Virus record (IMG/VR): IMGVR_UViG_3300045988_054550
Location: 7,976 to 71,975 of that record
Strand: one strand, 5' to 3'
Length of the DNA: 64,000 bases
DNA from: a virus
The notes under the pieces were generated by a model. The model was not told the DNA's origin. It worked only from the letters and a program-made list of their open reading frames with translations, and searched no databases. The position numbers were made by a program, and so were the translations under genes. Shown here piece by piece: positions 1-64,000 of this stretch (positions are counted from its first letter, which is position 1; every line of letters begins with the position of its first letter).

Positions 1-434
1 TAATCATTAGCTTTCATCTCCTCCAGCTTCTTCTCAGCCTCTTCACGGGTAAGAAATACAGTTTTACCAAATCGGTCAACATAAGTGCTTACAGTTATAG
101 ACGAAAGATAAGTTGGATACACATAATATTCTTTTTTACTATCACATTCGTATTCACAGCCACTACAACTGTATTCATCAAATCTTGAACCACATTCTGA
201 GCAGACTGTCCATCTGGAAGAGATAATATATATTTCTTTATTATTAGCTGGCAACCTCACAAATAAGCCCTGTTCTTCTAAGTCTTCATAAGTGGCAAGC
301 TTTTTAATCATATTCTCTACTGTTTTGCAATTTCCTGCACCATGTGAGCAGCTATCGCAATATTCACCACACTCAAACTCTCGTTTTTCGTTATATGTGA
401 TACCATCATCTTCCCATTTTGTTAATCTCTCCAT
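1..434 (-). CDS. hypothetical Cys-rich phage protein (3' end runs off window)
   Basis: Hand translation from ATG 432-434 (AGGAGGTGA RBS upstream) is open to position 1: MERLTKWEDDGITYNEKREFECGEYCDSC... Not in the ORF track because there is no stop in the window. Confidence 0.6.
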   Translation of the reverse strand, partial: MERLTKWEDDGITYNEKREFECGEYCDSCSHGAGNCKTVENMIKKLATYEDLEEQGLFVRLPANNKEIYIISSRWTVCSECGSRFDEYSCSGCEYECDSKKEYYVYPTYLSSITVSTYVDRFGKTVFLTREEAEKKLEEMKAND

Positions 435-729
435 CTACTTCACCTCCTGCAATCTCATCGATGCACTGATTTCGACCATCGACCATACCGCACTGATAAT
501 CCGTCATATCATTCTCTGTAGTGCTCTTCTCCGGCAGTGGCTTCAATGGACACCAATCAGGTTTACCTTGACAATATCCATATTCACAATCAATCTTCTT
601 CATGAGACTTGCGTCTTTATCGTCATCTGAGATTGAACAACATGCTTCAACACCTTCATCTGTTTCATAACAGAATCTACAATCTAAGCAATTCTCTGGC
701 GTATCTATCACTAACACTGATTTACTCAT
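406..729 (-). CDS. hypothetical Cys-rich protein
   Basis: 107 aa ORF with several Cys pairs, tightly packed in the minus-strand operon. Confidence 0.5.
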   Translation of the reverse strand: MSKSVLVIDTPENCLDCRFCYETDEGVEACCSISDDDKDASLMKKIDCEYGYCQGKPDWCPLKPLPEKSTTENDMTDYQCGMVDGRNQCIDEIAGGEVDGEINKMGR

Positions 730-922
730 TTTCTTCCTCCTTAAAACTAGACCACACGCTCATACTGTCAACTTCACAATCGCAGTTATTGTAGTCAATA
801 TCTTCTGATGCCCGTGTTTTTGCTATTTCCTCAGCTTCTTCTTTTGTATCGGCTTCAATATCGTCATAATCAATTGATAAGCTCATTCCGACACTTACAT
901 ACCATTTACTCATTCGCTTCAC
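722..922 (-). CDS. hypothetical acidic protein
   Basis: 66 aa ORF whose ends overlap both neighbouring genes. Confidence 0.45.
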   Translation of the reverse strand: MKRMSKWYVSVGMSLSIDYDDIEADTKEEAEEIAKTRASEDIDYNNCDCEVDSMSVWSSFKEEENE

Positions 923-1148
923 TTCCTCTCAGCATCAGGCTCAAAGTATTGTACCCCGGACAAGTCCTGACTCCATTCCTGGTATCTCTTAACAATACAC
1001 AATAAGGATATAACGTCATAACCTCATAGACGTGTTCTGTGGCATCTTCGCCACGCTGGTCGATGTATTTGAAGCACTTTCCTGGTCTGAGAAAATATCT
1101 TGCGCATACATATGCTTTTGTCCCGAATCTTACGCTTGCACTACTCAT
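906..1148 (-). CDS. hypothetical protein
   Basis: 80 aa ORF in an operon-like overlap chain. Confidence 0.4.
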   Translation of the reverse strand: MSSASVRFGTKAYVCARYFLRPGKCFKYIDQRGEDATEHVYEVMTLYPYCVLLRDTRNGVRTCPGYNTLSLMLRGSEANE

Positions 1149-1426
1149 TCAATTCCACCCTCCTTCATGATTTTGATCAAATCATCAATAAGTGCATCTG
1201 AACAATCTTCACTGCATATTGTTTTTCCATCATCATTGTATTCACATGATCTACAATCAAAACTTGCTCTTCTGTATTCAATTTGGTTAATAACCTTGTC
1301 CACATCAAAAGCTGTCGACTGATTATCAATCAACATTTGTGCCGCATTTCTTGTGTCTTGCGCAAATTCACTTGCACCAACAAAAACTTCGTTAAAATCG
1401 ATCTTATCTGCATCAATCAGTCTCAT
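1145..1426 (-). CDS. hypothetical protein (start refined to MRLIDADK)
   Basis: Internal ATG at 1424-1426 preceded by GGAGGAG. The upstream part of the tracked ORF is better explained by a separate small ORF in another frame. Confidence 0.45.
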   Translation of the reverse strand: MRLIDADKIDFNEVFVGASEFAQDTRNAAQMLIDNQSTAFDVDKVINQIEYRRASFDCRSCEYNDDGKTICSEDCSDALIDDLIKIMKEGGIE

Positions 1427-1556
1427 ATTCTTCACACTCCTCCGCATATTCATAACTGTCCGTATCATCACATCTGCATTGGCAGGAATCCTGTTTAGTA
1501 CAGCAGATGCAGCACTCTCTTTCACCATCCGGACAATCTAATTTACATCTTCCCAT
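1413..1556 (-). CDS. small Cys-rich protein (47 aa)
   Basis: ATG 1554-1556 lies directly after the TAA of the upstream gene, with AGGAGGA RBS. Sequence MGRCKLDCPDGERECCICCTKQDSCQCRCDD... Confidence 0.4.
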   Translation of the reverse strand: MGRCKLDCPDGERECCICCTKQDSCQCRCDDTDSYEYAEECEEYETD

Positions 1557-1706
1557 TTAGTCCTCCTGAAGCTTTATCCCTCTTAAATGCTCGATAACTT
1601 TCTTCTGTTTCTCTTCTGTCTTGCAATGTATTACAATGTCATAAGTATCATCATATGCACCAAATGTGTCATCTTTGTTCTGAACAAGCGTCATTTCATC
1701 GCTCAT
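1557..1706 (-). CDS. small hypothetical protein (49 aa)
   Basis: ATGA start/stop overlap with the 1703..2041 gene. Below the 60 aa cutoff of the ORF track. Confidence 0.35.
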   Translation of the reverse strand: MSDEMTLVQNKDDTFGAYDDTYDIVIHCKTEEKQKKVIEHLRGIKLQED

Positions 1707-2041
1707 ATTTCTACCTCACTATCCTCTGGCATCTGAAATATCATTTTTTTCATAAAATCTTTTCTAATAGTTTTTGCAATTAATGTATTATCTTTTCCCC
1801 TCTGAGATTCATTAGCCGATTTGCAGACATCAGGAAGAAGAATTTCATTTAATTTTGCATCTCCATAGGCTTCCTGAATCATATCCAGTACCTTAATAAT
1901 CTTTTCTCTGCTAGAATAATTGCCGATAAAATACAAACTATCAATAAATATTGCGAAGCATTTTCCTCTTTCGCAAATACCAATAGTTTTTACAAAATCA
2001 ATATTCAATAACTGTTCTTTATCCTGACTTCTTATTAACAT
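1703..2041 (-). CDS. hypothetical protein
   Basis: 112 aa ORF. Confidence 0.5.
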   Translation of the reverse strand: MLIRSQDKEQLLNIDFVKTIGICERGKCFAIFIDSLYFIGNYSSREKIIKVLDMIQEAYGDAKLNEILLPDVCKSANESQRGKDNTLIAKTIRKDFMKKMIFQMPEDSEVEI

Positions 2042-2073
2042 ATTTCTCTCCTTTGAAATGCCAAATTCTTCTA

Positions 2074-2274
2074 CTAGCTCAATTTCTTACCACACATAGG
2101 GCAATAATTAATTTTAACAACCAATCCATTTGAATCATATCCATGAATATCATATCCGTATGCAATAAGTTTTCTATGATATTGAATTGCTATACCATAA
2201 TCATTAGTTTTACCTATTATAAGTGGAACACCTTTATCACAATATTTACATTTATTCATTTTTTTATTTTCCAT
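2074..2274 (-). CDS. small zinc-ribbon protein
   Basis: 66 aa with CKYC...CPMC pairs. Confidence 0.5.
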   Translation of the reverse strand: MENKKMNKCKYCDKGVPLIIGKTNDYGIAIQYHRKLIAYGYDIHGYDSNGLVVKINYCPMCGKKLS

Positions 2275-2573
2275 TATTCAATACTTACTTTCTTTCCAGA
2301 ATACATTTTCATCCGCTTCATCTTTTTAAGAAATAGTTTCATTTCATATCCTGTAAGACCAACACAAGTATTTCCAATTCCTTTATCATCTCCTAAATCT
2401 GGATCATATGACTGTAAAATATGTCTACCAGATTTTTTGTGTTCAATGACAACTTTTTGTGTAAAATTATATTTCTTATCTTTTCTTTTATATACACACC
2501 CATACTTGTCTTCTTTTTCTTTTGTAAATCCAATTTCTGCTAATTTCTCATCTACTGTTTTAAATAATTTCAT
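2274..2573 (-). CDS. hypothetical protein
   Basis: 99 aa ORF with abutting and overlapping gene junctions. Confidence 0.5.
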   Translation of the reverse strand: MKLFKTVDEKLAEIGFTKEKEDKYGCVYKRKDKKYNFTQKVVIEHKKSGRHILQSYDPDLGDDKGIGNTCVGLTGYEMKLFLKKMKRMKMYSGKKVSIE

Positions 2574-3012
2574 TTTGTGTCCTCCTTATCTTCATAATTC
2601 ATCACAATTGTAATTACCTGTACCAGAACTTTCTGAATCTGGTCGTAAATGTAATGATCGTCAGTTCCGAAATGAGAGCATAACACTGCGTTTCGTACAC
2701 CTTCTGCGTAACAATCAGCCATAAAATCAGTACTGTACACATCGTCTTTATTGTCAAGCTGTCCGTATTCTATCCACTGAGCTGTAATAAAATCTTCTAC
2801 TTTTTCATCCACTACATCGTAGCTGTTTTTGTCTCCGTTAATATGTCTTACGCAACAGTCAATAAATCCTAATCTGTCGCAATCTCTATAATCTTTTGTT
2901 GTCTCCTGTGTATATTCTCCAAATACACGATTGATTTCTTCGCAAAGTTATCTGGTAAATTAAAAATATCCACTTCCAGTCCTCTTGGAAGATTTATTGT
3001 GTAGCTTCTCAT
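2570..3012 (-). pseudogene. hypothetical gene split by a 1-nt frameshift near 2938-2946
   Basis: ATG 3010-3012 has an ATGA overlap with the upstream stop and opens MRSYTINLPRGLEVDIFNLPDNFA. The reading continues sensibly only in the -1 frame (EEINRVFGEYTQ...VVDEKVEDF...), which is the tracked 80 aa ORF. Confidence 0.45.
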
Positions 3013-3365
3013 TTTGTGTCCTCCTGATTTTTAAATTCCATCTTCAAATCGTAGACAAACTGGCAAAGCTTCTCTGCAACCTCATCCGCATTCTCTACAT
3101 TTGAAAGCTGCCTAACATACTGCTTACCGCAGATAACACAAGTCAACTTTCTGATTGTTTCCCAAACCTGCCATGAGATAATGGGAGAATCAAAAGCATC
3201 CGTCATCAGAGAATTTGCTCCGTGTCCATTCTCATCTTTGAACCACTTTTCTCTCGGTGCTTTTAATGTGGTTGCAACATCTTCTCTGGTAAGACAACCT
3301 TTGTATTTTTCGTCAATGCGCTTTTCCAGTTCATCCAGAAGTTCCTTCTTTTCCTGTTCTGTCAT
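3009..3365 (-). CDS. hypothetical protein
   Basis: 118 aa ORF. Confidence 0.5.
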   Translation of the reverse strand: MTEQEKKELLDELEKRIDEKYKGCLTREDVATTLKAPREKWFKDENGHGANSLMTDAFDSPIISWQVWETIRKLTCVICGKQYVRQLSNVENADEVAEKLCQFVYDLKMEFKNQEDTK

Positions 3366-3377
3366 TTTTATCCCCCT

Positions 3378-3617
3378 CTATTTAATACTGTCCAGAAATT
3401 TCTTAACCGCTTTATTTCCGCATTCACGGCTTGCCTGATCAACAATCCTGTCAATAATACGTTCTTTATCCTGATAGATAATCTCTCTGACGCATTCCTT
3501 AACAACTGTATCGGTTCTTCTTCTATCTGCCGAATACTCAGATTTATAGTCTCTAGCAACTATATTGAGAATTTCGTTTTTTAATTCTTCGTCAGAAATC
3601 TCGACTGTTATTTTCAT
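3378..3617 (-). CDS. hypothetical protein
   Basis: 79 aa ORF. The TAG stop is followed by a GGGGGA RBS for the next gene. Confidence 0.5.
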   Translation of the reverse strand: MKITVEISDEELKNEILNIVARDYKSEYSADRRRTDTVVKECVREIIYQDKERIIDRIVDQASRECGNKAVKKFLDSIK

Positions 3618-3680
3618 TTTCTACCCTCACTTTCCCCATGTAAGCAACTGACACGCTATTGTGCAGTCTTCCATGATTTC

Positions 3681-5063
3681 TTATCCAAATGCTACCTGCC
3701 CATTATTCTGCATGTAAATCATCGGCGCAGCTTTTCGCTCTCCGACTTTCAGATACGGGCAATTAGCTTTCACAAGTGCTTCTGCCATAACCGGCACAAC
3801 GCTGTTTCCAATTCTCGCTACTTGTTTTGCAATCGGGTAATTTCTCCATTTATAGTCCCGATCAATAATGTAATCTTTTGGAAATCCCTGCATCACCTTT
3901 AATTCTTCCGGCTTTAGCATTCTGAGAAAAATATCTGATATGATGTATTTCTCTCCATGAATATCAACCAGAACGTTTACCAGTCCGAACCTGTCTTTTG
4001 TGGTAATAGTCCCTAGTGGCTCGTTAAGCACCTGTCCGCATCCTGTTCCATAATATTTGACCAAGAATGCAGATATCACGCCGAAGTGCCCGGGCGATGT
4101 GGTTATTGTATGGAGCGGTTCGTCACATCCTTGACCGATTCCGGTCTTGTAATACTTTGTAATGAATGCAGTTACAAGTCCGTATCTGTTTGAGGTATCA
4201 ATGGTTTTTATCGGTTCAGTCAGCAATTGTCCTCTGGAATCACCTTGTCTGGTTTCTCCATGATACTGAATGATAAATGCCAATGCATCTTTGTTCTTTA
4301 CAATGTACGGTTCTGGATTATCGACGATATATTTTTTGATTCCATTTGCAATGCGCTTCTGTGTTGCTTCTGCCAGTGGTTTCGGACGGTCAAATATACT
4401 TTTACCTAAGTCTGACCAATCAATGTAATCTCCGCATTGCTCGTATGGCTTCAGACCGTCTGTCCCAAAACGATTATGTGTAGGCTTTGGCCATACTATC
4501 TGCTTTCCATCCATACGAAACACTGCGTACCACCTTTTTCGTGTCGTTGGTGCTCCATAATCTGCCGCTACTAATTCCCGGCTATCAAATTCATAGCCAA
4601 TGGATTTCATAGCTGCTATGAATTTGTTATAGTCTTCACCTGCTCTGCTCTTAATTGGCTTTCCTGACTCATCCAGAGGCCCACACTGCTGTATCTCCTC
4701 TACATTTTCCATAATGATTACATCTGGAAGAATCGCCTTTGCGTGCTTATATACAGCCCACGGAAGAATGCGAAGCCCCTGCTTTCTCGGCTGACCTCCT
4801 TTTGCTTTTGAATGGCTCGTACAATCCGGGGAAGCCCACATCAACGCTACGTGCTGGTTTCCGACATATTTCTGCAAGTCTACTTTGAAAATATCTTCTG
4901 TCAGATGCAGTGTTCCAGGGTGATTCGTCTTGTGCATCAGGATAGCGTCAGGGTCGTGATTGATTGCTATATCTACTGATCTGCCGAGCGCCATCTCAAT
5001 TCCTACTGAAGCGCCACCTCCGCCTCAGCCTGCGAAACAATCAATTATTAACTGTTTCTGCAT
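3681..5063 (-). pseudogene. DNA (cytosine-5)-methyltransferase interrupted by in-frame TGA (5025-5027) inside motif I
   Basis: Motif IV-like SPDCTSHSKAKGG and motif VI IMENV are present. Upstream in the same frame: ATG 5061-5063, MQKQLIIDCFAG-TGA-GGGGASVGIEMALGR, which is the AdoMet-binding FxGxG motif. The tracked ORF (3681..4994) would lack motif I. Confidence 0.75.
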
Positions 5064-5505
5064 CTGGCATCACCTCGCTTTCTCCGAACCCAAATTCCTT
5101 GTTAATATCAAAAGAATCAAATTCGATCTGTAATCCCATTTCTTCCTTAATTTCCTCGTATGCTGCTTCAACGCCGATTTCCTCAACATATCTTTCGGCT
5201 TCGGTAATCTTATCGATGAAATTCTGGTTTGCTTTCTTAAATCCCCATGCTTTCTTGATTGCAATTACAGAAATCAAAATATTTGCCACAGCAATATAAT
5301 CTTCTGCTTTCCACAGCTTTTCCTGTGATTCTTTGATAAGTTGCTCTTTAATTTCCTGCTCTCTGGCGTTCAAATATGCTTTAAGAGATTCAATTTTTAC
5401 TCCGGTCTGTCTGGATATCTGTTCCATTGTAAAATTGGTTACATTAAGTGGCGCAGGGATTGAGTTCTTTTGGATTTTTGGTTTTTTGATCTTCAATTTT
5501 CCCAT
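5041..5505 (-). CDS. hypothetical protein
   Basis: 154 aa ORF with a Lys-rich N-terminus. Confidence 0.5.
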   Translation of the reverse strand: MGKLKIKKPKIQKNSIPAPLNVTNFTMEQISRQTGVKIESLKAYLNAREQEIKEQLIKESQEKLWKAEDYIAVANILISVIAIKKAWGFKKANQNFIDKITEAERYVEEIGVEAAYEEIKEEMGLQIEFDSFDINKEFGFGESEVMPDAETVNN

Positions 5506-5750
5506 CCGACAGCCCTCCTTATTTTGCCTGTCAGAGCATCGAACTCCATCAGCATCCTCATATCGTTTTTATTTGATTTGCAGATTGTGTCCCGCCCATC
5601 GTACACAATCGCATATCTTTCATCGAGCAGATAGGCTGAATAAACCGCCCTTGATACCTGGCTTCTTGTTTTTCCTGTCAATTCTGATATTTCAGCAAGC
5701 GTCAGCTCCCCAATATACTTTGAACCGTCGTATACGTCATAAAGTTTCAT
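5493..5750 (-). CDS. small putative HTH protein
   Basis: 85 aa. The LTLAEISELTGKTRSQVSRAV segment looks like a helix-turn-helix. Confidence 0.4.
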   Translation of the reverse strand: MKLYDVYDGSKYIGELTLAEISELTGKTRSQVSRAVYSAYLLDERYAIVYDGRDTICKSNKNDMRMLMEFDALTGKIRRAVGWEN

Positions 5751-6000
5751 GTTTCTTTACTCCTATCAGTTCATATGTCCTGTGCGAGCCGTACCCGTTA
5801 AATGCAATCAGTCCATCTTCTTCAAACTGTCTCAGATGCCTCTGAACGGCGCTAACACTGATATCAAGTTCTTCGGAAATCTTCTTTGTTGGCGGCGTTG
5901 TTTTATGATATTTCGCATATTTTCTGATGAAGTAATAGATGTCCTTGCGGTTCTGCATACATTGCATGTGTTTTTGATGCCTTAATTCATCCATATTCAC
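5737..6000 (-). CDS. winged-helix DNA-binding protein
   Basis: 87 aa. KKISEELDISVSAVQRHLRQFEEDGLI resembles a MarR/LexA-N type wHTH. Confidence 0.5.
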   Translation of the reverse strand: MNMDELRHQKHMQCMQNRKDIYYFIRKYAKYHKTTPPTKKISEELDISVSAVQRHLRQFEEDGLIAFNGYGSHRTYELIGVKKHETL

Positions 6001-6593
6001 GATTCCTTTTCGTATGTTTTTTCATCAATCAAGTTCTGGAACTTTTCAAAAGCCCGAATTGATACTTTGTTATTCTGTTTCTCTGGCTTCAAAGAAACTT
6101 GCAAGTGCGTGTCTATGATATGCGACAGCTCTCTGGCAAGAGTTTTCTTTCCCTGCTGTACGCCTTGCATATATGTCTTTGGCGGTTTATACTGTCCTGT
6201 TACTTGCTTTCCTGTAGACTGCCCACCTGCTGTGATGTTATACATCTGAAAACCTTTGTCGGCAAAAGATTTGATCGTTTCAATTTCTTTCTGGTCGAGT
6301 TCACTTTTTTTGCACGTCATATATGTAAGCTTCCATCCAGTGGGGTTACTTTCACTGTAAAATTTATGTTTTTTAAGACTTAACGCTATGTGATCGTATT
6401 CTCCTAAATGGCTCGCGCATCTCTCACAAAGGCTAACTGCCTGCCCTACGTAGCTTCTTCTTATTCCTGCTTCATCTGTTCTGTAAAAAGCATATATGCC
6501 GCTTGAATATGGAATACCCGGGCATATTTCTTTTATTTTTTTCTCACGTTGACTTTTCATCATATAAATTTGTCTGTAATTTATTTTTTTCAT
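5997..6593 (-). CDS. GIY-YIG nuclease family protein (start uncertain)
   Basis: SGIYAFYR...SYVGQA matches the GIY...YVG motif. The 5' part of the tracked ORF overlaps the GATACCA operator array, so an internal Met is preferred. Confidence 0.6.
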   Translation of the reverse strand: MKKINYRQIYMMKSQREKKIKEICPGIPYSSGIYAFYRTDEAGIRRSYVGQAVSLCERCASHLGEYDHIALSLKKHKFYSESNPTGWKLTYMTCKKSELDQKEIETIKSFADKGFQMYNITAGGQSTGKQVTGQYKPPKTYMQGVQQGKKTLARELSHIIDTHLQVSLKPEKQNNKVSIRAFEKFQNLIDEKTYEKES

Positions 6594-6636
6594 TATTAAA
6601 AACTTATCACCTCGATTCATTCTTTGGTGTATTTTT

Positions 6637-6753
6637 GATACCACTATGATACCACTATGATACCATTTCAACACCTATATTGCAAGATAAAATGGTATCA
6701 CTTTGGTATCACTTTGGCATCTAATTGACACCGATAGACAAAAATGCTACAAT
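6637..6753. promoter_or_regulatory. operator array (3 direct + 3 inverted GATACCA-type repeats) plus TTGACA-17-TACAAT promoter
   Basis: gataccactat x2 plus gataccattt at 6637-6669. Inverted ggtatcacttt x2 plus ggcatc at 6694-6721. TTGACA at 6725-6730 and TACAAT at 6748-6753. Confidence 0.7.
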
Positions 6754-6780
6754 GTTCTAAAAACAAGGGAGGGATTTCAT

Positions 6781-6933
6781 ATGGCTAGCAATTCTGATAA
6801 GACCAGAACTAATATCACGTTCCCGATACAGCTCAAAGAACAACTTGAGCAGATTGCCAAGCAGGAGAACAGAAGTTTCAATAATCTGGTTATTACCATT
6901 CTCCAAGATTTTGTAAAAAGTGCCGATAAATAG
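6781..6933 (+). CDS. ribbon-helix-helix (CopG/Arc-like) repressor
   Basis: 50 aa. TNITFPIQLKEQLEQIAKQENRSFNNLVITIL has the typical RHH beta-alpha-alpha pattern. Sits downstream of a consensus promoter. Confidence 0.65.
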   Translation: MASNSDKTRTNITFPIQLKEQLEQIAKQENRSFNNLVITILQDFVKSADK

Positions 6934-7010
6934 TCGGTGCTTTTTAATTTTCCCTGTATGGTTCCGGGATTTCCATTTCCTGTCTGTTGTGTGTGCTGTT
7001 CCTCCCTTGC

Positions 7011-7280
7011 TTATGAAGTTGTGTTATTTTCTTTGTTATCCTCAATAGCTTTTCCAATACAAGCCATGACTGGCACAAAATCAAGCAAACATTCTCTTTC
7101 TACTGTTTTCGTTCCGCCTTTGTTGTGCCAACGTCCAACAATGTACAGACTTGCATTTGCAGTCAGAATATCTGTTTTCATATCCCAATAGTTGATGTGG
7201 ATTTCATATGCGCACCCCGGACTAATTGGATACACATAAATCCCTAATGTTTTCTCTTTCCAATTTTCAAATTTTTCCAT
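7011..7280 (-). CDS. hypothetical protein
   Basis: 89 aa ORF with AAGGAG RBS. Confidence 0.5.
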   Translation of the reverse strand: MEKFENWKEKTLGIYVYPISPGCAYEIHINYWDMKTDILTANASLYIVGRWHNKGGTKTVERECLLDFVPVMACIGKAIEDNKENNTTS

Positions 7281-7292
7281 AATTATCTCCTT

Positions 7293-8030
7293 TCAAAACG
7301 GGCATAAATTCAAATCAACATCCAGTCCCGGTCTTGCGATCTGCACCAGAACATCATCTCCTGCAACGTCCTGTATCTCTTTCTGCATCACTTCCGGATT
7401 CCCCCATCCCTCTGACAGGTGACATAGCGTTATAGTCCTGAGCGAAGCGGTCTTGTTCACTCGAATAATCTCTTTTACAGTAGATAAACTGCTGTGCCCC
7501 CGGATGGAGTGTTCAAACTTAAACGAATCCTGTTCTGGCGATTCGTCCAGATGATTGCATTCTATAAGGAAGTGATTTATTCTCATGTTCTTAAATGTGA
7601 ACGGCAAATATGAGAAGTCTGTCGCATATATCAGTCGCCCGCATTCCTCATGCGATATCAGGTACGCGAAGTTTGGTGTATTGTCGTGTGGGACGTAGAA
7701 CGGCGTTACCCGGAACGAACCTATGTCTTTTGGTTTCTTTTCTGGCAATCCGATCATCAGCTCCCCAGAGATTGCGTTTACGCTCTCAACCGTCTCGTCA
7801 TTGGTGTAAATCTGAATACCGGACTGCATAAGATTCTGAAATGATTTCAGGTGATCTCCGTGTCCATGGGTCAGCAGACAGCCCGAAACATCTGATATCC
7901 TATAAGAAATTCCTTTTAAAATCTCTGAATACTTGCATCCACAATCCAAAAGCAAGATTTCGCCGGATTCGGTCTTGAGCGTATAGCAGTTTCCGAGTTG
8001 ACTGCCTGTGTTTATCACTCTCATGAACAT
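7293..8030 (-). CDS. metallo-beta-lactamase fold hydrolase/nuclease
   Basis: LLTHGHGDHL matches the HxHxDH motif. Sits next to the recombination genes. Confidence 0.75.
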   Translation of the reverse strand: MFMRVINTGSQLGNCYTLKTESGEILLLDCGCKYSEILKGISYRISDVSGCLLTHGHGDHLKSFQNLMQSGIQIYTNDETVESVNAISGELMIGLPEKKPKDIGSFRVTPFYVPHDNTPNFAYLISHEECGRLIYATDFSYLPFTFKNMRINHFLIECNHLDESPEQDSFKFEHSIRGHSSLSTVKEIIRVNKTASLRTITLCHLSEGWGNPEVMQKEIQDVAGDDVLVQIARPGLDVDLNLCPF

Positions 8031-8045
8031 TTCGCCACCTCACTT

Positions 8046-8666
8046 TCAATACTCAAAATCCAAATTGCTTATGAAATTCACGATTTTCCCATCTTCGATC
8101 ACGACAAATTCTGTAACAAATTCATCAACCTGATTAAGACCAGTTTCTATATATTCATCTTGCTTATCATCGTATTTTTCAAACCATCTTTCTACGCCGT
8201 CATCAACAGAAGTGTTCTTCATTACAAAATACGGTATATCTTCCGATAACAGCTCTATTGCACTAGCAATCTTTTCGAATCTTTCAATGATGTGCTCTCT
8301 TTCTAGCACCGGGATATTATCTTCGGTGTCTCTGCAATAATTATTATTTTGCTTAATAAAGTCTCTTATTGCATTTGCCACACAGCTCTTATCTTTTGTG
8401 AAGAAAACCTGTTGTCCAGAAAATTCCCAGCAAATCCTGTCTACCGCATTGTCACAATTGTTAATTTCATTGTTTACTTCGTTCCAAAGAGAAGTATCAT
8501 GAATGATATTTCTCTTAAATCCATGACTTATTAATTTACTTGGCGGGATATATTTTTCTGTCAAAACATCCCACACAATAGGTGCAAACAGCCATGAATT
8601 TCCGAACTCTTCTATAACCTCTCCTTTGTAATCCTTATCAATTCCATATAAACTGCTATAACTCAT
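8046..8666 (-). CDS. hypothetical protein
   Basis: 206 aa ORF. Confidence 0.5.
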   Translation of the reverse strand: MSYSSLYGIDKDYKGEVIEEFGNSWLFAPIVWDVLTEKYIPPSKLISHGFKRNIIHDTSLWNEVNNEINNCDNAVDRICWEFSGQQVFFTKDKSCVANAIRDFIKQNNNYCRDTEDNIPVLEREHIIERFEKIASAIELLSEDIPYFVMKNTSVDDGVERWFEKYDDKQDEYIETGLNQVDEFVTEFVVIEDGKIVNFISNLDFEY

Positions 8667-8678
8667 TTTTTATACCTC

Positions 8679-9020
8679 TCAATCCTTTGGAAATCTGAAT
8701 ACAATGTTTGCTGGTTCGAATTTCACATCTGGGCTGTTAACCATTGTTTTGATGATTCCAAAACCTCTTGCAGCCATTTTTATGCATTCCTCGTAATCGT
8801 CATCGCTCATTTCAACGTTTTGCGCAAGAAACATTCCTGCATACACTTTATGCAAGGCTTTCATAGCTTTTTGGGCTTTTCCATTTGTCGAATAACGAGC
8901 TATAATTGTTCCTTTTTCACCAACTATCGGCACATATGCTATTATGATATTTCCTGTTCTACTTAATGCTGCGATTTCATAAGGAACATCAAATTCCCCG
9001 TTCTGACTTACTAATCTCAT
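8679..9020 (-). CDS. hypothetical protein
   Basis: 113 aa ORF. Confidence 0.5.
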   Translation of the reverse strand: MRLVSQNGEFDVPYEIAALSRTGNIIIAYVPIVGEKGTIIARYSTNGKAQKAMKALHKVYAGMFLAQNVEMSDDDYEECIKMAARGFGIIKTMVNSPDVKFEPANIVFRFPKD

Positions 9021-9022
9021 CT

Positions 9023-9628
9023 TTATTCCTCCGCCTTAGATACAAAGATATTAGATTTTAAGATACAAACTGGGCGAACACCATTACAGTCGTCGCAAAT
9101 GTAGCTATTGACATTGCCTGAAAGGGAAACAACGACCAAGGCTTTCCTCCATCCACGTTCTTTCGTTGACCATGGCGATAATGTCCAATACCAGTCGTTC
9201 AGGTCATTGTTCGGTGTAATATCTGTGTATTCTCGTGCTTCATCAAACGTAATCGGTCGAATTTTACAATCAACAGTCCCCAATTTCTGTCCATCCGCAG
9301 TGATAATATCTGCTGTGTGTGTTTCGATATTTTCTGCATCGAATTCTTCTTCGAAGTCTTTCAGAATTTCAATGTCACACAGTTTCTTTACCTTTGATGT
9401 TTTGTAATCTGAGGTATCACCAAACTCTACATTTTCTTTCACCAGATCAAGCGAAATAATTTTCGTTGTATCTCCATACTGTTCCAGAACCTTGTATTTA
9501 CGCTTTCCAGTGGTCTGAAACACATCTCCTCGTTTCAGTGTTGACAACTCAACCTTTCCGGTTTCTTCCTGTTTTTCCAGAAGTTCAACCAGTTCCTTTG
9601 CTTTCTGTAAAATTTCTTTATTGTTCAT
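9023..9628 (-). CDS. hypothetical protein (DUF6273-like C-terminus)
   Basis: 201 aa. The WYWTLSPW...GVRPVCIL pattern recalls DUF6273. Recognition is weak. Confidence 0.35.
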   Translation of the reverse strand: MNNKEILQKAKELVELLEKQEETGKVELSTLKRGDVFQTTGKRKYKVLEQYGDTTKIISLDLVKENVEFGDTSDYKTSKVKKLCDIEILKDFEEEFDAENIETHTADIITADGQKLGTVDCKIRPITFDEAREYTDITPNNDLNDWYWTLSPWSTKERGWRKALVVVSLSGNVNSYICDDCNGVRPVCILKSNIFVSKAEE

Positions 9629-9629
9629 A

Positions 9630-10727
9630 TCACATTTCCTCCTGTTTCATAAAATCTGGGATGCTTGGCTCCTGTCCTGCTGCCGAAACTGGTTCTTTCT
9701 CGGCAGTCTTTACGAATTCTGCGACCGTTGGCTGCTTAGGTTGTTCTTCGATTGCTGCTGGTTCATCTCGGATAAATTCTTCTGCATTGGCGTTCTGCTC
9801 GATTTCTTCCTGCACTTCTCTGTATGTGGCATCCATCATGTTGTATTCGTAAGCCTGCACCGGATTATCCCATCTTTTAGGAATGGACTTCATAATGTTG
9901 TTTCGCATCTTACGAATAATCATTGATTCTCTTGACTGTGTTTCATAATAAGACGGTGAAATATATGGTCTTAATTCTTCACAATCAATGATTGCTTCCA
10001 GTTCTCCGATCTCAGCAACCTTTTTCATGATTTCTTTTTTCTTTGCTTCAATTTGGGCTTTCTGCGCATCTGTAGCTTTATATCTATCTGCACAAATTCC
10101 AAAAGTTTCATTCTGGAGATTATTCTTGATGTGCGCTGCAAGATTTTTCAGTACATCTGCTCTTTCACATGAAAGATATTCAATATGTCCGTCCTTATAC
10201 TGAATCGGATATACGATACGAACTACTTTGCCTACGCCAGATTCTTCCCATTCTGGTGGTGTAATTTCCACGCCTTTATGTCTTGGCGGTGTATACTTAT
10301 CACCCTCTCTAACCTTCCAGTACGGGAACACTTTAGCCACATTGACACCATATCTGCTTACAAGAGCGTCATTTCCATCGCCCTCAATCGCAAATTCGAT
10401 TTTCTTCTCCCACTGTGCCGGTTTTCCTTTTCCTGCTACGTTTACGTTTCTGATCTGGAAATAGCATTCTCTTGGCTGTGCATTTGCGTTCAGTTTCAAT
10501 GCTGCTACTTTCTGCATAACAGACTTTAAGTTTGATGTATTTACCGATTTCATATCAGTTCCACTTTCGTGAATCATCTGATAAATAGCCGCCATTGCTG
10601 ACACTACGCATTCTTTTGAATAAGAGTCGAACTCCATTCCTCTTGTTTCTAAATCTTCCTTCATCAGGTCTACATAACTGTTTGTCCATACTGAAAGAGT
10701 GGTGTTAAATGTTTTTGTTTCTGCCAT
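9630..10727 (-). CDS. recT: RecT-family single-strand annealing protein
   Basis: 365 aa with a RecT-like core (ALKLNANAQPRECYFQIRN...IEGDGNDALVSRYG). Flanked by an ATPase and a nuclease. Confidence 0.65.
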   Translation of the reverse strand: MAETKTFNTTLSVWTNSYVDLMKEDLETRGMEFDSYSKECVVSAMAAIYQMIHESGTDMKSVNTSNLKSVMQKVAALKLNANAQPRECYFQIRNVNVAGKGKPAQWEKKIEFAIEGDGNDALVSRYGVNVAKVFPYWKVREGDKYTPPRHKGVEITPPEWEESGVGKVVRIVYPIQYKDGHIEYLSCERADVLKNLAAHIKNNLQNETFGICADRYKATDAQKAQIEAKKKEIMKKVAEIGELEAIIDCEELRPYISPSYYETQSRESMIIRKMRNNIMKSIPKRWDNPVQAYEYNMMDATYREVQEEIEQNANAEEFIRDEPAAIEEQPKQPTVAEFVKTAEKEPVSAAGQEPSIPDFMKQEEM

Positions 10728-10745
10728 AACAATTCTCCTTTTCTA

Positions 10746-10982
10746 TTAATCGCAATAAGTTCTATTGCAAAACGGGCATCCTGTAATTAATTCCTTTGAT
10801 GCTCTCTCAACAGAAATTCCATTCCATTCTTTTCCACTTCTTGTTCGTCCTTTTTCGGAATAAATATTCTGCCCACAATCAAAGCATTTTCCACTACGCG
10901 GTGCAAAATGCGGATAACCTTTTTCCATGCAATATTTTTCCTGTGCTTTTGTTGCTTTTGAAATGTCATAAGTTTCTGCCAT
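10746..10982 (-). CDS. small zinc-binding protein
   Basis: 78 aa with CFDCGQ...CPFC. Confidence 0.5.
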   Translation of the reverse strand: MAETYDISKATKAQEKYCMEKGYPHFAPRSGKCFDCGQNIYSEKGRTRSGKEWNGISVERASKELITGCPFCNRTYCD

Positions 10983-11007
10983 TTTTATTCTCCTTTTCTG
11001 ATAATTA

Positions 11008-13035
11008 TTAAACTTCCGTTACTGTCATATCTCCCTCAGCAACTTTCAGGAAAATCAACTGTGCATCTGCCTTAATACCTGCCAGGCTGCTATTGTCCAG
11101 TTCTGCTGCACAGTCTATGAATATCGGATAACTCACGCCGTAAAACTTCTGCAAACCATCCATGATGGCAATTTTTCCTTTCATCATGAGGGCTGTATTG
11201 GCATTCCCGATCAGCTTTTTCCAGTTACCGTCCTTGTCCTGCACGTGCCAGATACAAGCGTCTACGACCTCACCGTTTTTCTGTGTATCGAACAGTTTCA
11301 CTTTAACTCCGTCAAAATACCGGTTTACTGCATCTTCAAGAGCTGTATTCTTCGCCATGCTCAGGGATTTTAGTTCATCCAGAATCATCTGCGCATCAGC
11401 TTTATTTTGCGCGTACTGTTTCTGGCTTTCCTGAAGCTTCTCGATCTGTTCGTCGATTCGGATGTTATTATTGGCTTCTCCGATTCTCTGATTTACTGCT
11501 GCCAATTCCTGTTTCTTGCCGGATAACTGCTCTGAAAGCTGTTTCTTTGCTTCTTCGCCATCGTCCAGAGAATTAAGCTCCTGTTCTTTCTCTTTGATTG
11601 TTGTAAGAATCTGCTGATATTCGGCGTTTTCTGAGAAATCTGGCTCTTTCGGTATAGCTTCCAGATTCTTGTTTTCTGCGTCCAGAGAAGTCTTAATCTG
11701 CTCTAATTCCCCTGCAAGTTTGGAAATCTCAGATGTGAGAGTTTCTTCCTGCTTATGTGCTTCTTTCATTCCGGCAGACGCTTTGTTGCCAGCCTGAATA
11801 ACTTCATCAAGTTTACGCTTCTTGTCCTGCTCCCAATCTTCCTGAGCTTTCAACTGCTGATTGATTCTTTCCTGTTTCTTCTGCTCGAATCTGCTCTTTA
11901 ACTGCTCAATCTGCTCTGATGGAAGATTCTGGCCGCAAGTCGGGCAAATGGTATCTGCATCATTGAATGTCTCAGATTCAATATTTTCCAGAACTGTGTC
12001 GTCCCATTCTGTGTCCTTGATTTTGGGATATTGCGTTCTGGCGTTCTGCAATTTTTCAAGAAGATCTTTTTTCTGTGCTCTCAGGTACTCCAATGCAGAA
12101 GCCTTTCTGTTCAACTCTGATGTTTTGATATTCCTGTCTAATTCAAGAGTGTTAACTTTATTGCAAACCGATGATTTCTGCTCTAACAAGTCCGCTTTAG
12201 CCTTTGAGTCTATCTCTAACAGTTTGGTTCTTAATCCTGCCAGTTCCGTTTTAATCTCTCCGGCTTTCTCGTTCCCTGCCTGTGCAATCTGCTTTTCGAG
12301 GTCAGAAATCTGTTCCTGCAAGGCGTTCTTCTGCAATTCCAGTTCGGCAACATCAGCGTCAACCTTTGACTGCTCCATGCCGATAATCTGGTTTGGAATG
12401 GCTTTCAACTGTTCCTCTGCCTTTTTCAGCGTTGCGTTGTTCATGGATTTGATTTCGTCTGCCTTATAAGTTTCCAGAAGTGGCACCAGTTCGGCACAGT
12501 CTGGAACTGTCTTGGCAATCTCTAAATCCGTTTTCCCGGCACCATCTGACATGGCGAACAGAATCTTTCTGGCATCTGCATCTTTCAAGTCTGTGAAGAT
12601 TTCCATATGCGACAGCATAAGAAAATTATCAAAGTCAAATCCTCGCTCTTTTAAATCAGCTTTAAAATCTCTTTCGGCTTTTGGAACGCCATTGTTTTCG
12701 TATTTGTTAGATAATGCAACCTTGCCCGGTTTTCCGTCCTTTGGTTTACTTTCTGTACGTTTCTGGAACTTCGCTACGCTTACCGGCTTTCCGTCAATTA
12801 CAATGTCAATATCGACTCTTGGCAGGCATTCTCTGCCATCATCCGGCCTTATATCTGGGTTGCTATTTAAACTGTAGTCCTTATCACAGAACACCCACAT
12901 AAAAGCGTCTGCCAGTGTGGTTTTCCCACATCCGTTCTTGCCGGAAACGATTGTTCTGTGTCCGAACCCTATTTTCTTTTCTGACTGACCTTTAAAATCG
13001 GTCAATCTAATCTCTCTTACTTCGATTTTCTTCAT
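11008..13035 (-). CDS. SbcC/Rad50-like AAA ATPase with long coiled coil
   Basis: Walker A GKNGCGKTT and a CPTCGQ zinc-hook-like motif in mid coiled coil. Start refined to MKKIEVREIRL. Confidence 0.7.
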   Translation of the reverse strand: MKKIEVREIRLTDFKGQSEKKIGFGHRTIVSGKNGCGKTTLADAFMWVFCDKDYSLNSNPDIRPDDGRECLPRVDIDIVIDGKPVSVAKFQKRTESKPKDGKPGKVALSNKYENNGVPKAERDFKADLKERGFDFDNFLMLSHMEIFTDLKDADARKILFAMSDGAGKTDLEIAKTVPDCAELVPLLETYKADEIKSMNNATLKKAEEQLKAIPNQIIGMEQSKVDADVAELELQKNALQEQISDLEKQIAQAGNEKAGEIKTELAGLRTKLLEIDSKAKADLLEQKSSVCNKVNTLELDRNIKTSELNRKASALEYLRAQKKDLLEKLQNARTQYPKIKDTEWDDTVLENIESETFNDADTICPTCGQNLPSEQIEQLKSRFEQKKQERINQQLKAQEDWEQDKKRKLDEVIQAGNKASAGMKEAHKQEETLTSEISKLAGELEQIKTSLDAENKNLEAIPKEPDFSENAEYQQILTTIKEKEQELNSLDDGEEAKKQLSEQLSGKKQELAAVNQRIGEANNNIRIDEQIEKLQESQKQYAQNKADAQMILDELKSLSMAKNTALEDAVNRYFDGVKVKLFDTQKNGEVVDACIWHVQDKDGNWKKLIGNANTALMMKGKIAIMDGLQKFYGVSYPIFIDCAAELDNSSLAGIKADAQLIFLKVAEGDMTVTEV

Positions 13036-13036
13036 A

Positions 13037-13669
13037 TTACAAAATCTCCAATCTTTTTGCTGATACATCCAGTTCCGTGATTCTCTCCTGTTTCTCTGAG
13101 CACCATCTTTCTCGGCTCTGGAATCTTCCGAATACCTTTAACTTCTGCCCTTTCTCAAGTTTTCTGACGGTCTCAGCGTTCTCATTCCAGACAAGGCATG
13201 AAATACAGTCTGATTTCTGGTGCCCGTTACGTCTCTTAGCTCTCTTAACGCTTAACAGGACTCTGGCAAGAATCCAGTTTCCTTTTTCTTCTCCCTCTTC
13301 TTTTACTACTTTCAGCGGGATAATGTTAATCACATCTCCGATCAGGTATACTTCGTTTGCATCCTTTTCTTCCGGTCTGTCAAGATAATCTATTCCCAAC
13401 GCCGTGACATAATCTACTGTAAGTTTATGGTCCTTCCGGCTTCTCATTTCTCCATACACGGAAACGGTAAAATCAGTTCCTCTTTTCACCATTTCTTCTG
13501 TGGTAATTACAGGAATAACGTCGTAAATACAGTTGTCTCGGAAAATGTGCATTTCTCCGGTATACATCTTCCTGCCATTATGGTTTTCATGTGTCTGGAT
13601 AAATCCCTGCGGAATATCTCCTGACAAAAGAACCTGATTTTCGCTACGCATTTTCATTTTCCGAATCAC
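13037..13669 (-). CDS. OB-fold SSB-like protein
   Basis: C-terminal ISCLVWNENAETVRKLEKGQKLKVFGRFQSRE matches the SSB OB-fold signature. Confidence 0.45.
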   Translation of the reverse strand: MIRKMKMRSENQVLLSGDIPQGFIQTHENHNGRKMYTGEMHIFRDNCIYDVIPVITTEEMVKRGTDFTVSVYGEMRSRKDHKLTVDYVTALGIDYLDRPEEKDANEVYLIGDVINIIPLKVVKEEGEEKGNWILARVLLSVKRAKRRNGHQKSDCISCLVWNENAETVRKLEKGQKLKVFGRFQSRERWCSEKQERITELDVSAKRLEIL

Positions 13670-13829
13670 CCTCTTTCAAAATCTTTGTAAGCATCAAACC
13701 GAGTGTTACGACTGTTTCTCTGAGATTCTTGTTTTCGACTTTAAGTTTCTTTCTTTCTTCCTCAAGGTCGGAAATGATCTCGCTTGCAAGTGTTGGCGTT
13801 TCTGTGTTCTGGATGTGTGTTTTTGACAT
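13644..13829 (-). CDS. small coiled-coil protein
   Basis: 61 aa ORF with GGAGGG RBS. Confidence 0.45.
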   Translation of the reverse strand: MSKTHIQNTETPTLASEIISDLEEERKKLKVENKNLRETVVTLGLMLTKILKEGDSENENA

Positions 13830-13960
13830 AAAAAATGCCCTCCTAATTATTTATTTGATAAATACAGGAAGGTGTGTTATACTTGTCCTGTATTTAACTT
13901 ACCCAATTAAGTTAGATACGCGGCTCCGTGTGGTATTTCCGGTACCCATGGAGCCAACTT

Positions 13961-14107
13961 TTAATCTGAGTCGAGACCTAACATGGCGATGCAAATTTTC
14001 TTGTCAATGATTACGCTCTCGCTAGAGTTGAGGTATGCTTTGAACGCCTTTAGTCTGCCAACTAATTCGGCGTATTCCTCGGCTACGGTCTCTGCTCTGA
14101 AATCCAT
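13961..14107 (-). CDS. small hypothetical protein (48 aa)
   Basis: Hand-translated MDFRAETVAEEYAELVGRLKAF... The start lies 1 nt after the upstream TAA. Confidence 0.35.
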   Translation of the reverse strand: MDFRAETVAEEYAELVGRLKAFKAYLNSSESVIIDKKICIAMLGLDSD

Positions 14108-14108
14108 C

Positions 14109-14405
14109 TTATTTTCTTTCTCCATCACAATCCTCCTCACAATACGGACATTTGTTATCCATCAAAATTTTGTTTAAATGGTCAGTTGCTTTCTTCGCAT
14201 TTTCTTCCTGCTGATAACCGCCCTCTGCAATGCTATACATATCAAACTCTCTTAATGATTCTTTCTTATATATGTTGATGTGCAAGCTGCATCCGATCTT
14301 GTAGTTTGCAAAATGAAATGCTACCGTTCTACCAGTTTCTTTCTGAACTCTCCTGCATAACTGGTACAGTTCATCTACGGTCTTATCAAAATCATTTATC
14401 TTCAT
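14109..14405 (-). CDS. hypothetical protein
   Basis: 98 aa with CPYCEEDC at the C-terminus. Confidence 0.5.
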   Translation of the reverse strand: MKINDFDKTVDELYQLCRRVQKETGRTVAFHFANYKIGCSLHINIYKKESLREFDMYSIAEGGYQQEENAKKATDHLNKILMDNKCPYCEEDCDGERK

Positions 14406-14637
14406 CGAAAAGCCCTCCGAATAAATCTTTAATAAGCGTTGTTACAGGTTCCTTGATTTTTTTGTTAAATTCTTCTTCGTTCATCAATCCGACTTTGACT
14501 GTTTTGTCAATATCCTGCTTCACAGATTCCTCTGTTTCTTTGTTGTCTTCCATAATAGTTACTTTGATTCCCCGAACGATAACAGCTAAGTCAGATATTA
14601 ATTCTGCTTTACTGCCTTCGAGTGTGATTTTTCCCAC
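14392..14637 (-). CDS. hypothetical protein
   Basis: 81 aa ORF with a GTG start and weak RBS. Confidence 0.4.
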   Translation of the reverse strand: MGKITLEGSKAELISDLAVIVRGIKVTIMEDNKETEESVKQDIDKTVKVGLMNEEEFNKKIKEPVTTLIKDLFGGLFDEDK

Positions 14638-14648
14638 TTTTGTATTAA

Positions 14649-14822
14649 TTATCTTTCTTTTCCTCCTATTTTCTTTGCTTCATCCGGGTAAATAACCACG
14701 AATGATAAGATAAACATTATGATTGCTACTGCAACCGGCTGTGATGCGCTGTCAAATCTCCAGAACGGCAGGTACGGTGACATACCGCCGATCAGAGCTG
14801 ACAGGATTAATGCTTTTGCCAT
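14649..14822 (-). CDS. small hydrophobic membrane protein (57 aa)
   Basis: GGAGGG RBS then ATG 14820-14822. MAKALILSALIGG...VAVAIIMFILSFVVIY. Preferred over the overlapping tracked ORF 14752..14940. Confidence 0.45.
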   Translation of the reverse strand: MAKALILSALIGGMSPYLPFWRFDSASQPVAVAIIMFILSFVVIYPDEAKKIGGKER

Positions 14823-14995
14823 TTTTGTGTCCCTCCGATTTTTTTAAGTCGTGAATTGGAACATGCTTATTTTGACGATGCTCATATTTGCCAAAAGTAT
14901 TTTCAAATTCGCAAAGAGTTCTCTGAACTTCTGGAAACACACGATGAACACTTTTTCTTAAATTTGGGAAAGAAATAAAATGTTCATCCAGTGTT

Positions 14996-15268
14996 TCAAA
15001 TGCCTAATCTGCGTGCGTTAGACAAAACATCAAGGGCATAGGCAAGATATGGTTCATCTATGCCCTTTTTAATATTTTCTTCCACCTGTTCTCCAAGGCT
15101 GAATGCCAGGCTTGCGATTATATCTTCCAGATACACTTCTTCACCATTTTCCTTTCGGACGAAATACTTTGCATTTCCGAGTTCGTTATCTCCACGCATC
15201 AGTTTTCCCGATTTAAGATTTCTGACAATTTTTAATTCTGTCACTTTCTCACCTCTTATGCTATTCAT
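14996..15268 (-). CDS. hypothetical protein (start refined to MNSIRGEK)
   Basis: The internal Met leaves room for the divergent promoter at 15269-15310. Confidence 0.4.
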   Translation of the reverse strand: MNSIRGEKVTELKIVRNLKSGKLMRGDNELGNAKYFVRKENGEEVYLEDIIASLAFSLGEQVEENIKKGIDEPYLAYALDVLSNARRLGI

Positions 15269-15310
15269 TCCCTTTTGTGGTATAATTTCCCCAGAAGGGA
15301 GGTGTACAAT

Positions 15311-15484
15311 ATGGATAATGCTCAGATCGCTTCTGTTTATGCACTTGCTAAAATCTGCGGATTTTCTGGTTCTTTTAATAATTTCAAAATTATGTACGAC
15401 CAATACTATTCCGAAGCTATTAAGAATCTTGAAAAGCAGTCTGACAATCATGCAGAGGTAAAAGCTTTCAAGCGTCCATTCTAA
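15311..15484 (+). CDS. small plus-strand protein (57 aa) with own promoter
   Basis: Extended -10 tgtggtataat, GGGAGG RBS and ATG at 15311. Opposite orientation to the surrounding operon. Confidence 0.5.
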   Translation: MDNAQIASVYALAKICGFSGSFNNFKIMYDQYYSEAIKNLEKQSDNHAEVKAFKRPF

Positions 15485-15487
15485 TTT

Positions 15488-15691
15488 TTACTCAGATGTG
15501 TTCTGCGTTGTTCTACCGATGTAGAGCACATCTTCATGTTTGAACTGGATTTCAAACTGGACTTTTTCGATATTCCATCGAAGTTCTACAACTCCTGCGT
15601 CGTCAAAAGTTATTTCATCGTACGCTTCATATGGTAAATACAATATGCGACCGTTTTTAAAACAGATTATTGTTTCATTGTCTACTTTCAA
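15488..15691 (-). CDS. hypothetical protein
   Basis: 67 aa with TTG start after AAAGGAGGA. Confidence 0.5.
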   Translation of the reverse strand: MKVDNETIICFKNGRILYLPYEAYDEITFDDAGVVELRWNIEKVQFEIQFKHEDVLYIGRTTQNTSE

Positions 15692-15706
15692 CTTGCATCC
15701 TCCTTT

Positions 15707-15949
15707 TCAATCATCAGCAATGCTTAAGTCCTCCCTGACCGCAAATGGTTCAGTGACAAACACGCCAGATTCTTGAATGATGACATCAATCTCAACATGG
15801 TGTTCATTCGTAAACTTCAATGAAAGTGTCGGTTCTTCTGGACTTCCACTTATGCTTGCTGATATATCGACAAGTTTAAAACCGATAATAGAATGAAAGA
15901 TTTCATCATTGTCACCGGGTATGTGCAATCGGCTATCAATATTTTTCAT
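15707..15949 (-). CDS. hypothetical protein
   Basis: 80 aa ORF. Confidence 0.5.
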   Translation of the reverse strand: MKNIDSRLHIPGDNDEIFHSIIGFKLVDISASISGSPEEPTLSLKFTNEHHVEIDVIIQESGVFVTEPFAVREDLSIADD

Positions 15950-15960
15950 TTGTTTTCCTC

Positions 15961-16665
15961 CTAGTCAGCTAATCTTCCCTGTGCATTGCAGTCTCGAATC
16001 ATAATCTTTGTATTTGCACATGGCGTCCATTCCTTGATATATTCAACTGCTTCCTGATACCTCAGTTTTGGAATGTTATTCCGGGCATTTACATCAAAGT
16101 AAGTTTTGACATCCCGGTTGCATTCTGCAAATACTTTCTTCCCGATCTCGTCGTAAGCATTGGATTTCTTGCCACCTAGCACTTCGATTACTACTCTGGA
16201 AACTAAATCTCCAAGATATTTCTGCTGTCCGTAGTCGATGGTCATTGTATTCTCAAGTTTCTCGATTCGTTCCTCATGGTCTTGATTGCCCTGAGCCAGT
16301 AACTGAATCTGTTCTGCTACGGTCATCGGTTTTCTGGAATCTTTCTCGAAATACTCATCCACCAGTCTGTCATACACTTCCCATGCCTTATCGGTGTTCA
16401 GTGACTTGGCATGGAGGAAAGCTCCTTTTTCTGTCCAGAGGTAGAGTTTATTGATTCTTGACGAAAGGTCAAATTGTCCTGTCGTCTTAAACTCTTTTAA
16501 TTCATTTCCTTCAAGGCAGATGAAATGCTTTCCTTCTAAGTATCTCTCCTTGTTGCGGTTAAAGTTCTTCGTGATTACTTCGGTTCCTGTCCCGTATGCT
16601 TCCGCAATCTGCTGAGTAGTCAGAACTCGGATGTCCTTATACTCTGTAATTTTCAATTCGTTCAT
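15961..16665 (-). CDS. phage antirepressor (ORF6N/KilA-N type N-domain)
   Basis: IRVLTTQQIAEAYGT...NFNRNKERYLEGKHFICLEG...LYLWTEKGAFLHAKSL is the ORF6N-domain pattern. Confidence 0.65.
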   Translation of the reverse strand: MNELKITEYKDIRVLTTQQIAEAYGTGTEVITKNFNRNKERYLEGKHFICLEGNELKEFKTTGQFDLSSRINKLYLWTEKGAFLHAKSLNTDKAWEVYDRLVDEYFEKDSRKPMTVAEQIQLLAQGNQDHEERIEKLENTMTIDYGQQKYLGDLVSRVVIEVLGGKKSNAYDEIGKKVFAECNRDVKTYFDVNARNNIPKLRYQEAVEYIKEWTPCANTKIMIRDCNAQGRLAD

Positions 16666-16756
16666 ATATCTCCTTTCTGTTGAGTTTGACTTCTTATCTC
16701 TTTATAATGTAAGTACAGGCACCGACATGCCGAGTAACTTGAAAGGAGATAAGAAT

Positions 16757-16933
16757 TTGATATTGCTTCCTTATATGGATGGTTTTTACCGCTCTGGTGA
16801 AAAAGTATCCGAAACTACTGTTTTCGCTTGTTGTAATTGCAACTCTAAAAGAACTGTAAAATCTGGTAAGTCCATCCCTAAGTGTTCAAAATGCAACGAT
16901 TATACCTATTGGTTTAAAATCGTAACGCTTTGA
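16757..16933 (+). CDS. small zinc-ribbon protein
   Basis: AAGGAG RBS plus TTG at 16757 (or ATG at 16775). CCNCNS...CSKCND. Confidence 0.4.
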   Translation: MILLPYMDGFYRSGEKVSETTVFACCNCNSKRTVKSGKSIPKCSKCNDYTYWFKIVTL

Positions 16934-17157
16934 TTACTTTCAATATCCGCAAACATTGTTTCTGGGTGATATTCATTCTTTAAATCACTGTTTTCATAAT
17001 CTATGGATTTCACTCGGAAACAAATGCTTGCACCGTTTTCGGTATTAAATACTTTTAAGTACTTATTCCCACCTTTTGAAAAGCACATCACTCTTGTTTT
17101 ATCTGGAACTCTGATGATTTGTGGTGAGAATAAATGCTTGATGATTCTTTTTAGCAT
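16906..17157 (-). CDS. hypothetical protein
   Basis: 83 aa ORF. Confidence 0.45.
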   Translation of the reverse strand: MLKRIIKHLFSPQIIRVPDKTRVMCFSKGGNKYLKVFNTENGASICFRVKSIDYENSDLKNEYHPETMFADIESNQSVTILNQ

Positions 17158-17169
17158 TATTCTCCTTTC

Positions 17170-17331
17170 TTAATCGCTATCTGTTGATGCTTCAACTTCT
17201 TTATGTTTTTTGCTCTCTACAGTATCGGCTACTCCATTCATATACCCTAAAATGTAGTGCTGTTTATCTTCTGGGAGCTTATTGATTCGTGTTGTTACAT
17301 CTCTGATAAGCTGTCTCTTTTCTTCTGACAT
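17170..17331 (-). CDS. first early-operon gene, 53 aa
   Basis: GGAGGTGAACAA RBS. MSEEKRQLIRDVTTRINKLPEDKQHYILGYMNG... Lies immediately downstream of the leftward promoter. Confidence 0.45.
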   Translation of the reverse strand: MSEEKRQLIRDVTTRINKLPEDKQHYILGYMNGVADTVESKKHKEVEASTDSD

Positions 17332-17365
17332 TTGTTCACCTCCATCTCTCTTACGTTATGAACGT

Positions 17366-17445
17366 ATAATATCACATCTGTAACGCATTGTCAACGTGTT
17401 TTTAAATATTTTTACGTTGACAACGTATTTTAAAAATGTTATACT
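17366..17445. promoter_or_regulatory. back-to-back divergent consensus promoters with ACGTTGACAA operators
   Basis: Rightward: TTGACA 17417-17422, 17 nt spacer, TATACT 17440-17445. Leftward: TTGACA (complement of 17389-17394), 17 nt spacer, TATTAT (complement of 17366-17371). Both -35 boxes are embedded in inverted (a)cgTTGACAa(cg) sites. Confidence 0.75.
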
Positions 17446-17477
17446 GTTACCATAAAATAAAGAAAGGAGGTGAGTAA

Positions 17478-17834
17478 ATGGGCGAGCGGTTGAAAGAGCT
17501 GCGAAAATACTTAGGACTTTCAAGAGAAGACTTTGCAAAAAAACTTGGTTTAAAAAGCCGTGGTAAAATTGAAAATATAGAACTTGGAAGAACAGTTCCA
17601 GATGATGATTTTCTAAAATTGATCTGTACTACTTATAAGGTTTCTTATGACTGGCTTGTGAGCGGCGACGGTAACATGTTTATGGATGACGATGGCGATG
17701 CGCAGGCTATCGTAGATTCGGTAATGACCGGGGATAATGAATTTGCTAAAAAAATCCTTGTAAAGTTCGCAAAGCTTAGCGAAGAGCATTGGAAGCAGCT
17801 TGAAGAAATTTTGACCGAATTAGAAAGCAACTAA
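17478..17834 (+). CDS. XRE-family HTH repressor (CI-like)
   Basis: LKELRKYLGLSREDFAKKLGLKSRGKIENIELGR is a classic XRE HTH. Divergent from the early operon. Confidence 0.8.
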   Translation: MGERLKELRKYLGLSREDFAKKLGLKSRGKIENIELGRTVPDDDFLKLICTTYKVSYDWLVSGDGNMFMDDDGDAQAIVDSVMTGDNEFAKKILVKFAKLSEEHWKQLEEILTELESN

Positions 17835-17835
17835 T

Positions 17836-17872
17836 AAAAAAAGGACTGGGGTAAAAATCCCGGTCTTTTTTT
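17836..17872 (+). terminator. rho-independent terminator
   Basis: ggactgggg..tcccggtc hairpin followed by a T-run. Confidence 0.55.
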
Positions 17873-17939
17873 GCGTTTTAACTATACTATCAGTCTTTTG
17901 TGTATTATAATATATAAAAAATCACCAAGGAGGACTTAA

Positions 17940-18089
17940 ATGAGAAAAAGAAAAACTATCGACAAAATTACCAGAAAAATAAAATGCCCGGCAATCACTT
18001 GTCGGAGCGCCAATGTGCAGATAATTAGCAGGGGTTTCTTTTCTACTAAATATCAATGCAAAAAATGCGGGCGCGTTTTTAAGGGATAG
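17940..18089 (+). CDS. small zinc-ribbon protein (49 aa)
   Basis: AAGGAGGA RBS. CPAITC...CKKCG. Confidence 0.45.
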   Translation: MRKRKTIDKITRKIKCPAITCRSANVQIISRGFFSTKYQCKKCGRVFKG

Positions 18090-18292
18090 TCCAAAAGCCA
18101 AATATATATTGGTGGGGTAACATCTTTACGGAGTATAAGAAAACTAAAGTAGGGGATTTGGAATTTGGAGAAGAAACGGGAACTGCCATTACGGGCAAAA
18201 TCAATGAAATGATAGGATCAAAATATGATGTTCTGAGTTCGGATATTATTTTTCGGCTTCTCCAGATGATTTAAAAACAGAATAACAAATTT

Positions 18293-18322
18293 GCCCCTGT
18301 AAACGCAGGGGCTTTTATTTTT
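18293..18322. terminator. bidirectional terminator
   Basis: GCCCCTG-taaac-GCAGGGGC followed by TTTTATTTTT. Confidence 0.65.
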
Positions 18323-18501
18323 ACTTTTCTTTTAAATACAAATATTCTAACAGTTTATATACCCGTTTTAATGTTTCTTCTGTTTTAACCTTTTCTAATA
18401 AAGCCATTATTTTCCCTTTATAATCCATAAATAGCCCTCCCTGTCACAACTACCACCTATACCACAGTATATGTCCGGCTTGTGGGAAATAGAACCGAAC
18501 A

Positions 18502-18822
18502 TTAGTTCGTTTTCATCATTATACCACCGATATTCCCCCTTGGCAACTGCCAAATATATACATGGACTTTTGTTATTTCATAGGCAAACTTCGCAATTTC
18601 CAAGAAAATTATGCTTTCGCGAATATAACATCTGACATTGCAAATTTTCTTGATCTCGCTCAACTCCTGCATCTGGACGGAATAAATTTGTTCCGCAGCT
18701 TTTTTTGTGATCTGCGCATCTCTGCGGTGACGTTCTGTTATATCATGTGACGGTATATGCACCGCACAGAATATTTCGCAAAATATCAGGATGAATACGA
18801 CTATCCTGTATCTGTTCTTCTC
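18502..18822 (-). CDS. hypothetical single-pass membrane protein
   Basis: Tracked 110 aa ORF with hydrophobic N-terminus RIVVFILIFCEIFCAV. Coding status is uncertain. Confidence 0.3.
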   Translation of the reverse strand, partial: EKNRYRIVVFILIFCEIFCAVHIPSHDITERHRRDAQITKKAAEQIYSVQMQELSEIKKICNVRCYIRESIIFLEIAKFAYEITKVHVYIWQLPRGNIGGIMMKTN

Positions 18823-19006
18823 CATTACTACCAACTCTTTTCTAAAAATATATCACGCATTATAGCACAAATTTGTGTAGTTTTTCTGGCAAGCGCAAAA
18901 TCATGGAGTTTTTCTGCAAAAATAATCTACTTTTTTGATATTTTACTATGCATACTTTGTATGAGATGGTATAATATTGTAAAATTTTAACAAGGGAGGG
19001 GATTGT

Positions 19007-19255
19007 ATGAGCAAAGGCGAAAAGAAGAAAGATTCAACCCTGAGTGTCATTTCTTGTATTCTGGCAGGCGTGGCATTCATTCTTCCGTTGCCAATTATCC
19101 TGTCGTTTCCTCTGGCTCTGGCAGGAGCAATTGTAGGATTAGTAGATATTGGCACAAAGAAAGAGGAATATAGGCATATTGGCTCATGGTTCGGAATTAT
19201 TGTCGGAATCATTGAAGTAGTTTTTATTGTAGTGCAGTATATGAGATTTATTTAA
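19007..19255 (+). CDS. small multi-pass membrane protein
   Basis: 82 aa with GGGAGGGG RBS and two to three hydrophobic helices. Confidence 0.6.
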   Translation: MSKGEKKKDSTLSVISCILAGVAFILPLPIILSFPLALAGAIVGLVDIGTKKEEYRHIGSWFGIIVGIIEVVFIVVQYMRFI

Positions 19256-19275
19256 GAACAATTGGAGGGCATGAT

Positions 19276-20016
19276 ATGAAGAAAAAGATTATTGCATTAG
19301 TTTTATGTGGTGTTATGGCTCTGAGTGTCCCTGTATACGCCAAAGGCGGAAGCGTTTCGCTCAGTTCTGATGAATTGCAAGTGCCAAAAACAGAGCAGAA
19401 AAAAGATAAAAAAGAGAGTAAAAAGAAAAAGAACCAAGATATTACTGTAACGCAGAGCGGTTGGACTATTCAGACAAGTGATTATGATAACGACCGATAC
19501 GTTGCATATGGAGCTAAGGTTACTAACTCTAGTTCTAAAAAATATGGATATGTAACTTTAAATATTGTCGTAAAAGATGCTAACGGTAAAATATTAAAGA
19601 GCACTGATGATACATTTTCATCTATTGTTCCGGGAGATACTGTATTTTCGGCAGATAAAATTTACATTGGTCAATATGACCCAGCGTCTGTCGAGTTTTC
19701 TGTTTCATATGAAGACTCAGACTTTTTAGAGTCCGTTTCTGGCGACTCTGGAACGGATGCTTTTTCATTGTCAAACTTATCCGAAATGACAGACGAATAC
19801 AGTTACACCACAATTACCGGTGAGATTGAAAGTGAAGCCCCTGATAGCTGCACTTCCGCTTGCGTGACTGTTATTCTTAAACAAGGTGATGATATTGTCG
19901 GCGGTTTTTATGGCTATGTTGACGTGACAAGTGGCGAAACAACAGCTTTTGAAATCTCTGATTATGATCTGCCAGAACATGATAACGTAGAAATTTCAGC
20001 ACGTCCAACATTTTAA
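19276..20016 (+). CDS. secreted protein with two beta-rich (DUF4352-like) repeats
   Basis: Signal peptide MKKKIIALVLCGVMALSVPVYA. Repeated ...VTNSSSKKYGYVTLNIVVKDANG... and ...TGEIESEAPDSCTSACVTVILKQGDD... Confidence 0.6.
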   Translation: MKKKIIALVLCGVMALSVPVYAKGGSVSLSSDELQVPKTEQKKDKKESKKKKNQDITVTQSGWTIQTSDYDNDRYVAYGAKVTNSSSKKYGYVTLNIVVKDANGKILKSTDDTFSSIVPGDTVFSADKIYIGQYDPASVEFSVSYEDSDFLESVSGDSGTDAFSLSNLSEMTDEYSYTTITGEIESEAPDSCTSACVTVILKQGDDIVGGFYGYVDVTSGETTAFEISDYDLPEHDNVEISARPTF

Positions 20017-20039
20017 AAAGCAATTAACAAGAGGGGCAA

Positions 20040-20068
20040 CCGCCCCTCTTTCTCTTTGCCTGTCGTTC
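20040..20068 (+). terminator. rho-independent terminator
   Basis: GAGGGGC-aacc-GCCCCTC followed by a T-rich tail. Confidence 0.65.
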
Positions 20069-20278
20069 TTACAGGCAGTCTCTCTATCCACACATCCTTT
20101 CGGACACAGAAACCATATTTTGCGAATTTTGTCAAACTTTAATGCTTTACACTAACAATTTTAAGTGCTACACTTTGTTTGTGGGACAATAATACCACAA
20201 ACAGGAAGAAAAATGTGTGTACTGTCAAAATCATTGCGTATTTTGACAAAATTGAGACTACGAAAGGAGGGCGCGCAT

Positions 20279-20980
20279 ATGAGAATAGCCATATGTGACG
20301 ATAATCAGCTTGAAGTTGACTTGTTTAAAGAGCACATATCGGGATTCTTGCGGCGCAAAGGAGATTACCGGTATGAAATTAGCGAATATTCGGCGGGCTA
20401 TCCGCTTGTTGAAGATGTGAAAGAGGGTAAATGGTACGATGTAATTGTGCTGGATATGATTCTGGAAAATGAGAACGGTTTGGAGATTGCGAACCGGCTC
20501 CGGAATATTGGATATGATGGAAAGATTATATTCTGGACAGCCGACGATTCTCATTTGCAAGAAGCATTTGACGTCGGTGCTATGCAGTATGTGGTCAAGG
20601 GCAAGGAATACGGCAGAATATACCGAGCTATTGACGAGATTCTGTCACAGATGAAAGATGAAACATTGACGTTCAAATTCCGCGGGCAGATTAACCGGCT
20701 CAAATATGATGAAATCGAGTACATTGAAAGCCAGGCAAGGGTCTGTCATATTTTTGCGACAGATAACCGATGTTTCGTGACCACTTGCAAGCTGAACGAT
20801 CTGGAAGAAAAGCTGTCTGATAAGCGATTTTTGCGTTGCCATCAGAGCTATCTGGCGAACATGGATCACATTCAGTCGGCAGGTGATAATTTTGTCATGG
20901 ATTCCGGGGATGTTGTTCAGATAAGAAAAAATGGGGCAAGGGAAATCAAAGAAAAATATGAAAATTACATAATGAGATAA
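20279..20980 (+). CDS. LytTR-family response regulator (REC + LytTR), orphan
   Basis: MRIAICDDN, VIVLDMIL (phospho-acceptor Asp) and C-terminal LytTR pattern IEYIES...RCHQSYLAN. AAAGGAGGG RBS and ATG at 20279. Confidence 0.8.
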   Translation: MRIAICDDNQLEVDLFKEHISGFLRRKGDYRYEISEYSAGYPLVEDVKEGKWYDVIVLDMILENENGLEIANRLRNIGYDGKIIFWTADDSHLQEAFDVGAMQYVVKGKEYGRIYRAIDEILSQMKDETLTFKFRGQINRLKYDEIEYIESQARVCHIFATDNRCFVTTCKLNDLEEKLSDKRFLRCHQSYLANMDHIQSAGDNFVMDSGDVVQIRKNGAREIKEKYENYIMR

Positions 20981-21096
20981 ATAAAAACCGCCAGCGTCCG
21001 GAGGGAATTAACCGGGCTTACTGGCGGTTTCTGCTCACAAAGGGTGAATGTATGGAACAAAATTATTATATCATTTTGCCTGTTATATTACAAGCG

Positions 21097-22527
21097 TCAT
21101 TTGGCCATTTCTGTGATTCTTTTAAATGTTCCTTTTGGGATAAATTCAAAAACAAATCCCTCATCATTCGGATAAGGGATTCTGACAAAGTACCATCTTA
21201 ATCCTTTACTGTCAGTTTCCACATACTTCATAACTTCCACAACTGCACCTTTTTTCAGCTTTGGAAACAGTTTAGATGGGCTGTTTTTGTTTGATTCCAC
21301 ATAACATTTTGTGTCTTTTTTAATCTGTGCAATGTAGGCTCTGGTGTTCTGTTTTTTGACTGTATCTGAGTCTGAAGCTGGTGTTGTATTCTTAACTAAA
21401 CTGTAGTTTGGAGTGCAGAATTTTGTTCCCGGGAGGTTGCTGTTGTAGTAACTTTTTTGGCACACACCACCGCCATTTGCAATGATTGTAGAGCCACTAG
21501 AAGTATTTCCTTCGACTGTCCAGAACCGATCTCCTGACACTTTTATTACGATTCCAGTGTGTGTAAATGTGCCATTTCGATAAAAAATAACAATATCTCC
21601 AACTTTTGGATTGCTGTTCAGAGTAAACAAATCCGCCATTGTCGGACAATAAACGTATGGCCAATGTTTTAAGAGCTTCTTTGCTGTATCTAAACCAAAT
21701 GCTTTCATCATGCACCACGAAACAAACGCTGCGCACCACGGCTGTCCCTGATAATCCGGCTTAATATCTCGCCAGTATTTTGTATAATTATTTTCTCCGG
21801 CGTTTGCTGTCTTGCTGTCAAGCTGGCTATTGCTTGCTTTTTCAAGATATCCAACTTCATTCTTTGCGATCTGGATTAATTTGTCAATTGCGTTCATGCT
21901 CTTATCCTCACTTTCTGGAAAATATGTCTTTAATGCGTTATAAACAAATCTCTGCCGGCTCTTATATGCCCCGACCTGGTTCCCTGTATCGATCTGGCAG
22001 GCTGCATAGAGATTATCGAGTGTATATGGTTTCTGAGTCTTTGCCAGAATCCTCGTTACTGCTCCCTGTCCGCCTTGGTGCCTAAAGTTCACGCACATAG
22101 CTTGCCCTCTAGCGTCCGTAACGCCCTTTTTAAGGGCTTCTTCTGCGTAGATAGCTAATTGTTCGTCCATGAGGTTATCTTGGCATTTAACGCCGGTTTT
22201 GGACGATATGAGCCGTACGATTAAATTTGCAAACTGGCTGTTTCTGGAAATGTTAAAACAAGACCAGTCTGCCTCCTGCACCTGCTCCCATAATCCGATA
22301 CTGTCCAGTCTGTCCCATTGTGCCGTATCTGCATCATGAATCCGTTTCAAAAGCGTTTGTGCTTCGGTTGCGTACCACTGTCCGGCACCGATTGTAATTG
22401 CGTGTTCTTCAAAAGAATTAGTGTAGGCTTCTGTGAAGTCCGAATAATCCTGCTGTCCGTAAACCTGTCCGCCAGTTTCGACTGCATAAATAATCTTTCT
22501 GAGAACTGCTTTCTGCTCGTTTGTCAT
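21097..22527 (-). CDS. endolysin: N-terminal putative glycosidase + CHAP + SH3b-like
   Basis: CHAP signature QPWCAAFVSW...FTHTGIV...EGNTS. C-terminal SH3-like segment. N-terminal VETGG domain is unassigned. Confidence 0.75.
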   Translation of the reverse strand: MTNEQKAVLRKIIYAVETGGQVYGQQDYSDFTEAYTNSFEEHAITIGAGQWYATEAQTLLKRIHDADTAQWDRLDSIGLWEQVQEADWSCFNISRNSQFANLIVRLISSKTGVKCQDNLMDEQLAIYAEEALKKGVTDARGQAMCVNFRHQGGQGAVTRILAKTQKPYTLDNLYAACQIDTGNQVGAYKSRQRFVYNALKTYFPESEDKSMNAIDKLIQIAKNEVGYLEKASNSQLDSKTANAGENNYTKYWRDIKPDYQGQPWCAAFVSWCMMKAFGLDTAKKLLKHWPYVYCPTMADLFTLNSNPKVGDIVIFYRNGTFTHTGIVIKVSGDRFWTVEGNTSSGSTIIANGGGVCQKSYYNSNLPGTKFCTPNYSLVKNTTPASDSDTVKKQNTRAYIAQIKKDTKCYVESNKNSPSKLFPKLKKGAVVEVMKYVETDSKGLRWYFVRIPYPNDEGFVFEFIPKGTFKRITEMAK

Positions 22528-22639
22528 ATCACGTTGCTCCTTTCTGTTAAATATACCTTGTAAGCTCCGTATCTGCCCCTAAAATCAATTTTTATATATC
22601 ATTCAATGATTTTATCGAATTACACATAAAATCGTTATA

Positions 22640-23040
22640 TGGGTCAAATACAAGGTTGCTAATAAAAATGGTTCGATTCGGGCTGAAACGAATTAAGAAT
22701 GTCAGGGTCAAATAAGCCTTATTTGACGATTAATATATATCTCGTATATATATTAATTATATTCTTATTCTATTTCTTATTCTTATTCTATTGCGTTACA
22801 TTGCGTTACTGGTAACGTTATTGTAACGTTACATCGAGATATTATGTAAACGAAAATTGCTTGTTGACAGAAAACTTTCATCTGATTTTTTATAATTTCT
22901 AAGATGATTGATTTATTCTGAAAACAAGCAAAATTTACGTTTACAAATTATTCATTTTTTATTTTTAATATAGTTACATTTTAGTACGGTCAGGGCTGAG
23001 ATTTTGAGGTTATTTCGGCGAATAAGGGCTTATTTCTATT
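22640..23040. repeat. repeat-dense AT-rich non-coding block
   Basis: 21 bp palindrome 22707-22727. ttcttattcta tandem repeats 22761-22790. TTGCGTTAC x2 then GTAACGTTA x2 at 22791-22831. ~21 bp imperfect inverted repeat 22846-22866 / 22923-22945. GTCAGGG...AATAAGnnCTTATTT motif repeated at 22701 and 22989. Confidence 0.8.
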
Positions 23041-23066
23041 ACTCTGTATAATACACTTTATATATT

Positions 23067-23696
23067 TCAATCCGCTTTTAACCAAGCTTTCATTTCTTCA
23101 AGGTCATAGAAAAGTTTTGCCCCGTCTGTTGTTACAATTTTCTTTACATTGCTGACAGGTAGGTAATCGGTATAATATGTATGATGGAATTGTATATAAT
23201 GAAAATGCAAATTCATAAATGTATAGTTCCCGTTCCAAGAATATATCCCGTCTGAGTCTTTTTTCACTGCGGGTATCCCAGAAAACGAATATTGATCTGG
23301 AAGTTGTCCTTTACACGAATCATGTGGAATAATCCAAGGAGCGTCATCAGATACCGCCCCCATTGCAACGCTATAGACATCTGTATCAGGATGTTCTTTC
23401 GGCCTATATATCTTAACACAATACGCCATTTTTTTTGGAAGAATAGCGTCCACTGATGCGCGCATGTGATACCCTGCTTCATCAGTGGTTAATACTGGTG
23501 GTTGAACAATTCCTCCTATCGGGTCCATAACGTAAATACCTTTTTTAAACAAGAAGCATATGCCATATCTTACCGGTGGTATAATATCGTCTTTTCTCCA
23601 CAATAAGGTATTCCCGCCCCATATTTCTTTTGTTTCCTTACCTTTGACAGGAAATCCAGTGATTTCCTGTCTGTTCAAAAACGCCTTATATATCAT
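23067..23696 (-). CDS. hypothetical tail-tip associated protein
   Basis: 209 aa, last gene of the tail operon. Confidence 0.45.
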   Translation of the reverse strand: MIYKAFLNRQEITGFPVKGKETKEIWGGNTLLWRKDDIIPPVRYGICFLFKKGIYVMDPIGGIVQPPVLTTDEAGYHMRASVDAILPKKMAYCVKIYRPKEHPDTDVYSVAMGAVSDDAPWIIPHDSCKGQLPDQYSFSGIPAVKKDSDGIYSWNGNYTFMNLHFHYIQFHHTYYTDYLPVSNVKKIVTTDGAKLFYDLEEMKAWLKAD

Positions 23697-23700
23697 CTAA

Positions 23701-26700
23701 TCAGCCCTCCTCGAATGTGAAATACAATGTATCTGCCCGGTCAGTTCCTGCGGCTACAAGAGCGTCATAATCGGCTTTTTTTATTCGCTTTACGCACCTT
23801 AATTGTGCCTTTTTCAATTGCTCAGAAGTGCTACCAGAGCCACCAGAACCGTCCGTAAAATCATCGATCGTTGCTAGAGAAAATTCAGAATCCGAACCAT
23901 CTGTAAACTCTGCATAGCTGATTGTTGGCATTTCTGATCGGGTGCGGTTGACAGTTGCGGATATCTCAGGAGTATATTTTCCCAACTGCTGACTGTTACT
24001 ATTGAACGGCGCATTGTTGGCAGAATAGGTGTCTATCATGTCTGTAACGCCGATTTTAAGAATTCTACTCATGATGTATGAATGAACGTACCATTGCAGT
24101 TCTGTAGGCTCCTGATCATCGTGCTGAATCTGCTTTTTGTAATAAAGTTCGACTGCCTGTCCTACCATGTTCAGCGGGTTACCCTGAACCTCGACGGTAT
24201 ATCCCTGCGCACGATAATATTTCCGCAAATCTTGATTTACAAATACACCATAGCAAATTTTTATAATCGGCTCAGCCCTTGAAATACCGCCGTATTCATC
24301 AGCATCCCAAACGTAATTCAGCCAATCTTCATTCCCAACAAAGAAACTATTTCTGTTGTAATAAACATTGTTATCATACGCTTCTTGCGCTGTATAGTCG
24401 CCTTGCGTAAAGCCGAAGGCTCTATTCGGGTCAGGGTCACAAAATATAACATTTGGGAACCAAATTCTACCCTCTTTTGCGGTAAAACTTTTGAATGTAT
24501 CAAGATGTACTTCCTCGTTGTTGTAGTATTTATAAATATTCTGATTACTGGTGGTCTCTCCGTATTTGTAACTGTTCTGACGAAGCTTCAAATACTCAAA
24601 TTTTCCATCTCTATTCATCCATCCAAAGCGGTCATTTTGCAAGCATAAATCTTTCAAAATATTGACTACATTCATCTCGTTTGAGTTATTCGTATCAGGG
24701 ACATAGGTGTCGTCCCAATGCAGTTTTGTACTGACTTGTTCAAGCCCCAAAAACTCAAATAATTTATCCCTGAATTGCTTTTGAGTCAGCTTTTTCTTCT
24801 TATCAGTCGTCTGGTTTTTATACCACCGTGCAATGTCAGTATTTCGTAATTTATACAAATAATCATATGCAATAAAATTACGTGTTAATGAGTTTGCTTT
24901 TCGCTCTGCACTGTCGATTTCACCTGTAAAAATTTTAATTCTTGTTCCTTTTCTCTCGATGTAAACTTCTATTTTTCCAGAGGGATAAAACTCTTCCGAA
25001 GTGCCATTGAACTGATCGTGGTGAGCCTGAAACGTTATCTGATTGCAGACACAGCCGCCGAAAATGAAATAACTTTCAGAACAAATAGACTCCTGCAAAG
25101 TAAGCGTATTCTGGTCGATATTTTCATTTGTAAGGTCAGCAAATTCGCCGTTAATCCAGTGCACTGTAACATTGATCGGTTCAGTTTTTTCTTCTTCAAC
25201 TTCACCAGAGCCGCCGCCAGAACCGCCACTTGAACTATCATCAAATGGGTTTTTCCCGTCGTTCGTGACTTTAATTTGAAAGCTGTCAGAACCAACGAAT
25301 TTGGAAACTCCGTTGACCGTGGAATTATAAGAAACTGTGATGGTCTTAGAACCTGCGGTGGAACTATCGAAGCCAGAAATATCATAATCTGTAATTTCTT
25401 CTTCTGTTCCGTCCTGCCTTACCGATGCAACAGTCAGCCCGGACGGGTCGAATGTTTCTCCGATTTTGTAATAAATCTTGGATGGAAAACTTGTGATTCT
25501 TATTCCCGAAAGATCGTATACGGTCACTTTAAAAGTAGCGGTATGTGTTTTATAGGTTACTGTGATCGTCTTTTCACCAACGGAACCGCTATCAAAACCA
25601 GATATTTCGTAGCCAGTTGTTTTTATTTCTGATGTGCCGTCGGTATATTTAACAAGGATGGATAATCCGGTGGAATCAAAGCTGTCGCCGGAATAATATT
25701 TCAACTTGCGTGGGAGTGTTTCAATTTCAATTCCATCTATATCAATTGCTAAAACGTCAAAAGATGCACTTTGTTCATCGAATTCAAAAGTTATAGTATT
25801 ATTTCCACGTTTTGTGAGAATGTTCGGAAATGAAGAATCAATACTTCCTATTGGTACCAGTCCAGATGTATTGTTGTTGTAATACGCAGTAACTACAAGC
25901 CCTGTACTATCAAAAGCCTCACCAATAAGATATTTAACCTTTGTTGGCATGTGAGTAATTTCGAGTTTTTCCACTCGGACTAACCACGTAATTGTACCTG
26001 TGGCTCCCCATGGGGAACCTGAGATTTCATTGGTTTTTTTATTTAGAGCGATATTTGTCGTCACTTTCGTAGAAAAGGCGTTTTTGTCGATTTTAATCAC
26101 ACTCGCAGGAATCAAAACATTGGCAAGCTGAGTATTAGAAAATGCTAACTTCCAAATGAATTTAACGCCGTTTGCAATCTCTAAATTTTTAAGTGAGGTG
26201 TCCGAAAATGCACTTTCTTCAATACTTGTAACACTTGCAGGAATAGTAATTTCTGTGATTTTGCTACAGCTCGAAAAACAATATGCTGGTATTCTAGTTA
26301 TTCCGTTTTCTAGTGAAACACTCGATAATTTTGGGCATGAGTAAAATTGTCTAACTCCATTCAATTTTACACTTCCGGAAAGAGTCAGATTTTCTATTGT
26401 GCTATTATTATAAAATGCTCCATTATCTATGGTGCCGCCACGAATAACTGTATTCTTTGCTGATATGTTGTTTATATAAGTGCTTCCACTGGTTGCAAAT
26501 AGCGCACCATCTCCCCCTATTTCCAAGTGTTCAAGTGTACTCCCTTGAAAACTATATTGCATATTCTTTAATGTGGACGGAAGGGATAATTCAGTAATTA
26601 AAGGGCATTCATTAAAAGCTACAGGTGATATAGTTTCAAGTCCCTCGTGAAAGATAACCTTTTTTAAACTTGAGAGATTTGAAAAACTACTTGAACCAAT

Positions 26701-27393
26701 TTCTAAAACTGAATCGGGAATCTCCAGTGAAATCAGCGCACTACTTGAGAAACAGGATTGACCGATTTTTTTTAATGACTGTGGGAACACAATTTGCGTT
26801 ATTTTTGTTGAATAAAAGTTTCCATCGCAAATTTCTTCCAAAGTATTGGGAAATGAAATATCTTCAAGATTTTCATTCCCCCCAAATGCGCTAACTGGAA
26901 TTTTCGTAATTCCATTCCCAATATTTACTTTTTTAATTCTCGTTTTTATTGAACTTGGCGTGTTTTTTATATTGGAAAACGATAAAAATTCGCCTGTCCC
27001 AGTTACTTTTAGGAGACCAGTTTCGAGGTCAAATGTAATGTTTACATCTTCTAAATTTGGGGTTCCTGCCTGCACATTATACGAATCGACTACAGTAACT
27101 GCAAGTTCTGCAGTCAGTCCAGAATATTCAACTATTGAAATCTTTTCTCCTGCCTCAGATGTATCTACCTGCGATACTGTATATCCGCTTTTTATTGTCT
27201 CTGTAGTTCCATCGTCATAAGTCACTTCTATGCTTCTTACTCTTACATTACTTTTATCTCCAACGAAATAGCTTGTTCCATAATAACTTTTTGGTAAAAT
27301 ACTTATAGGCGTAGCCATAATCTCTCTCCCTGTTTCAGTAGTAAAAGAGCACATGAGCTGTGACACCCATGCACTCTGGTTTTTAGTATTCAA
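23701..27393 (-). CDS. tail tip protein: BspA-type LRR + three Ig-like repeats + Tal-like C-terminal half
   Basis: 1230 aa. LRR units (ITKIPVSAFGGNENLEDISFP...LEIPDSVLEIGSSSF...). Repeats xxPxKxxYxxGExFDxxGLxV. G/S linker. Sits after the tape measure and Dit. Confidence 0.7.
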   Translation of the reverse strand: MNTKNQSAWVSQLMCSFTTETGREIMATPISILPKSYYGTSYFVGDKSNVRVRSIEVTYDDGTTETIKSGYTVSQVDTSEAGEKISIVEYSGLTAELAVTVVDSYNVQAGTPNLEDVNITFDLETGLLKVTGTGEFLSFSNIKNTPSSIKTRIKKVNIGNGITKIPVSAFGGNENLEDISFPNTLEEICDGNFYSTKITQIVFPQSLKKIGQSCFSSSALISLEIPDSVLEIGSSSFSNLSSLKKVIFHEGLETISPVAFNECPLITELSLPSTLKNMQYSFQGSTLEHLEIGGDGALFATSGSTYINNISAKNTVIRGGTIDNGAFYNNSTIENLTLSGSVKLNGVRQFYSCPKLSSVSLENGITRIPAYCFSSCSKITEITIPASVTSIEESAFSDTSLKNLEIANGVKFIWKLAFSNTQLANVLIPASVIKIDKNAFSTKVTTNIALNKKTNEISGSPWGATGTITWLVRVEKLEITHMPTKVKYLIGEAFDSTGLVVTAYYNNNTSGLVPIGSIDSSFPNILTKRGNNTITFEFDEQSASFDVLAIDIDGIEIETLPRKLKYYSGDSFDSTGLSILVKYTDGTSEIKTTGYEISGFDSGSVGEKTITVTYKTHTATFKVTVYDLSGIRITSFPSKIYYKIGETFDPSGLTVASVRQDGTEEEITDYDISGFDSSTAGSKTITVSYNSTVNGVSKFVGSDSFQIKVTNDGKNPFDDSSSGGSGGGSGEVEEEKTEPINVTVHWINGEFADLTNENIDQNTLTLQESICSESYFIFGGCVCNQITFQAHHDQFNGTSEEFYPSGKIEVYIERKGTRIKIFTGEIDSAERKANSLTRNFIAYDYLYKLRNTDIARWYKNQTTDKKKKLTQKQFRDKLFEFLGLEQVSTKLHWDDTYVPDTNNSNEMNVVNILKDLCLQNDRFGWMNRDGKFEYLKLRQNSYKYGETTSNQNIYKYYNNEEVHLDTFKSFTAKEGRIWFPNVIFCDPDPNRAFGFTQGDYTAQEAYDNNVYYNRNSFFVGNEDWLNYVWDADEYGGISRAEPIIKICYGVFVNQDLRKYYRAQGYTVEVQGNPLNMVGQAVELYYKKQIQHDDQEPTELQWYVHSYIMSRILKIGVTDMIDTYSANNAPFNSNSQQLGKYTPEISATVNRTRSEMPTISYAEFTDGSDSEFSLATIDDFTDGSGGSGSTSEQLKKAQLRCVKRIKKADYDALVAAGTDRADTLYFTFEEG

Positions 27394-27808
27394 TCAGTGC
27401 GATTCTGATTTTGTTATACAAAATGTTATTTTCTACAACTCTGATAGGTTTATACTCAATATCAGGCATATAAAAAACACCTGTTTTGTAGGTGTTTTCT
27501 TCATCGTCCCAGTATGTGACCTTGTACTTCCGCTGTGCCTTATTGACTAAGCCCGATTTGAAAACAGACTGCATCTTTATTTTGTCCGGTAACCACATCG
27601 GTCGTGTGTTGAAGTCTATTTTGGTCTTAAAATTTGGGCTTGTGTCTCTGTGCAAGAGGTTATTCAAGTCTCTGTACGCTTCTATCTCTGTTCGCTGATT
27701 CGGAGTTGCGGAGTAATCATTATAGGCTAAGAATTTGTTCGGGAAAACACTTCCCCCAAACTTTAAAAAATAACCTTGGAAACTGCTTCCTGAAATAAAG
27801 TCACTCAT
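27383..27808 (-). CDS. distal tail protein (Dit)-like
   Basis: 141 aa, immediately after the tape measure gene (positional call). Confidence 0.45.
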   Translation of the reverse strand: MSDFISGSSFQGYFLKFGGSVFPNKFLAYNDYSATPNQRTEIEAYRDLNNLLHRDTSPNFKTKIDFNTRPMWLPDKIKMQSVFKSGLVNKAQRKYKVTYWDDEENTYKTGVFYMPDIEYKPIRVVENNILYNKIRIALIEY

Positions 27809-27816
27809 TCTATCAC

Positions 27817-30800
27817 CTACCCTTCAAATATTCCGTAGCCATTACGATTTCTGAACTGCTGATTTTCTTCTTTCAGATATCCGATCAGATGTCCGTCTGC
27901 ATAGATCGCCATGCCGTTCAGAGCGTTTTTGACCGCCTGTCCGATCATCTGGTTATTGTCAAACGTATTACTGCTGATTGCCATGACTTCTTTCCGAATG
28001 TCGTCAACAAAATCATCTGTATCAACTGACATTCTGCTTTTTACTTCCTGATAGGTCGTGCTCTTTGTGATAATGTCTGCGGATGGCGTATTGATCTTTT
28101 GTACTTCTGCGCTTATGTCATTGATAGTTGATTCGACTTTTGGAAGCATATTTTGCATACCAATTTGGAATCCCTCAACGGTGAATCCGCCGAGTTCCAT
28201 CATCACCTGTGATGGGCTATGGATCTTTAAAGCACTTCGAAGCCTGTTTTCTATGTTGTGAGCAATTGCTTCTGCGTTTTTGTACAGATGTTGGTTAGCT
28301 GCAGCAATCATTCCGTTATTTAAACCAATAATCGCATTCCATCCAATTGTATAGAGTCTTCTCATAGAGTTTAAAACTACGTCAACAACACCATTCATAG
28401 CTTTTGAGACATTCAGTTTCATTGTACCATTTATGTATGATACAATCGCTTCTCCTGCCTGTTTCCATTTGGCAACCATAATATCGTGTTGAGTTGTAAA
28501 ATGAGTTCTGACATTTGTGTCCATGAGAGTAAGCTCTGCTACCGTATCAAGACGCATCTGGTGTACTTTTTCTTTTACATCTTTTGCAACTTTTTCATAA
28601 TTTTCAGTCGTGGTTCCGCTTACTTTTTTAGAATTAGATGTAGAACCTGAGCTGTCTTGATCTTTACCGGTGATTTTATTCCATAAGGATTTGATTTTTG
28701 AAGTTATTCCATCCAAAATTCCTGTTATGTTTTCTTTGAGATTAGTAAACACATCAAGAGCACCTTGCATAGCGCCGCTTACTCCGTCCTTCAAGCCCTC
28801 TATTAAATATCCGCCAATGTCAGCAAATACTGTAGATGGGGAATGAATGCCGAAAAGATTTTTTACATTACTGATAATTTTATCAACAACATTTTCTTTA
28901 AACCATCCTCCGATATCTTTAGCAGCATCTTTTACACCACCAAAGAGTCCGAGTATAATATTTTTCCCGATATCCCAAATACTACCAAGAATATTCTCGA
29001 AAGCTCCAACAATATCAGAAGCTAAATTCACGAATCCCTCTCCGATTTCGCTAAAATCTAATGTAAGAAAACCATTTATGATTTTAAACACATCGGAAAT
29101 TACGTCTATTCCGCTTTGTAAGATACTAATTAATCCAGAGAATGCGTCACCTAAAATAGCTATGCCTGTTGATATAACAGTTCCGCCAACTGATACAGCC
29201 AATGTTTCAAAGAACGAAACTATTGATTTTAACCCGCTGTTGGCATAGAAATTGTATAATTGACTTCCGAGATTAACAAACGCTTCGCCGAGCGGTGATA
29301 TTGCAGTTTTGACTTTTTCAAAAGCTCCAACAATACTATCCTTGATTTTCTCAAATGCAATTCCAACAGTGTTCCTGAAAGACTCAGATGTATTCCAAAG
29401 ATCAACAATCGAAGCTATAACGCCTGCTACAGCTGCTGCTATTCCTGCGGCGGCAACTCCTACTGGAACTGAAAGGCCTGTTAAAGATGATAAGGCACCT
29501 GCAAGCGAAGCGGATGCCGAAAAGAACGCTTCGTAAACAATGCCACCTTCCTGAAATAATCCAATTGCTCCAGAAAAGGCATTTGCAACAGAACTTGTGA
29601 TTTTGCTTGCTAATGTAGTAGAAGCAAATACAGAACCGATACTGGTAACAACAGGAAGTAATTTTGCGGCGATTCCAAATCCTATGACGGCTTCTACAAA
29701 CTTACCGGCAGATGTTTCGCCAAGCCCTGACCATATTCCACCGAAAACGTCAAGTAACACCGTACCAAGTTTCTGTAGATTTGTCCCCCAGTCAATCTGG
29801 CTCAGGAACGTTCCAATATTTCTTCCAAATTCCTCCCAGTCTACTTTTCCTGAAATACTAATAAGCGCATCTAGCAAGTCTGAAATGAACGCATTTAATG
29901 ACTGCCCGTTTTGTGTCCAATCAAATGTAGCGATGAAAGTACTTATTCCATTGGAAATATTGTCAACAAGCTGTTGCCAGTCGAAACTTTGAGTCCATGC
30001 GAGAAGCGCTTGAAAAGCACCATTCAGCCCGGTGGATAATGTATCTGCAATATTCGAAAAAGAAATGGTGGAAAACATACCGTTCATAGCGTCTGCCACT
30101 GATTTTCCAATATCAGAATACGGGAGATTATCAACAAACCCTCTGAATATTTCCCATGTGAGCATGAATTTATTTCCTAGGAGTTGTCCTAGATTATTCC
30201 AATTTACCTCATCAATCAGTCCGCCGATACCTTCTGCAAATTTCTTCCCGAGGTTATACCAGTCTATCCCGGTAATCAACAGGTTTAGCGTATTGACTAT
30301 GGTGTTGAACCCGGCTCCTATTGTTCTTCCAAACAAATTCCAGTCGATGTTATCCGCAAGGCTATTGAAAGTCTCTGTGAATGCTTCACAAAATTCTGTA
30401 ATCTTCGGTCCGACTTTTTTCCAATTGATTGCATCGTAGACCTTTTGTAAGCCAATATTTATCATATCAGCAATAGTTTTTCCAAGCCCTTTCCAATCCT
30501 GACTCAAAAATGCTTTACGGATTTTTTTTGCCCACTTATTGATCGGTGTTTCTTCGTCTGGAAGAGCACTATCAAGTTGATCTGAAATGTCACCAAGTCC
30601 CAAATCATCAAGACCAGAAGCGCCATTCTTCCCTTTCTTATTGCTAAGACTCGCCGTATCATCTGACAGATTCTTTGTAAGCACGTTTAACTCATCAAAT
30701 GGCATAAGTGAAAGAGAATCTTTTAATTTCTTAGCAGATTTCGAAGCCTTATCAAGTCCACTGGAAATATCGTCACCAGAATCTTTTAATCCACTTAAAT

Positions 30801-32550
30801 CCATGGAAGCATCGTCTAATCCAGCAAATTCATTCACGACCCCTTTGGCTGAACCTTTTATTTTCTTTCCACTTAAAACATACATGAAGTCACGGAATGA
30901 CTCCGCCGCTTTTGTAAGTTTTGCAATAAAGGCATTAAGGGCTTGGATAGCTGGAAGAATTGCTGATATCAAGCCTTGACCGATGACAGAGGAAAGAGAT
31001 TGAAAATTTAATGTTAACAATCTCGTCTGATTAGCCCAGCTTCCAGAAGTTCTAGCGAAATCTCCTTGTTGATCTCCTGTAACTGACAAGAGGTAATTAT
31101 ATCTAAGCATGACCTTTTGTGCTTGTGTCATGGAATTGTATGAAGTTGTGATTCCTTGGGACAGGGCATACGCTTCCATGTTGGCTACTGAAAGGTTTAT
31201 ACCCAACTGTCTTAAAGGCATAACCTGACCTGAGATGCCGGCACGAATTTTGTAGAATGCAGTATCAATGTCAATGTTGTAAAAAGAAGCTAAATCGCCG
31301 GCTAATCCTGCAAGTGTTGTTGACATTTCCGCGGCAGAATCTTGCGCTACGCCAGAAGATTTCAACATTGCCATCATAGTTCCTGTGTAATTCTTTGCAG
31401 CTAATTCAGATAATCCAAATTGCTTTGTGGCTACTGATGCAAATTCATAAGCTTTGTTAGCCATGCTTCCGAAAGCTACATCAACAATATTCTCAACTTC
31501 TGTGATGTCGGAACCGAGTTCCATAATCCCTTTCCCGTTCATAGCCTGATTAAATTTGCTCATAGCCAAAGAAGCTGTTTTTAAGCCTAGAACAGTTTTT
31601 ATAAATGAACCGACATTTGAAGTTGCTGACTCTAATCCATTACTACTACTTATAAGGTTTGAAAATCCTGAAATCAAGAAATTTATCCCGCTTTTGGCTT
31701 TATTCACACCATTACTAAGCAATGAAGAAATTCCTCTAATAATAGAAGAAAGCTTGCTAAATGAATTTGAAACTGTGTTTGTTGCAGTAGAAATTCTTCC
31801 GCCTGACGATGCCAGACGTGAAAGAGCTTCTGTCATTCTTATTATATTTTCACTTACTTCAGGAGCGTCTTTCATGGTTTCAAAGAAATCTTTTAATTCT
31901 TTGGCAAGAGTTCCGAGATTTCCAGCAGTCTGTCCGGCTTTATTTCCCGCATTTGCAAGTTGTGCTATTGATTGTGTGAACCTGTTAACGGATTCAGAAA
32001 TTTCGCTTGCACTCGAAAGTGTTCTTGCTGCCTTTTTTAATTGGTGTGCAAGATTGCCTATTCCAGATGTAGTCTGGTCAATTTTTGTACCTGCATTCGC
32101 CAATCTTGCCAATGAAGAAACAAATCGGTTCACATTGTTTGATACATCTGGAATACTGCTAAGACCAGATAATTCGGAAATCATGTTCTGAATCTTTCCA
32201 GACACATCACCTGTGGAGTTTAATGTTTCGTTCAGTCTGCGGATTGCATTTACGAATGAGTTTAATCCGTTGTTTCTCAAGTTCAGGCTACCGAGCCCAC
32301 TCATAGACTGAACAAACTGTTGCAATTGACTGTTTATCGTTGATAAATCAAGCCTGTCTAATTTAAGTGCTTGAACAGCAGAATTGACCGTGCCTACGGA
32401 AGCTGAAAAGTCTCTAAGATACTTGATACTCTCAGACATACGGCTACTCAGACGATTCAGTTTATTGCATAAATCATCAATGGATTTACTTGCATTTGAT
32501 ACGTTACTGCTGACCTCTATCGCAAGGCTATCTATTGTGTTGTCAGGCAT
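27817..32550 (-). CDS. tail tape measure protein
   Basis: 1577 aa, helical and repetitive, with G/A-rich hydrophobic central segments. Follows the chaperone pair. Confidence 0.9.
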   Translation of the reverse strand: MPDNTIDSLAIEVSSNVSNASKSIDDLCNKLNRLSSRMSESIKYLRDFSASVGTVNSAVQALKLDRLDLSTINSQLQQFVQSMSGLGSLNLRNNGLNSFVNAIRRLNETLNSTGDVSGKIQNMISELSGLSSIPDVSNNVNRFVSSLARLANAGTKIDQTTSGIGNLAHQLKKAARTLSSASEISESVNRFTQSIAQLANAGNKAGQTAGNLGTLAKELKDFFETMKDAPEVSENIIRMTEALSRLASSGGRISTATNTVSNSFSKLSSIIRGISSLLSNGVNKAKSGINFLISGFSNLISSSNGLESATSNVGSFIKTVLGLKTASLAMSKFNQAMNGKGIMELGSDITEVENIVDVAFGSMANKAYEFASVATKQFGLSELAAKNYTGTMMAMLKSSGVAQDSAAEMSTTLAGLAGDLASFYNIDIDTAFYKIRAGISGQVMPLRQLGINLSVANMEAYALSQGITTSYNSMTQAQKVMLRYNYLLSVTGDQQGDFARTSGSWANQTRLLTLNFQSLSSVIGQGLISAILPAIQALNAFIAKLTKAAESFRDFMYVLSGKKIKGSAKGVVNEFAGLDDASMDLSGLKDSGDDISSGLDKASKSAKKLKDSLSLMPFDELNVLTKNLSDDTASLSNKKGKNGASGLDDLGLGDISDQLDSALPDEETPINKWAKKIRKAFLSQDWKGLGKTIADMINIGLQKVYDAINWKKVGPKITEFCEAFTETFNSLADNIDWNLFGRTIGAGFNTIVNTLNLLITGIDWYNLGKKFAEGIGGLIDEVNWNNLGQLLGNKFMLTWEIFRGFVDNLPYSDIGKSVADAMNGMFSTISFSNIADTLSTGLNGAFQALLAWTQSFDWQQLVDNISNGISTFIATFDWTQNGQSLNAFISDLLDALISISGKVDWEEFGRNIGTFLSQIDWGTNLQKLGTVLLDVFGGIWSGLGETSAGKFVEAVIGFGIAAKLLPVVTSIGSVFASTTLASKITSSVANAFSGAIGLFQEGGIVYEAFFSASASLAGALSSLTGLSVPVGVAAAGIAAAVAGVIASIVDLWNTSESFRNTVGIAFEKIKDSIVGAFEKVKTAISPLGEAFVNLGSQLYNFYANSGLKSIVSFFETLAVSVGGTVISTGIAILGDAFSGLISILQSGIDVISDVFKIINGFLTLDFSEIGEGFVNLASDIVGAFENILGSIWDIGKNIILGLFGGVKDAAKDIGGWFKENVVDKIISNVKNLFGIHSPSTVFADIGGYLIEGLKDGVSGAMQGALDVFTNLKENITGILDGITSKIKSLWNKITGKDQDSSGSTSNSKKVSGTTTENYEKVAKDVKEKVHQMRLDTVAELTLMDTNVRTHFTTQHDIMVAKWKQAGEAIVSYINGTMKLNVSKAMNGVVDVVLNSMRRLYTIGWNAIIGLNNGMIAAANQHLYKNAEAIAHNIENRLRSALKIHSPSQVMMELGGFTVEGFQIGMQNMLPKVESTINDISAEVQKINTPSADIITKSTTYQEVKSRMSVDTDDFVDDIRKEVMAISSNTFDNNQMIGQAVKNALNGMAIYADGHLIGYLKEENQQFRNRNGYGIFEG

Positions 32551-32596
32551 ATAAGCACCTCCTTTATTTCAAAAAAATAAAGGGCAAGCAAGACTA

Positions 32597-32977
32597 CTAT
32601 TCATCCTGCTTGCCCTCTTTATTGCCTATTTCAGATATATTTGCATTTGCCTGCCTGATAAGAAGTTCGTAGTAACGTTCTTCTTGTCTTAGTTCTGCTT
32701 CTGATTTCTTTGGCGTATTTGGATTTTGTTTGACCCAATTATTTTGTTTTTCCTGCGTAATTGGTTTGCTCGGATAACTAACCTTTCTTGGAAATAATGC
32801 GCACGAAATACTCGTCTTGACATACAATCCGGTCAGCCATGCCTGATAGTCCATGTTTATTAACTGCGACTGAATTTCTTCATTTTTTGAGATCCCATAT
32901 TGTTCTATGCGGATTCTCAGGTCTTTCAGGGTACTTCTGAGAAATTCTTTTCTTGACATCCCAATACGCACAGCCAT
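32597..32977 (-). CDS. tail assembly chaperone, T-like part (frame open upstream to ~33060; probably made as a G-T fusion)
   Basis: The -1 frame relative to 32998..33483 stays open across the G stop codon. Confidence 0.55.
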   Translation of the reverse strand: MAVRIGMSRKEFLRSTLKDLRIRIEQYGISKNEEIQSQLINMDYQAWLTGLYVKTSISCALFPRKVSYPSKPITQEKQNNWVKQNPNTPKKSEAELRQEERYYELLIRQANANISEIGNKEGKQDE

Positions 32978-32997
32978 TGGGTATAATTCATCCCAGA

Positions 32998-33483
32998 TTA
33001 TTTCGCTGTAGCTTTTTTCAAATGATCTGTCGGCTTCTTCGGCGTTTTCTTCGCTTTCACAGAGTCCATCGCCGCATTCAAGTTGTCCATGAACGTTTCC
33101 AGACCTGTTAACTTGAAAAAACCATCTTCCTCCATCTGTTCAATGCACATAGAAAACAGACCGTAGAAGTTTCCCTGCTCATCATCTTTATGCTCAGACA
33201 TATACTGCGCTGCAAGTTTTTTGGCAGTATCTAAATCCGGGACAGTACCATCACCATCAGGATGATTGCCATGATATTGAAGTAATCCGGCATAAAACGC
33301 ATTGAGTGCAGTATTCGGGATGCTACTCATTCCAGAAACCATCTCCCTGAGACTTTTGTCCGTTCCGCCGCTTGCGGAAACTAACATATTCATCACAGAT
33401 TTCACGCAATCATCAAACAGTGATGCTTCAATCCCATATTCAAGTTTGTAGTCTTTGCCGCCGATTTTTAAAACTTTATACAT
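32998..33483 (-). CDS. tail assembly chaperone (G-like)
   Basis: 161 aa, between the major tail and tape measure genes. Confidence 0.65.
   Translation of the reverse strand: MYKVLKIGGKDYKLEYGIEASLFDDCVKSVMNMLVSASGGTDKSLREMVSGMSSIPNTALNAFYAGLLQYHGNHPDGDGTVPDLDTAKKLAAQYMSEHKDDEQGNFYGLFSMCIEQMEEDGFFKLTGLETFMDNLNAAMDSVKAKKTPKKPTDHLKKATAK
33013..33019 (-). promoter_or_regulatory. candidate -1 programmed frameshift site (G AAA AAA)
   Basis: TTG AAA AAA GCT lies near the end of the G-like ORF. The -1 frame continues SYSEIIWDELYPMAVRIG... Confidence 0.5.
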
Positions 33484-33506
33484 ATTATTTGTCCTCCCAA
33501 ATATGT

Positions 33507-34001
33507 TTAAATGCCGCTGTCAGTTGGAGTTATTGCGTCGCCCGGTCCGACATATTCATTGATAGTAAGAGACATTTCAACGGTTAACAGTCCGTTCTGA
33601 TCTCTTGCTGGTTTAGGAATGATTGTCGGCGGCTCGATTTTGGTGAAGAACGCTTTCTTAAGAGACGGGAAGTATTCTTCATACCACATAGATTTTCCAT
33701 CTGCTTTTGCTGTTTTGTATTCGCTGATTAAGGTTTCCCATTCAGCGATAGTTTCATCAGTTACGTTCACAGTTACGTTGAATGTGCCACCTGTAGAACC
33801 ACGTCCTGCAATAGTTCTTTCGACTTCATCTTCAAGTGCGGAAGCATCGATTGTTTCTACATCAATTTTAATTTCATCAGAAGCATTGATTCTGTGAAGA
33901 AGTTTAAAAACTGTCGGTTTAGTACCTGCTGTTGTTTCAACTGCATATCCGGTAAGCGAACCAACGGTACTTACGCCTGCTATATTTCCTTTATCTGCCA
34001 T
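33507..34001 (-). CDS. major tail protein
   Basis: 164 aa. Position and size are typical of phi13/TP901-like major tail proteins. Confidence 0.7.
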   Translation of the reverse strand: MADKGNIAGVSTVGSLTGYAVETTAGTKPTVFKLLHRINASDEIKIDVETIDASALEDEVERTIAGRGSTGGTFNVTVNVTDETIAEWETLISEYKTAKADGKSMWYEEYFPSLKKAFFTKIEPPTIIPKPARDQNGLLTVEMSLTINEYVGPGDAITPTDSGI

Positions 34002-34035
34002 ATTCGGCTCCTTTCTGCTTTTCAGCTATAAAATC

Positions 34036-34061
34036 ACAATAAAAAAGAGCCATGTGGCTCT
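34036..34061 (-). terminator. intrinsic terminator inside late operon
   Basis: AGAGCC-ACAT-GGCTCT followed by TTTTTTATT on the minus strand. Confidence 0.6.
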
Positions 34062-34106
34062 GATGCGTAACCCTGCATCCGGGAGATAAAAGGATCACCG
34101 TCCTTT

Positions 34107-34319
34107 CTATTCATCTGTGCCTGTTTTCAGTTCTGGAAGCCCTGCTACAGATGTAAGCAAGGATAAAACGCCGGAAAGAACGGACGCGGATACGACCATC
34201 TTCCAGTCAACGCTTCCAAGAACTGTCGCGGTTCCGATTGTTGCAACAGCTGTCTGAGCAATTGTCTTAACAGCTCTGATTCCCGCAGCTTTCAGCCAAT
34301 GTAATTTATCTTTACTCAT
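34107..34319 (-). CDS. holin-like protein (LL-H/r1t holin family pattern)
   Basis: 70 aa. IRAVKTIAQTAVATIG...VDWKMVVSASVLSGVLSLLTSV. Confidence 0.55.
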   Translation of the reverse strand: MSKDKLHWLKAAGIRAVKTIAQTAVATIGTATVLGSVDWKMVVSASVLSGVLSLLTSVAGLPELKTGTDE

Positions 34320-34359
34320 AGGAACTCTCCTTTCTTTTTGGTATAAAAAATAGAAGCTG

Positions 34360-34767
34360 TTACGCTTCCAATAATTGCCCGGTGTAAATTCTGCTGTACC
34401 GGCTTATGATTCGTTTAAAACTTTTTTCAGAGTTTGCAACTTCTTCTGGCCCGTATGTTCTTCGGAATCCCATAGAAATCATGGCTTCATGACTCTTACT
34501 GTCGATTTCGTACGCTGTTGACAAGGCTTTTACACCTGATGCGTAGCTCTCAGTTTGAAACGAAAGCACAGTCGCGCATTCACTTCCATCAAGGCTAGAT
34601 GATTGTGTTGGATTTCCCATCAAAAACAACCGGGCATATTTCTTTTTGTCTGTCGCTATTGTCTGGCTTTTTTCCATGGAGTAATTGCCTTTGCCGACAA
34701 ATGCTCCAACAATCTTGCTCCAACGTAAAAGTGCTTCCTCTACTGGAGGATAGATAACAGTCGGCAT
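34360..34767 (-). CDS. tail completion/terminator-like protein (positional)
   Basis: Start refined to MPTVIYPP after AAGGAGGTG. Confidence 0.35.
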   Translation of the reverse strand: MPTVIYPPVEEALLRWSKIVGAFVGKGNYSMEKSQTIATDKKKYARLFLMGNPTQSSSLDGSECATVLSFQTESYASGVKALSTAYEIDSKSHEAMISMGFRRTYGPEEVANSEKSFKRIISRYSRIYTGQLLEA

Positions 34768-34784
34768 AGGGCACCTCCTTTTGA

Positions 34785-34873
34785 GCATGAAAAAAGCACC
34801 CACCGCTCAGGTAGATGCTTTTATATGTTACAGTATATCATTTTTCGATGTATGTTTTTGTATGGGATTTTTA
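34785..34873 (-). repeat. conserved intergenic element, copy A
   Basis: Shares a 25 nt identical box (TAAAAATCCCATACAAAAACATACA, overlapping the upstream TAA), a -10-like box, a hairpin and GGTGCTTTTTTCATGC with 48225-48316. Confidence 0.8.
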
Positions 34874-35398
34874 TGAAGAAAATACTTCTTTTGCAATTTT
34901 CCTAATGTTCTGCATAATCTTCATGATTGCCTTATATACCGGCATGGTAGCTTCGGTACCATAAGAGCGTACCCACTCGCCAGAATCGGCATAATAAACC
35001 CACGATTCATTCTTGCCATTCCCTTGCCCGTATGAACCGATTGTGTAACCAAAATCTTGCCCCTTGGGATGCGGACTGGTTCCTGCCGGAGTGTTGTAGT
35101 GAATACCCGACCCAAATTCAATGAACAAAAGGTCAGAGCCTTCACACACAAGCGTCGCCTGAGAATAGCCGCCAAAGTTATTGATTCTGATATAGGTGTT
35201 ATGGTTTTTGTCAGAATCACCTTGTGCCAATGCTATGTTTTCATCTATGACCGGGATTCCAAGTTCTGCTAGCCTGCGGACAAATTCCTCATTTTTACTC
35301 ACAAGCGACTTCTGGTACGCTCTGAGCTGCTTTATTGTGTCCTGTATAGATTTATGCGACAATTCCATTTTAATGCTCTTATTCGCCATCTGAGCCAT
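34871..35398 (-). CDS. HK97 gp10-like head-tail component
   Basis: 175 aa. LLFIEFGSGIHY resembles the gp10-family EFGT motif. Confidence 0.45.
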   Translation of the reverse strand: MAQMANKSIKMELSHKSIQDTIKQLRAYQKSLVSKNEEFVRRLAELGIPVIDENIALAQGDSDKNHNTYIRINNFGGYSQATLVCEGSDLLFIEFGSGIHYNTPAGTSPHPKGQDFGYTIGSYGQGNGKNESWVYYADSGEWVRSYGTEATMPVYKAIMKIMQNIRKIAKEVFSS

Positions 35399-35753
35399 CT
35401 CCTATATACTTGATGCCATATCGTGCCACATTTCCTTTCTGAGTATCAAGAATCTTTTTTAGACGATAGTCTGGCGGGACTGTAGGCTCTCCAGATTCGT
35501 TCAATTCCGGTTTGCAGTCTATCCAGAATACATCTGCAATCTGTGGTTTAAAGCTACGGTCAAAATTCGTGATGTACCTATCGTAATCAGGGACGTACCC
35601 GGCAGATAATTCTTCCGGCGTTCCGGCTGTTGCTGACACGGATAGGCAATGCAGTTCTGGATTCTGATATTTCTTGATTGTGTCTATTCCGTCAAGTTCT
35701 TCTGTCACCCTAGACCAGTATATTGTTTGTTTTTGACGTTTTAGTCCTCTCAT
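35379..35753 (-). CDS. head-tail joining protein (positional)
   Basis: Start refined to MRGLKRQ after AAGGAGAAC. Confidence 0.35.
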   Translation of the reverse strand: MRGLKRQKQTIYWSRVTEELDGIDTIKKYQNPELHCLSVSATAGTPEELSAGYVPDYDRYITNFDRSFKPQIADVFWIDCKPELNESGEPTVPPDYRLKKILDTQKGNVARYGIKYIGDGSDGE

Positions 35754-35960
35754 ATAGTTCTCCTTAAATAACATATTTATGATGATTGTATCTGACCGAT
35801 TCTTGATTAACCTTTGCGCTGTTCCTTATAAATAGGTAGAGGTTTTACGAAAGTTTTCCATTTTTTAATGAATTAAATGGGAATAAATGCTTTAGCAATA
35901 ATTTTGAATTTGTTATAAGTCCCTGTTTCGACATGTGCAAGAAATACTTTTGATGCCTTA

Positions 35961-37031
35961 CTATTTAATCGGAATAATTACAGTCCCATATAAAAATGGA
36001 TATGGACAGTATATATCAATATTGCCATCTACCTTAATTTGAATATTTCCAATATTAGTATTACCGTCTTTAACTAAGGCGCTTCTGTATGCACCAATAG
36101 AATCCTTCAATATATATATATCCGGTAGTTGGGCAATGTTTGTTTGAGCAATTTGCGAATCTTTAGCATTTCCATTGAATTTGCAGTACAATAGTTTGCC
36201 AACAGCAAAAGTAGCTAAAACACCATATTCACCGCAGGTGATATATCTGATATTATCAATTTTTACTTTACTATTTAATTCATTAATCGCTCCCAGAATT
36301 GTTTTGTCGTTCGTCTGAAGCTTTGCAAACACTTTATCAGCGATTTTATTAAGGACAAAGTCTGACAGCTTGCTCAGCACACCCCTTTTCATTCCTGTAC
36401 CATCATTAATCAGAAACGCATCAGAATCAGCTAATGTACCTCTGTCGGTGTAATTCGCAGATTCCAGATTTTCCGTTTTGGTTTTCAAGGATGTTATGAT
36501 CTCGGAATCCTCTCTCAAGTATGGTGCCATATCAATAGCCGGTCCAAGAGTGTCCCATATTTCTCCCGTCCATGCTACATTCATGCCTGCCTCTCCATAA
36601 ATAGATTTTTCAGATATATTATACATCCATCCAATCTTAGGAGATAACGGGAGCTGTGAAATATTTGATACGGAACCTTTGTATAAAAGTGGTGTTGCAA
36701 TTCCCTCTACGTCTTCTGATACCTGCTGGATTTTTCCGTTAAGAACACCATATACTTCAATCGGTGTTACTTTGCTTTGTTCGATCTTATCAGGTTTATA
36801 CCACAATTTCTTACTCTCATCAAATTTGTAATACTCTCCTGTATCGGTCATAAAACATGATGAATTGTTAGCAACGTACAGAGGGAGTTTGTCTGAATCT
36901 TTCGCAAGTCCTTCATAATGACGTTTACCACCATCTTTGAAAACTCGGTGAATACTGCCAAGTTGCGGAAGCTGTTCGCCTGGCTTGTATTCTACATCAT
37001 CAATGATTACTGTATTTTGTGCAACTGCCAT
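35961..37031 (-). CDS. fibre-like protein, fused paralogue of 39067..39309 + 37320..39053
   Basis: N-terminus VIIDDVEYKPGEQLPQLGS...YEGLAKDSDKLPLYV...WYK, followed by LLYKGSVSNISQLPLSPKIGWMYNIS..GEAGMNVAWTGEIWDTLGPAIDM. Start at MAVAQ after GAAAGGAGAAC. Confidence 0.6.
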   Translation of the reverse strand: MAVAQNTVIIDDVEYKPGEQLPQLGSIHRVFKDGGKRHYEGLAKDSDKLPLYVANNSSCFMTDTGEYYKFDESKKLWYKPDKIEQSKVTPIEVYGVLNGKIQQVSEDVEGIATPLLYKGSVSNISQLPLSPKIGWMYNISEKSIYGEAGMNVAWTGEIWDTLGPAIDMAPYLREDSEIITSLKTKTENLESANYTDRGTLADSDAFLINDGTGMKRGVLSKLSDFVLNKIADKVFAKLQTNDKTILGAINELNSKVKIDNIRYITCGEYGVLATFAVGKLLYCKFNGNAKDSQIAQTNIAQLPDIYILKDSIGAYRSALVKDGNTNIGNIQIKVDGNIDIYCPYPFLYGTVIIPIK

Positions 37032-37152
37032 AATAGTTCTCCTTTCACTTATCAATTCAAAATATAATCTTTTTCTTCCTTTGTAAGAATTGAGAGATTT
37101 TCTATCTTTTCTTTTGTAATTTTGCGAATTGCTTAACTAAAGCACAATTTAG

Positions 37153-37317
37153 TTAATTAGTTTCCACTTTCGGTTCTTCTTCCTTATTAACATCCATCAG
37201 CTCATTATACTGTTCCTCAGTAATTCTGCCCGTTGCGAAGAAAATATCAATCTTATTTTTCAAATCATCTGTCAGACCGTTTTTCTCTTTAAGTTTTAGT
37301 AATGTTCTATATAACAT
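37153..37317 (-). CDS. XkdX-family small protein
   Basis: 54 aa. FFATGRITEEQYNELM is the XkdX signature. Follows a fibre gene as in PBSX-like elements. Confidence 0.6.
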   Translation of the reverse strand: MLYRTLLKLKEKNGLTDDLKNKIDIFFATGRITEEQYNELMDVNKEEEPKVETN

Positions 37318-37319
37318 AA

Positions 37320-39053
37320 TCATACCTCCAATTCTGTTAATGCTACTGCGTATTCACTGTTGACGTAGGCTTCTGCCGCCTGCAAATCAGTATCCTGAGT
37401 ACGTGCATCCATATCATAGATATAATTTCTCGTATCGCCTATCTGCTGTTTTACATAGTTCCAACCGTTCTCCATTGAAATCGGATAATTGAATACTGTA
37501 TATCCGTCAAGCTGTTCGGAATTGATAAATATATTTGTGACTGGATAATAGGTTGCAAGTGATTTGAATGCGGCAATTTCTTCGGGTGCGAGGTCGATTT
37601 CTGTTGGATTGGCTAATTGGTATATAATTCTTGTTCCATACACTTCATTTTTAAACGCACTCAAATCGTCTGTATTAGAATGAAATGCGATTGGTTTGAG
37701 ATTATCATGCGTTGATAGCCAACATCTATAAATATATTTGTTATCTGTCCTATCTACTAAAGCTACGCCTTGATATTTAGTAGTTTGCAGTCTTGCTATA
37801 TCATCGCTGTTATCACTTATTACAAATACATCATCCATTCCATAAACAAAAAATGTATTAGTAGTAATTCTCGTAATTTGATTCATGTCAGAGATAACAC
37901 ATTCTCCAACCATCCTCACCAATTTCCCTCTCTCCACATCCACATAATCCGCAATATACTGCTGACCATCGATTGTGACGTTACCACCTGAGTTTACAGG
38001 GATTGCATTCAATGTGTATGGGAGGGCGACGGTCTTAAATTGTGTTCCATCTTCATTTGATAATTTTACAGTCGGATTCACCACGCTCTTAATCTCCTGC
38101 GGATAGTCAGGATTTGGGCTTGGAATACCGCCGGTGTAGGGTTCGTAGGATGTAGCTTCAAGATTTTTAGTTAGCATAATCTCATTCGTTTCATTTGATG
38201 TAGTATTTGAATATCTGATAGTAAGACATACTTCTGTTTCTTCATCAAGCGTAAATGTCGTATCAGTTTTTCCTTCTGAAATCGTAGCGATAGCTGAATA
38301 ATCTCTTTTGGATAATCCTATTTTCAACGCAGAAATATTTTTCAATAGCATTTTATAGGTTCCTGGCGCAAGAGTTATATATCTATTAGTTGAAGTATAG
38401 CCACCTGCGCCTGAAATTGTGCCACTTACTGAATATCCAAATTTTGTACTGGTTATTCTTGCGCCATTATATGTTTGAGAATAATCTTCATAATCCATAT
38501 AATAAATATTATCCCCACTATACTGTTTCTGCTCAGACTTCCCATACAGCATCATATCCATAATTTTGCCGCTATCAGAATCGGCAAGATGGGTTTCGCC
38601 TTGTGAACTTGCATAGAATTTGGCGATTTTGGTGGATATATCTTCCTTTAGTGAACCAGTTTCCGTTTTCAGTGAAGCAATGTCTGTCTTGTTCTGCTCA
38701 ATCTGCTGTGCCTGTTCTGTCGTGGCTCCAGGCTTGACTGGATTCTTTTCAAAATATTCCGTAACTAATCTTTGCATTACCGTCTCTGCTTCTTCTTTTG
38801 TGAGATACAGTGACATATCAATTGGAGCGCCCATAGTGTCCCAAACTACGCCGTTCCATGCCACATTCATTCCTGCTTCGCCGTAGACCGACTTAGACTC
38901 GATATTGTACATATCGCCAATGTCTGGATTTAATGGAAGCAAATCAGCAGTCGCAACTGTACCTCTGTATCTTACAGGGCTATTTAATTTTGCTTCCATA
39001 TCGGAAATCTGGCGTTTTAATATTGCATATACTTTCTTTGCTGTTAATGCCAT
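37320..39053 (-). CDS. fibre protein (577 aa)
   Basis: Start at MALTAKK after AAGGAGAA. RYRGTVATADLLPLNPDIGDMYNIES..GEAGMNVAWNGVVWDTMGAPIDM is shared with 35961..37031. Distinct C-terminal domain. Confidence 0.6.
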   Translation of the reverse strand: MALTAKKVYAILKRQISDMEAKLNSPVRYRGTVATADLLPLNPDIGDMYNIESKSVYGEAGMNVAWNGVVWDTMGAPIDMSLYLTKEEAETVMQRLVTEYFEKNPVKPGATTEQAQQIEQNKTDIASLKTETGSLKEDISTKIAKFYASSQGETHLADSDSGKIMDMMLYGKSEQKQYSGDNIYYMDYEDYSQTYNGARITSTKFGYSVSGTISGAGGYTSTNRYITLAPGTYKMLLKNISALKIGLSKRDYSAIATISEGKTDTTFTLDEETEVCLTIRYSNTTSNETNEIMLTKNLEATSYEPYTGGIPSPNPDYPQEIKSVVNPTVKLSNEDGTQFKTVALPYTLNAIPVNSGGNVTIDGQQYIADYVDVERGKLVRMVGECVISDMNQITRITTNTFFVYGMDDVFVISDNSDDIARLQTTKYQGVALVDRTDNKYIYRCWLSTHDNLKPIAFHSNTDDLSAFKNEVYGTRIIYQLANPTEIDLAPEEIAAFKSLATYYPVTNIFINSEQLDGYTVFNYPISMENGWNYVKQQIGDTRNYIYDMDARTQDTDLQAAEAYVNSEYAVALTELEV

Positions 39054-39066
39054 ATGTGCTTCTCCT

Positions 39067-39309
39067 TTACAGTTTGTACCATGTATCGGTAGGTTTGTGA
39101 TATTCGTATAATTCAGATGTATCAAGACACAACGCCGAAGAACCACTCTCTACATAATGTGGGAGCTTTGATACATCTTTTGAAAGCCCCTCGTAATCAC
39201 GAACCATACCTTTTGCATCTGTACATACCCAACTACCTAAATCCGGCAATTCATCACCGGGATTGTACTGAATGCCATCAAAAATAATTGTGTTTTCTGC
39301 TTTTGCCAT
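39067..39309 (-). CDS. fibre N-terminal module as separate 80 aa gene
   Basis: Homologous to residues ~10-90 of 35961..37031 (IIFDGIQYNPGDELPDLGS...YEGLSKDVSKLPHYV...WYKL). Confidence 0.55.
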   Translation of the reverse strand: MAKAENTIIFDGIQYNPGDELPDLGSWVCTDAKGMVRDYEGLSKDVSKLPHYVESGSSALCLDTSELYEYHKPTDTWYKL

Positions 39310-39696
39310 CTATGCAATCATCCTTTCTGCCCCAATGGGAGCTACATATGTGAACTGGTTTCCTAAGATATCTCTGGCCGTGCCAATAACAAACTGTCCA
39401 TAGTCTGCCAGAATATTACATACAAATTCCTCCGCGTCCACCCAATACCGTTTCTTAACCATACGATGAAGTTCTGGTAATAGACCATAACTGAACATCA
39501 CGCAATGCCCTAACTCATGAATAAATACACGGTTCAGAAGTTCTCCATATAGGCTATTTGCGATTGAAATAACGTGGGTGGAATAATCCGATACTCCAAG
39601 CGTTCTATTGCCTGTACGGTCAATTAACACGCTGTCATGCGGAGATACAAACTGCACTCTCCATAGGTCACCGTTCATGTAAAATTGTCTTAGCAT
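39310..39696 (-). CDS. HExxH zinc metallopeptidase-like protein
   Basis: FIHELGHCV motif, 128 aa. Confidence 0.55.
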   Translation of the reverse strand: MLRQFYMNGDLWRVQFVSPHDSVLIDRTGNRTLGVSDYSTHVISIANSLYGELLNRVFIHELGHCVMFSYGLLPELHRMVKKRYWVDAEEFVCNILADYGQFVIGTARDILGNQFTYVAPIGAERMIA

Positions 39697-39771
39697 GGCT
39701 TATCACCATCCTTTTCTCAACTAAAAAGCCCCTGCTACATTCCTGTAACAAGGGCAAAATTCATATTATAT

Positions 39772-40398
39772 TCAGTTCATCTGCTGTATGAAACGTGTTA
39801 AGTCAGTCTTCATCTGCTGTCTGATTGATGCGTCTGCATCATCCCACATTTCTTTCATATTGCGGATGATATCTTCTGTATACTCTTTCATGGAATCATC
39901 CATTTTTCTCTTAGACTCAGCGTCTTTGGAATCATGGTAATGTCTGCGATTCTCGCTGTATCTGTCGTAGGTTTCACCATATCTGGACTGCTTATGGTTC
40001 ATTCCGTCCATTCTCATGCCACTACGGTCTGGATGATATCCCATGCGGTACATGTTCTGATCAAACTCTGGATTGATCGGATATTCGCTTATCCAGTCAT
40101 CATCCTGCATATGAAGATATGGCATATATCCCATTCGGCTTCCTCTGCCTTTTGGTGCAAATCTGCCGTTTGCGTAACGATATCTGTCATATCCCATGCG
40201 TCCAAGATACTTCTCTTCCTGCTCGCATTCGTCCATAGCTTCTACGATTCTGTAATCCTTATCTGCACAAATCGCACACTTTACAGCTTCCATGCAGTCT
40301 TTCAAATCGTCCCAGTCTTGAGCGCTGAGATTGTCAAATCCATGTGCTTTGGCTTTTTCCATAGCCCATTTTCCCATTTCCATTGCAACTTTATGCAT
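39772..40398 (-). CDS. low-complexity protein with RMGY repeats
   Basis: 208 aa with GRMGYDRYRY, SRMGYMPY and YRMGYHPDRSGMRMDGM. No family recognised. Confidence 0.5.
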   Translation of the reverse strand: MHKVAMEMGKWAMEKAKAHGFDNLSAQDWDDLKDCMEAVKCAICADKDYRIVEAMDECEQEEKYLGRMGYDRYRYANGRFAPKGRGSRMGYMPYLHMQDDDWISEYPINPEFDQNMYRMGYHPDRSGMRMDGMNHKQSRYGETYDRYSENRRHYHDSKDAESKRKMDDSMKEYTEDIIRNMKEMWDDADASIRQQMKTDLTRFIQQMN

Positions 40399-40823
40399 TA
40401 CATTGCCCCCTTTCTGGCAGCCTGTGTAACAGGTGTGTCTGTCGTTGGGGCTGTGCCATTAATTGCTGTTAAATTGTTACTCGGACTACAAGCCGGATTT
40501 CCTAACATCTTGAATACTCCGCCGGTTACACTTGTAGCTACTCTGGTTGCGTACTTTGTTCTGGTTCTTATTCCGCAAGCCGTAACCTGTGCGCAGCAAC
40601 GATTCTCTAGCGGATACAAAGTTGTTCCTGTTCCTATCTGAATCATTACCGGGGCAGTAATTGTAGTGGCTTCCGGTATGCTTTGCGCAACAACAATACA
40701 ATATTTCTCTCCATTGTTGTAACTGCCTGCCGGAAGTGTGATTACAAGATTGCCTCCTGTAAACGCAACGGCTTGGCTGATTACAAGATGGTTGCAGAGC
40801 TTACAAACACTTTTACAACTCAT
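40398..40823 (-). CDS. Cys/Thr-rich hypothetical protein
   Basis: 141 aa. MSCKSVCKLCNH...RCCAQVTACG. Confidence 0.5.
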   Translation of the reverse strand: MSCKSVCKLCNHLVISQAVAFTGGNLVITLPAGSYNNGEKYCIVVAQSIPEATTITAPVMIQIGTGTTLYPLENRCCAQVTACGIRTRTKYATRVATSVTGGVFKMLGNPACSPSNNLTAINGTAPTTDTPVTQAARKGAM

Positions 40824-40902
40824 ATTTTATACCTCTCAATCAAAATAAGAGGTGAGCCATAACCCACCTCTTAGAATTAGTCAACCTCTAAGGGTGAGTT
40901 AC

Positions 40903-41712
40903 TTAGCAGCATCCACTGTTGCATCCGCATCCGCCGTAATAGGTATTCGGATTCGGAACAACATATGCCGGAATAGCCGCCGGATTAATTGCATTGATTA
41001 ACTGCTGAGTCTGTGAAGCCATAGCAGTTGTAAGCAATGCGGACTGACGATCCTGAGATGCAGCACGTTTCAGATCAGTATTTTCTGCCTGTAATGTTGC
41101 AATCTTATCCTGAGTCAGGAAGTCAAGGATTGCTCTTGTGTTGCTGTTCTGGTTTTCCAGAAGATCTCTGGTGTTGTTGTTCATTGTGTTCTGGAGAGCA
41201 CAAGTGTTGGTAGCAAGGTTGTAGTTAATACCCTGTATAGCTTCTCTTGTTTCACAGCAACAGCTTGCTAACTGAGACTGTAAGGCATTGGTATTCTGCA
41301 TACCTGCTACTGTATCAGCATTGATAGCCTGCTGAACGCCATTGAAGCCCTGAAGCATTCCAACGTTCATGCCATTAAAGCCACTCTGCATGGTATTGTT
41401 AAGAGAATATGTGCTGTCACAGATACCCTGCTGAATACCTCTGATACCATTCTGAATATCATTAAGGGCGAATTCCTCATTAATATCCGCACGTGTGGCC
41501 CATCCTTGGAATCCAGCACCATTTGCACCGTTTCCACCATTGCCGCCAAAGCCGCCGCCCCAGCCGCCAAAACCTCCCCAGCCGAAGATTGCGAAGATCA
41601 GGACAAGCCAGATAAGTGAAAAGCCATCACCGCCCCACATATCATTTGCGCGACTATTAGAGCCTGTAGCAGCTGCAATGTCGCTAAGGCTGTAATTTGA
41701 ACCATTCATCAT
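40903..41712 (-). CDS. Gly/Asn/Gln-rich membrane-anchored protein with C-terminal GGCGCNSGCC
   Basis: 269 aa. TM helix LIWLVLIFAIFGW, then GGFGGWGGGFGGNGGNGANG, N/Q-rich repeats and a CCC cluster. Confidence 0.55.
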   Translation of the reverse strand: MMNGSNYSLSDIAAATGSNSRANDMWGGDGFSLIWLVLIFAIFGWGGFGGWGGGFGGNGGNGANGAGFQGWATRADINEEFALNDIQNGIRGIQQGICDSTYSLNNTMQSGFNGMNVGMLQGFNGVQQAINADTVAGMQNTNALQSQLASCCCETREAIQGINYNLATNTCALQNTMNNNTRDLLENQNSNTRAILDFLTQDKIATLQAENTDLKRAASQDRQSALLTTAMASQTQQLINAINPAAIPAYVVPNPNTYYGGCGCNSGCC

Positions 41713-41808
41713 GTTTTTAGTCTCCTTAAATTTTATTTACAATAGGAGACATCCGCGGCTGTCGTCCCGAATTGTAGCGATTTTTAATCACCCAATTGTG
41801 GGGAAGTG

Positions 41809-42054
41809 TTATAATCCAAGGAATTTCTGGATAATTCCATCTGGTGATAAGTGCTTTTCATTAAATACATTTTGCTGTATTTGATGTAACTGGTCTGTAT
41901 CACCTTTTTTGTATAAATCCAACGCATTCTTCAATGTTGGATTATTTCCTGCAAATTTACTCATATCGTTCATCATGTTGTCAACACTTCCGAACCTCTG
42001 AGAAATCATTCTTTCAAGTTGCTTTTTCATCATGGCGTTTGGGTTGAAATTCAT
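41809..42054 (-). CDS. hypothetical protein
   Basis: 81 aa ORF. Confidence 0.45.
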   Translation of the reverse strand: MNFNPNAMMKKQLERMISQRFGSVDNMMNDMSKFAGNNPTLKNALDLYKKGDTDQLHQIQQNVFNEKHLSPDGIIQKFLGL

Positions 42055-42548
42055 CTCTGCCTACCTCCATTCTGCTTAGGTTCCGATGTCCCCGACATCT
42101 GCGTCGGAAACATATTCTTTATTTCAGAAATCTCCGAACAAACATCATTCCGAAGTTGATTAAACATTGCTTCAATGTCAATCTGCTTTTCATCTTGCTT
42201 AGATTGCTGTTCGTCTGGATTTACGAGTCGGTAAACAAAAATCCTGCTTCTTCCATCGGATTGAAGCTGTTTTCTGTAAATTTCAGTTCCGTCTGTTTTT
42301 GGATAGTAAACAGGATTACCGGACATATCCACATCTTTAGCCTTTACAGTATCAATCCCATCCACCATCTGTCCTTGAAGCATAGGTGATTGTGGAACCG
42401 GCTGTAACTGTTGCATCTGTATTTGACCATAAGGCATTGCCTGCTGATAATTATTTTGCAGTTGAGCCAGCCTGTCCTGATACGGCTGTATCTGTCCGTA
42501 TGGATTGTTTATTATTGGTTGTTGCGGATAATACGGATAACCTGCCAT
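42051..42548 (-). CDS. Gln/Pro/Tyr-rich protein
   Basis: Start refined to MAGYPYYPQQ after GGAGGAAC. N-terminal half is Q/P/Y low complexity. Confidence 0.5.
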   Translation of the reverse strand: MAGYPYYPQQPIINNPYGQIQPYQDRLAQLQNNYQQAMPYGQIQMQQLQPVPQSPMLQGQMVDGIDTVKAKDVDMSGNPVYYPKTDGTEIYRKQLQSDGRSRIFVYRLVNPDEQQSKQDEKQIDIEAMFNQLRNDVCSEISEIKNMFPTQMSGTSEPKQNGGRQR

Positions 42549-42703
42549 AATCTGTTCCTCCTGTCCGGGATTCAAGAATCATATCCATATCATCTATAGA
42601 ACGATGCTTTTCCCATATACCCTCGTAAGGGTTTCTTAACATAATCATTGTGTTTTCTCCTATGATTATATTATATAGGAAGGAACTCTGTTTTTGAACG
42701 TCA

Positions 42704-42958
42704 CTATTTCGCCACGTTTTCGCCACAATACAAAGAAAAGCCCCGACAGTACATCGGGGCAACTTTAGAAATTTTCTTCTTTATTCTTTTATTAATTCGG
42801 TCTATGGTTCTTGGACTATACCCCATAAGTTCAGATGCTTCCCATAGTGTCTTTTCGCCATAGACCCGTAATCGAAACAGTTTTTCTTCTCTGGAATCGA
42901 AGCCTGCTTCTTTTAAATAAAATTTTCTTTCATCTTCTGAAAAGTCTGTATAATTCAT
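42704..42958 (-). CDS. sigma-70 region-4-like HTH regulator (84 aa)
   Basis: Start at MNYTDF after GGGAGGACGGTGGAAAT. EKTLWEASELMGYSPRTIDRINKRIKKKI. Confidence 0.5.
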   Translation of the reverse strand: MNYTDFSEDERKFYLKEAGFDSREEKLFRLRVYGEKTLWEASELMGYSPRTIDRINKRIKKKISKVAPMYCRGFSLYCGENVAK

Positions 42959-42987
42959 ATTTCCACCGTCCTCCCTTACAAGTGGAA

Positions 42988-43299
42988 TCAAACTGGAAGA
43001 ATACCGCTTAACATAAAACCGATAACTGCGCTGACAATAGATGTAATAACACATACAATGATTGTATCGTAACGCTTTCCCGGGACTGCCATGAGAGTCT
43101 TTATATTGTTATTCATCTCATCCACAGTTGACTTGATATGATTCAAGTCGTTTTCACTTAATGCCGTTTTTCTTTCCAGTTCCCCGATACGCTCATAAAA
43201 CTCCTTATGTCGGTCGGATTGTCTTTCTTGCATCTTTCGAAGATTATCTTCTAATTCTGCTATGCGGTGTTCATTAAAACATTCGTGTTCACATCCCAT
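42988..43299 (-). CDS. XhlA-like coiled-coil membrane protein
   Basis: 103 aa. Coiled coil plus C-terminal TM IIVCVITSIVSAVIGFMLSGIL, an architecture like PBSX XhlA. Confidence 0.5.
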   Translation of the reverse strand: MGCEHECFNEHRIAELEDNLRKMQERQSDRHKEFYERIGELERKTALSENDLNHIKSTVDEMNNNIKTLMAVPGKRYDTIIVCVITSIVSAVIGFMLSGILPV

Positions 43300-43412
43300 C
43301 GCCAGTTCCTTTCTTCACTCCCTTAACATTTGCTTTTCCCTACTGAATATAAGCAACCCAGCGGCACTCCGGGAGGACAAAAAATACTGTGCCACGTGAC
43401 CCAACCATCTTA

Positions 43413-43739
43413 TTAAATTAAACTTCCTACAAATGGAAAAACGCCATGACTAATATATATTTCCGTTTCGGATTTCCATTTTCGACTTACTGAATTTTCA
43501 GAATGCGATTCTTGGAACTCGGCTCCCTGTTTCACAAGGAAATAGAGAGCCAGATCAAATATACAATCATAACAGTATTCCATATCGGTATTGATTTTTT
43601 CCTCTGTATATCCAGACGGATAGTTGCGCTTCTTTTTAAATGAACGAATTGCACGCTTCACAGACAAAGAAATCATACCGTCAGTTTCCGCATCATCGGA
43701 TAGATACTCTTTCAGATCATTTACAAGCCGTTCGTCCAT
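43413..43739 (-). CDS. gp6-like head-tail connector protein
   Basis: 108 aa. N-terminus LVNDLKEYLSDDAETDGMISLSVKRAI is typical of this family. Lies directly after the capsid gene. Confidence 0.55.
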   Translation of the reverse strand: MDERLVNDLKEYLSDDAETDGMISLSVKRAIRSFKKKRNYPSGYTEEKINTDMEYCYDCIFDLALYFLVKQGAEFQESHSENSVSRKWKSETEIYISHGVFPFVGSLI

Positions 43740-43934
43740 TTAAGATCACCTACCCTTGCTGAGATAAAATTTCTGAGATAATACCAGCCTTGTTTGTCGA
43801 TGTCAGGGCATAGCCATTGTCACTTGCGAGCTGTTTCAGTTGAACTACTGTCATGCTTGACAGCTCGCTTTCTGTATACTTGCGTTTACTTGCTACAGAT
43901 GGTGACTGGCTGTTCTCGTCAAGACTATGCCCGT

Positions 43935-44972
43935 TTATTCCCCCGCTTTGGTGCCGATTACGATACCACCATTAGCTTTTGGTACAACAGGAACGAACAT
44001 ACCGGATGCTTTTGTCCATACTGCCACAGGGTCTGGAGTGGCCCACATAGACAGTGTTACGAAAGAACGGTTCTCTTCTTGTATAAACTGTCTGTATTCA
44101 AGTTCCTCTCGTGTTACGCCCCAGAGTCCAGTACCAAATGAACCGTTTGGCTCTGCTTCATACAGCGTGAATACATCTTCTTTGAAGTATCTTCCTGTTT
44201 TGAGAGAACCATCCGCTTTTCTGAATCTGAATTTTTCGTCACAACGATCAATTGTGATTCCGTATTCCTGCATAAGCAGATTTGCAAGCTCCTGTTTTGT
44301 TAAGAGACGTTTGTTCGCTGCTCCCAGAACTGCTGTCTGCATTGCAGTGTTGTTTCTCATGTAGTTAATCATTTTAAGTGATGTCAGGGCTTTGTTTACC
44401 ACAAATCCATTATCTTCTGCAATAGCGACCATCTTCTGGATATCACCCATGATATCTGCATCTGGTTTAGACCAGTCTGTCATTTCTACTTTTGCATCGG
44501 ACGGAACGCCATAATCAATGCTCATATCCACATTGTTTTCTTTAATTTTTACAACACCTGTGCTAAGAAATTGGCCTTTCATGACATTTGCTCTAGCAAC
44601 AACTCCTTCAAACAGATTAGCTGCATCATCAAATACAAATTTCTTTAAATTCTCATCATCCGGCACACCATTTTCAATTGCCTGCTGTAATCTCTCAGAC
44701 TGATTGATTTTTCTCTTAATAAAGAGCTTTTCAGTCAGGACTTTTTCGAAGCCCGGTCTTGTTCCGATTTCTGCTTCAGTATCAAGTGCATGAACGAATG
44801 CTACCTCTGGAAGTCTCTGTCCAGCCATAAGTCTGTAGTATTCAGCTTTCAGAAACTGTGTTTTGACATCCGGGAAGATGGTGTCAAGAATGCCCGGCCT
44901 TTTTACGCTGAAATCCTGAGAAAAGTTAAGTCTTTCTTCCGGTGTGATTGATTCTAAAATATTAAATGGCAT
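43935..44972 (-). CDS. major capsid protein
   Basis: 345 aa. Follows the scaffold and decoration-like genes (position and size). Confidence 0.7.
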   Translation of the reverse strand: MPFNILESITPEERLNFSQDFSVKRPGILDTIFPDVKTQFLKAEYYRLMAGQRLPEVAFVHALDTEAEIGTRPGFEKVLTEKLFIKRKINQSERLQQAIENGVPDDENLKKFVFDDAANLFEGVVARANVMKGQFLSTGVVKIKENNVDMSIDYGVPSDAKVEMTDWSKPDADIMGDIQKMVAIAEDNGFVVNKALTSLKMINYMRNNTAMQTAVLGAANKRLLTKQELANLLMQEYGITIDRCDEKFRFRKADGSLKTGRYFKEDVFTLYEAEPNGSFGTGLWGVTREELEYRQFIQEENRSFVTLSMWATPDPVAVWTKASGMFVPVVPKANGGIVIGTKAGE

Positions 44973-44985
44973 CTGCTGTACCTCC

Positions 44986-45330
44986 TTAAAATTCTGGGTC
45001 TGTAGTAGTCACAAAAACGATACCTGCTTTTTCAAGCTCTGTTTTTGCAGTGGTTTCTACTGTTACCGGAAGTCTTTTTTCAAGAACACGTCCTGCAACA
45101 ATAACGGAAATCGGTCTCTTAGCATCGTCCGTCATATCAACATCTTCAAACACGATACCTTTAGCACCAGTTGCATTTGTCGGATATACGGAACCTGCTT
45201 TGATAATCTTCTTAGTTCCAACGGTTTCAGCATTTGTCTGCTCTGCTGTATAGGTTTTAAGTACAAGCCCTACCTCGGATTCAAGGATGTTAGGTGTGGA
45301 TTCGTACTGCTCTGTTTTCATAAAAGCCAT
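44986..45330 (-). CDS. head decoration-like protein
   Basis: 114 aa, between scaffold and capsid (positional). Confidence 0.4.
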   Translation of the reverse strand: MAFMKTEQYESTPNILESEVGLVLKTYTAEQTNAETVGTKKIIKAGSVYPTNATGAKGIVFEDVDMTDDAKRPISVIVAGRVLEKRLPVTVETTAKTELEKAGIVFVTTTDPEF

Positions 45331-45348
45331 AATCTAAATCTCCTTTAC

Positions 45349-45975
45349 TTAAATATTTACTGGGGCATTATCATCTGCCGGTTTATTTTCTGGACACATT
45401 TTTGCTGAGTACGCTTTTGCGTATTCAGATGCTTCGCTTTTCTTTTCTGGTTCTCCACCAGATTTACCGCCACCGGGATTAGGTGTATTTTCAAGTGCTT
45501 CTTTCTCCCAAGCTGCTTTTGCGGTATCAAGAGCGTTTTTATTTTCTACGGAAATTCCATCGACAAATGTCTGGGCTTCTTTGAGAGCATCCTCTGCGTT
45601 CATGTTGGAAAACGCTTTGATTGCTCCTGCATAGGCATCTCCTTTCATTCCTGCATTAGCAAAAATAGAAGTAATTTTGCCTGTCAGAGCTTCTTTCTGG
45701 GAAGTTGCAAGTGCAGATTCAAGGTCAGAAATTCTTTTTTCGTTTGCAGCTTTTTCTTTCTGACGTTCCAGTTCTGCTTTCTCAGCTTCAGTCATGTTCT
45801 GTTTTTTTAATTCTTCCAGTTCTTTTTCCAGTGCTTCTGCTTTATCAGCCTGTTCTTTTGCTTTCTGGGCTTTTGCTTTCTCTTTAGCCACATCAGAATT
45901 TGACTGATTCAGAAAAGAAGTAATCTGGTCATCGGTTGCATCTGGAAAAATCCTTTTAACATCTTCTCTTGTCAT
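45349..45975 (-). CDS. capsid scaffolding protein
   Basis: 208 aa, K/E-rich coiled coil, upstream of the capsid gene. Confidence 0.7.
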   Translation of the reverse strand: MTREDVKRIFPDATDDQITSFLNQSNSDVAKEKAKAQKAKEQADKAEALEKELEELKKQNMTEAEKAELERQKEKAANEKRISDLESALATSQKEALTGKITSIFANAGMKGDAYAGAIKAFSNMNAEDALKEAQTFVDGISVENKNALDTAKAAWEKEALENTPNPGGGKSGGEPEKKSEASEYAKAYSAKMCPENKPADDNAPVNI

Positions 45976-46098
45976 TGAAATCTCCTGTCACCAATACGCT
46001 TTTTTACGCTGTTCGCTCAGCTCAAGGTGTCTCCCATGTTCACGCTATCGGGGTGCATATTTTTTAAATAAAAAGAGACGATTTTACTCGTCCCTAAA

Positions 46099-46458
46099 TT
46101 AACTATATTGAATTGAGCACCGGCAATTCACAATCTCGTCTGCCGAAGCTCCTAATGAGGTATCTTTGGGAAATTGTAGCAAGCTATCTCCAACCGAAAA
46201 CGGCTCATCAATCGGGAGCGTGGTTCCTCCGACTTCAAGATGTGTCTTTCGTTCTCTTTTGTCTCCTACGTCAACCCATTTCTTCTTTGTCTTTCCTGCT
46301 TTTACAGCATTTGAATACTGTCTGTAATTCAGTATCGAATTAGCTTCGCATTCTGAAATAAACATTGCCCGGTCGTTTGACAGGTAATAATCATCAGTAA
46401 TGCTTTTATCTTCGGAAGAAAATCTTTCAAATGTTGCATCAATAATTTGTTGTGTCAC
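46099..46458 (-). CDS. minor head protein, Mu F / SPP1 gp7 domain (C-terminal part)
   Basis: RERKTHLEVGG...PF...EIVNCRCS signature. GTG start, no RBS, in frame with 46471..46752 across a TAA. Confidence 0.6.
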   Translation of the reverse strand: MTQQIIDATFERFSSEDKSITDDYYLSNDRAMFISECEANSILNYRQYSNAVKAGKTKKKWVDVGDKRERKTHLEVGGTTLPIDEPFSVGDSLLQFPKDTSLGASADEIVNCRCSIQYS

Positions 46459-46470
46459 GCCAAGAGCATA

Positions 46471-46752
46471 TTACTTGATATATGTGTCTATAAGCGTATA
46501 CGAAGCAATTACATCCAGATATTTGTCATAAAATTGAGTCTGGATATATTCTCGGTTTGTTTCTCCGCTTTCTATGGTTGTTTCTATCAGCGCCAAAATA
46601 TAAAGGACAACTTCTTCCATTTTTTCGGAAAAAGCTATCCTTTCTTGTTTTTCTTTGTCTGATATCGACATTTTGCTGAAATATTCTTTATATGGTTCGC
46701 TTCTGCGGTTACTGGGTCTGATATTTAATTCATCGTATGATGAAACATTCAT
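46471..46752 (-). CDS. hypothetical protein, possibly the N-terminal part of the minor head protein
   Basis: 93 aa. Same frame as 46099..46458, separated only by TAA plus 4 codons. Confidence 0.4.
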   Translation of the reverse strand: MNVSSYDELNIRPSNRRSEPYKEYFSKMSISDKEKQERIAFSEKMEEVVLYILALIETTIESGETNREYIQTQFYDKYLDVIASYTLIDTYIK

Positions 46753-48203
46753 TCTGAAATCACGTCCTTGTTAAAGCCATTCAGCAAATTTTTCGCTTTT
46801 TGAAGTTCTGAGTCTGGGTCTGCTAATTCCGGGTAAATGGTTCCAAGATATGGTAAACTCATTTCATATACTTTTTGCGGATCACTAAATAATCCGCAAG
46901 TAATCAGTGCAATAAGCGGATGAATTTTATTCTTAAACAGATAATCAAGTGCCTGTGCTTTGACAAGCATGTTATCTGTCGGGTTTCTAGTGATTTTTAC
47001 ATCAAAATCCCTGGTCGAAATATTTACATCCATTGAAGTTTTTCGGATGATATTCAAAATAATTCTGACAGATGCTTTTTCAGCTTCTTTCGTAAATGCT
47101 TCTACCAATTTTGCGTCTCGTTCTGCAAAATCCCAACCATTCCTCAGATATACTGCATTACCAGTATCACCGCCTGTATTGCTTTGCCGGTTTGGCATTG
47201 CTTCTACAATCAGCATATTGTTGTAAATATCATCTTTTGCAACCTGACTCTCTGACTGATTTAGTTCGGCGGTCATTAAATCAACGTCTGATTGTGTTCC
47301 GTTTCCAACGTCTTTTACCGATACCGCACCGAGTTTAACCATCTTTACAAACTCTGCTTCATCAATTTCACAGTTCTTAAATTTCATCAGGGCTTGCACA
47401 AACTGCTCAACACCATTCAACCGATCAGATTGGTATTTGTTAATGGCATCATATGCCGTAATTGAAATTTCAATATCGGAAAGCCTATCAGGATTATTCG
47501 GATATTCATTAATAGGAATCCCGTCAAATCCGTTTATTCCAAATTCTTTAAGTTGTCCATTTTGCACAATAAAATATTGTCTACTGGAAAACAGTAAATA
47601 ATATTGCTCATTATCTTCATCTTTCAGAATCTGAACCGACGCAATAGGTCTTCCGGTTCGACTAGAATAGATAATATATACGTCCCCCGGATACGGAATA
47701 AAAATCTGAAATGGTGGTAAATCACTACCTTCTGTCCAGTCGTCATTCTTAAGAATACACTTATATGCAGTCCCTACCGCACTCTGGTATATTCCAAGCT
47801 GAATATTTCTGGCATCCGCATTTGCTTCGTCCAGGTAATCATTCAATAAGTCAACCTGAGCATTAGTTTCTTTGCTTGCTTTCTTTTTCTTACAAACATA
47901 TTGGATTGGTTCTCCATATATCTGTCCTGCCTTGAATTTTACCGTTTCAAGTGCATGGTTCTCGACGACTTTGTTATTAACTTCGGGCCGAACAAGTTTC
48001 TCGCGATATAAAATCGGCTGATCTCCCTTGTAATATCTGTAAAGATAATCAATCATAGCCCTGTTTCGATTGTGAATTCCAATTGTATTTGAAAGAACCT
48101 GCAATACATTATCGGGTGTAATCTGGTCTACGCCGGTATAAGCAACTTTTCTTCCGAATTCGCCATGGCATAGATCAATAAAGTTTATTTTGTTTCTCCC
48201 CAC
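46749..48203 (-). CDS. portal protein (SPP1 gp6-like)
   Basis: Start refined to GTG (MGRNKINF) after AGGAGGACAGGCA. About 484 aa. Position is after TerL. Confidence 0.8.
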   Translation of the reverse strand: MGRNKINFIDLCHGEFGRKVAYTGVDQITPDNVLQVLSNTIGIHNRNRAMIDYLYRYYKGDQPILYREKLVRPEVNNKVVENHALETVKFKAGQIYGEPIQYVCKKKKASKETNAQVDLLNDYLDEANADARNIQLGIYQSAVGTAYKCILKNDDWTEGSDLPPFQIFIPYPGDVYIIYSSRTGRPIASVQILKDEDNEQYYLLFSSRQYFIVQNGQLKEFGINGFDGIPINEYPNNPDRLSDIEISITAYDAINKYQSDRLNGVEQFVQALMKFKNCEIDEAEFVKMVKLGAVSVKDVGNGTQSDVDLMTAELNQSESQVAKDDIYNNMLIVEAMPNRQSNTGGDTGNAVYLRNGWDFAERDAKLVEAFTKEAEKASVRIILNIIRKTSMDVNISTRDFDVKITRNPTDNMLVKAQALDYLFKNKIHPLIALITCGLFSDPQKVYEMSLPYLGTIYPELADPDSELQKAKNLLNGFNKDVISE

Positions 48204-48224
48204 TGCCTGTCCTCCTATTTTTCT

Positions 48225-48316
48225 GCATGAAAAAAGCACCGGAATAAAATCCAGTGCTTAATTTTACATTTTATATTATACACTACTTTAGTGTATGTTT
48301 TTGTATGGGATTTTTA
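48225..48316 (-). repeat. conserved intergenic element, copy B
   Basis: See 34785-34873. Same 25 nt box overlapping the upstream TAA, TGTATAAT box, hairpin AAGCAC..GTGCTT and TTTTTTCATGC. Confidence 0.8.
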
Positions 48317-48733
48317 AGATTCAAATTTTTTTAATTGGCGAATTACTGAAATTGCGTCTATATGGAGCTGTCTTACCCACTGATAGGCATAACCCAATTC
48401 ATCAGAAATTGCATAAAGCGTTTTCCCTTCGACATATTTTTTGAATAAAATATCATACAAAACCGGATTTTCAACGGAATCAATTGTTCTAATAACTTCC
48501 GTTCTTTTCTTTAAATATTCATCTGTGATATTTCGAATTTCTTTTTGCAAATCAACAATCTCTGCAACTAAATCTCCTGTCTTGTCTTTGTTTCCGGACG
48601 TTTGCACACGCTCGCCGTATGAGAAAGAACTTAATCCAGTTGCATGTGCTTTTAGTTGTTCAATTTCTATGTATTTATTGTGAATTACTCTATCATAACG
48701 TTGAATCTGGTTCAAATATTCTCTCGTGTTCAT
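48314..48733 (-). CDS. ArpU/DUF1492-like (sigma region-4-like) transcriptional regulator
   Basis: 139 aa from MNTREYLNQ (ATGA overlap with the TerL stop). C-terminal HTH TLYAISDELGYAYQWVRQLHIDAISVI. Confidence 0.5.
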   Translation of the reverse strand: MNTREYLNQIQRYDRVIHNKYIEIEQLKAHATGLSSFSYGERVQTSGNKDKTGDLVAEIVDLQKEIRNITDEYLKKRTEVIRTIDSVENPVLYDILFKKYVEGKTLYAISDELGYAYQWVRQLHIDAISVIRQLKKFES

Positions 48734-50472
48734 GCGTATCTCCTTCCCCAAAATGGGTTATGAATGGCTGTTGCTTTTCCACCTAAAGGATTTTGTACGA
48801 ACTCAGCTAACATCGCCAAGCTGTCAGGTCCATCATCATGAGCCACTTTTGCCCTTGTAGTGTATGTGGTTACATTCGCCATAAATAATCCGTAGTCGGA
48901 TTTTGGTTTATACTGGCTCGGATGTAAAAAATAAAAATGTTTTGATATGTAATCAGAGTTTACGAGAATTTTTGTCTCTTTATTTGCTTGCGTAGGTCTT
49001 GTTTCGATATCCGCTCGGCATTTCCCTGAGATTATCTTTTGAATGTTGTGCGCAACACGATTTCCTACGTTATTTGACTCAAATCTGATTTTATGCGGAT
49101 TGTGTTTTATCAAAATATCAGCAGTCTTTCTGTCCAGGATGTCGTAATCTGTAGTATCATCGAAAACAACGTCCGGGATAAAAAATTTATCCCCATATTG
49201 ATATGCAATAGGTAATGATTCAAAATCTGTACCTTTATCTTTTGTATCACATACTGCCCATATCGCATCTGCTTCTCTGTCTGGTATAATTGTGTATTCG
49301 TCCGTGCATCCATCGGGAACGTCTTCTTTGCCAAAGAAAAATCTTTTTAGCTTATCTGGCGGAAGCAATAATCCTTCACGTTCTACTGGTTGTTGCTGAT
49401 AAAGACAGTTATAAGAGATTTCGTCCATGGACTCTTTAGCATCGTTGAAATATTTCTCAGAGAACCCATTTACTGTGAATAAAAAATTGCTTTTGCCATT
49501 CTCATCAAGTGCCGGTACTGCTATGAACCTCGCTCTAGGGTTCCCGGCGTATAACTGCTGTAGCTTTCCGATAGGGTCATGCACTGACCATCTGGTAGCA
49601 ATGTAAAACTCTTTGCACCCTTCAAGTCTACGGGAACGCAAGTCATTTACTACTTTTGTCCATAAGGTGTCCAGTCGATTCTTGTTCAGTGCTTCTTCGA
49701 TACCAGACACAAGGTCATCGGCGGTAAGAAATCTGTTACAACGGGTAGCACCAGTCAGAGAGCCGTCAATTGATCGGAACGTCCATGTTTTAAAACGTCC
49801 GTTTCTTTCAAGATTTACTGTTGTTTCTTTTGCGTTTGTTCCCTGTATTTCGACATTTGGAAAAATCTCATGCCATGTATATTCAACAGGGTCGTTGATA
49901 ATCTCCAATACTCCATCATAGAGAGAGCGAGTCAAAATACTACTATGTGCAGATGATAAATTAAAATCATTAGGAAACCATCCGCCAACAAGTGAAAGAA
50001 AGAAATCTTCAAGAGTCGATTTGCCACAGCCAGGAGGTACGCTCAATGCAAATATGTCAAGCTTATCGTCCATCAAATCTTGTAACGAACCTATGATATT
50101 GTGCTGCATGAATACGTTTCTTCTTGGTTCATAAAATCTTTCTTTTGGAATTCTATTTTTCTCGAGATACAATAACCCGCTATCTACTTGAAGGTTTTGC
50201 GCTTCCATCAACAAATAATCCCAATAAATATCATCGAAATTACCATCGCCGGTAATAGCAGCTTGCCTTTCTGCGATATTGTGTGCATACTGGCTTACCT
50301 TTATTCCCATCTGTTGCGCATCTGGATTATCCTTGAAAGGAAGGTCAATATTCATATTTAACAGCAGATCAAGGCAGTCTTTCTGGTTTTGATAGGCTGT
50401 CATATCGCCATTGATTATTTGATTTAGGATTGCCCGATACCATTCAAGCGAACCTTCTGTGAATTTTTGCAT
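48730..50472 (-). CDS. terL: terminase large subunit
   Basis: 580 aa with Walker A-like VPPGCGKST, plus size and position. Confidence 0.85.
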   Translation of the reverse strand: MQKFTEGSLEWYRAILNQIINGDMTAYQNQKDCLDLLLNMNIDLPFKDNPDAQQMGIKVSQYAHNIAERQAAITGDGNFDDIYWDYLLMEAQNLQVDSGLLYLEKNRIPKERFYEPRRNVFMQHNIIGSLQDLMDDKLDIFALSVPPGCGKSTLEDFFLSLVGGWFPNDFNLSSAHSSILTRSLYDGVLEIINDPVEYTWHEIFPNVEIQGTNAKETTVNLERNGRFKTWTFRSIDGSLTGATRCNRFLTADDLVSGIEEALNKNRLDTLWTKVVNDLRSRRLEGCKEFYIATRWSVHDPIGKLQQLYAGNPRARFIAVPALDENGKSNFLFTVNGFSEKYFNDAKESMDEISYNCLYQQQPVEREGLLLPPDKLKRFFFGKEDVPDGCTDEYTIIPDREADAIWAVCDTKDKGTDFESLPIAYQYGDKFFIPDVVFDDTTDYDILDRKTADILIKHNPHKIRFESNNVGNRVAHNIQKIISGKCRADIETRPTQANKETKILVNSDYISKHFYFLHPSQYKPKSDYGLFMANVTTYTTRAKVAHDDGPDSLAMLAEFVQNPLGGKATAIHNPFWGRRYA

Positions 50473-50538
50473 AAAAATAGAGCCAGATCTCCTTTCTTTT
50501 TAGGATTTAGTCTGGCTCTCATGTGGCTCTTTGACTGC
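50473..50538 (-). promoter_or_regulatory. hairpin enclosing the TerL RBS, followed by a U-run
   Basis: AGAGCCAGA-(23 nt containing AAAGGAGA)-TCTGGCTCT then ATTTTT ATG on the minus strand. Confidence 0.55.
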
Positions 50539-51285
50539 TTATTCTAACCAATCATTATCTAAGTAATAAAATCCAAAAACAACCGTTCCTGTCAAGATAG
50601 CCCATAAAACACGAAATAAAATTAACCATACTCCGGTTTCTAAGAGTTTTACTGTTTCTTCGATATTTTGGTTGTTGTAAAATTTAGTCTTATCACTGAT
50701 TGTTTTGTCTTTTAGTGACGTAAAGATTGTTCCTTTGTACTTTGTCCCAACCCCATAGTACTTGTATCTGATATAACTTGACTCTTTTACCGTATCAATG
50801 TACTCATCATCTGGAAGAACGATTTTATTGCTTTTAAAATCAATTCCGCAGAAATTTATTTTCTTAGCTGTCTTGCTTTCTTTTCCTGCATAATCCCAAG
50901 TCCAATAAGTTTCAGTGGTGTAATAAGTACTTTTTCCAGATTTATGTGCTACTCTTCTGGTGTGCATGGTATATTTTTCTTTAACCTTCTTAACATACAT
51001 GTATTTGCCATTAATTTCTGGGTAAGTAACTGTATCTACAGCCTTTAATTTGCCATACACAAAAGCATTACCGACGTTAGTCTCCATTCCATACTGAAAC
51101 AAATCTGTGGATTGAATTTTTACAGCTTTATTGTATTTATCATTTTGGTTTATCTGCCAGTCAGATATTTTGGAAGAAATCAATGTTCCTATAAGAAGCA
51201 TTACTGCAATGATTGAAATGCTAGCAATAATTTCTCTTTTCGTAATCTCGAAGTTTCCAAAATCCCAACCTCTATCCGTCTTCAT
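50539..51285 (-). CDS. membrane protein with N- and C-terminal TM segments (LemA partner)
   Basis: 248 aa. TM IIASISIIAVMLLIGTLI and C-terminal VWLILFRVLWAILTGTVVFGFYY. Confidence 0.5.
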   Translation of the reverse strand: MKTDRGWDFGNFEITKREIIASISIIAVMLLIGTLISSKISDWQINQNDKYNKAVKIQSTDLFQYGMETNVGNAFVYGKLKAVDTVTYPEINGKYMYVKKVKEKYTMHTRRVAHKSGKSTYYTTETYWTWDYAGKESKTAKKINFCGIDFKSNKIVLPDDEYIDTVKESSYIRYKYYGVGTKYKGTIFTSLKDKTISDKTKFYNNQNIEETVKLLETGVWLILFRVLWAILTGTVVFGFYYLDNDWLE

Positions 51286-51288
51286 ATC

Positions 51289-51837
51289 TTATTCCTCAAA
51301 CAGGTTCTGTGGTGCCGATTCTGGTGCATCAAAATCAAGCAGTTTAAAGTCTTTTTTATCATATCCAAGCATATTCAAGAACGATCTCTGAGGAAATGCT
51401 TTCACATATTTTCGATATGCTTTGACTGATTTATTGTAATTCTCCCTGTATTCTGCAATAAGATTCTCTGTCAAGGAAAGTTCTGTCATAAGTTGCTTAT
51501 AGTTATCAGAAGATTTCAACTCTGGGTACGCTTCACTCACAGCTGAAATTGCAGTAGTAACATTCTCAATATCATTCGAACCAGAAGTCCTTCCGGAAAC
51601 AATAGCTTTTAATGTTTCACTTTCATGCTTATCGTATTGCTTCACACAATCTGCAAGATTATATACCAGATCAACTCTACGTTTTTCCTGTATCTTGATA
51701 TCTGAAGATGCTGATTCCACCTGCTCTTCCAATGATATCGCATGATTCTGGAAACTCTGCACTCCAAAGATTCCAAATATTACAATTGCTATAACTCCTA
51801 CAAGTGAAATTAATAATGCTTTCCATGTGCTTTTCAT
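51289..51837 (-). CDS. lemA: LemA family protein
   Basis: 182 aa. N-terminal TM plus the LemA pattern (IKIQEKRRVDLVYNLADCVKQY...YPELKSSDNYKQLMTELSLTENLIAEYRENYN). Confidence 0.8.
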   Translation of the reverse strand: MKSTWKALLISLVGVIAIVIFGIFGVQSFQNHAISLEEQVESASSDIKIQEKRRVDLVYNLADCVKQYDKHESETLKAIVSGRTSGSNDIENVTTAISAVSEAYPELKSSDNYKQLMTELSLTENLIAEYRENYNKSVKAYRKYVKAFPQRSFLNMLGYDKKDFKLLDFDAPESAPQNLFEE

Positions 51838-51840
51838 GAT

Positions 51841-52483
51841 TTATTCTCCTTTCGCTGGCCATTCAAAGCCAAAATCTGAACGTTTGATTTTGCATTGTGG
51901 GATTCCATCTTTCCAGAATATAATTCCTTCCATATTGCGATTTCTCAAATATTCTCGGATGCCATCGTAAGTTCTAGGGACTGAGATTTCCAGTTTGCCA
52001 TGTGGAATAAGCGTATCAATTCCAAAATCGTACGGATTCCCATTGAAATGTTTTCCAACAGCTTCGTATGTGCCGCACATAGTCGGTTCCACAATATTTT
52101 CAGTACCATCCAGTGTAGTTACATTTACCTTTACCTTATTATCTTCAAGATATCTGTAATAAGCTTTCGCAAACCATTTATCTTCAGGTGCCGGATTTCC
52201 TAAATCAACTTTCACCCAGCATGGAAAATGTCCCGTAACTGGGTCTGGTTTATCCTGACACGAGATTGATCCAAGTGGGACTTTACGCCCCTTTTTGACA
52301 TTCGCATCATATCTTTTAAAAAGGTTTCCATCGGCAATCATGCAACAAGAACCATCCCATTTCACTGTGGCAGTTCCTTTTCATTCAAGAACCCACTCCA
52401 TGCCTTCTGTGACTTCCGGAAGTGTTCTTTTAACTCTATGTCCCTCAAATTCTCGTTTGAATAGTGTTGGTATTTTTTTTCAT
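51841..52483 (-). pseudogene. ATP-dependent ligase-like nucleotidyltransferase with A8 frameshift at start and in-frame TGA (52381-52383)
   Basis: Reading KKIPTLFKREFEGHRVKRTLPEVTEGMEWVLE-TGA-KGTATVKWDGSCC (KxDG motif I), GTYEAVG..GNPY, EGIIFW..CKIKRSDFG. The ATG at 52481-52483 is out of frame by one A of an A8 run. Confidence 0.65.
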
Positions 52484-52485
52484 AA

Positions 52486-52980
52486 TCATTCTCCTTCCAA
52501 TACTTTAATAATAATTTCTTCAATTGCGATAAAATCAGAACACGACATATTGGTTTTATTAGAACGAAAATATATATCAATTTCTTTCAGTAACAATTTA
52601 TGTATCCTGTGTTTCTGGTCATCTGTAAGATAATCTTTTTCGATTGGTTTCTGGTTGTATATATCAGACCATTCTGATGCAGTTTGTTCTATTGTGATTC
52701 CTCGTAATGCATTATTAATTATTAACATCCATTCTGAATAAGGCAGTTCTTCTTTGCATTCTAGTGTTATTTTAGGCGGTACGTCTTCTTCTGCGTTTAT
52801 GAGATCAAATGGAATTATTTTTGAACCAATTTTAATAAGGCATGTATCCCAATTACATATTTTTTGAGATTGGAGTTTAATATATGTAACTTCTTTTTCT
52901 AATGGATCAATTTCAATCCGCGCTTTTACTTCTTCGCCTGTTTCTATAATTTGTACAGGTACATATTCTGTTAAAGTCAT
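52486..52980 (-). CDS. hypothetical protein
   Basis: 164 aa ORF. Confidence 0.5.
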   Translation of the reverse strand: MTLTEYVPVQIIETGEEVKARIEIDPLEKEVTYIKLQSQKICNWDTCLIKIGSKIIPFDLINAEEDVPPKITLECKEELPYSEWMLIINNALRGITIEQTASEWSDIYNQKPIEKDYLTDDQKHRIHKLLLKEIDIYFRSNKTNMSCSDFIAIEEIIIKVLEGE

Positions 52981-53162
52981 GCATTCACCTCAATCTGGAA
53001 TCCCTAACTGTTTATAAGTAAATATGGCTGTATATTTTTTACCACATTTGTAGCATGTTTCCGTAATAGTGCAAGTCTTTTCTTTATCGTCACATTTTGA
53101 TTCTGTATCTGAACTTTTGAATTTACATCCTCCCGTTAGAAAGCATTTGATTCTTTTTTTAT

Positions 53163-53396
53163 TCATACATTCACCATGAACTCTTTCTTACAGTTGCTTC
53201 CCTTACATTTGTACGGCATCCGATGAATTTTTGTAGTAGGAAGTATTTTCAACGCTCTCTTTCCACAATAAGGGCACGATACCCATTTCTCGCCGTTTAC
53301 TGTTTTGATTTGTGCTGTTCCGTCCCACGGCTCAGGTATATTCATGTATTCAGAGAAATCTACGCCTTCTGATTCAAGTGCTGTTTTAATGCTCAT
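53163..53396 (-). CDS. Com-like zinc-finger protein
   Basis: 77 aa. CPYCGKRALKI...YKCKGSNCKKEFMV resembles Mu Com-type fingers. Confidence 0.4.
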   Translation of the reverse strand: MSIKTALESEGVDFSEYMNIPEPWDGTAQIKTVNGEKWVSCPYCGKRALKILPTTKIHRMPYKCKGSNCKKEFMVNV

Positions 53397-53577
53397 TTAA
53401 TTCTTGTCTCCTTTGAAAAAATCTGTTGTAATCTGCGATTGAAAATTTACCTAAGGTTCCATAAATTACTTTTCCTTCAGATTTTGGAATCTTTGACAAC
53501 ATTTCTTTTGAAATTGGTGCTGAACTTTTTACATCTAAATCATCACAGATAAGGTATTTATCGTAATCACGTTCCAT
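53386..53577 (-). CDS. hypothetical protein
   Basis: 63 aa ORF. Confidence 0.4.
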   Translation of the reverse strand: MERDYDKYLICDDLDVKSSAPISKEMLSKIPKSEGKVIYGTLGKFSIADYNRFFQRRQELNEH

Positions 53578-53579
53578 AC

Positions 53580-53864
53580 TTATTTACCATTGTCCTTTCT
53601 GATCAATTCCAAAATCGTCAAATAGTTATCTCCGATATAATCGGAATATTCTGGATTTTTATGAAATAGAACAGTGTTTCCTGCCAGAAGCACATGTTTG
53701 TCTGGATAAAATCTGGTCGGGATGTTCATTCGATGGCATTCTCCCTCAAGATTATATACAGTATCAAAAAATCCAATATCGGTACCTGAATAATTAATTC
53801 TCATAAGCGAATATGTCCCTATCTGGTCGAACTTAAAATGATTTTGTTCTTGCACTGCGGGCAA
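53580..53864 (-). CDS. hypothetical protein (true start probably internal)
   Basis: 94 aa ORF overlapping the upstream gene. Confidence 0.4.
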   Translation of the reverse strand: MPAVQEQNHFKFDQIGTYSLMRINYSGTDIGFFDTVYNLEGECHRMNIPTRFYPDKHVLLAGNTVLFHKNPEYSDYIGDNYLTILELIRKDNGK

Positions 53865-54028
53865 ATAATGTATTTTTTCTTGTATCCGAATCCAGATGGC
53901 ATATTTGTAGCAAAATGATTCTCTATATTTTCATCTTTCACATCTTCGGACTCGTCATAGCTCAATACTGCACCGCATTTGTTACAAGTTGCTTCTTTTA
54001 ATGTACCAGGTTTCAAAATCTTAATCAT
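53819..54028 (-). CDS. small zinc-ribbon protein
   Basis: 69 aa. CNKCG...CPQCK. Confidence 0.5.
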   Translation of the reverse strand: MIKILKPGTLKEATCNKCGAVLSYDESEDVKDENIENHFATNMPSGFGYKKKYIICPQCKNKIILSSTR

Positions 54029-54047
54029 GGCAATCCTCCTTTATCAA

Positions 54048-54755
54048 TCAAGCTGTCTTCTCGAACAACTCAAGAATAAACTCTCGTCCAATCTGTGTGA
54101 TTCGCCTGTGATAGATTACTCTTCCAGAATCCAGAACTTCCTGTTTGATTTCTTCGTACCCACAATTGCTATACTGCGAAAACATCACCCATGTACCATT
54201 GACCTGATACTGAATCTTTTTATCTGCCAGAATCCGGTTTAGCTGCATTGCTGATTTCAGTCCCAGTTCCTTAGCAATCTCAGTAATGGTATAAGTTTTG
54301 TTGACGTGCATCAGAATAGCGTTCTTTCTTTCAGCTTCCACTCTGGCGGCACGTTCCTCTTTTAATTTGGTTAGAAGTTCAATTCCAAAGTCGGGATTGT
54401 TGAGAATGTTATCAATTACATTGTCCGTAGCATATATACCATGCTTGCGGATAGTCTTCAGAATCTCTTTAACTTCTTTCTTAAACTGTTTTGCGATTGG
54501 CTTTCTTGACTGCATCAGGACTTCATAAAGTCCATTCTCGGTAAGCATATTCATTTGCCTGTTCTGACCTGCCCTAAGAATTGTTGAGATCAGCTTTTCA
54601 TCATCGTCAATGCCCCTAAGCATTTCCGTTACGTTGCTATGTTCAATCCAATCGGCTACATCATTGGCCACAAACAACGGTTCTTCTGCTGTTCCGTAAA
54701 CGCGAAACTGTTTTCCCAATACTTCCTGCTCATTCAATACTTTCAGTTCGTTCAT
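54048..54755 (-). CDS. BRO-N / KilAC-type phage antirepressor
   Basis: Start at MNELKVLNEQ. FRVYGTAEEPLFVANDVADWI...MLTENGLYEVLMQSRKPIAKQFKK is the Bro-N pattern. Confidence 0.7.
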   Translation of the reverse strand: MNELKVLNEQEVLGKQFRVYGTAEEPLFVANDVADWIEHSNVTEMLRGIDDDEKLISTILRAGQNRQMNMLTENGLYEVLMQSRKPIAKQFKKEVKEILKTIRKHGIYATDNVIDNILNNPDFGIELLTKLKEERAARVEAERKNAILMHVNKTYTITEIAKELGLKSAMQLNRILADKKIQYQVNGTWVMFSQYSNCGYEEIKQEVLDSGRVIYHRRITQIGREFILELFEKTA

Positions 54756-54913
54756 TTCTCTCTTTTCTCCCTGTGCTTCATCTGGCATCCGATCATCTTT
54801 GCTACATTTTCACGTTCTTGTTTTATTCCATGTCCCTGACGGAATAACTCACATTCAAGGATATTTCCGCATTTAGAACATTCGTCTTTAATTTCTTTTC
54901 CTGCTATTTGCAT
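54752..54913 (-). CDS. small Cys-containing protein (53 aa)
   Basis: Hand-translated MQIAGKEIKDECSKCGNILECE... Overlaps both neighbours at the start and stop. Confidence 0.35.
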   Translation of the reverse strand: MQIAGKEIKDECSKCGNILECELFRQGHGIKQERENVAKMIGCQMKHREKREK

Positions 54914-55179
54914 TCCCATCCATCCTGTACCATTCTAGGTTTGTATATTTTTTCAGTATACCCTTCGCCGTTGCATAAGTCGCAAGTGACTTCTTTTTCT
55001 ACGTAATCATCACAACATTCCCAGTATTGCGCACGATTTACTCTTTTGATAATAGTTCCACTTCCGCCGCACTTCGGACATCTGTGAATTTTGTTTCCTT
55101 GCATTAGTTTCACAAGGTCATCAAGAGTCGTTTCTCCACCATATGTATTTCTCAAACATATTGCCTCATAAATTTTCAT
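54904..55179 (-). CDS. DnaJ-type zinc-finger protein
   Basis: Start at MKIYEA after GGGAGGA. CPKCGGSG...CDLCNGEG repeats. Confidence 0.5.
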   Translation of the reverse strand: MKIYEAICLRNTYGGETTLDDLVKLMQGNKIHRCPKCGGSGTIIKRVNRAQYWECCDDYVEKEVTCDLCNGEGYTEKIYKPRMVQDGWECK

Positions 55180-55315
55180 TTTCTGCGTCCTCCCAAAATT
55201 CGCAAACACAATCTGGTTCCGTAAAATTAGCGCAGTGTTCACTGTCGCCGTTGAAACATACCCATGTAAAATCGTCATGTTTCTTACATGTTTTACAATA
55301 CTTTTCTTTTTGCAT
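55166..55315 (-). CDS. small Cys-rich protein (49 aa)
   Basis: MQKEKYCKTCKKHDDFTWVCFNGDSEHC... First gene after the RNA island. Confidence 0.35.
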   Translation of the reverse strand: MQKEKYCKTCKKHDDFTWVCFNGDSEHCANFTEPDCVCEFWEDAENENL

Positions 55316-55339
55316 AATTAACACCTCAATTTAAAAAAG

Positions 55340-55389
55340 TCCAGTGTGCCGACTTGAACGGCATAAATCTCCCAACGAGAAACACTGGA
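55340..55389 (-). ncRNA. tRNA-like minihelix / branched terminator (acceptor-like 8 bp stem + D-like hairpin + T-arm, no anticodon arm) followed by a U6 run
   Basis: Minus strand: TCCAGTGT TT CTC-GTTGG-GAG ATTTAT GCCG-TTCAAGT-CGGC ACACTGGA C TTTTTT. Confidence 0.5.
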
Positions 55390-55438
55390 ACCGTACGAAA
55401 TAAGAGAAAAAGATTCCAATGATTGCAGTTCATTGGAA

Positions 55439-55575
55439 TTGAAAAGGGAAGATTCGAACTTCCATGTACATCCCATGTCCAAAGACACATACTCACCCAT
55501 TAAGATGTACTATCCTCTGCGTCTGCCTTTCTATCGTATCGGGTTCATCACCGTCAATAGTTCCGCCACTTTTCA
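55439..55575 (-). ncRNA. oversized tRNA-like RNA (137 nt): 7 bp acceptor, type-II-like D-arm, canonical T-arm, expanded centre
   Basis: 5' TGAAAAG TG GCG-GAACTATTGA-CGG ... GGAAG-TTCGAAT-CTTCC CTTTTCA A 3'. The candidate anticodon hairpin TATGT-GTCTTTGG-ACATG has an 8 nt loop. Confidence 0.45.
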
Positions 55576-55607
55576 ATCAGAGCATTATCACTCAATGCAT
55601 CAAACGT

Positions 55608-55722
55608 CCATATAGGAGGGGATTTCCACCCTTTTACTCTCATGCCGCCGGCTAAGGTCACCTAAGTTGTGGGTTTAAACCTATGCTACCACAATAGCGT
55701 CTACGTATTCCGCCACTATATG
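55608..55722 (-). ncRNA. oversized tRNA-Leu-like RNA (115 nt): perfect 7 bp acceptor, Leu-type D-arm, aberrant T-loop
   Basis: 5' CATATAG TG GCG-GAATACGTAGA-CGC ... TTGTGG-(16 nt loop with GGTTTAAACC)-CCACAA ... GGG-TGGAAAT-CCC ..CTATATG G 3'. Starts 3 nt after tRNA-Thr. Confidence 0.45.
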
Positions 55723-55725
55723 GAA

Positions 55726-55797
55726 TCGGAAAGGCAGGAATCGAACCTGCGACACATAGCTTACAATGCCATTGCTCTACCACTGAGCTACATTCCA
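55726..55797 (-). tRNA. tRNA-Thr (anticodon UGU)
   Basis: Hand-folded cloverleaf: TGGAATG TA GCTC-AGTGGTA-GAGC A ATGGC-ATTGTAA-GCTAT GTGTC GCAGG-TTCGATT-CCTGC CTTTCCG A. One U-U mismatch and a terminal U-G in the acceptor. Confidence 0.75.
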
Positions 55798-56088
55798 TAC
55801 CGCCTGTAACGGACAGTTCTCTAAAAAGAAACTGGGTTGATTCCCACATCACATGCTTTCGGACCGGATGAAAATATCCAGATAAACATTAACCTTTCCA
55901 TCGTAAAACACATGAACTAGATGGTTCTTTTAGAATTGCCGACTATCACTTCTCACGGACCGTGGTCTCATCTCTCTAAAAAGTTTTTTACGCAAACGCC
56001 TAGTGAGTTGTACGTTTACGCTCATGCGTAAATCCGCCTGAGGCATAGACCGCCTGTATACAAACAGCTTAATTCTAAGCGGATTAAA

Positions 56089-56160
56089 GTGGAACGCCCG
56101 GAATCGAACCGGAGACTAGGTTACTCGTCCCTATCAGCTTTCCACTAGCTGCACATTCCA
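56089..56160 (-). tRNA. tRNA-like gene with non-canonical anticodon arm (loop ACGAGUA, C33; G-A at stem end)
   Basis: TGGAATG TG CAGC-TAGTGGAAA-GCTG A TAGGG-ACGAGTA-ACCTA GTC TCCGG-TTCGATT-CCGGG CGTTCCA C. Acceptor, D and T arms are good. The anticodon loop violates U33 and the variable loop is only 3 nt. Confidence 0.45.
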
Positions 56161-56491
56161 CATAACCCGGAAACTCCGGGTTAGCAATATGTTTATCGTG
56201 TTATGCTTTCCACTAGGCTGTTTTATGCCGTGCCAGCCCCACGGAGTTGTTTTCGGATTTGGATATTAATGTCTTTGTGTATAACAACAAAACCTTTTAT
56301 ATGTCTCTTGAAAACTTCCTGTCCTCAATGCGCGCTTATTGACGACAATTTAACTCGGAGACTGTGTAGAACGGGGAATTATCTTCATCGAACAGGCTGT
56401 GCCGTTACACACCTTTCATAAAAATAATCCACATACATTCATTCAACAGTTTTTTCTGTCCACAAAACGGATAGACAGCATATGGAAGAAA

Positions 56492-56564
56492 TGGAAACTA
56501 CAGGACTTGAACCTGTGACTTGTCGGTTATGAGCCGACCGTTCTGCCAACTGAACTAAGTCTCC
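56492..56564 (-). tRNA. tRNA-Met (CAU; elongator type, or Ile2 if lysidine-modified)
   Basis: GGAGACT TA GTTC-AGTTGGCA-GAAC G GTCGG-CTCATAA-CCGAC AAGTC ACAGG-TTCAAGT-CCTGT AGTTTCC A. Confidence 0.85.
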
Positions 56565-56756
56565 TAAGCAGAGGGTTATTGCAGTTCAAGAGTAACTTCC
56601 TCTGCTGTTGCGATTCTTGCCCTCTCAGTCGCAACAAAGGGTCCGCTGCTCCACAAAATGTGGAAACCATCCGGGACGTTTGAAGCCCCTTTATTCATCC
56701 CCTGATGGGATAGATGGTATTTCAGAGGAACTATATCATGCCAATGATATAGCTAA

Positions 56757-56828
56757 CTAGGCTAGTGGGATTCGAACCCACGAATTCAGCAGTCAAAGTG
56801 CTGAGCCTTACCGCTTGGCGATAGCCCA
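56757..56828 (-). tRNA. tRNA-Gln (UUG)
   Basis: TGGGCTA TC GCCA-AGCGGTA-AGGC T CAGCA-CTTTGAC-TGCTG AATTC GTGGG-TTCGAAT-CCCAC TAGCCTA G. Confidence 0.85.
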
Positions 56829-57129
56829 TTACTTTCCGGGTTGGCGTTCCCGGAAATGTGATATATTCTGGTGGTTTTAGAAAGCATCATAGCTATTAAT
56901 ATTGTTAAGTCCGCGCCAGTTACTTTTCAATGGGCGGGAAAAGTTATTCTCCATTGAGTTTCACCAACGCAGACCTAAGCTACTCTGGATGCCTCGACCT
57001 GTCAGATTCAAAGGCTTTCCCGAACCTGAGAACGACAGGCTTCTGCTTTTCTTGTATTTTCACCCGTTCAATCAGTATAGTGAACAGGGGAATTTGTATT
57101 GTGAATGCTAACCACATTGGGTTCTCCTC

Positions 57130-57642
57130 TTATTCTGCAAAAATCCAATCATCTGCTAACATATCCGCCTGAGATGCAAGCCATCCCATCTGTACGCCGG
57201 ATGTTTCGACAAAAGCAATGGCTTTATTTCCAATCGCATCATGTTCGCAATTTACGATTTTATTATCAGCAGTTTTATACGAAATCCTGGTAGCAAGCTG
57301 AATGTACTGTTTCTTTCCGTTCCATCCTTTTCTTGCAACCTTGAGTCCACGTTTCATATATTTAATTGCATCTCCAAAAGAAAACTCTGATTCGCCACCG
57401 AGCACCGGGCAGTTTGTTTCGTCTGCAATAATCCATTCATCAGACTGCATATTCATAGTGGTATATTCGACCCTCTGAGTTTTCCTGATGTCAAGTAAGT
57501 CGCCCTGAGTATCGCTATCCTGTGGGCGGCACTGAATCATAATTGTTTCTTTTTCTGCATCCCAATACCAATATCCGCCCCATGATGGAAGTTTTACCTT
57601 CGCTCCCTGTTTCATAAGTTTAAATGCTTCTGAAAATTTCAT
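57130..57642 (-). CDS. tandem DUF2829 (Tad2-like) protein
   Basis: Two repeats: MKFSEAFKLMKQGAKVKLPSWGGYWYW...SDEWII and FSFGDAIKYMKRGLKVARKGWNGKKQYIQL...GWLASQADMLADDWIF. Confidence 0.7.
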   Translation of the reverse strand: MKFSEAFKLMKQGAKVKLPSWGGYWYWDAEKETIMIQCRPQDSDTQGDLLDIRKTQRVEYTTMNMQSDEWIIADETNCPVLGGESEFSFGDAIKYMKRGLKVARKGWNGKKQYIQLATRISYKTADNKIVNCEHDAIGNKAIAFVETSGVQMGWLASQADMLADDWIFAE

Positions 57643-57829
57643 TATTTGTGTCCTCCTTATAATCTAAAAATCACAACTGCATTAACTGCGAAACATATTT
57701 CCATTAATATAAATATTGCTGAAGCTATTGGATTGCTTTTCTTTTCGACTTCGTCCTGTGATATAAGGAATGCCAAGACCAATGTGAAAAATGTAATATC
57801 TAACATGGCTGCTACGAATTTTGCTAAAA

Positions 57830-58210
57830 TCATTCTCTTTGTTCCTCTCCGATCATGAAATCAAGAATCTTACCGGCAGTTTCTTCTTCTGGCTCGAATG
57901 GTAAACCGCAGGTACAATACTTCTCAATTGCTGTTTTAAGGCTTGCTTTGAAGCCATTGTAAACTTCTCCGTGTGTCAGAAGTTCGTGCCTTAAAATGGC
58001 TACTGCGTCGGTTAGTTTCTGTTTTGAAAGGTCAATCTTCACATCTCCATTCAGATCTTCATACGCCGTCGCGTTCCCCAAAAGAACTTTGACTTTATTT
58101 GCTTTAAATATCACGTATCCTTGAATTTTTCCAGGGTCTGGTTTTTCTCTTGTGAAAATCGCTGTTTCATCCATTACATATGCGTAATATACTGGGTCAA
58201 TACTGTTCAT
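57830..58210 (-). CDS. hypothetical protein
   Basis: 126 aa ORF. Confidence 0.5.
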   Translation of the reverse strand: MNSIDPVYYAYVMDETAIFTREKPDPGKIQGYVIFKANKVKVLLGNATAYEDLNGDVKIDLSKQKLTDAVAILRHELLTHGEVYNGFKASLKTAIEKYCTCGLPFEPEEETAGKILDFMIGEEQRE

Positions 58211-58517
58211 TCTTCAAGTCCTCCATTTCTTTCACGCTAATCCCGACTATCCCGGCGCTATCCTTGCTGTCTGTGGCTTTAAAGTGTGCTTTAGGGTGTT
58301 GCGGGTACATGAACTCAAACATAAGGTAATTTGCCGCATCCACAAGGTACTCTGTATTCCCAGTGGAATTATATTTTTCAATGCACCGTTCCATTGTAGG
58401 AAGCGCCTGTACGTTTCCGGTTTTAAAATTCTTCCTGGCAGGACCGTATTTATGATAGCTTACCTCGACTCGATTCTTACGAAGTTCATCAAAGCGTTCA
58501 CTGTATTCTTCTGACAT
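58197..58517 (-). CDS. possible MazG-like / dNTP pyrophosphohydrolase-type all-alpha protein
   Basis: 106 aa. HKYGPARKNF...GNTEYLVDAANYLMFEF resembles phage dATP/dGTP diphosphohydrolase N-domains. Recognition is weak. Confidence 0.3.
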   Translation of the reverse strand: MSEEYSERFDELRKNRVEVSYHKYGPARKNFKTGNVQALPTMERCIEKYNSTGNTEYLVDAANYLMFEFMYPQHPKAHFKATDSKDSAGIVGISVKEMEDLKNEQY

Positions 58518-58567
58518 ATAAAAACCTCTTTTTTATTTTTTTGAGAAAAATTGAGTCGGCGTTTTTC

Positions 58568-58717
58568 CTATCTCTTTCGGAAATATTGTTCCAATGCTTC
58601 TCTGGTGATCTGCGATACACTTTTGCCGGTTCGGTTCTTCTCGGCTATGAGTTTTTGTTCTAGCTGGTACGTGAGACGGATTCTGATTGATTCGCCCTGA
58701 GGGTTATTCTTTTTCAT
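58568..58717 (-). CDS. ribbon-helix-helix protein (49 aa)
   Basis: Hand-translated MKKNNPQGESIRIRLTYQLEQKLIAEKNRTGKSVSQITREALEQYF. Confidence 0.5.
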   Translation of the reverse strand: MKKNNPQGESIRIRLTYQLEQKLIAEKNRTGKSVSQITREALEQYFRKR

Positions 58718-58985
58718 AGGCAGTGTCCATCTTTACTGAAAGAATCGGTTTGTCTCCTGCTTTTGCCAAAAGCGTAATGCCTTTATTATCATCCCAAGAA
58801 GATATTAGTAACTGAATATTCGTGGTTCCTGTTTCATTGCAAATATTTAAAAGCTGGTTAGCTACGTCCATTAACGCTGATCTCAGGTATCCATCATTAT
58901 TTACGATCTGTTTCATTTTTTCGCCTTTCTTGCATATCAAATATGAACCTTTATAATTCTTTAAGTTTCTGATTGGCAATCTCAA
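58704..58985 (-). CDS. hypothetical protein (true start perhaps MKQIVNN at 58916)
   Basis: 93 aa tracked ORF. Confidence 0.4.
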   Translation of the reverse strand: MRLPIRNLKNYKGSYLICKKGEKMKQIVNNDGYLRSALMDVANQLLNICNETGTTNIQLLISSWDDNKGITLLAKAGDKPILSVKMDTAYEKE

Positions 58986-59328
58986 CTTGGAAAGCCAGCA
59001 CGCTAAGCGTAACGTCTCTTATCAGTAATTCATCAAGAGTCATATTCTCTTTTTGAAGCAGTGCTGGAGCTGTAATTACGCGAATCTCTACTTCGAGGTC
59101 GCGAATCTGTCTCCATGTATCTTCGATTTCATTCCTGGTACTTCCAATATCATCCACTCCACAGACAATAAGCAAATCTCCCTTTTTCATTTTGCAACAA
59201 AGAGCTTTAAAATTTTCTTCATCTTCTAAGTCGCGGACAAGTATATCTACATTCTCATGTGAGAGAATCTTTTCCTTATCCGAAAGTGAAAACCAAATTT
59301 TTGAGTTTCTAGCATACCCTATTCTCAT
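58951..59328 (-). CDS. serine-recombinase (resolvase) N-terminal domain-like protein, degenerate and lacking a DNA-binding domain
   Basis: MRIGYARNS... GDLLIVCGVDDIGST... EVEIRVI parallels MxIGYARVS / GDxLVVxxLDRLGR / gvxlxsl, but conserved Arg residues are replaced. 125 aa only. Confidence 0.45.
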   Translation of the reverse strand: MRIGYARNSKIWFSLSDKEKILSHENVDILVRDLEDEENFKALCCKMKKGDLLIVCGVDDIGSTRNEIEDTWRQIRDLEVEIRVITAPALLQKENMTLDELLIRDVTLSVLAFQVEIANQKLKEL

Positions 59329-59839
59329 GTTTATACCTGCCTTTCTGATATCGCCTTGTTATTTATGGCAGAGAAACCATTAAGGCTTATGGCTTGTCAT
59401 GTTGCAATCACTATCTCTGCCATGGGGAACTCTTTTTTTATTTTTTCGAAATTTTTAAGCCTTGCTGTTGGAGAAGGCTTTTTTAATTTTTCGGGAACTC
59501 GGAGTACTTACTCGGCGTGTGTTGAGGCTTATGTAGACCCCCTCCCGGTATCCATGCCGGACGCTACCAGGGAAGCCCGCCGCCCCATGGGTTCCCGCTT
59601 TCCTGGCTTAACGCTGACCATCAAAGGCCTGCGGCGGTGATCAAGGAAGTGCGCGTAGGGGCGCTATTCAGCACGAACATATGTATCTATACAACAAACT
59701 TCAGTTTCTTATATAGATTGACATACACATTGTACAAATACCGCTTGTATAAATTGCGCATGATATACAGTTTGCACAATTTATCTGAATTTATGCCCTT
59801 TTGTCCGCAGTTCACGAACGTTTTCCACGTTTTATTGTG

Positions 59840-60535
59840 TTACAACTCCGGCTTTTCCATCTCTGGAAGCTCCAGCGCTGCCCTGTGCTTGTCCGCGATC
59901 TGCTGCGCTGTCTGCTTTGGCTTTCCATTGTTCTCTTCTGCACTCCGTCCGTTTGGTGCGTTCCATCCAAATTTAGAATTGAGTTTCATTGCCACGCCTG
60001 TGTTATTCTTGTCACTGATTCCAATGTTTGCAAGTGAATGTTCGTCATTCGCATTTAATTTTTTAATTAGGTCAAGGTGTGATGTGCTTGCTATCTCCCT
60101 ATACTCCCCTCTCTTATTCAACTTCCACTCCTGTATATCCTTGATAACATTGCCGTCTGTATCTATATATATCTTTGTCTTATACTCTCCATTTATCCAG
60201 TTGTACATAGTCTGTTCACTAATCTTAATATATTTAGCAAACCCTTGTATATTTGACTCCTTGTTATATACGCCACATATAAATATATAATAGTCGAGTA
60301 TGTAATTGATCAGTTCTGCATTATCACAATCTAATATAGTCTGCCTGTTGTACTTGAGCGTTACGTTTTCAGGCTTTAGAAATATATGATCCCCTGCATA
60401 ACTAAGAGCTGATTCAAATGTGTTCTGAGGCGCTTTCATAAGGTCTTCAATACCATATTCAGCGCAAAATATATCTAAGTATCTCTTTGTATCCTGTTTA
60501 AACGTATCTAACACGCTGTTATCTGTATTCTGCAC
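59840..60535 (-). CDS. terS: terminase small subunit (gp3-package-like)
   Basis: 231 aa. HTH-like IQGFAKYIKISEQTMYNWING and GVAMKLNSKFGWN resemble the TerS IFxLKNxFGW motif. Confidence 0.5.
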   Translation of the reverse strand: MQNTDNSVLDTFKQDTKRYLDIFCAEYGIEDLMKAPQNTFESALSYAGDHIFLKPENVTLKYNRQTILDCDNAELINYILDYYIFICGVYNKESNIQGFAKYIKISEQTMYNWINGEYKTKIYIDTDGNVIKDIQEWKLNKRGEYREIASTSHLDLIKKLNANDEHSLANIGISDKNNTGVAMKLNSKFGWNAPNGRSAEENNGKPKQTAQQIADKHRAALELPEMEKPEL

Positions 60536-60914
60536 TGTATCACCTCCAGATAATTAATATAAATAAAAAAAGTCTGGACCTACTACGACAATACAAACAT
60601 ACAAATCACTTCTGTGATCGTAAAAGTAAAGTCATAGTAAAACCAGACTCGGTAGCATAATTAAAAGTTATAATAAATTATTCTGTTTTTCTCTGTATCT
60701 CTGTTATAGCAAAGATAATATACCTTTGTCAATACCATATTTTATTTTCTTTTATTCTCTTATTACTCCCCCTAGTAATTATATATATTATATCTATACA
60801 GTACTGTATAGCATATATATATTAATAAACTCTAGGGCTTTGGAATCTTGGAGGGGATTATATATAGTTATTATATATTTATACGCCTTGTAATACTGTA
60901 ATTTTCCGGTTATT

Positions 60915-60962
60915 AAACACAAAAAGCCAGACCTTCCGGTACCTTATCCGGCGTGATCTGGC
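60915..60962 (-). terminator. rho-independent terminator
   Basis: Minus strand: GCCAGA-(25 nt with inner CCGG..CCGG)-TCTGGC then TTTTTGTGTTT. Confidence 0.6.
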
Positions 60963-61213
60963 TGCTAAATTCTTATTCTTTTCGTACTCTGGCTGTTGCT
61001 CCCCTCCTGAGTTCCGTCACCTGTCGTTGCTTTAATTTTATCCACATTGGTTTTAAAAATCAAGCCCCAAAATAAAAAAAATTTTGCTTGACAACTTCGA
61101 CGGTTTTGTGCTAAATGTATTTTAACAACTTCGGCGGCGGGGTTGTTCCCCCTCATATTACGCCGCCAAAATAAGACAATAAAAGCCCCGGGATTATCTC
61201 CTAGGGCTTGTTT

Positions 61214-61429
61214 TTATTTCCAACGTTTTACGATGTCCCCATCGTAATGATTGGGCGCGTCTTCATCTGGATTGATGCTTTCCAGCACGTAAAACGCCGT
61301 TCTATGTTTCTTTTCGCACCTTGTTAGATGCTCCCATTGTCCATCCGCTTCCTGAAGGGCTTCTTCTTTGTCCTCAAATTCATCGGTGAAACAATCACCG
61401 TCTGCATAATCCATGATTATATACTTCAT
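61214..61429 (-). CDS. small acidic hypothetical protein
   Basis: 71 aa ORF. Confidence 0.5.
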   Translation of the reverse strand: MKYIIMDYADGDCFTDEFEDKEEALQEADGQWEHLTRCEKKHRTAFYVLESINPDEDAPNHYDGDIVKRWK

Positions 61430-61440
61430 TGCTCTGTCTC

Positions 61441-61674
61441 CTAGTTAATCCCGATAACTTTGACTCGGGTCTGTAAAATATCATCCGCAGGTTCCAGAAT
61501 CTCGAAGTCAACAATATATTCCTCCCCGTCCTGGTACACGGCGATCGCTCCAGACTCTAGCAGTTCCTCGCCGTCCCCGTTTCCGTCCCAGAGCTGACCG
61601 AAATAGTATTCCTCTCCGACCTCTATTGTGTCGTTCTGTCCGTAAACGTAAGATAATGTGTTTAATTTTATCAT
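61441..61674 (-). CDS. small acidic hypothetical protein
   Basis: 77 aa ORF. Confidence 0.5.
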   Translation of the reverse strand: MIKLNTLSYVYGQNDTIEVGEEYYFGQLWDGNGDGEELLESGAIAVYQDGEEYIVDFEILEPADDILQTRVKVIGIN

Positions 61675-61724
61675 TTTTTATTCCTCCTGTCCGCCCCTGC
61701 CCGGGGCTGTGTGATGTGTTTTCT

Positions 61725-62255
61725 TTAACGCATAGCCTGTTTTAAGAAAAATTCTAATTCTTCTTCGTAGTATTCTTTACAATATAATTTTACTTTTGCT
61801 TTGTACTTTTCTTTTACTTCAAAAAAATCGTTAAATTGAGAATTTGCTCGTTTTATATTTCCAAGCTCGTAAGATTCCACTTTGTGATTTACTTTGTTGT
61901 ATCCTTTTTCTGGATTCGTAGAATCAAACATTTTAATCGCCATGTATTCAAAATGTCTTAAATTATGGTCCTTTAAATACTTTGGCAATAGTTCAACCCT
62001 TGTTAGAGGATATGCAATAAATGAATTACCACTATCAAAATCTTTTTGAAAAGTACTTGATGAATGTTTTCCCTTTTTTAGACTATATAAATGCGCTTTC
62101 AATCTCTTACATATGTTTCTGGTTGAACCAATATATACTTTTTGATTGTCCATATTTACAATTATATAGACACCTGGGAAATCAGAATTTTCATTAATCC
62201 TAAATTGTTCTGTTTTCACTGTAACCACTTCCTTTCTATGGTTACAGTATATCAT
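61725..62255 (-). CDS. GIY-YIG nuclease
   Basis: FPGVYIIVNMDNQKVYIGSTRNICKRLKAH is a canonical GIY-(10)-YIG motif. Confidence 0.75.
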   Translation of the reverse strand: MIYCNHRKEVVTVKTEQFRINENSDFPGVYIIVNMDNQKVYIGSTRNICKRLKAHLYSLKKGKHSSSTFQKDFDSGNSFIAYPLTRVELLPKYLKDHNLRHFEYMAIKMFDSTNPEKGYNKVNHKVESYELGNIKRANSQFNDFFEVKEKYKAKVKLYCKEYYEEELEFFLKQAMR

Positions 62256-62690
62256 TTATTAAACTATGCGTCAAGTATTTTATTAAACTATTCTACTAAT
62301 TTTTCATTCTTTCCAATTCTTTCTGTATGCACTCCAGAACGAATGCAGACATCTTGACGCCTTTTAGATCGGCTGCTCTTTTTACGTCTTCCTTGGTTCC
62401 TTTTGGCGCCATTACTGTTATACGGTCGTACTTGTCTTTTTGATATTGTGCAATATATGAAAGTTCCTTTTCTTTCTCTTTAAATGCCATTTTTTAACCC
62501 TCCTGTTATTGTTTGCTTTGATTATATCATTTATTAAACTATGCGTCAATCGGCTATGGGTTTTTATTTCGATATTTTTTATTTCCTATTATATGTGCAG
62601 AAAAAACACTATTTTAAAAATAATACATTTTATTAAACTATGCTATTGACATCATTATTAAACTATGCTATTATATAACCATCAACAGAG
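62249..62690. promoter_or_regulatory. five copies of the ttattaaactatgc operator-like motif, including a 27 bp perfect direct repeat flanking the RHH gene; TTGACA-17-TATTAT promoter
   Basis: tatatcatttattaaactatgcgtcaa occurs at ~62250 and ~62523. Further copies at ~62277, ~62621 and ~62647. TTGACA sits between the last two. Confidence 0.7.
62296..62490 (-). CDS. ribbon-helix-helix (Arc/CopG-like) protein
   Basis: 64 aa. DRITVMAPKGTKEDVKRAADLKGVKMSAFVLECI. Confidence 0.55.
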   Translation of the reverse strand: MAFKEKEKELSYIAQYQKDKYDRITVMAPKGTKEDVKRAADLKGVKMSAFVLECIQKELERMKN

Positions 62691-62733
62691 AACAAACAGC
62701 CAGACGCAGAGCTGGAGGAACGGAGAGAAAAAC

Positions 62734-62952
62734 ATGATTAAATTTTTAGATTTATTCAACACAATGCACTGCGATTTCTTTGAAATCCAGAAAGGCAGAA
62801 AAAGCGAATTTGTAGAATGGGAAATGAGTGGGAAAATGCTTCAGACCTGCAAAAAGTATTTTGATGATCGCGTGATTGATTTCTATATCACAAGATCAAA
62901 TAAGAATAACGAGTTAGGGCTTGTTATTAGATTGGAGGAAATAAAAGAGTGA
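62734..62952 (+). CDS. hypothetical protein (72 aa)
   Basis: GGAGGAACGGAGAG RBS and ATG at 62734. Confidence 0.5.
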   Translation: MIKFLDLFNTMHCDFFEIQKGRKSEFVEWEMSGKMLQTCKKYFDDRVIDFYITRSNKNNELGLVIRLEEIKE

Positions 62953-63107
62953 GATACAACAGATATCTGGGGCTGATTGAAAAAGCCCACACAAAAAGAA
63001 AATTAGAGAAGCTATTAGACCTGACCGGGAACGACTTCGCCGGGATTAACGGCAGGCAATATGAAGCCCTCCGGTTTCTGATTATCTCGAAAATGTATGC
63101 TGCATAG
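62949..63107 (+). CDS. small hypothetical protein (52 aa, GTG start)
   Basis: GTGA overlap with the upstream stop. Confidence 0.3.
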   Translation: MRYNRYLGLIEKAHTKRKLEKLLDLTGNDFAGINGRQYEALRFLIISKMYAA

Positions 63108-63112
63108 AAAAA

Positions 63113-63133
63113 GCCCCAGTAAAACGCTGGGGC
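63113..63133. terminator. bidirectional terminator hairpin
   Basis: GCCCCAG-taaaacg-CTGGGGC between convergent genes. Confidence 0.6.
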
Positions 63134-63209
63134 TCCTGCGGATATTAAATATTTGCTGATATTTTAATAAACGTCCGTAAAACAATTATAACAAGCGAAG
63201 CCGAGGAAA

Positions 63210-63605
63210 TCAACCCCGGCTTCGCTTTTCTTCCGCCATCTCTAAAAGTTTATTGAACCCGTCAGGACCGTACAAGTCAAAAATATCTATTTGATACTTT
63301 GTGCCGCCGGTCAACAATGCGTCTAAATCGACTTTTTCGATATTTTCCGATGTAATCGGTAAATAGTCCCGACTTGCAGGTTTGGACAGTTCTGCGGGCA
63401 TTTCTGGGGCTTGTGTGGAGGTCTGCCGTTCTTCCGCCTTGTTAATTACATCTAATACACAATTAACAATAAATCCGTTTAAGCTGTCGCCTGCGGCGGC
63501 TCTTATGCGTTCCTCGTCTTCTTTTTTAAATCGCACTAAGGTTTTGAAATAATTATTTTTCTCATATTTTGCAGTTGCTTTCATGTGTGCTTTTGTCGTA
63601 GCCAT
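63210..63605 (-). CDS. RHH-like DNA-binding protein
   Basis: Start at MATTKAH after GGGAGGG. FKTLVRFKKEDEERIRAAAGDSLNGFIVNCVLD. Confidence 0.45.
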   Translation of the reverse strand: MATTKAHMKATAKYEKNNYFKTLVRFKKEDEERIRAAAGDSLNGFIVNCVLDVINKAEERQTSTQAPEMPAELSKPASRDYLPITSENIEKVDLDALLTGGTKYQIDIFDLYGPDGFNKLLEMAEEKRSRG

Positions 63606-63630
63606 TTTATACCCTCCCATCATTCTATAT

Positions 63631-63830
63631 TAACACGTTATCATAATATCGTTATCGTGTCAACATCCATTTATTTCAGAGCATTTCGGAATAACACGTT
63701 ATCGTAATATCGTTATCGTGTTATATATTGCACAAATTTGTATTTTCAAAAAGTCTTGATTTTATGCACTATTCCGTCTTGCAAATGTATCGCTAACGTG
63801 TTATTATAATCACATAAAGAACGAGGGAGG
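63631..63830. promoter_or_regulatory. two 30 bp direct repeats plus a partial third copy overlapping a TTGCAA-17-TATTAT promoter
   Basis: taacacgttatcRtaatatcgttatcgtgt at 63631-63660 and 63692-63721 (1 mismatch). aacgtgttattataat at ~63795. Confidence 0.7.
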
Positions 63831-63837
63831 AAACAAA

Positions 63838-64000
63838 ATGGCAAAAGTGATCAATTTCCCGGTTCAACAGTCAACCGGATTCAAAAATTTAAAAGACTTC
63901 TTTGAGGTTGTTACCTCATTCGAGACCTGCGACTTTTATTTGGCAGTCGCAGAAGAAATGAGAGTATCCGGGAAGATCACAGAAAACGAATTCTTGACAC
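63838..64000 (+). CDS. hypothetical protein (5' part; runs off window)
   Basis: GAGGGAGG RBS and ATG at 63838. MAKVINFPVQQSTGFKNLKDFFEV... Confidence 0.5.
   Translation, partial: MAKVINFPVQQSTGFKNLKDFFEVVTSFETCDFYLAVAEEMRVSGKITENEFLT

Follow-up and report, generated by a model that had tools for sequence, protein, structure and literature searches.

On the minus strand of this gut phage, within the window (the whole 64,000-nt stretch of DNA that was analysed), positions 35961–43299 separate a gp6-like connector gene from presumed head-tail joining genes that begin at 35753 (Table 1). The initial annotation had placed a block between the head-to-tail joining genes, and this is borne out, the minus-strand open reading frames being found where it had put them. 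From gene order, the island is two units with different histories and not one block. Unit A, the cassette (39310–43299), has eight genes in the order X-S-Q-p-G-C-M-H, and unit B (35961–39309) is a variable slot, which in the window holds two paralogous fibre units.

The product of 43413–43739 on its own has no family match, but PF05135 (Phage_connect_1) is matched by 33 of 65 diverse homologues and the family profile matches solved head-tail connector chains (8vd8_B, E 0.004), which together identify it as gp6-like. On the other side, 35379–35774, 34871–35398 and 34360–34803 are presumed from position, number and size to be joining genes, as had been proposed; none of the three has a Pfam, PHROG or NCBIfam match, and nothing was found when they were compared by hhalign with the connector proteins of phiEf11, Abouo, and Dulem. 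Downstream of this trio comes a 164-aa protein that is weakly tube-like. The capsid family of the window is shared by phiEf11 and Abouo, in both of which the adaptor genes are contiguous after the MCP gene.

Table 1. Genes and predicted elements of the island and its flanks, listed from the left flank to the right
Feature	Position	Strand	Basis or remark
Left flank, gp6-like head-tail connector (adaptor), 108 aa	43413..43739	-	Homologue Pfam matches and family profile
X, XhlA-like coiled-coil protein, C-terminal TM anchor, 103 aa	42988..43299	-	phrog_937 'hemolysin', E 1e-12
S, 84-aa sigma-70 region-4-only HTH protein	42704..42958	-	TIGR02937 and Pfam Sigma70_r4
Terminator-like hairpin, 9-bp stem, 6 GC pairs, T-run	42740..42760	-	Inside 3' end of S ORF
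Two direct repeats GTGGCGAAA, 11 nt apart	42707..42726	-	Just upstream of promoter-like site
Promoter-like site TTCAAA-17-TATAAT, 10/12 matches	42670..42698	-	Consensus match
Q, 165 aa from likely ATG	42051..42548	-	phrog_21718, E 2e-20
p, 81-aa helical protein	41809..42054	-	115 loci
G, 269 aa, Gly/Asn/Cys-rich membrane-anchored helical protein	40903..41712	-	phrog_16490, E 9e-66
Terminator-like hairpin, 12-bp stem, between G and C	40846..40873	-	Scan
C, 141-aa beta-rich protein	40398..40823	-	Family of 5,251 clusters
M, 208 aa	39772..40398	-	Family in 112 loci
Terminator-like hairpin, 12-bp stem, 6 GC pairs, between M and H	39728..39755	-	Scan
H, 128-aa minimal HExxH...E metallopeptidase-like protein	39310..39696	-	Invariant residues and weak profile matches
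p80, 80 aa, stand-alone copy of N-terminal domain of 364-aa fibre protein	39067..39309	-	47% identity, E 3e-22
Fibre 1, 577 aa from likely ATG	37320..39053	-	Relation to fibre-like genes of relatives
56-aa small protein, 'XkdX-like' by position	37153..37323	-	phrog_2310 (unknown function), E 1e-11
Fibre 2, ~356 aa	35961..37031	-	Paralogy to p80/fibre 1
Intergenic gap, weak TTGCAC-17-TATAAC	35775..35960	-	3/6 and 5/6 of consensus, below scan threshold
Right flank, first of three presumed joining genes (131, 175, 147 aa)	35379..35753	-	Position and size

Genes of the cassette and the fibre slot

The label of X as XhlA-like agrees with its phrog_937 match and C-terminal TM segment, although Pfam XhlA was not reported in the domain search; homologues of X lie upstream of the holin and endolysin genes in L112, L115, and L120. 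As to the sigma region 4 label, S matches TIGR02937 over positions 116–163 (region 4, E 2e-7) with a score under the family cutoff; Pfam Sigma70_r4 is matched at E 0.003. The S reading frame is open back to 43054, with an RBS and ATG at 42958 being the likely start, and the S family and the cassette co-occur in 126 loci.

The compositional bias of the proteins described as low-complexity is real, and the very large conserved families of C and G (the latter at least 7,974 clusters) indicate that such ORFs are genes and not noise. From alignment, Q has a Gln/Pro/Tyr-rich N-terminus, a conserved beta-rich core of ~60 aa, and a C-terminal helix; its family is present in 153 loci and no Pfam or PDB match was found. 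In all 115 loci where p was found it is between Q and G. In the case of G, an N-terminal TM helix is followed by a Gly/Trp-rich linker, an Asn/Gln-rich helical rod of ~160 residues, in which a CCC is invariant in the alignment, and a Cys-rich C-terminal tail, the secondary structure being taken from an AF2 model of low confidence. C aligns with 6 invariant and 2 nearly invariant cysteines out of 8; it has no Pfam match, and its AF2 model (pLDDT 59) no Foldseek match. M, which has no Pfam or PDB match, aligns as helical ends around an Arg/Gly/Tyr/Met/Asp-rich disordered middle. The HExxH label of H holds, H60, E61, and H64 being invariant and E90 near-invariant; matches to IrrE, MJ1213, WLM, and SprT/M78/DUF6782 are weak, with SprT-like found in 15 of 20 family members and Peptidase_M78 in 10 of 20. 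Membrane segments are predicted in X and G only.

One gene, p80, was overlooked in the initial annotation. It stands as a gene by itself, ending in its own stop before the RBS and ATG of the next gene, and its cluster has 553 members of 78–83 aa. Neither fibre gene has a family match, but both are akin to fibre-like genes of relatives. In fibre 1 the N-terminal ~90 aa are conserved and the remainder is hypervariable among relatives, and segments are shared with the fibre-like genes adjoining the portal gene in L085, L089, and L090. The name XkdX for the 56-aa protein is not upheld, phrog_2310 being its only match, without a match to Pfam XkdX; in L086 a homologue lies between the fibre genes and the holin gene. 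Fibre 2 is made up of a p80-like domain, a fibre-1-like N-domain, and a different C-terminal part, and in 27 of 42 relatives a tyrosine recombinase (XerC/D-like) is in its place. Between near-identical phages the distal fibre parts differ in the slot after H, while the homologous slot of L173–L175 carries a fibre gene and then a reverse transcriptase, with repeats that differ at adenines of the template copy (DGR). Unit B is a variable slot of swappable fibre genes, probably for host recognition.

Predicted regulatory elements

The initial annotation had given the block its own regulation, which is supported in that the cassette holds a regulator gene and, as predicted from sequence, a terminator, a repeat array, and a promoter-like site. 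The hairpin at the end of S is conserved in L077–L080. The GTGGCGAAA repeats are the only tandem pair in the window and, from their position, are candidate binding sites for S. In L077–L079 there are three ATGGCG(T) repeats at 11-nt spacing, and at the equivalent place other lineages carry a set of three that differs in sequence. Covariation is modest, the sole case seen being TGGCGAAA versus ATGGCGT in two sublineages. In 19 of 75 loci (0.03 expected) Q is preceded by a lineage-specific triple repeat together with a conserved T7-ATGCAAAAATTTAAGCATAAGGAGG element. The gap at 42549–42703, previously described as promoter-like, does hold such a site, preceded by a strong terminator-like hairpin, but promoter-like matches as a class number 37 in this region, no enrichment over the 35 expected, and the motif on its own is thus weak evidence. 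The second promoter proposed, in the gap after the fibre genes, is weak against the consensus (Table 1).

Distribution of the cassette in other phages

More than 100 fetched loci, from unrelated phages and prophages that are for the most part those of Clostridia, have the cassette families in one unvarying order (S, Q, p, G, C, M, H). In Clostridia prophages the cassette is usually directly downstream of XhlA-holin-endolysin (after the endolysin gene in L084, L086, L112, L114, L115, L120, L132, and L160), at the distal end of the late operon, so the genes in the window are indeed out of their usual place. A peptidoglycan hydrolase is the upstream neighbour in 8 of 9 tested, and a hydrolase homologue lies no more than 4.5 kb upstream in at least 21 of 56 loci. 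Besides XhlA, a further single-pass membrane protein of ~100 aa accompanies the cassette, which at this usual site closes the rightward gene series near the prophage end, where genes of the opposite orientation begin. Other placements occur: between minor capsid and scaffold genes in L085, L089, and L090, and split around an integrase in the replication region in L087 and L088, where in L087 an H orthologue closes the cassette (E 8e-19). In the window a CHAP protein (21097–22527), probably the endolysin, is still at the distal end of the late operon, and the holin gene (34107–34319) is apart from the cassette.

Close relatives that span the region have the full cassette in 38 of 42 cases and truncated versions in 4. 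The four truncated cassettes are on contigs of 52–72 kb, against about 75–79 kb for typical relatives; some breakpoints are close to sub-unit boundaries, that of L045 falling at the hairpin between G and C, and the flanking structural genes are intact. At the equivalent site in more distant prophages the cassette stands without fibres in L171 and with a different fibre in L173–L175; relatives integrated as prophages are on contigs of 0.5–2.8 Mb. The initial annotation had set against a transplant the finding of this gene order as a conserved, co-transcribed part of the structural operon with all products in the virion; of these features, the conserved order was found, in these 38 relatives and in the distant prophages. 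Its view of a transplanted block with its own regulation stands as regards displaced genes and predicted regulatory elements, but not as regards a single 7.3 kb module, since the cassette lies between the connector genes without fibres in L078–L080 and L171, and the fibre slot is swapped in other relatives. The island, as far as gene order can tell, is an old, clade-wide transplant.

Interpretation and comparison with known systems

The island is probably, though by no means certainly, a composite of two independently mobile accessory parts, a moved cassette that is late, envelope-associated, and linked to lysis or egress, and a host-range fibre slot. In an ancestor of this clade of ~77-kb phages, the cassette would have come to lie, with holin and lysin left behind, in the interval from the gp6-like adaptor gene to the joining gene that follows. 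Transcription of the head operon would take in X and S as its last genes and stop at the hairpin in S, and S may bind the 11-nt-spaced TGGCG repeats and so control the promoter, with its weak -35, that would drive Q-p-G; partial read-through of the two internal terminators could then give C-M, and after them H, at lower levels. Among the products, X and G would each cross the membrane once, G extending as a long helical rod to a Cys-rich tip; with them would come several partners rich in Cys, Gly, Gln or Arg/Tyr and a mini metallopeptidase, the whole perhaps forming a non-essential, late-expressed, envelope-associated assembly. Such an accessory complex is our best guess from gene neighbourhood and predicted TM and helical segments (models of pLDDT 49 and 59), and the usual neighbours of the cassette make a role in lysis or egress the most probable one. 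Unit B would provide two paralogous receptor-binding fibre units and a small XkdX-like protein, freely exchanged among relatives. The constant gene order across loci, the varied cassette positions, its retention in 38 of 42 relatives, the truncations, the distant prophages with the cassette at the equivalent site, the predicted regulatory elements, the sigma region 4 match of S, the fibre paralogy, the slot replacement, and the still distal endolysin count for this explanation. Strong terminators inside a structural operon, with tail genes downstream that need transcription, count against it, as do promoter and terminator calls that are consensus matches, the promoter-like ones being no more frequent here than expected.

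It is unlikely that the cassette is instead a lysogenic-conversion moron, expressed from the prophage to alter the host surface (superinfection exclusion, or a surface or adhesion trait) with S as the switch. Its anatomy of terminator, promoter, genes, and terminator is the classic one, relatives are integrated prophages, natural deletion variants are known, an integrase adjoins the cassette in L087 and L088, and the usual site is the prophage end, where conversion genes are typically found in prophages of Firmicutes, last before oppositely oriented genes. However, the S gene invariably closes a late operon, one of lysis or of head genes, which suggests lytic-cycle timing, and the weak -35 makes a constitutive promoter unlikely. 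Eight genes are many compared with known exclusion systems, a PADLOC search gave no defence match, and apart from the membrane segments of G and X no signal peptide is evident.

A role in the virion, where Q, p, G, C, and M would decorate the head or neck or be internal proteins, the fibres would be neck (collar) fibres, and the island would be a true though unusual part of the morphogenesis operon, is decidedly improbable. The occurrence of the cassette inside head-gene clusters in two unrelated lineages, that of the window included, fits it and counts against the composite island. Also in favour of a virion role are the retention of the cassette in 38 of 42 close relatives, the adjoining fibre genes, the fibre-like genes next to portal in L085, L089, and L090, and weak tblastn matches of the G rod (E 5e-4, 3e-6) to crAss-like genes annotated 'outer capsid protein/viral fiber'. 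Most carriers, though, have the cassette after the endolysin and outside the morphogenesis genes, L087 and L088 have it among replication and lysogeny genes, it has its own predicted terminators and promoter, truncation leaves the structural genes intact, and an N-terminal TM helix as in G is unusual in tailed-phage virion proteins.

A spanin-like third step of lysis, in which G and partners would breach an outer layer of the envelope once holin and endolysin have acted, is very improbable indeed: the position after the endolysin in many prophages, the association with XhlA and another small membrane protein, and a likeness of G (N-terminal TM, long helix, invariant Cys) to the i-spanin Rz would suggest it, but the hosts are monoderm Clostridia without an outer membrane, a lipoprotein partner is absent, promoter and terminators are predicted to be independent, deletion variants occur, and in the window the cassette is separated from holin and lysin.

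The composite island shares features with several known systems. Morons of lambdoid phages, a concept from HK97/HK022 comparisons, are extra transcription units between conserved late genes. Like them, the island is extra DNA between genes adjacent in related phages; a terminator-like hairpin and a promoter-like site bracket it, natural variants do without it, and the same unit is met at different sites in different phages. Unlike them, it has eight genes, a dedicated sigma-r4 regulator, and internal terminators, and its gene order is kept as a unit in phages of several Clostridia families. The distal late region of Bacillus subtilis PBSX (xkdV-xkdW-xkdX-xepA-xhlA-xhlB-xlyA) similarly has an XhlA-like coiled-coil and TM protein and a small protein after a fibre gene, and most cassette carriers keep its order XhlA-holin-endolysin, whereas the window island lacks holin and endolysin, both being elsewhere, and XhlA precedes the fibres instead of following them; we know of no PBSX counterpart of S-Q-p-G-C-M-H. 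As with spanins (Rz/Rz1) and other post-endolysin lysis accessories, the usual place is immediately after the endolysin, and G combines conserved cysteines with a long helical ectodomain anchored by an N-terminal TM segment, but here the hosts are monoderm, an outer-membrane lipoprotein partner is absent, far more genes take part, and the cassette is predicted to have regulation of its own. The slot after H, with its distally variable fibres, resembles exchangeable fibre modules and DGR-diversified fibre tips of the Bordetella phage BPP-1 Mtd type, the homologous slot of L173–L175 having fibre, reverse transcriptase, and adenine-specific repeat differences; the window has no reverse transcriptase or template repeat, and its slot is among head-tail connector genes and not after the tape-measure and tail-tip genes. 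H, a predicted peptidase, resembles minimal gluzincins (ImmA/IrrE M78, SprT-like, MJ1213 'minigluzincin') in the HExxH, the Glu 26 residues past the second His, the similarly small size, and weak profile matches to them, and differs in scores that are all below the curated cutoff and in having no adjacent XRE-type repressor substrate.

Insertion of the island into the structural operon

The island between the gp6-like connector gene and the 131-aa gene (ht131) is well supported as a composite, in which a transplanted post-lysin cassette (an XhlA-like gene, X, then S, Q, p, G, C, M and H) is followed by a host-range slot. The phage that carries it belongs to a common human-gut phage lineage. 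Its genome segment, of about 39% GC, is coded on the minus strand; its closest matches in GenBank are faecal virome scaffolds without annotation, and there are 424 IMG/VR relatives of its capsid protein, the best 80 of the 424 being 93-99% identical and found mostly on 75-80 kb contigs. All of the ORFs listed in the initial annotation are present where it had placed them, although an 80-aa gene, p80, had been overlooked.

Features of the window phage, including the island and its flanks
Feature	Positions	Strand	Remarks
tRNA genes Thr-TGT, Met-CAT, Gln-TTG	55726-55797, 56492-56564, 56757-56828	-	three phage tRNA genes
Large terminase	48730-50472	-
DUF1492 protein	48314-48751	-	sigma-region-4-like phage regulator family, E 4e-7
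Portal	46749-48239	-	SPP1-type
Major capsid protein (MCP)	43935-44972	-	Phage_cap_E-type
gp6-like connector	43413-43739	-	108 aa
X	42988-43299	-	XhlA-like
S	42704-42958	-	sigma-region-4 HTH
Q	42051-42548	-
p	41809-42054	-
G	40903-41712	-
C	40398-40823	-
M	39772-40398	-
H	39310-39696	-	HExxH
p80	39067-39309	-	80 aa
Fibre 1		-	577 aa
Small protein	37153-37323	-	56 aa
Fibre 2		-	364 aa
ht131	35379-35753	-	131 aa; then 175-aa and 147-aa genes
Holin	34107-34319	-	r1t-type; PF16945, E 2e-13, over cutoff
Tape-measure-like protein	27817-32550	-	1,577 aa
DUF6711 protein	27383-27808	-	141 aa; tail-tip region past tape-measure gene
BspA-LRR/Big_3 protein	23701-27393	-	1,230 aa; five BspA-type LRR_5 stretches, four Big_3 domains
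CHAP protein	21097-22527	-	476 aa; last gene of late operon

The 108-aa protein of the left flank has no family match when searched singly. When 158 homologues were collected from 1.84 billion representative proteins and 65 of them aligned, PF05135 was matched by 33 of the 65 (best E 1.3e-7), in agreement with the earlier gp6-like label, and the family profile matched the solved connector chains 8vd8_B and 9m6x_A, which makes this a true adaptor gene. On the right flank, the 131-, 175- and 147-aa proteins have no Pfam, PHROG or NCBIfam match and no annotated homologue, and when the joining proteins at the flanks were aligned by hhalign with annotated connector proteins of phiEf11, Abouo and Dulem, no match exceeded 20% probability. 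Their labelling as head-tail joining proteins fits their position, number and size but not any family, and on those three properties only they are presumed to be joining proteins. In phiEf11 and Abouo, which have the capsid family in common with the window phage, an uninterrupted run of four or five small joining genes lies between the MCP gene and the tube gene.

Other parts of the operon also differ between loci (L-numbers denote the loci compared, close relatives of the window phage and other cassette carriers). A prophage relative, L171, has an Endonuclease_7 gene (PF02945, L171:9515-10000) between its 131-aa and 171-aa joining genes, another insertion in the same stretch of the operon as the island. 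The window holin gene comes after the presumed joining genes and before the tube gene, distant from the CHAP lysin; at this place L171 and L173-L175 have a non-homologous Dp1-type holin, and L089 and L090 have a holin_5_2 gene among the connector genes. These matching positions suggest that a holin slot in the structural operon is conserved. Between the large terminase and portal genes, overlapping the end of the former, is the DUF1492 gene, a second small HTH gene within this operon with marginal similarity to S. No recognisable Dit/Tal pair was seen in the two genes of the tail-tip region.

A conserved cassette and a variable fibre slot

Every window gene was compared by tblastn with 80 related loci, and presence was tallied over the 42 that reach from the MCP gene to the 131-aa gene. 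All eight genes from X to H are kept in 38 of these 42, at 80-100% identity, while the genes past H are strongly variable: only the N-terminal ~90 residues of the 577-aa protein are conserved, and the small 56-aa and the 364-aa proteins are frequently missing. The block described in the initial annotation as a transplanted, self-contained module with its own regulation is real and the description broadly right; however, it has two parts, cassette and fibre slot, and the transplant is ancient and clade-wide. Indeed, in more distant relatives (175-aa protein ~70% identical), which are integrated prophages on 0.5-2.8 Mb contigs, the cassette is at the same site.

Four truncated variants have breakpoints within the 3' end of S (L024), at the end of Q (L029), within the start of G (L037) and at the terminator after G (L045), on contigs of 52-72 kb as against about 75-79 kb in typical relatives. 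In L024 the order is gp6-like gene, XhlA gene, then S fused in frame to a recombinase that replaces the entire cassette and fibre slot, with ht131 directly after it. These variants are consistent with a dispensable cassette, though they do not themselves prove viability.

The region 35961-39309, with its contents varying among relatives, is a host-range slot. In 27 of the 42 loci (all within L004-L075; for example L052:17997-19034 and L024:11922-13064) the gene directly upstream of the 131-aa gene codes for a tyrosine recombinase of XerC/D type (PF00589, with SAM-like N-domains), which may be the phage integrase or may mobilise the cassette; there is none in the window. The fibre genes are wholly missing in L078-L080, and in the L171 prophage, where the cassette has no fibre at all, the 131-aa gene comes directly after H. 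In L173-L175 the cassette is followed by a p80-like gene, a 656-aa fibre gene and a reverse transcriptase. There (L174:4992-8718, in assembly GCA_902652165.1; similarly L173 and L175) the 3' end of the fibre gene is followed by two more copies of ~170 nt, then a template-like copy and the RVT_1 reverse transcriptase. In L174 the differences between the last repeat copy and the rest are mainly at adenines of that copy, a pattern that marks a diversity-generating retroelement (DGR). The extra tandem copies resembling variable regions are unusual for a DGR. Neither template/variable repeats in the window nor an ORF of reverse-transcriptase size in its island was found. Swapped fibres, a recombinase and a DGR are therefore three occupancies of one site in this clade, which is useful for host-range prediction.

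In the window itself the 364-aa protein combines a p80-like domain (47% identity, E 3e-22), a domain similar to the 577-aa protein's N-terminus (47% identity, E 2e-24) and a distinct distal part, so that the slot holds two paralogous fibre units. The p80 and 577-aa genes are separate, with an ordinary stop, RBS and ATG at their junction, which rules out a programmed frameshift from p80 into fibre 1. PDB sequence searches with both fibres found nothing significant. The 56-aa protein had been labelled XkdX; its position after a fibre gene fits, but PF09693 is not matched at E up to 0.01 and the only match is phrog_2310, of unknown function, so the label is not borne out. A shufflon or other invertible fibre system worked by the recombinase of relatives was rejected, since neither L052 nor the window showed convincing inverted repeats and the latter has no recombinase. 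Fibre- or depolymerase-like genes directly after the portal gene in ~42-kb phages with the cassette before the scaffold gene (L085:3503-4996, L089:4631-6922, L090:4848-6659) have segments in common with the 577-aa fibre, and weak polysaccharide-deacetylase or pectate-lyase-like matches.

Cassette proteins and predicted regulation

Protein X matches phrog_937 over its full length (E 1e-12) and has a visible coiled coil and C-terminal TM segment; Pfam XhlA is not among its matches at E up to 0.1. S has 84 residues from its likely start at the ATG at 42958, and its labelling as sigma-region-4-like is borne out by positions 116-163 of TIGR02937 (E 2e-7, 30.8 bits against a cutoff of 42.9). Since region 4 alone is matched, where regions 2 and 4 are required, S is a region-4-like HTH protein and not a sigma factor. 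Q is 17% Gln and 9% Pro, with a conserved beta-rich core of ~60 residues. In G, a TM helix (31-42) and a linker rich in Gly and Trp precede two more helices (84-122, 138-242), and there are also an invariant CCC and a GCGCNxGCxC-like tail; its AF2 model (pLDDT 49) is too low in confidence for fold searching. C is beta-rich with eight Cys residues, invariant or nearly so, and M has helical ends around a disordered Arg/Gly/Tyr-rich middle. The motif residues of H, including the downstream Glu, are invariant or near-invariant, as its HExxH label requires; it is a putative minimal HExxH...E zincin, with profile matches that are all weak and under cutoffs (IrrE, E 0.006; SprT-like in 15 of 20 members, best E 2e-5) and weak similarity also to MJ1213 and WLM. 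With C, H, Q and M as queries, PDB sequence searches found weak gluzincin matches and nothing else of significance, and nothing further came for the cassette from Pfam, PDB by sequence or fold, PADLOC or Rfam.

Several readings of these proteins were discarded. A spore-coat, exosporium or Ena role of the proteins rich in Cys, Gly or Gln is supported by neither family nor fold (the AF2 model of C has no Foldseek PDB match), and the cassette is present also in a phage of Butyrivibrio fibrisolvens and in MAGs of Subdoligranulum and Christensenella, taxa that are not known to sporulate. PADLOC gave only noise-level coiled-coil matches for an anti-phage defence system, and the GG that would make C a double-glycine leader peptide or bacteriocin is not conserved.

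On the coding strand the order in the window is the S gene, a hairpin with a T-run, a pair of GTGGCGAAA repeats, TTCAAA-17-TATAAT, Q-p-G, a hairpin, C-M, a hairpin and H. The two GTGGCGAAA repeats are 11 nt apart and are the sole tandem pair in the window. The promoter proposed for the gap 42549-42703 is a consensus match at 42670-42698, but promoter-like sites are not enriched overall; in the second gap (35775-35960) the motif is present but weak. Terminator-like matches were found in silico at 42740-42760 (strong, overlapping the 3' end of the S ORF), 40846-40873 and 39728-39755. Rfam gave no match in the gaps at E up to 1, and a known RNA element there was rejected.

At the position of the window repeats, L077-L079 have three ATGGCG(T) repeats with 11-nt spacing. 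In other lineages the direct repeats, again three, differ from these in sequence and are specific to the lineage. After them come a hairpin and a T7-ATGCAAAAATTTAAGCATAAGGAGG element whose conservation is striking: it precedes Q in 19 of 75 loci, where 0.03 would be expected per region. S would bind the repeats and control the putative promoter upstream of Q. Lachnospiraceae-type cassettes have a conserved ORF of ~50-75 aa (MFSDEILEKIF...MQKIP...EVLE) between the conserved promoter element and Q (L087:9112-9273, L102, L131, L168, L092, L093); the window has instead an unrelated 65-codon ORF (42451-42648) overlapping the start of Q, doubtful as a gene.

Distribution, usual place and possible role of the cassette

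G matches phrog_16490 (E 9e-66); in the protein collection, clustered at 90% identity, it accounts for at least 7,974 clusters and C for 5,251; none of these has a Pfam domain or an informative name, and no description of the cassette was found in the literature. A scan of one genome per species gave 159 loci, nearly all from Lachnospiraceae, Oscillospiraceae, Ruminococcus and other Clostridia. With neighbours labelled by profile searches that were iterated from the window proteins as seeds, the order S, an optional protein of ~128 aa, Q, p, G, C, M and sometimes H recurs throughout (lower bounds in 80 genome loci: Q 70, S 40, M 40, p 37, C 30, H 22). An extra protein of ~125-135 aa, whose pattern 'RVGDCAIRA...ANxVWGxYL...GHVV...D.WDS' suggests a small cysteine peptidase, is present in many cassettes, before S (L100, L104, L116, L134, L142) or between S and Q (L098, L109-L111, L118, L125, L140 and others), and is missing from that of the window.

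In Bajarodcaudo virus 5 and Butyrivibrio virus Ceridwen the cassette comes after holin and lysin, where the late operon ends. It lies between minor-capsid and scaffold genes, accompanied by the XhlA-like gene and S, in Dulem virus 35, L089 and L090, and is split around an integrase, placed between S and Q, among the replication genes of the ~60-kb phages L087 and L088. Typically upstream are genes for an XhlA-like protein, a two-TM holin-like protein, a protein of ~250 aa and a single-pass membrane protein of ~100 aa. Eight of nine ~250-aa proteins tested are peptidoglycan hydrolases (Amidase_2, Amidase_3, CHAP, GH25 or M23), and a hydrolase homologue is found on the same strand within 4.5 kb upstream in at least 21 of 56 loci, from a limited set of lysin seeds. 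Homologues of X are upstream of holin and lysin in L112, L115 and L120, a placement not seen in the window. The window CHAP protein is homologous to one carrier lysin (E 2e-32) and is still at the canonical distal end, which indicates that in this clade the cassette and XhlA-like gene were split from the lysin and moved among the connector genes.

From this neighbourhood and from the protein architecture, the favoured role is in lysis or egress, for which the products would form an accessory assembly, made late under the control of S and associated with the envelope. Lysogenic conversion is a rival reading, in which the cassette would be a moron; like a moron, the island is inserted between genes that adjoin in the related phages phiEf11 and Abouo, and in the variant L024 only the XhlA gene and the S-recombinase fusion separate the gp6-like gene from ht131. 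Another rival is that the products are virion-associated. A further reading can be offered tentatively, as a rather unlikely proposal: that S-Q-p-G-C-M-H is a previously unrecognised system of Clostridia phages, a self-regulated module assembling a membrane-anchored Cys/Gly-rich prion-like or low-complexity structure late in infection. Such a structure could serve egress or the completion of lysis in a new way, or act as a scaffold or condensate inside the cell, and a sigma-like factor with region 4 only would control the module through an unusual but conserved promoter element.

A spanin-like device is a third rival. G has the TM segment and helix of a two-component spanin, but such a spanin needs a diderm host and an outer-membrane lipoprotein partner, whereas no lipobox protein is encoded in the cassette and the hosts that carry it are Clostridia, among them Lachnospiraceae and Oscillospiraceae. 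That connector genes are interrupted is unsurprising in itself, given how familiar morons and mosaic insertions are, and the genome architecture is a variant of known mosaicism. The noteworthy part is the cassette, an ordered gene set of very large families that has a regulator of its own and, upstream, a conserved DNA element, found across Lachnospiraceae, Oscillospiraceae and other gut Clostridia without a Pfam family or structural match. Since it usually stands right behind the endolysin and can move as a unit, this uncharacterised, very widespread system is a defined and testable candidate for an unknown life-cycle step of very common human-gut phages.

Follow-up and report, generated by a model that had tools for sequence, protein, structure and literature searches.

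Three tRNA genes alternate with structured, covarying RNA modules and tRNA-like units in a gut-phage island

Why would a phage spread three tRNA genes over some 1.65 kb of DNA? Phage tRNA clusters are normally tightly packed, as the first-pass annotation of this locus fairly pointed out, and the gaps in a FelixO1-like array measure 2-10 nt. In the window (the whole 64,000-nt stretch analysed here, positions 7,976 to 71,975 of IMG/VR record IMGVR_UViG_3300045988_054550; the island features below are all on the minus strand) the gaps are 192 nt between tRNA-Gln and tRNA-Met, 330 nt between tRNA-Met and the first tRNA-like unit, and a further 290 nt before tRNA-Thr, in agreement with the spacers of 190-330 nt first described. 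The locus is best read as an accessory tRNA island, transcribed from the minus strand, in an uncultivated tailed phage of the human gut, and it was compared with ~160 related gut-phage arrays from IMG/VR. Its three decoding tRNAs (Gln-UUG, Met-CAU and Thr-UGU) alternate with at least ten folded RNA modules under selection. Among these are two pseudoknots, one joined to a 35-nt core with at least 94% identity between clades. The others include a pair of mini tRNA-like three-way junctions, two giant cloverleaf-like units and a tRNA-like unit whose acceptor/T stack is 8/5 and which has no usable anticodon loop. A hairpin is found at both ends of each spacer, and one precedes each tRNA or look-alike by 2-4 nt.

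A tRNA was accepted when ARAGORN called it by default and Rfam RF00005 scored it above the gathering score of 29 bits. Exactly the three tRNAs originally proposed are recovered: tRNA-Gln(UUG) at 56757-56828 (61.3 bits), tRNA-Met(CAU) at 56492-56564 (69.6 bits) and tRNA-Thr(UGU) at 55726-55797 (59.8 bits). A G1-C72 pair speaks against tRNA-Met being an initiator, leaving an elongator Met or a tRNA of the Ile2 type as candidates. The acceptor stem of tRNA-Thr carries a U1-G72 pair and a U6-U67 mismatch. Neither ARAGORN nor Rfam detects a tmRNA (a tRNA-like domain with a tag reading frame).

Where does the island begin? The whole interval 55316-57129 had been taken to be devoid of credible coding. 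This stands for the other mechanical ORFs in the spacers, which are broken by frameshifting indels or, in 12-73% of the distinct homologues, by in-frame stops, but not for the upstream end, where 56980-57117 (minus strand) is a gene for a 45-aa protein (MWLAFTIQ...ESDRSRHPE). A Shine-Dalgarno AGAGGAG can be read in the sequence, the product is conserved at the protein level down to ~45-50% identity (tblastn), and a stop occurs in 1 of 35 distinct homologues. Because this gene is real, the RNA island is confined to ~55332-56978, with the gene outside it as the upstream border. A 38-aa ORF in the spacer S3 (55930-56046) was excluded because relatives carry +1 indels in it and have lost its ATG. 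Directly past the stop codon of the 45-aa gene stands the long hairpin of S0 (56905-56978), a 16-bp helix, invariant in the clade, with an apical hairpin that changes in a compensated manner from CAATGG/CCATTG to GATG/CATC. It is followed by the block GATGCTTTCTAAAACCACCAGAATATATCAC (56858-56888), invariant in alignment A6, which is possibly the island promoter; a sigma-70 promoter scan gives no signal above chance. A further hairpin, TTTCCGGG-N8-CCCGGAAA (56833-56856), lies 4 nt upstream of tRNA-Gln, and its stem varies in relatives (GACCGGG/CCCGGTC, GTCCGGGG/CCCGGAC) with pairing maintained.

Are the spacers structured as RNA? Minimum free energies compared with dinucleotide shuffles give z-scores of -5.5 for S0, -3.7 for S1 and -3.0 for S2 (-1.8 for S4, -1.1 for S3), and four coding controls give +0.4, +1.5, -0.4 and +1.1, bearing out the description of the spacers as heavily structured. 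Covariation analysis of homologous phage loci, which had been suggested as a check, finds compensatory pairs in S1, S2, the tRNA-like unit TLS1 and the terminal unit. S1 (alignment A1) is 99.1% paired, with compensatory changes in 13 of 25 pairs, a level reached by 0 of 500 shuffles and compared with 31-49% in slid controls; for S2 the values are 82% and 35 of 49 (slid controls, 35-43%), although shuffle tests overstate independence because the alignments stem from one phage lineage. S1 opens right after tRNA-Gln with a perfect 9-bp hairpin (H1, 56729-56754), replaced in relatives by a hairpin of other sequence that is sometimes followed by a U-run. Next comes a mini tRNA-like three-way junction (56666-56718), made of an outer stem ACCATC/GATGGT, a hairpin ATCCC/GGGAT and a T-arm-like GGGGC-TTCAAAC-GTCCC; in A1 its three helices are 98-100% paired, with compensatory changes in 9 of 16 pairs. 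The pseudoknotted hairpin CCC-TTT-GTTGCG-...GGG...-CGCAAC-AG (56605-56641) is highly conserved in sequence (22 invariant columns), its stem is fully (100%) paired and shows compensatory changes at 3 of 6 pairs, and a pseudoknot pair alternates between C-G and A-U (7 vs 16 sequences). Hairpin H5 (56568-56605), which ends 3 nt short of tRNA-Met, has at least six stem sequences in relatives, including GCAGAGG/CCTCTGC, GTAGAAGCA/TGCTTCTAC, CCAGAAATAA/TTATTTCTGG and GTGGAGAT/ATCTCCAC.

S2 begins after tRNA-Met with the hairpin CTGTCTAT-CCGTTTT-GTGGACAG (56456-56478; 96% paired, 7 of 8 pairs compensatory). In domain II (56366-56447) a long-range helix, GTTGAA/TTCTAC, surrounds a long helix together with a 4-bp hairpin (56398-56411) whose loop, WWACGG, is conserved; pairing reaches 84% in helix 2, where all 6 of 6 pairs show compensatory changes, and 97% in helix 3, where 3 of 4 do. 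Domain III (56303-56362) consists of a helix GTCTC/GAGAC around a hairpin; its internal-loop strands, CGAGTTAAA and GGAAGTTTTCAA, are conserved, and helix 4 is 92% paired and all 5 of its pairs are compensatory. S2 ends in the core element (56164-56244), in which a hairpin CCGTG/CACGG, an ultra-conserved 35-nt stretch (TAGTGGAAAGCATAACACGATAAACATATTGCTAA, 56181-56215) and a hairpin AACCCGG-N4-CCGGGTT follow one another. The loop GGCTG of the first hairpin pairs with a downstream CAGCC to form an H-type pseudoknot, for which relatives offer seven complementary pair types; it is pairable at five or more of six positions in 90% of 48 distinct upstream segments, compared with 34% of shuffles. The terminal stem is invariant and its loop variable, and the 52-nt core is 94% identical compared with 75% for the flanking ORF. 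There is one copy of the element in the window, and a search within the window finds no trans target of the 35-nt core.

Might S1, tRNA-Met and S2 (~600 nt) be a single large RNA, an ornate multimeric RNA-only assembly analogous to ROOL or GOLLD? The order Gln-S1-Met-S2-core is an invariant backbone in all arrays examined, and it holds multiple junctions and two pseudoknots. ROOL and GOLLD are encoded by phages, often close to tRNA islands, with function unknown, and the likeness extends to pseudoknots, multistem junctions and a position in or near tRNA islands of phages and prophages (PMC12286853, PMC5737381); the GOLLD linker can even hold tRNAs (PMC12286853). ROOL itself occupies a slot in the homologous island of the relative L017, between two tRNAs (4746-5304). 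Yet no long-range pairing between S1 and S2 was identified, the modules can be deleted one by one (the three-way junction is missing from 150-nt variants of S1), and a canonical, intact tRNA-Met in mid-RNA would normally be excised by RNase P/Z. Moreover, ROOL and GOLLD each form one undivided RNA of 580-800 nt, whereas the modules here measure ~25-140 nt and are punctuated by tRNAs or look-alikes. The ROOL model (RF03087) has no match in the window at the gathering threshold or at E<=10, while scoring 388.6 bits on the ROOL of L017 as a positive control; the GOLLD covariance model has none in 55000-57400 at E<=10 or in four relatives at E<=1. We therefore give the single-assembly reading little credence. 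A search of Rfam 15 (E<=10, 55000-57400) returns no family matching the spacer modules, and with modules conserved in ~160 arrays and many compensatory changes, the new ncRNA family once suggested for this locus gains support, in the plural.

What, then, are the look-alikes? The non-canonical tRNA-like units noticed at first are indeed present, and comparative data support five of them: 56666-56718, 56089-56161, 55608-55723, 55438-55577 and 55339-55390. None is called by ARAGORN at default settings; relaxed settings detect 56088-56161, 55586-55661 and 55439-55516, and the best Rfam score is 20.6 bits for tRNA-Sec at 56089-56161 (gathering score 47). The relaxed cloverleaf at 55586-55661 was rejected as poor, the conserved unit being a larger four-way junction with other borders. 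A look-alike was regarded as a decoder if it had a 7-nt anticodon loop, U33 and a purine at 37. In TLS1 (56089-56161) an 8-bp acceptor stem is contiguous with a 5-bp T stem and accompanied by a D-like arm, and 9 of 19 predicted pairs, including those of the acceptor, T and anticodon-position arms, are compensatory (alignment A3). In this unit, the one sampled best, the anticodon-position arm retains its helix but has a loop of 3-5 nt in relatives; in the window the loop is ACGAGUA or 9 nt, non-canonical, with neither U33 nor a purine at 37. TLS1 is clearly tRNA-derived, because its 5' acceptor strand is common to tRNA-Thr. From the mini three-way junctions an anticodon arm is missing altogether. 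All five look-alikes are tRNA-derived units that keep the acceptor/T-arm top half and the elbow and are devoid of a usable anticodon loop.

This architecture bears on the proposal that the mimics serve against anticodon nucleases as decoys or repair substrates. In its broader form, the look-alikes and variable-anticodon tRNAs would be decoys or sponges for tRNA-targeting nucleases or tRNA-sensing immune proteins, with a phage RNA ligase repairing the damage. The evasion or neutralisation of tRNA-targeting defences by phage tRNAs is established for T5 and mycobacteriophages. The gene adjoining the island is Tad2-like, of an anti-Thoeris family (PF11195, E 3e-25), and an RNA ligase gene lies 3 kb off at 51841-52365 (phrog_14301, E 3e-35; PDB 9c6l, E 7e-7). 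In relatives, the Thr-type scaffold bears UGU, UAU, UGC, UCU, UGA and UCA anticodons and also 6-nt loops, as if under diversifying pressure on the anticodon loop. But these variants are rare (1-2 copies each vs 46 of UGU) and could be neutral or deleterious polymorphisms. Furthermore, the 7-nt anticodon loop that anticodon nucleases recognise is absent from TLS1 and from both mini three-way junctions, so that the mimics offer such an enzyme nothing to recognise, and the pseudoknots and domains II and III, which are not tRNA-like, are left unexplained. The proposal is thus unsupported for the mimics, and the decoy reading as a whole seems unlikely.

Further downstream the modules become larger and more invariant. 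S3 (55798-56087) has a conserved multi-hairpin fold that includes the block 55927-55983, and a block of 81-82% identity is common to a distant clade; changes in alignment A5 are compatible with pairing and mostly one-sided, and the case for RNA structure in S3 is weak. For S3 and the giant units the energy z-scores are weak (-1.1 to -1.8), and the sequences vary too little to reveal much covariation. The first giant cloverleaf-like unit, TLS2L (55608-55723), is closed by a helix CCATATAG/CTATATGG and has two arms inside it; a T-like arm with the loop UGGAAAU lies beside the 3' strand of that helix. In alignment A4 the closing helix covaries, reading CCGTATAG/CTATACGG in L109 and L122, with TCCGC/GCGGA as its form in the L166 type. 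The T-like stem alternates between GGG/CCC and TAGG/CCTA, and the same fold is predicted for the window sequence and a distant variant. The second, TLS3L (55438-55577), combines an acceptor AUUGAAAAG/CUUUUCAAU and two long arms with a canonical T arm (GGAAG-UUCGAAU-CUUCC) that is continuous with the 3' strand of the acceptor; its minimum free energy structure is a four-way junction. Over 137 nt it is near-invariant across clades, the T arm becoming GATGG/CCATC in L015.

A hairpin TTCCAATGA-N7-TCATTGGAA (55414-55438) followed by a U-rich tract is terminator-like: a scan for intrinsic terminators, defined as a G+C-rich hairpin with a U-run directly after it, gives a hit at 55413-55439; that scan models simple hairpins rather than branched structures such as the terminal unit. 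The latter (55339-55390) is the second mini tRNA-like three-way junction, with an outer stem TTCCAGTGT/ACACTGGA, a hairpin loop GTTGG and a T-arm-like GCCG-TTCAAGT-CGGC. Downstream are a U-run (55332-55338), the Shine-Dalgarno of the next gene and its start codon at 55315. The unit exists in 52 distinct versions, each followed by a U-run. Its outer helix switches between CCAGTGT/ACACTGG, CCAGTAC/GTACTGG and CCAGCAC/GTGCTGG, and the other helices switch too (CTC/GAG vs CCAC/GTGG; GCCG/CGGC vs ACGG/CCGT).

Could all this be debris? The spacers might consist of tRNA pseudogenes, recombination scars, traces of homing-endonuclease traffic, promoters and terminators, conserved through recent horizontal spread. 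Indeed, the locus is a cassette mosaic with many indels among relatives, some of which carry an HNH endonuclease gene next to tRNA-Gln and a duplicate of the 5' portion of that tRNA. The tRNA ancestry of TLS1 would fit, as would the 3' end of TLS3L, which resembles that of tRNA-Thr, with deletions between the two. Horizontal exchange does occur, a DUF2828 cassette of relatives being 88-100% identical across clades; cassette exchange or homing endonucleases could inflate the apparent conservation of, for example, the 137-nt block of TLS3L and the 52-nt core. Against this, more than 60 pairs show double compensatory substitutions, and pseudogenes would not keep their helices in such a way. Stems are conserved and loops variable, and S1 and S2 are found in essentially all ~160 arrays with a divergence lower than or comparable to that of the flanking protein genes. 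Debris or purely DNA-level features are quite an improbable explanation.

The reading we favour, with a little more belief than doubt, is that the island is co-transcribed and that its tRNA-like units are RNase P/Z processing handles releasing stable, hairpin-capped, trans-acting ncRNAs. The island would be transcribed as a single precursor, host RNase P would cleave on the 5' side of each tRNA and tRNA-like unit, and RNase Z or exonucleases would trim the 3' side, so that the look-alikes are proposed to act as processing punctuation and stability handles. The products would be the three tRNAs and several stable ncRNAs with hairpin caps: S1 (~190 nt), S2 (~330 nt, with the core at its end) and each of the tRNA-like RNAs. 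The last look-alike, with its U-run, may stop the transcript or set the island apart from the downstream mRNA. Indirect evidence for such handles is that acceptor and T arms are conserved and covary, while in TLS1 the anticodon-position arm has drifted to loops of 3-5 nt in relatives. A tRNA or a tRNA-like unit also stands 2-4 nt past the core. In 159 arrays this slot holds an ARAGORN tRNA in 80 (Met in 50, Tyr in 26, Arg in 4); the other 79 have no ARAGORN call, and 34 of their 35 distinct sequences start with a tRNA-like acceptor strand. Such alternation is expected if an RNase P substrate is required there regardless of decoding identity. The 13-bp acceptor/T stack of TLS1, atypical of substrates of RNase P/Z and the CCA enzyme, counts against the processing reading.

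Precedents for such processing are known. T4 species 1 and 2 (rnaC, rnaD) are stable, structured non-tRNA RNAs that are co-transcribed with tRNAs and matured by the tRNA machinery, and their function has been unknown for decades. The T4 cluster is compact, whereas the present island spreads three tRNAs and many more modules over ~1.65 kb. In mitochondrial tRNA punctuation and in the MALAT1 mascRNA, a non-decoding tRNA-shaped element recruits RNase P/Z and so fixes where adjacent RNAs begin and end. The present units would work on that principle, which operates there in a eukaryotic or organellar setting. In phage K, abundant lncRNAs adjoin tRNAs (PMC9241854).

What would the released RNAs do? 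They may act in trans during infection, in the niche of ROOL, GOLLD and Y RNAs, most likely in RNA-level host-phage conflict or in tRNA/RNA quality control. The Tad2-like gene, the RNA ligase and, in relatives, ROOL and a Ro-like gene are compatible with a possible role in RNA conflict. This last gene, which 41 of 202 related loci carry within the island, encodes a 484-aa DUF2828+vWA protein (phrog_850, 'RNA-binding protein'; annotated 'Ro-like RNA binding protein' in mycobacteriophages), whose family also adjoins the tRNA array of a FelixO1-like phage. Hence the modules might be Y-RNA-like cofactors of a Ro-like protein in a particle for RNA quality control or degradation, the present phage having lost the gene or using a host protein. 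Known Y RNAs of bacteria and phages (YrlA) hold a tRNA-like domain without a working anticodon, RNase P cuts the YrlA of M. smegmatis, and Y RNAs are encoded beside Ro-type proteins (Ro60/Rsr), in phages as elsewhere (PMC4201824). However, tblastn finds no homologue of the DUF2828 gene in the window, and the S1/S2-with-core backbone is kept in relatives with or without it. The link to Ro60 is an annotation only, a PDB sequence search with the DUF2828 protein not having found Ro60. Y RNA and YrlA models of Rfam have no match in the window at E<=10 or in gene-carrying relatives at E<=1, and no GNCGAA-type Ro-binding motif was recognised. The RNA here ends at an acceptor stem, like a true tRNA, rather than at the Ro-binding stem of YrlA. 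A Ro-dependent role is thus quite unlikely.

Returning to processed trans-acting RNAs, it is conceivable, if rather unlikely, that S1, S2 with its pseudoknot-anchored 35-nt core and the anticodon-less look-alikes with their 13-bp acceptor/T stack represent a new class of phage RNA effectors parallel to ROOL and GOLLD. Such a class could comprise RNA-only inhibitors or scaffolds acting on host tRNA metabolism or tRNA-directed immunity, in which the tRNA shape would serve both maturation and the engagement of tRNA-binding host proteins. Phage tRNA islands are already known for some of the largest and least understood RNAs of the bacterial world, ROOL and GOLLD, and phages also have Y-RNA-like tRNA mimics; the present island carries further covariation-supported modules absent from Rfam 15. 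ROOL, the Ro-like protein gene and these modules behave as interchangeable cassettes at one address, by an anti-defence gene and near an RNA ligase, making the locus a natural swap experiment on the purpose of tRNA-island RNAs. The small motifs (~35-140 nt) are far easier to handle biochemically than ROOL or GOLLD, and they provide a clean case, in a bacterial virus, of tRNA-shaped elements that have lost decoding and retained selection. A covariation catalogue of intergenic structured-RNA candidates from IMG/VR, with tRNA-like elements and terminators in gut phages, lists motifs of 29-151 nt without locus-level interpretation (Fremin et al., 2023; PMC10690425). Since its data source and type of evidence are those used here, some island modules may already be listed there as DNAVirus_N. 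The phage lineage is seen in more than 100 human-gut viral contigs.

The island is a real feature of the phage genome, and its spacers are very probably selected, folded RNA modules. Its sense strand is the minus strand, where ARAGORN and Rfam (at gathering threshold) concur in placing tRNA-Gln(UUG) at 56757-56828, tRNA-Met(CAU) at 56492-56564 and tRNA-Thr(UGU) at 55726-55797, the same three that the first-pass annotation had folded; these methods find no other tRNA gene in the 64-kb window. That annotation had also held that nothing between 55316 and 57129 codes for protein, which fails at the upstream end. There, a gene for a 45-aa protein (56980-57117, minus strand) has a Shine-Dalgarno sequence and is conserved at the protein level in relatives to ~45-50% identity, with a stop codon in one of 35 distinct homologues. 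The protein has a hydrophobic N-terminus, keeps the C-terminal motif ESD[KR]SRHPE and finds no match in Pfam. The RNA island proper therefore extends from ~56978 to ~55332. For the remainder the claim stands: distinct homologues carry interruptions of the other spacer ORFs in 12-73% of cases, and these ORFs were rejected as coding, as was a 38-aa ORF in spacer 3, which in close relatives has +1 indels and no longer has its ATG.

The window represents the genome of a tailed phage whose genes lie nearly all on the minus strand and include those for terminase, portal, major head protein, endolysin and RecT; the island has accessory genes on one side and the packaging module on the other. Immediately upstream lies the gene for a Tad2-like protein (Thoeris anti-defence 2; 57130-57642, minus strand; PF11195, E 3e-25; phrog_1048). 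The 3' neighbours are small Cys-rich ORFs and a Bro-N/ANT protein; the Cys-rich ORFs directly 3' of the island (55166-55315 and 54904-55278, minus strand) overlap each other in different frames, the latter with weak similarity to DnaJ-type CXXCXGXG zinc fingers and a match to phrog_6730. About 3 kb downstream of the island, adjoining a LemA-family gene (51289-51837), stands a gene for an RNA ligase of 174 aa (51841-52365, minus strand; phrog_14301, E 3e-35; PDB 9c6l 'RNA ligase1', E 7e-7; Pfam RLIG1, 30.3 bits with a cutoff of 25), which may have a role in tRNA or RNA repair.

Measured against 100 dinucleotide shuffles, minimum free energy (MFE) z-scores are -5.5 for S0, the spacer before tRNA-Gln (56829-56979), -3.7 for S1, between tRNA-Gln and tRNA-Met (56565-56756), and -3.0 for S2, between tRNA-Met and the tRNA look-alike TLS1 (56162-56491); the values for four 300-nt coding segments of this phage, taken as controls, are +0.4, +1.5, -0.4 and +1.1. 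The upstream two thirds of the island are thus clearly over-structured, as had been proposed for the spacers in general, but for S3, between TLS1 and tRNA-Thr (55798-56087, z -1.1), and S4, after tRNA-Thr (55330-55725, z -1.8), folding energy by itself is not convincing. S3 is conserved, with a 116-nt block common to a distant clade at 81-82%; its changes are mostly one-sided, so that its fold is weakly supported. In the alignment of relatives, a 16-bp helix and a 31-nt block of S0 are invariant, the latter being a candidate promoter, and the apical hairpin covaries; a sigma-70 promoter scan returned 6 candidates with 5.6 expected, which is not above chance. A hairpin built on a CCGGG/CCCGG core lies 4 nt upstream of tRNA-Gln and shows covariation at the stem positions that flank this core; hairpins cap both ends of every spacer.

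S1, represented by 92 distinct versions among relatives, is composed of a hairpin immediately 3' of tRNA-Gln, a 53-nt three-way junction (56666-56718, minus strand), a variable hairpin, a highly conserved pseudoknotted hairpin (56605-56641, minus strand) and a hairpin that varies in sequence and stops 3 nt short of tRNA-Met. The junction combines an outer stem with two hairpins, one having a loop that ends in GG, the other resembling a T arm (loop TTCAAAY) and adjoining the 3' strand of the outer stem. Junction and pseudoknot together are 99.1% paired in a 26-sequence alignment, with two-sided changes at 13 of 25 pairs; none of 500 shuffles reaches these values, and sliding the partners by 1-3 columns leaves 31-49% pairing. 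A pseudoknot pair alternates between C-G and A-U among relatives. The three-way junction is cleanly missing from 150-nt versions of S1, and the modules are therefore separable.

In S2, nine helices are 82% paired in a 16-sequence alignment (35-43% in slid controls) and 35 of 49 pairs are compensatory, a count equalled by none of 500 shuffles. The extent of compensatory change across the modules contradicts the view of the spacers as debris and recombination scars, which is very unlikely. The spacer starts with a hairpin 3' of tRNA-Met, followed by a domain that is closed by a long-range helix and contains an inner 4-bp hairpin with the conserved loop WWACGG, by a second domain, which has GTCTC/GAGAC as its closing helix and in which the internal-loop strands CGAGTTAAA and GGAAGTTTTCAA are conserved, and by the core element (56164-56244, minus strand). 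A 52-nt block of the core is 94% identical in a clade whose flanking protein-coding DNA is 75% identical, and is more conserved than the tRNAs. The core forms an H-type pseudoknot, in which the 5-6 nt directly upstream pair with the loop of the preceding hairpin; seven sequence pairs are found (GGCTG/CAGCC, GACTG/CAGTC, TCTACA/TGTAGA, GGCAA/TTGCC, TCCGGT/ACCGGA, CCAGT/ACTGG and TCCA/TGGA). Counted in register, 90% of the 48 distinct upstream segments can pair at five or more of six positions, versus 34% of shuffles. The terminal hairpin of the core combines an invariant stem, AACCCGG/CCGGGTT, with a freely variable loop, and 2-4 nt past it ARAGORN calls a tRNA in 80 of 159 arrays (Met 50, Tyr 26, Arg 4); among the 79 arrays without a call, a tRNA-like acceptor strand starts 34 of 35 distinct sequences.

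Part of the core (56181-56215, minus strand), GGAAAGCAUAACACG, resembles the sequence of the 23S rRNA GTPase-associated centre, GAAAGCGUAAUAGC, probably by coincidence. A search of the window for antisense targets of the 35-nt core or the S1 pseudoknot gave a single 11-nt sense-strand match (55154-55164), at chance level. As a host or prophage clue, a 20-base core pattern was sought in 185,579 species-representative genomes and matched once, in a Desulfomonilaceae MAG, where about one match is expected by chance; the matching site has neither the rest of the core element nor any tRNA, and was discarded.

Among the look-alikes, TLS1 (56089-56161, minus strand) is detected only by relaxed ARAGORN and a sub-threshold tRNA-Sec match (20.6 bits). 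In its 16 distinct homologues the acceptor stem, of 8 bp, runs contiguously into a T stem of 5 bp with loop TTCGANT, and an anticodon-position helix with a loop of just 3-5 nt is kept by compensation (CAAAG/CTTTG, CAGAG/CTCTG, CTAG/CTAG); compensatory changes affect 9 of 19 predicted pairs. The 5' acceptor strand, TGGAATG, is common to tRNA-Thr, indicating that TLS1 is tRNA-derived. In the window this loop reads ACGAGUA, or spans 9 nt, and has neither U33 nor a purine at 37; TLS1 cannot decode. TLS2L (55608-55723, minus strand) is a four-way junction with a covarying closing helix (CCATATAG/CTATATGG, CCGTATAG/CTATACGG or TCCGC/GCGGA), whose 3' strand adjoins a T-like arm; it was preferred to a relaxed-ARAGORN cloverleaf at 55586-55661, which was rejected. 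TLS3L (55438-55577, minus strand) is a block of 137-140 nt, almost invariant across clades. Its MFE structure, a four-way junction resembling a cloverleaf, has two long arms, an acceptor of 9 bp and, contiguous with that acceptor, a canonical T arm; in one relative the T stem reads GATGG/CCATC. The relative closest to the window, L050, carries a 26-nt tandem duplication, TATTGACGGTGATGAACCCGATACGA, within the otherwise invariant TLS3L (~8090-8120; columns 169-194 of alignment A4). Finally, a terminal three-way junction (55339-55390, minus strand), with 52 distinct versions, shows compensatory switches in all three helices, has invariant loops GTTGG and TTCAAGT, and is always followed by a U-run and then the Shine-Dalgarno sequence of the next gene.

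In total, five modules mimic the acceptor/T-arm half and elbow of a tRNA and have no anticodon loop. The four tRNA-like units of the first-pass annotation were thus roughly right in number, but their borders differ and one unit lies inside S1. Could the look-alikes be decoys for anticodon nucleases? The genomic context fits, as does a Thr-type scaffold with anticodon variants in relatives, yet the mimics lack the very loop that these nucleases recognise, which makes the decoy role unlikely. Instead, we favour a scheme in which the island would be transcribed as one precursor that RNase P, together with RNase Z (or exonucleases), would cleave at every tRNA and look-alike. The look-alikes, we tentatively propose, may be old tRNAs kept on as handles for processing and stability, which would explain why selection maintains the acceptor and T arms but lets the anticodon arm drift. 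The functional products would be the released hairpin-capped RNAs (S1, S2 with its core, and the look-alikes), and the terminal look-alike with its U-run would mark the end of the unit. For the scheme as a whole, from selected modules and one precursor to handle processing and functional released RNAs, belief somewhat outweighs doubt.

Megablast and blastn searches of 50,697 phage records recovered no isolate with the island, the matches being three unannotated human-faecal scaffolds and generic tRNAs. The Tad2-like protein has at least 598 relatives in IMG/VR, the best 80 of which were kept for locus comparison, and a strict island pattern added at least 119 further stretches; all retrieved relatives are human-gut viral contigs of ~40-125 kb. 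The island is accessory, since at ~25 of the best 80 loci the Tad2-like gene stands without an island beside it. The order Gln, S1, Met, S2 is found in 160 arrays, and a cassette mosaic follows: a second Met, a Tyr or an Arg(CCU) tRNA or a look-alike, and in the next slot Thr(UGU), Ser(UGA), a UCA tRNA of the opal-suppressor type, or another. In L004, L008, L010, L012 and L014 (L numbers denote related IMG/VR loci), an HNH homing-endonuclease gene (161 aa; HNH_3 + HTH; ~6840-7445) adjoins tRNA-Gln, whose first ~28 nt are duplicated at the insert, so that an intact tRNA-Gln is restored downstream. In the window, a minus-strand ORF with a GIY-YIG nuclease domain (61725-62255, E 5.5e-9) probably represents a further homing endonuclease.

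An optional 1.8-2 kb cassette encoding a 484-aa DUF2828+DUF7788/vWA protein is located inside the island in 41 of 202 loci (L009 8140-9594; L001, L008, L015, L067; 36 others). Identity across clades is 88-100% for the cassette and ~75% for the flanking genes, suggesting horizontal cassette transfer. The protein has homologues in 711 phage records; its gene lies right against the tRNA array in a FelixO1-like phage, and mycobacteriophage GenBank records label the family 'Ro-like RNA binding protein'. A sequence search of the PDB with the protein did not find Ro60, and the label thus rests on GenBank and PHROG annotation. The presence of proteins so annotated at tRNA arrays of other phages, and the tRNA-like nature of YrlA RNAs (PMC4201824), would suit modules acting as Y-RNA-like partners of a Ro-like protein; however, the window has no DUF2828 gene and the backbone modules are independent of it, leaving this partnership improbable. 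Just 5' of the DUF2828 gene, Rfam reports tRNA matches of 114-120 nt (44-49 bits; L067 7604-7717, L015 7679-7793, L009 7859-7978) that contain a ~45-nt insertion, either an intron or an extended arm, and are not called by ARAGORN; a 90-nt tRNA-like unit (TGCCCCGG...CGGGGCAA) comes after them.

The tRNA cluster of T4 encodes stable RNAs known as 'species 1 and 2'. ROOL and GOLLD are phage and prophage RNAs without known function, 'often near tRNA islands' (PMC12286853, PMC5737381), and in phage K abundant lncRNAs adjoin the tRNAs (PMC9241854). The island belongs with these structured ncRNAs of phage tRNA islands. Full-length ROOL RNA (RF03087) is present in five related loci (L017, L154, L173, L175 and L183), in L017 at 4746-5304 (388.6 bits, E 1e-89), between tRNA-Met2 and tRNA-Ser(GCU) of the homologous island. 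The window, although the same kind of locus, holds no ROOL RNA: Rfam 15, applied to the window at gathering threshold and to 55000-57400 at E<=10, yields the three tRNAs and otherwise sub-threshold noise, the modules match no ROOL, GOLLD, Y RNA or tmRNA, and the look-alikes do not pass as tRNAs. We give little credence to a single large RNA of ROOL/GOLLD type that would enclose a tRNA. Some of the modules may already be anonymous entries among the 8,495 of the IMG/VR candidate RNA catalogue (PMC10690425).

The interchangeable ROOL and Ro-like protein, together with the nearby genes for a Tad2-like protein and an RNA ligase, suggest a part in RNA metabolism or in conflict between host and phage; any specific conflict role for the released RNAs is doubtful. 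For the question of what the RNAs of tRNA islands do, the value of the locus lies mainly in several small motifs with good support and in cassettes that are swapped naturally. The Thr(UGU) scaffold of relatives shows single-base anticodon variants (UAU, UGC, UCU) and 6-nt loops or 3-bp anticodon stems (Thr-slot examples are L067 9473-9544, L070 6300-6371 and L083 7690-7761), and in a distant clade this slot is occupied by a 72-nt class-I tRNA with the anticodon UGA (Ser) or UCA (opal-suppressor type).

Follow-up and report, generated by a model that had tools for sequence, protein, structure and literature searches.

A phage tRNA operon ends in a candidate non-decoding RNA built on a leucine tRNA body

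Small stable tRNA-like RNAs from the tRNA clusters of phages have been known since RNA C and RNA D of T4, without a defined family. The T4 cluster ends with tRNAArg, rnaD (119 nt) and rnaC (139 nt). Both RNA C and RNA D are small stable RNAs whose roles are still unassigned (PMC3014915, PMC9697503). In T4 RNA C, a terminal helix is formed from both ends of the molecule, with two U.U mismatches, and lies adjacent to a canonical T-arm (CCGGG-UUCGAAU-CCCGG). A hairpin is found directly 5' of this T-arm, while a long 5' hairpin replaces the D-arm. RNA C contains no anticodon arm and belongs to no Rfam family.

Other RNAs also make use of part of the tRNA body. The tRNA-like domain of tmRNA and the bacterial Y RNA YrlA are tRNA mimics that keep features of the acceptor and T-arm and have no anticodon; in YrlA, the ends of the RNA are located in the Ro-binding stem rather than in the acceptor. 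Ponchon and Dardel are said to have developed, in 2007, engineered tRNA scaffold RNAs in which a foreign RNA is grafted into a tRNA body for bacterial expression, and the Spinach-tRNA fusion is reportedly a comparable engineered construct. In such scaffolds, the tRNA body serves for processing and stability, and an unrelated structured RNA replaces or extends one of the arms.

In the window (the whole 64,000-nt stretch of phage DNA that was analysed), a minus-strand tRNA operon starts after a Tad2-like anti-defence gene and includes a 1.8-kb non-coding stretch in which both ARAGORN and Rfam recognise three ordinary tRNAs. The operon and its surroundings contain the following features:

57642-57130, minus strand: Tad2-like anti-defence gene, directly upstream of the tRNA array
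56828-56757, minus strand: tRNA-Gln (ARAGORN, Rfam)
56564-56492, minus strand: tRNA-Met (ARAGORN, Rfam)
55797-55726, minus strand: tRNA-Thr (ARAGORN, Rfam)
55607-55723, minus strand: U5, an aberrant Leu-type tRNA-like RNA of 117 nt, directly upstream of U6
55575-55439, minus strand: U6, the unit under study, 137 nt
55403-55439, minus strand: intrinsic terminator from a hairpin search, a 10-bp hairpin (55439-55413) followed by CUUUUUCUCU
51841-52365: RLIG1-type RNA-ligase-like open reading frame (ORF), about 3 kb from U6

As the terminator lies directly 3' of U6, U6 is the last gene of the operon. The neighbouring U5 has an unbroken D-arm, an 8-bp acceptor in which an A-U pair is replaced by G-C in a compensatory manner, and a non-canonical T-loop. 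In one related locus (L069), another tRNA follows U6 in the array.

The layout of U6 is UGAAAAG-UG-GCG-GAA-[ CUAUUGACGGUGAUGAACCCGAUACGAUAGAAA ]-GGCAGA-CGC-AGAGGAUA-[GUACAUC...GAUGUAC]-AU-GGAAG-UUCGAAU-CUUCC-CUUUUCA-A, and its parts, from the 5' end to the 3' end of the RNA, are:

55569-55575, minus strand: acceptor 5' strand UGAAAAG (RNA positions 1-7), 7 pairs, 99.3% paired across variants
55561-55568, minus strand: U8, G9, D-stem 5' strand GCG and GAA (A14, A15), with the Leu-type motif UGGCGGAA that is also in U5
55528-55560, minus strand: 33-nt hairpin in the D-loop at about positions 16/17, from folding, covariation and RNAalifold
55519-55527, minus strand: GGCAGA (the G18 G19 equivalent) and D-stem 3' strand CGC, by homology with the tRNA-Leu motif GGUAGACGC
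55511-55518, minus strand: 8-nt linker AGAGGAUA where the anticodon arm would be, unpaired in the single-sequence fold and in RNAalifold
55466-55510, minus strand: 45-nt long hairpin, from folding, covariation and RNAalifold
55464-55465, minus strand: AU spacer; U 55464 is tRNA position 48, the partner of A15, and is U across the family
55447-55463, minus strand: canonical T-arm GGAAG-UUCGAAU-CUUCC, also found as a hairpin in the hairpin search
55439-55446, minus strand: acceptor 3' strand CUUUUCA and discriminator A73 (55439); CCA is not encoded

The acceptor helix UGAAAAG/CUUUUCA is 7 bp in length, or 8 bp with U(-1):A73 counted, and is preceded by U (55576), which bacterial RNase P prefers at position -1. 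While the D-arm of U5 is continuous (GGCGGAAUACGUAGACGC), that of U6 is interrupted between GGCGGAA and GGCAGACGC, just 5' of the G18 G19 equivalent, by the 33-nt hairpin. This hairpin has two tiers, an outer stem of 6 bp (CUAUUG/CGAUAG) and an inner stem of 3 bp (CGG/CCG), which close an 8-nt loop (UGAUGAAC) and are followed by a 3' tail, AAA. In the long hairpin, a basal stem (GUACAUC/GAUGUAC) is separated from an apical hairpin (GUGUC-UUUG-GACAU) by a bulge of 13 nt in the 5' strand. In this folding model, the 8-nt linker and the single 45-nt hairpin occupy the place of the anticodon and variable arms, and no arm with a 5-bp stem and a 7-nt loop can form at the linker (55511-55518). Lacking an anticodon arm, U6 cannot read a codon.

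The remainder of U6 closely resembles a bacterial class II tRNALeu, with its 7-bp acceptor, U8, GCG/CGC D-stem with GAA...GG(Y)AGA, A15-U48, T-loop UUCGAAU and A73. In contrast to these tRNAs, the D-loop of U6 is 42 nt in length rather than about 11, and there is no anticodon arm or Leu anticodon. By these sequence elements, U6 retains a predicted acceptor/T coaxial helix and the parts of the D/T elbow of a class II leucine tRNA. The initial annotation had described a 137-nt tRNA-like RNA with an oversized centre, a 7-bp acceptor, a canonical T-arm and a D-arm motif in common with a Leu-like neighbour. All of these hold: the acceptor and T-arm (55463-55447) are both present on the minus strand, GUGGCGGAA also occurs in U5 at 55717-55708, and the whole unit is conserved in related phages. 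Its reading of the centre has to be revised, as the roughly 50 extra nucleotides that it assigned to the anticodon/variable region are instead 33 nt in the D-loop together with a replaced anticodon arm. Likewise, the 8-nt anticodon-like loop that it proposed is the tip of the long hairpin, for which the fold of lowest energy has 5 bp in the stem and 4 nt in the loop, and an alternative 94-nt fold starting from AGAAAGG is disfavoured, given that the conserved module starts at 55575.

Loci with U6 were gathered from viral contigs with the Tad2-like protein of the flank and with an exact 24-mer. Among the loci fetched, 74 contain U6 with an identity of 94-100%; some of these represent one contig from two collections, and every U6 record with a descriptive title comes from human-gut metagenomes. 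Where the flanks differ (L069, L107, L012, L086 and L092), similarity begins and ends exactly at the ends of the acceptor, as expected of a tRNA-like gene module. The conservation of U6 is equal to or higher than that of the recognised tRNAs, in a sample that was partly chosen for carrying U6.

The alignment of U6 contains 20 distinct variants with a mean column identity of 97%, a level of variation so low that most pairs are uninformative. Among these variants, the proposed helices consist of 99.4% standard pairs, compared with only 33-56% in slid controls. Changes on both sides are seen in six pairs, a number attained in none of 500 shuffles, though kinship alone may beat shuffles. The T-stem has both-side changes in four of its five pairs and is wholly swapped in L012, from GGAAG/CUUCC to GAUGG/CCAUC. 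In the inner stem of the D-loop hairpin, pair 24-35 passes from G-C through G-U to A-U, and pairs 20-41 and 21-40 of the same hairpin have one-side changes. In the long hairpin, pair 68-108 (alignment columns 68/109) changes from A-U to G-C in L117, and two more pairs show one-side changes. Folding of aligned homologues, a check put forward in the initial annotation, leads to the same helices, with the exception of the D-stem, which RNAalifold pairs differently. The D-stem is invariant, leaving it untouched by covariation, and is assigned by homology. U6 is more than a chance arrangement of letters, and the feature is real.

U6 appears to be one lineage within a family that is restricted to phages and whose members carry interchangeable D-loop inserts and central domains on a constant Leu-type scaffold. 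The family is defined by UGGCGGAA, a hairpin of 10-40 nt, GGYAGACGC and a non-canonical centre of 28-70 nt, followed by U48, by a canonical T-arm and by an acceptor that pairs, all of which are present in U6. Members were gathered with a strict motif pattern, GTGGCGGAA-N15-45-GCAGACGC-N40-70-GTTCRAATC, and with a looser form of it, a procedure that in itself accounts for part of the D- and T-arm sequence common to the members. In viral contigs, the strict form matched 51 stretches and the loose form 113, and the scan of metagenome contigs gave at least 119. A single match was found in 185,579 bacterial and archaeal genomes, a GC-rich repeat without a tRNA-like fold that is ascribed to chance; as judged from these scans, the family is restricted to phages. 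The pooled scans contain at least 241 instances and at least 167 distinct units. At least 136 distinct units, three ordinary tRNALeu false positives included, have at least six of seven acceptor pairs and at least four of five T-stem pairs, neither of which was set by the pattern.

Among the matches listed, the median length is 126 nt, the shortest unit having 93 nt and the longest 144 nt. The same matches have U at position 48 in 136/136 and U at position -1 in 98/136, neither being part of the pattern, while the discriminator is A in 104/136 and CCA is encoded in 1/136. The D-loop inserts of the matches listed are more stable than their own shuffles in 98% of cases (mean -7.8 vs -3.2 kcal/mol). 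There are at least 36 insert types and at least 67 types of central domain, recombined in many pairings: one insert type occurs with at least 19 different centres, and one centre with at least four different inserts. In one insert type, the loop ACUGAUAA is constant while the inner stem is CAAC/GUUG, CUGC/GCAG or CUAC/GUAG, and one common type of central domain contains a 7-bp helix with three compensatory pairs inside a probable pseudoknot. An anticodon-like arm is present in 5/136 of the matches listed. L158 combines a near-normal anticodon arm, with GUA in its loop, and a D-loop insert; the arm of L180 is doubtful, as its close homologue L156 has a different loop of 6 nt. Perhaps two of the matches listed, or fewer, have a true anticodon arm. 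The other three of the five (L251, L264 and L289), which had looked like a tRNALeu with both a D-loop insert and a Leu anticodon, were set aside as ordinary tRNALeu genes that follow partial 5' duplications.

The insert and centre of U6 cluster solely with each other and not with those of other members. Homology of the insert with the widespread ACUGAUAAA type had been suspected from the UGAUGAA loop, and a MAFFT alignment gives it no support. What U6 has in common with the family is the scaffold, the site of insertion and the loss of the anticodon arm; it shares nothing in the descent of insert or centre. No conserved partner gene was found near the family, the largest cluster of neighbours being present at 11/108 loci. 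Neither a unit similar to U6 nor three representative units of the family were found in GenBank phages, U6 having been searched for by distant blastn in 50,697 phage records. Full-text literature searches returned no description of tRNA-like RNAs with a D-loop hairpin in phages, and such RNAs are absent from a 2020 review of non-canonical tRNAs (PMC7609411).

It could be argued that U6 is a decaying tRNALeu pseudogene or a recombination scar, with the insert being debris of illegitimate recombination between tRNALeu-like repeats. Recombination at UGGCGGAA is real. In L095, U5 and U6 are fused at GUGGCGGAA, which breaks the acceptor, and in L047 the D-loop insert contains a 26-nt tandem duplication in addition to an acceptor mismatch; both loci indicate that some copies of U6 are decaying. 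The tRNALeu genes of L251, L264 and L289, preceded by partial 5' copies, also fit a history of this kind, as do the ordinary stability of the single-sequence fold of U6 (z = -0.95) and the absence of U6 from many close relatives of the phage, from which it follows that U6 is dispensable. However, debris would not be expected to stay 94-100% identical in 74 fetched loci with sharp boundaries, nor to acquire six compensatory pairs and a fully swapped T-stem. Furthermore, the same architecture, with unrelated hairpin-forming inserts and an invariant U48, is found in more than 100 other phage contigs, which makes an origin as debris improbable.

U6 also differs from the known classes of RNA that it could be assigned to. 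With Rfam, at the gathering threshold and at E <= 10, nothing in the region 54500-58500 matches over U6; a weak tRNA-Sec match in the same region belongs to another unit, U3. In the test for a canonical tRNA, the 7-bp acceptor and the 5-bp T-stem with a UUCRANY T-loop are present, while the folds of U6 contain no anticodon arm of 5 bp with a loop of 7 nt (U33, R37), and the RF00005 threshold of 29 bits is not reached, with no match at E <= 10. ARAGORN makes no call for U6 at default settings. Over U6, neither ARAGORN nor Rfam detects a tmRNA, and there is no tag ORF. Membership of tRNA-Sec or allo-tRNA would require an acceptor/T-stem configuration such as 8/5 or 9/4, a 6-bp D-stem and UCA or another anticodon; in U6, the eighth pair U(-1):A73 is possible, yet an anticodon arm is lacking and Rfam gives no match to tRNA-Sec over the unit. 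The UGAUGAA loop has no ribozyme match in Rfam, and readings of it as a K-turn, C/D-box, hammerhead or T-loop were rejected by eye, with no D box and no stem II/GAAA arrangement.

Among these classes, the introns call for closer attention, since the initial annotation considered that excision might yield a tRNA of 75-90 nt. In such a case, U6 would be a decoding tRNA whose introns in the D-loop and anticodon region are removed by a phage or host endonuclease, the exons then being rejoined by an RNA ligase, for which the RLIG1-type ORF could be a candidate. L158, and weakly L180, do join a near-normal anticodon arm with a D-loop insert, and the model obtained from ARAGORN with introns allowed is an Ile(GAU) tRNA interrupted by an intron of 57 nt. 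This model emerges solely at a lowered threshold (-ps90) and is structurally implausible, having a mismatched 3-bp D-arm and ignoring the covarying helices. No exon junction in U6 restores an anticodon arm: whichever two junctions are joined, a 5-bp stem and a 7-nt loop with U33 and R37 are not obtained, and excision is unlikely for the same reason. The initial annotation was correct in rejecting a group I intron as well as a type II variable arm, and no intron or ncRNA model in the Rfam search explains the insert. There is no Intron_gpI match at U6, the inserts of 33 nt and about 20 nt are too short for a group I intron, and inspection reveals no bulge-helix-bulge motif. In addition, the RNA ligase is not among the recurrent neighbour clusters, the 'anticodon' is not the same in L156 and L180, which are close homologues, and the inserts of U6 are themselves conserved and covarying. 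Splicing to a decoding tRNA is, in view of these observations, very improbable.

The features that U6 retains can be compared with those recognised by leucyl-tRNA synthetase (LeuRS). The identity set of bacterial LeuRS consists of A73 together with U8-A14, A15-U48, G18-U55 and G19-C56 (PMC2377443). LeuRS loses just 2.5-fold in affinity upon removal of the entire anticodon stem-loop and is unaffected by changes at tRNA positions 16 and 17 (PMC2377443). The sequence features of this set are present in U6, which has A73, U8-A14, A15-U48 and G18 G19 with U55 C56; its acceptor helix is regular. Across the family, exactly the LeuRS identity group is kept and exactly the dispensable group varies. This pattern fits selection as a LeuRS substrate, and selection for the L-shape alone would also give it. 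Given that the kept parts correspond to the identity set and the replaced parts are dispensable for leucylation, U6 may be leucylated; that it actually is so seems less likely than not. The hairpin before G18 G19 alters the D-loop geometry that Escherichia coli LeuRS reportedly senses, and charging may fail.

U6 could also be imagined to act in translation as an expanded tRNA without splicing, for example in suppression, in frameshift decoding or in rescue of the tmRNA type, with a hairpin loop or a partner protein standing in for the anticodon arm. Compatible with such activity are the intact acceptor/T half needed for EF-Tu binding, the possible 8-bp acceptor that recalls tRNA-Sec, and signs of code tinkering in the clade, where the anticodon of a neighbouring tRNA is UGU, UGA or UCA among relatives of the phage. 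However, the loops of U6 are 4 and 8 nt in length, and the 8-nt loop differs at three positions among near-identical phages. ARAGORN finds no tmRNA, and no member of the Rfam clan matches over U6 at E <= 10. Coding by the unit itself was rejected, since the sole ORF through it (60 aa, 55500-55318) is frameshifted in the L081 group by a 1-nt insertion. U6 is neither coding nor able to decode, and a role in translation is hardly credible.

The reading that we consider probable is that U6 is a gene for a non-decoding, stable RNA derived from tRNALeu, which would be processed as a tRNA, would possibly be leucylatable, and would combine a scaffold with working modules. The intact acceptor/T helix and elbow, the U at position -1 and the absence of an encoded CCA would make it a substrate for RNase P, 3' trimming and CCA addition. 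Host RNase P would cut the 5' end from the operon transcript, and RNase Z or exonucleases, together with the CCA-adding enzyme, would form the 3' end, such that the expected product is a stable RNA about 140 nt in length. The tRNA core would then serve as a scaffold for processing and stability, while the two inserted modules would carry the function, presumably by binding a protein or RNA partner. A search of the 64,000-nt window for an antisense target of U6 gave just chance 9-15-mers. More speculatively, U6 may be leucylated without entering decoding. Based on the location beside Tad2 and other early genes, the leading guess for its role is in host takeover or anti-defence.

A purely cis-acting element (a 'punctuation' mark for RNase P, a component of the terminator or an integration attachment site) is scarcely plausible: U6 does abut the operon terminator, and tRNA-like shapes can be processing signals, but nothing downstream in the transcript needs release, U6 moves as a module among different flanks, including that of L069 with a tRNA after it, family members lie mid-array in other phages, and a cleavage signal has no need of conserved, covarying internal hairpins.

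As a candidate non-decoding stable RNA, U6 has its closest analogue in T4 RNA C. The end of the T4 cluster corresponds to tRNA-Thr, U5 (117 nt), U6 (137 nt) and the terminator in the present operon, and U6 has the RNA C-like layout: a position at the 3' end of the cluster, a length of about 120-140 nt, a terminal helix with a T-arm, and no anticodon arm. Similarly to RNA C, it has a hairpin directly 5' of the T-arm and no Rfam family. Unlike U6, RNA C has no Leu-type D-arm (GGCGGAA...GGYAGACGC) and has mismatches in the terminal helix. No sequence homology between U6 and rnaC was detected (distant blastn, 50,697 phage records), and, as rnaC also lacks the Leu-type D-arm, U6 is classified as an analogue of RNA C and not as a homologue. 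Compared with tmRNA and YrlA, U6 has no tmRNA call, no tag ORF and no Rfam family at E <= 10. The engineered tRNA scaffolds differ in being man-made, with grafts in the anticodon stem, while the U6 family is natural, uses two sites of insertion and recombines its modules between phages.

Tentatively, these comparisons can be extended to a class of phage RNAs composed of leucine tRNA bodies that would keep the determinants for processing and LeuRS, would have lost the anticodon arm, and would carry modules at D-loop positions 16/17 and in the anticodon/variable domain. Such a class would possibly constitute a natural, recombining display system, perhaps charged with leucine and employed in host takeover or anti-defence, with T4 RNA C functionally included. 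If this were true, a 50-year-old orphan, T4 RNA C, would belong functionally to the same general class, and the U6 family offers a handle on that old question. If its members are charged yet non-decoding, they would give viruses a new way of interfering with the aminoacylation system or of exploiting it. The family provides a searchable architecture (Leu-type scaffold, D-loop hairpin and replaced anticodon domain), more than 100 natural variants that separate the kept parts (the determinants for RNase P, CCA addition and LeuRS) from the carriers of specificity, and testable predictions for processing, charging and partner binding.

Members of the family sit inside phage tRNA arrays, some of them on contigs of 100-257 kb, and are found in gut and many other sampled metagenomes, at least one of which is titled marine. 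As genes of this type are missed by standard tRNA finders and Rfam, the 'intergenic' DNA within phage tRNA arrays is under-annotated. Oversized neighbour units on other tRNA scaffolds were also observed, at positions 67-181 of L156 and 1554-1664 of L175.

The tRNA operon contains, directly upstream of U6 (the 137-nt non-decoding tRNA-Leu-like RNA that ends the operon), a second aberrant unit of the Leu type, here called U5.

55607-55723 (-): U5, aberrant Leu-type tRNA-like unit, the second of this kind beside U6

U5 begins 2 nt after the end of tRNA-Thr and is closed by an acceptor stem of 8 bp, CCAUAUAG/CUAUAUGG, in which comparison of relatives revealed a compensatory change from A-U to G-C. 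Its D-arm is without interruption and carries C at the position of G18. The T-loop has the non-canonical sequence UGGAAAU (UGUAAAU in 109-nt variants), and the D-loop and T-loop alterations may offset each other at the elbow. The place of the anticodon loop is taken by a loop of 16 nt.

Copies of these units have been rearranged in two related loci. The U6 copy in L047 has an acceptor mismatch and a 26-nt tandem duplication within the D-loop insert, and in L095 a deletion has fused U6, at GUGGCGGAA, to the 5' portion of U5, with loss of acceptor pairing. These two loci are direct evidence for repeat recombination and for the decay of some copies.

Oversized tRNA-like units, 111-121 nt in length, are also found beside or near Leu-type units in other phages, and their scores with the Rfam tRNA model lie slightly over threshold.

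L156, 67-181: anticodon arm replaced by 58 nt, D-arm of class I
L175, 1554-1664: 29-nt D-loop insert on a class I-type D-arm
L137, 636-756: oversized centre, Leu D-arm uninterrupted

The array in the window includes a further tRNA-like unit.

56089-56161 (-): U3, 73-nt tRNA-like unit

U3 was not called by ARAGORN or Rfam at default settings, and ARAGORN reports it as 'Leu(GAG)' once the threshold is lowered; the tRNA-Sec model gives it 20.6 bits. It has a D-stem of 5 bp, an acceptor of 8 bp and two alternative anticodon arms, one of 4 bp with a 9-nt loop and one of 5 bp with a G.A mismatch. Many relatives have a second tRNA-Met or a tRNA-Tyr at what appears to be a comparable array position.

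In some relatives, among them L063, L080 and L067, the last class I position of the array is occupied by a tRNA that resembles the window tRNA-Thr (55726-55797) in the D- and T-arms. The anticodon is UGU in the window, UGA in L063 and UCA in L080 and L067. Judged by its anticodon, the UCA-bearing tRNA would be a candidate opal suppressor, which suggests anticodon switching within the phage clade.

Strong predicted structure was found in the long spacers between the tRNAs.

56829-57129 (-): spacer, fold z = -4.55
56565-56756 (-): spacer, fold z = -3.78
56162-56491 (-): spacer, fold z = -3.17

The spacers are 80-95% conserved in relatives, share ~68% identity with the unrelated faecal phage fragment MT838485.1 and have no match in Rfam; additional unrecognised structured RNAs may reside in them.

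Two reading frames in the vicinity have recognisable protein relatives.

57130-57642 (-): Tad2-like (Thoeris anti-defence 2) protein gene, directly upstream of the tRNA array
51841-52365 (-): 174-aa ORF matching Pfam RLIG1 (RNA ligase 1)

The Tad2-like protein is 79-100% identical across the 80 loci kept from at least 598 related viral stretches. The RLIG1 match (30.3 bits) covers profile positions 132-276 of 324, and a KWDG at the extreme N-terminus of the ORF looks like nucleotidyl-transferase motif I. The ORF may encode an RNA-repair ligase, or else the gene may be split or its start misassigned. In GTGA, its start codon GTG shares bases with the stop codon of a 72-aa ORF that lies upstream.
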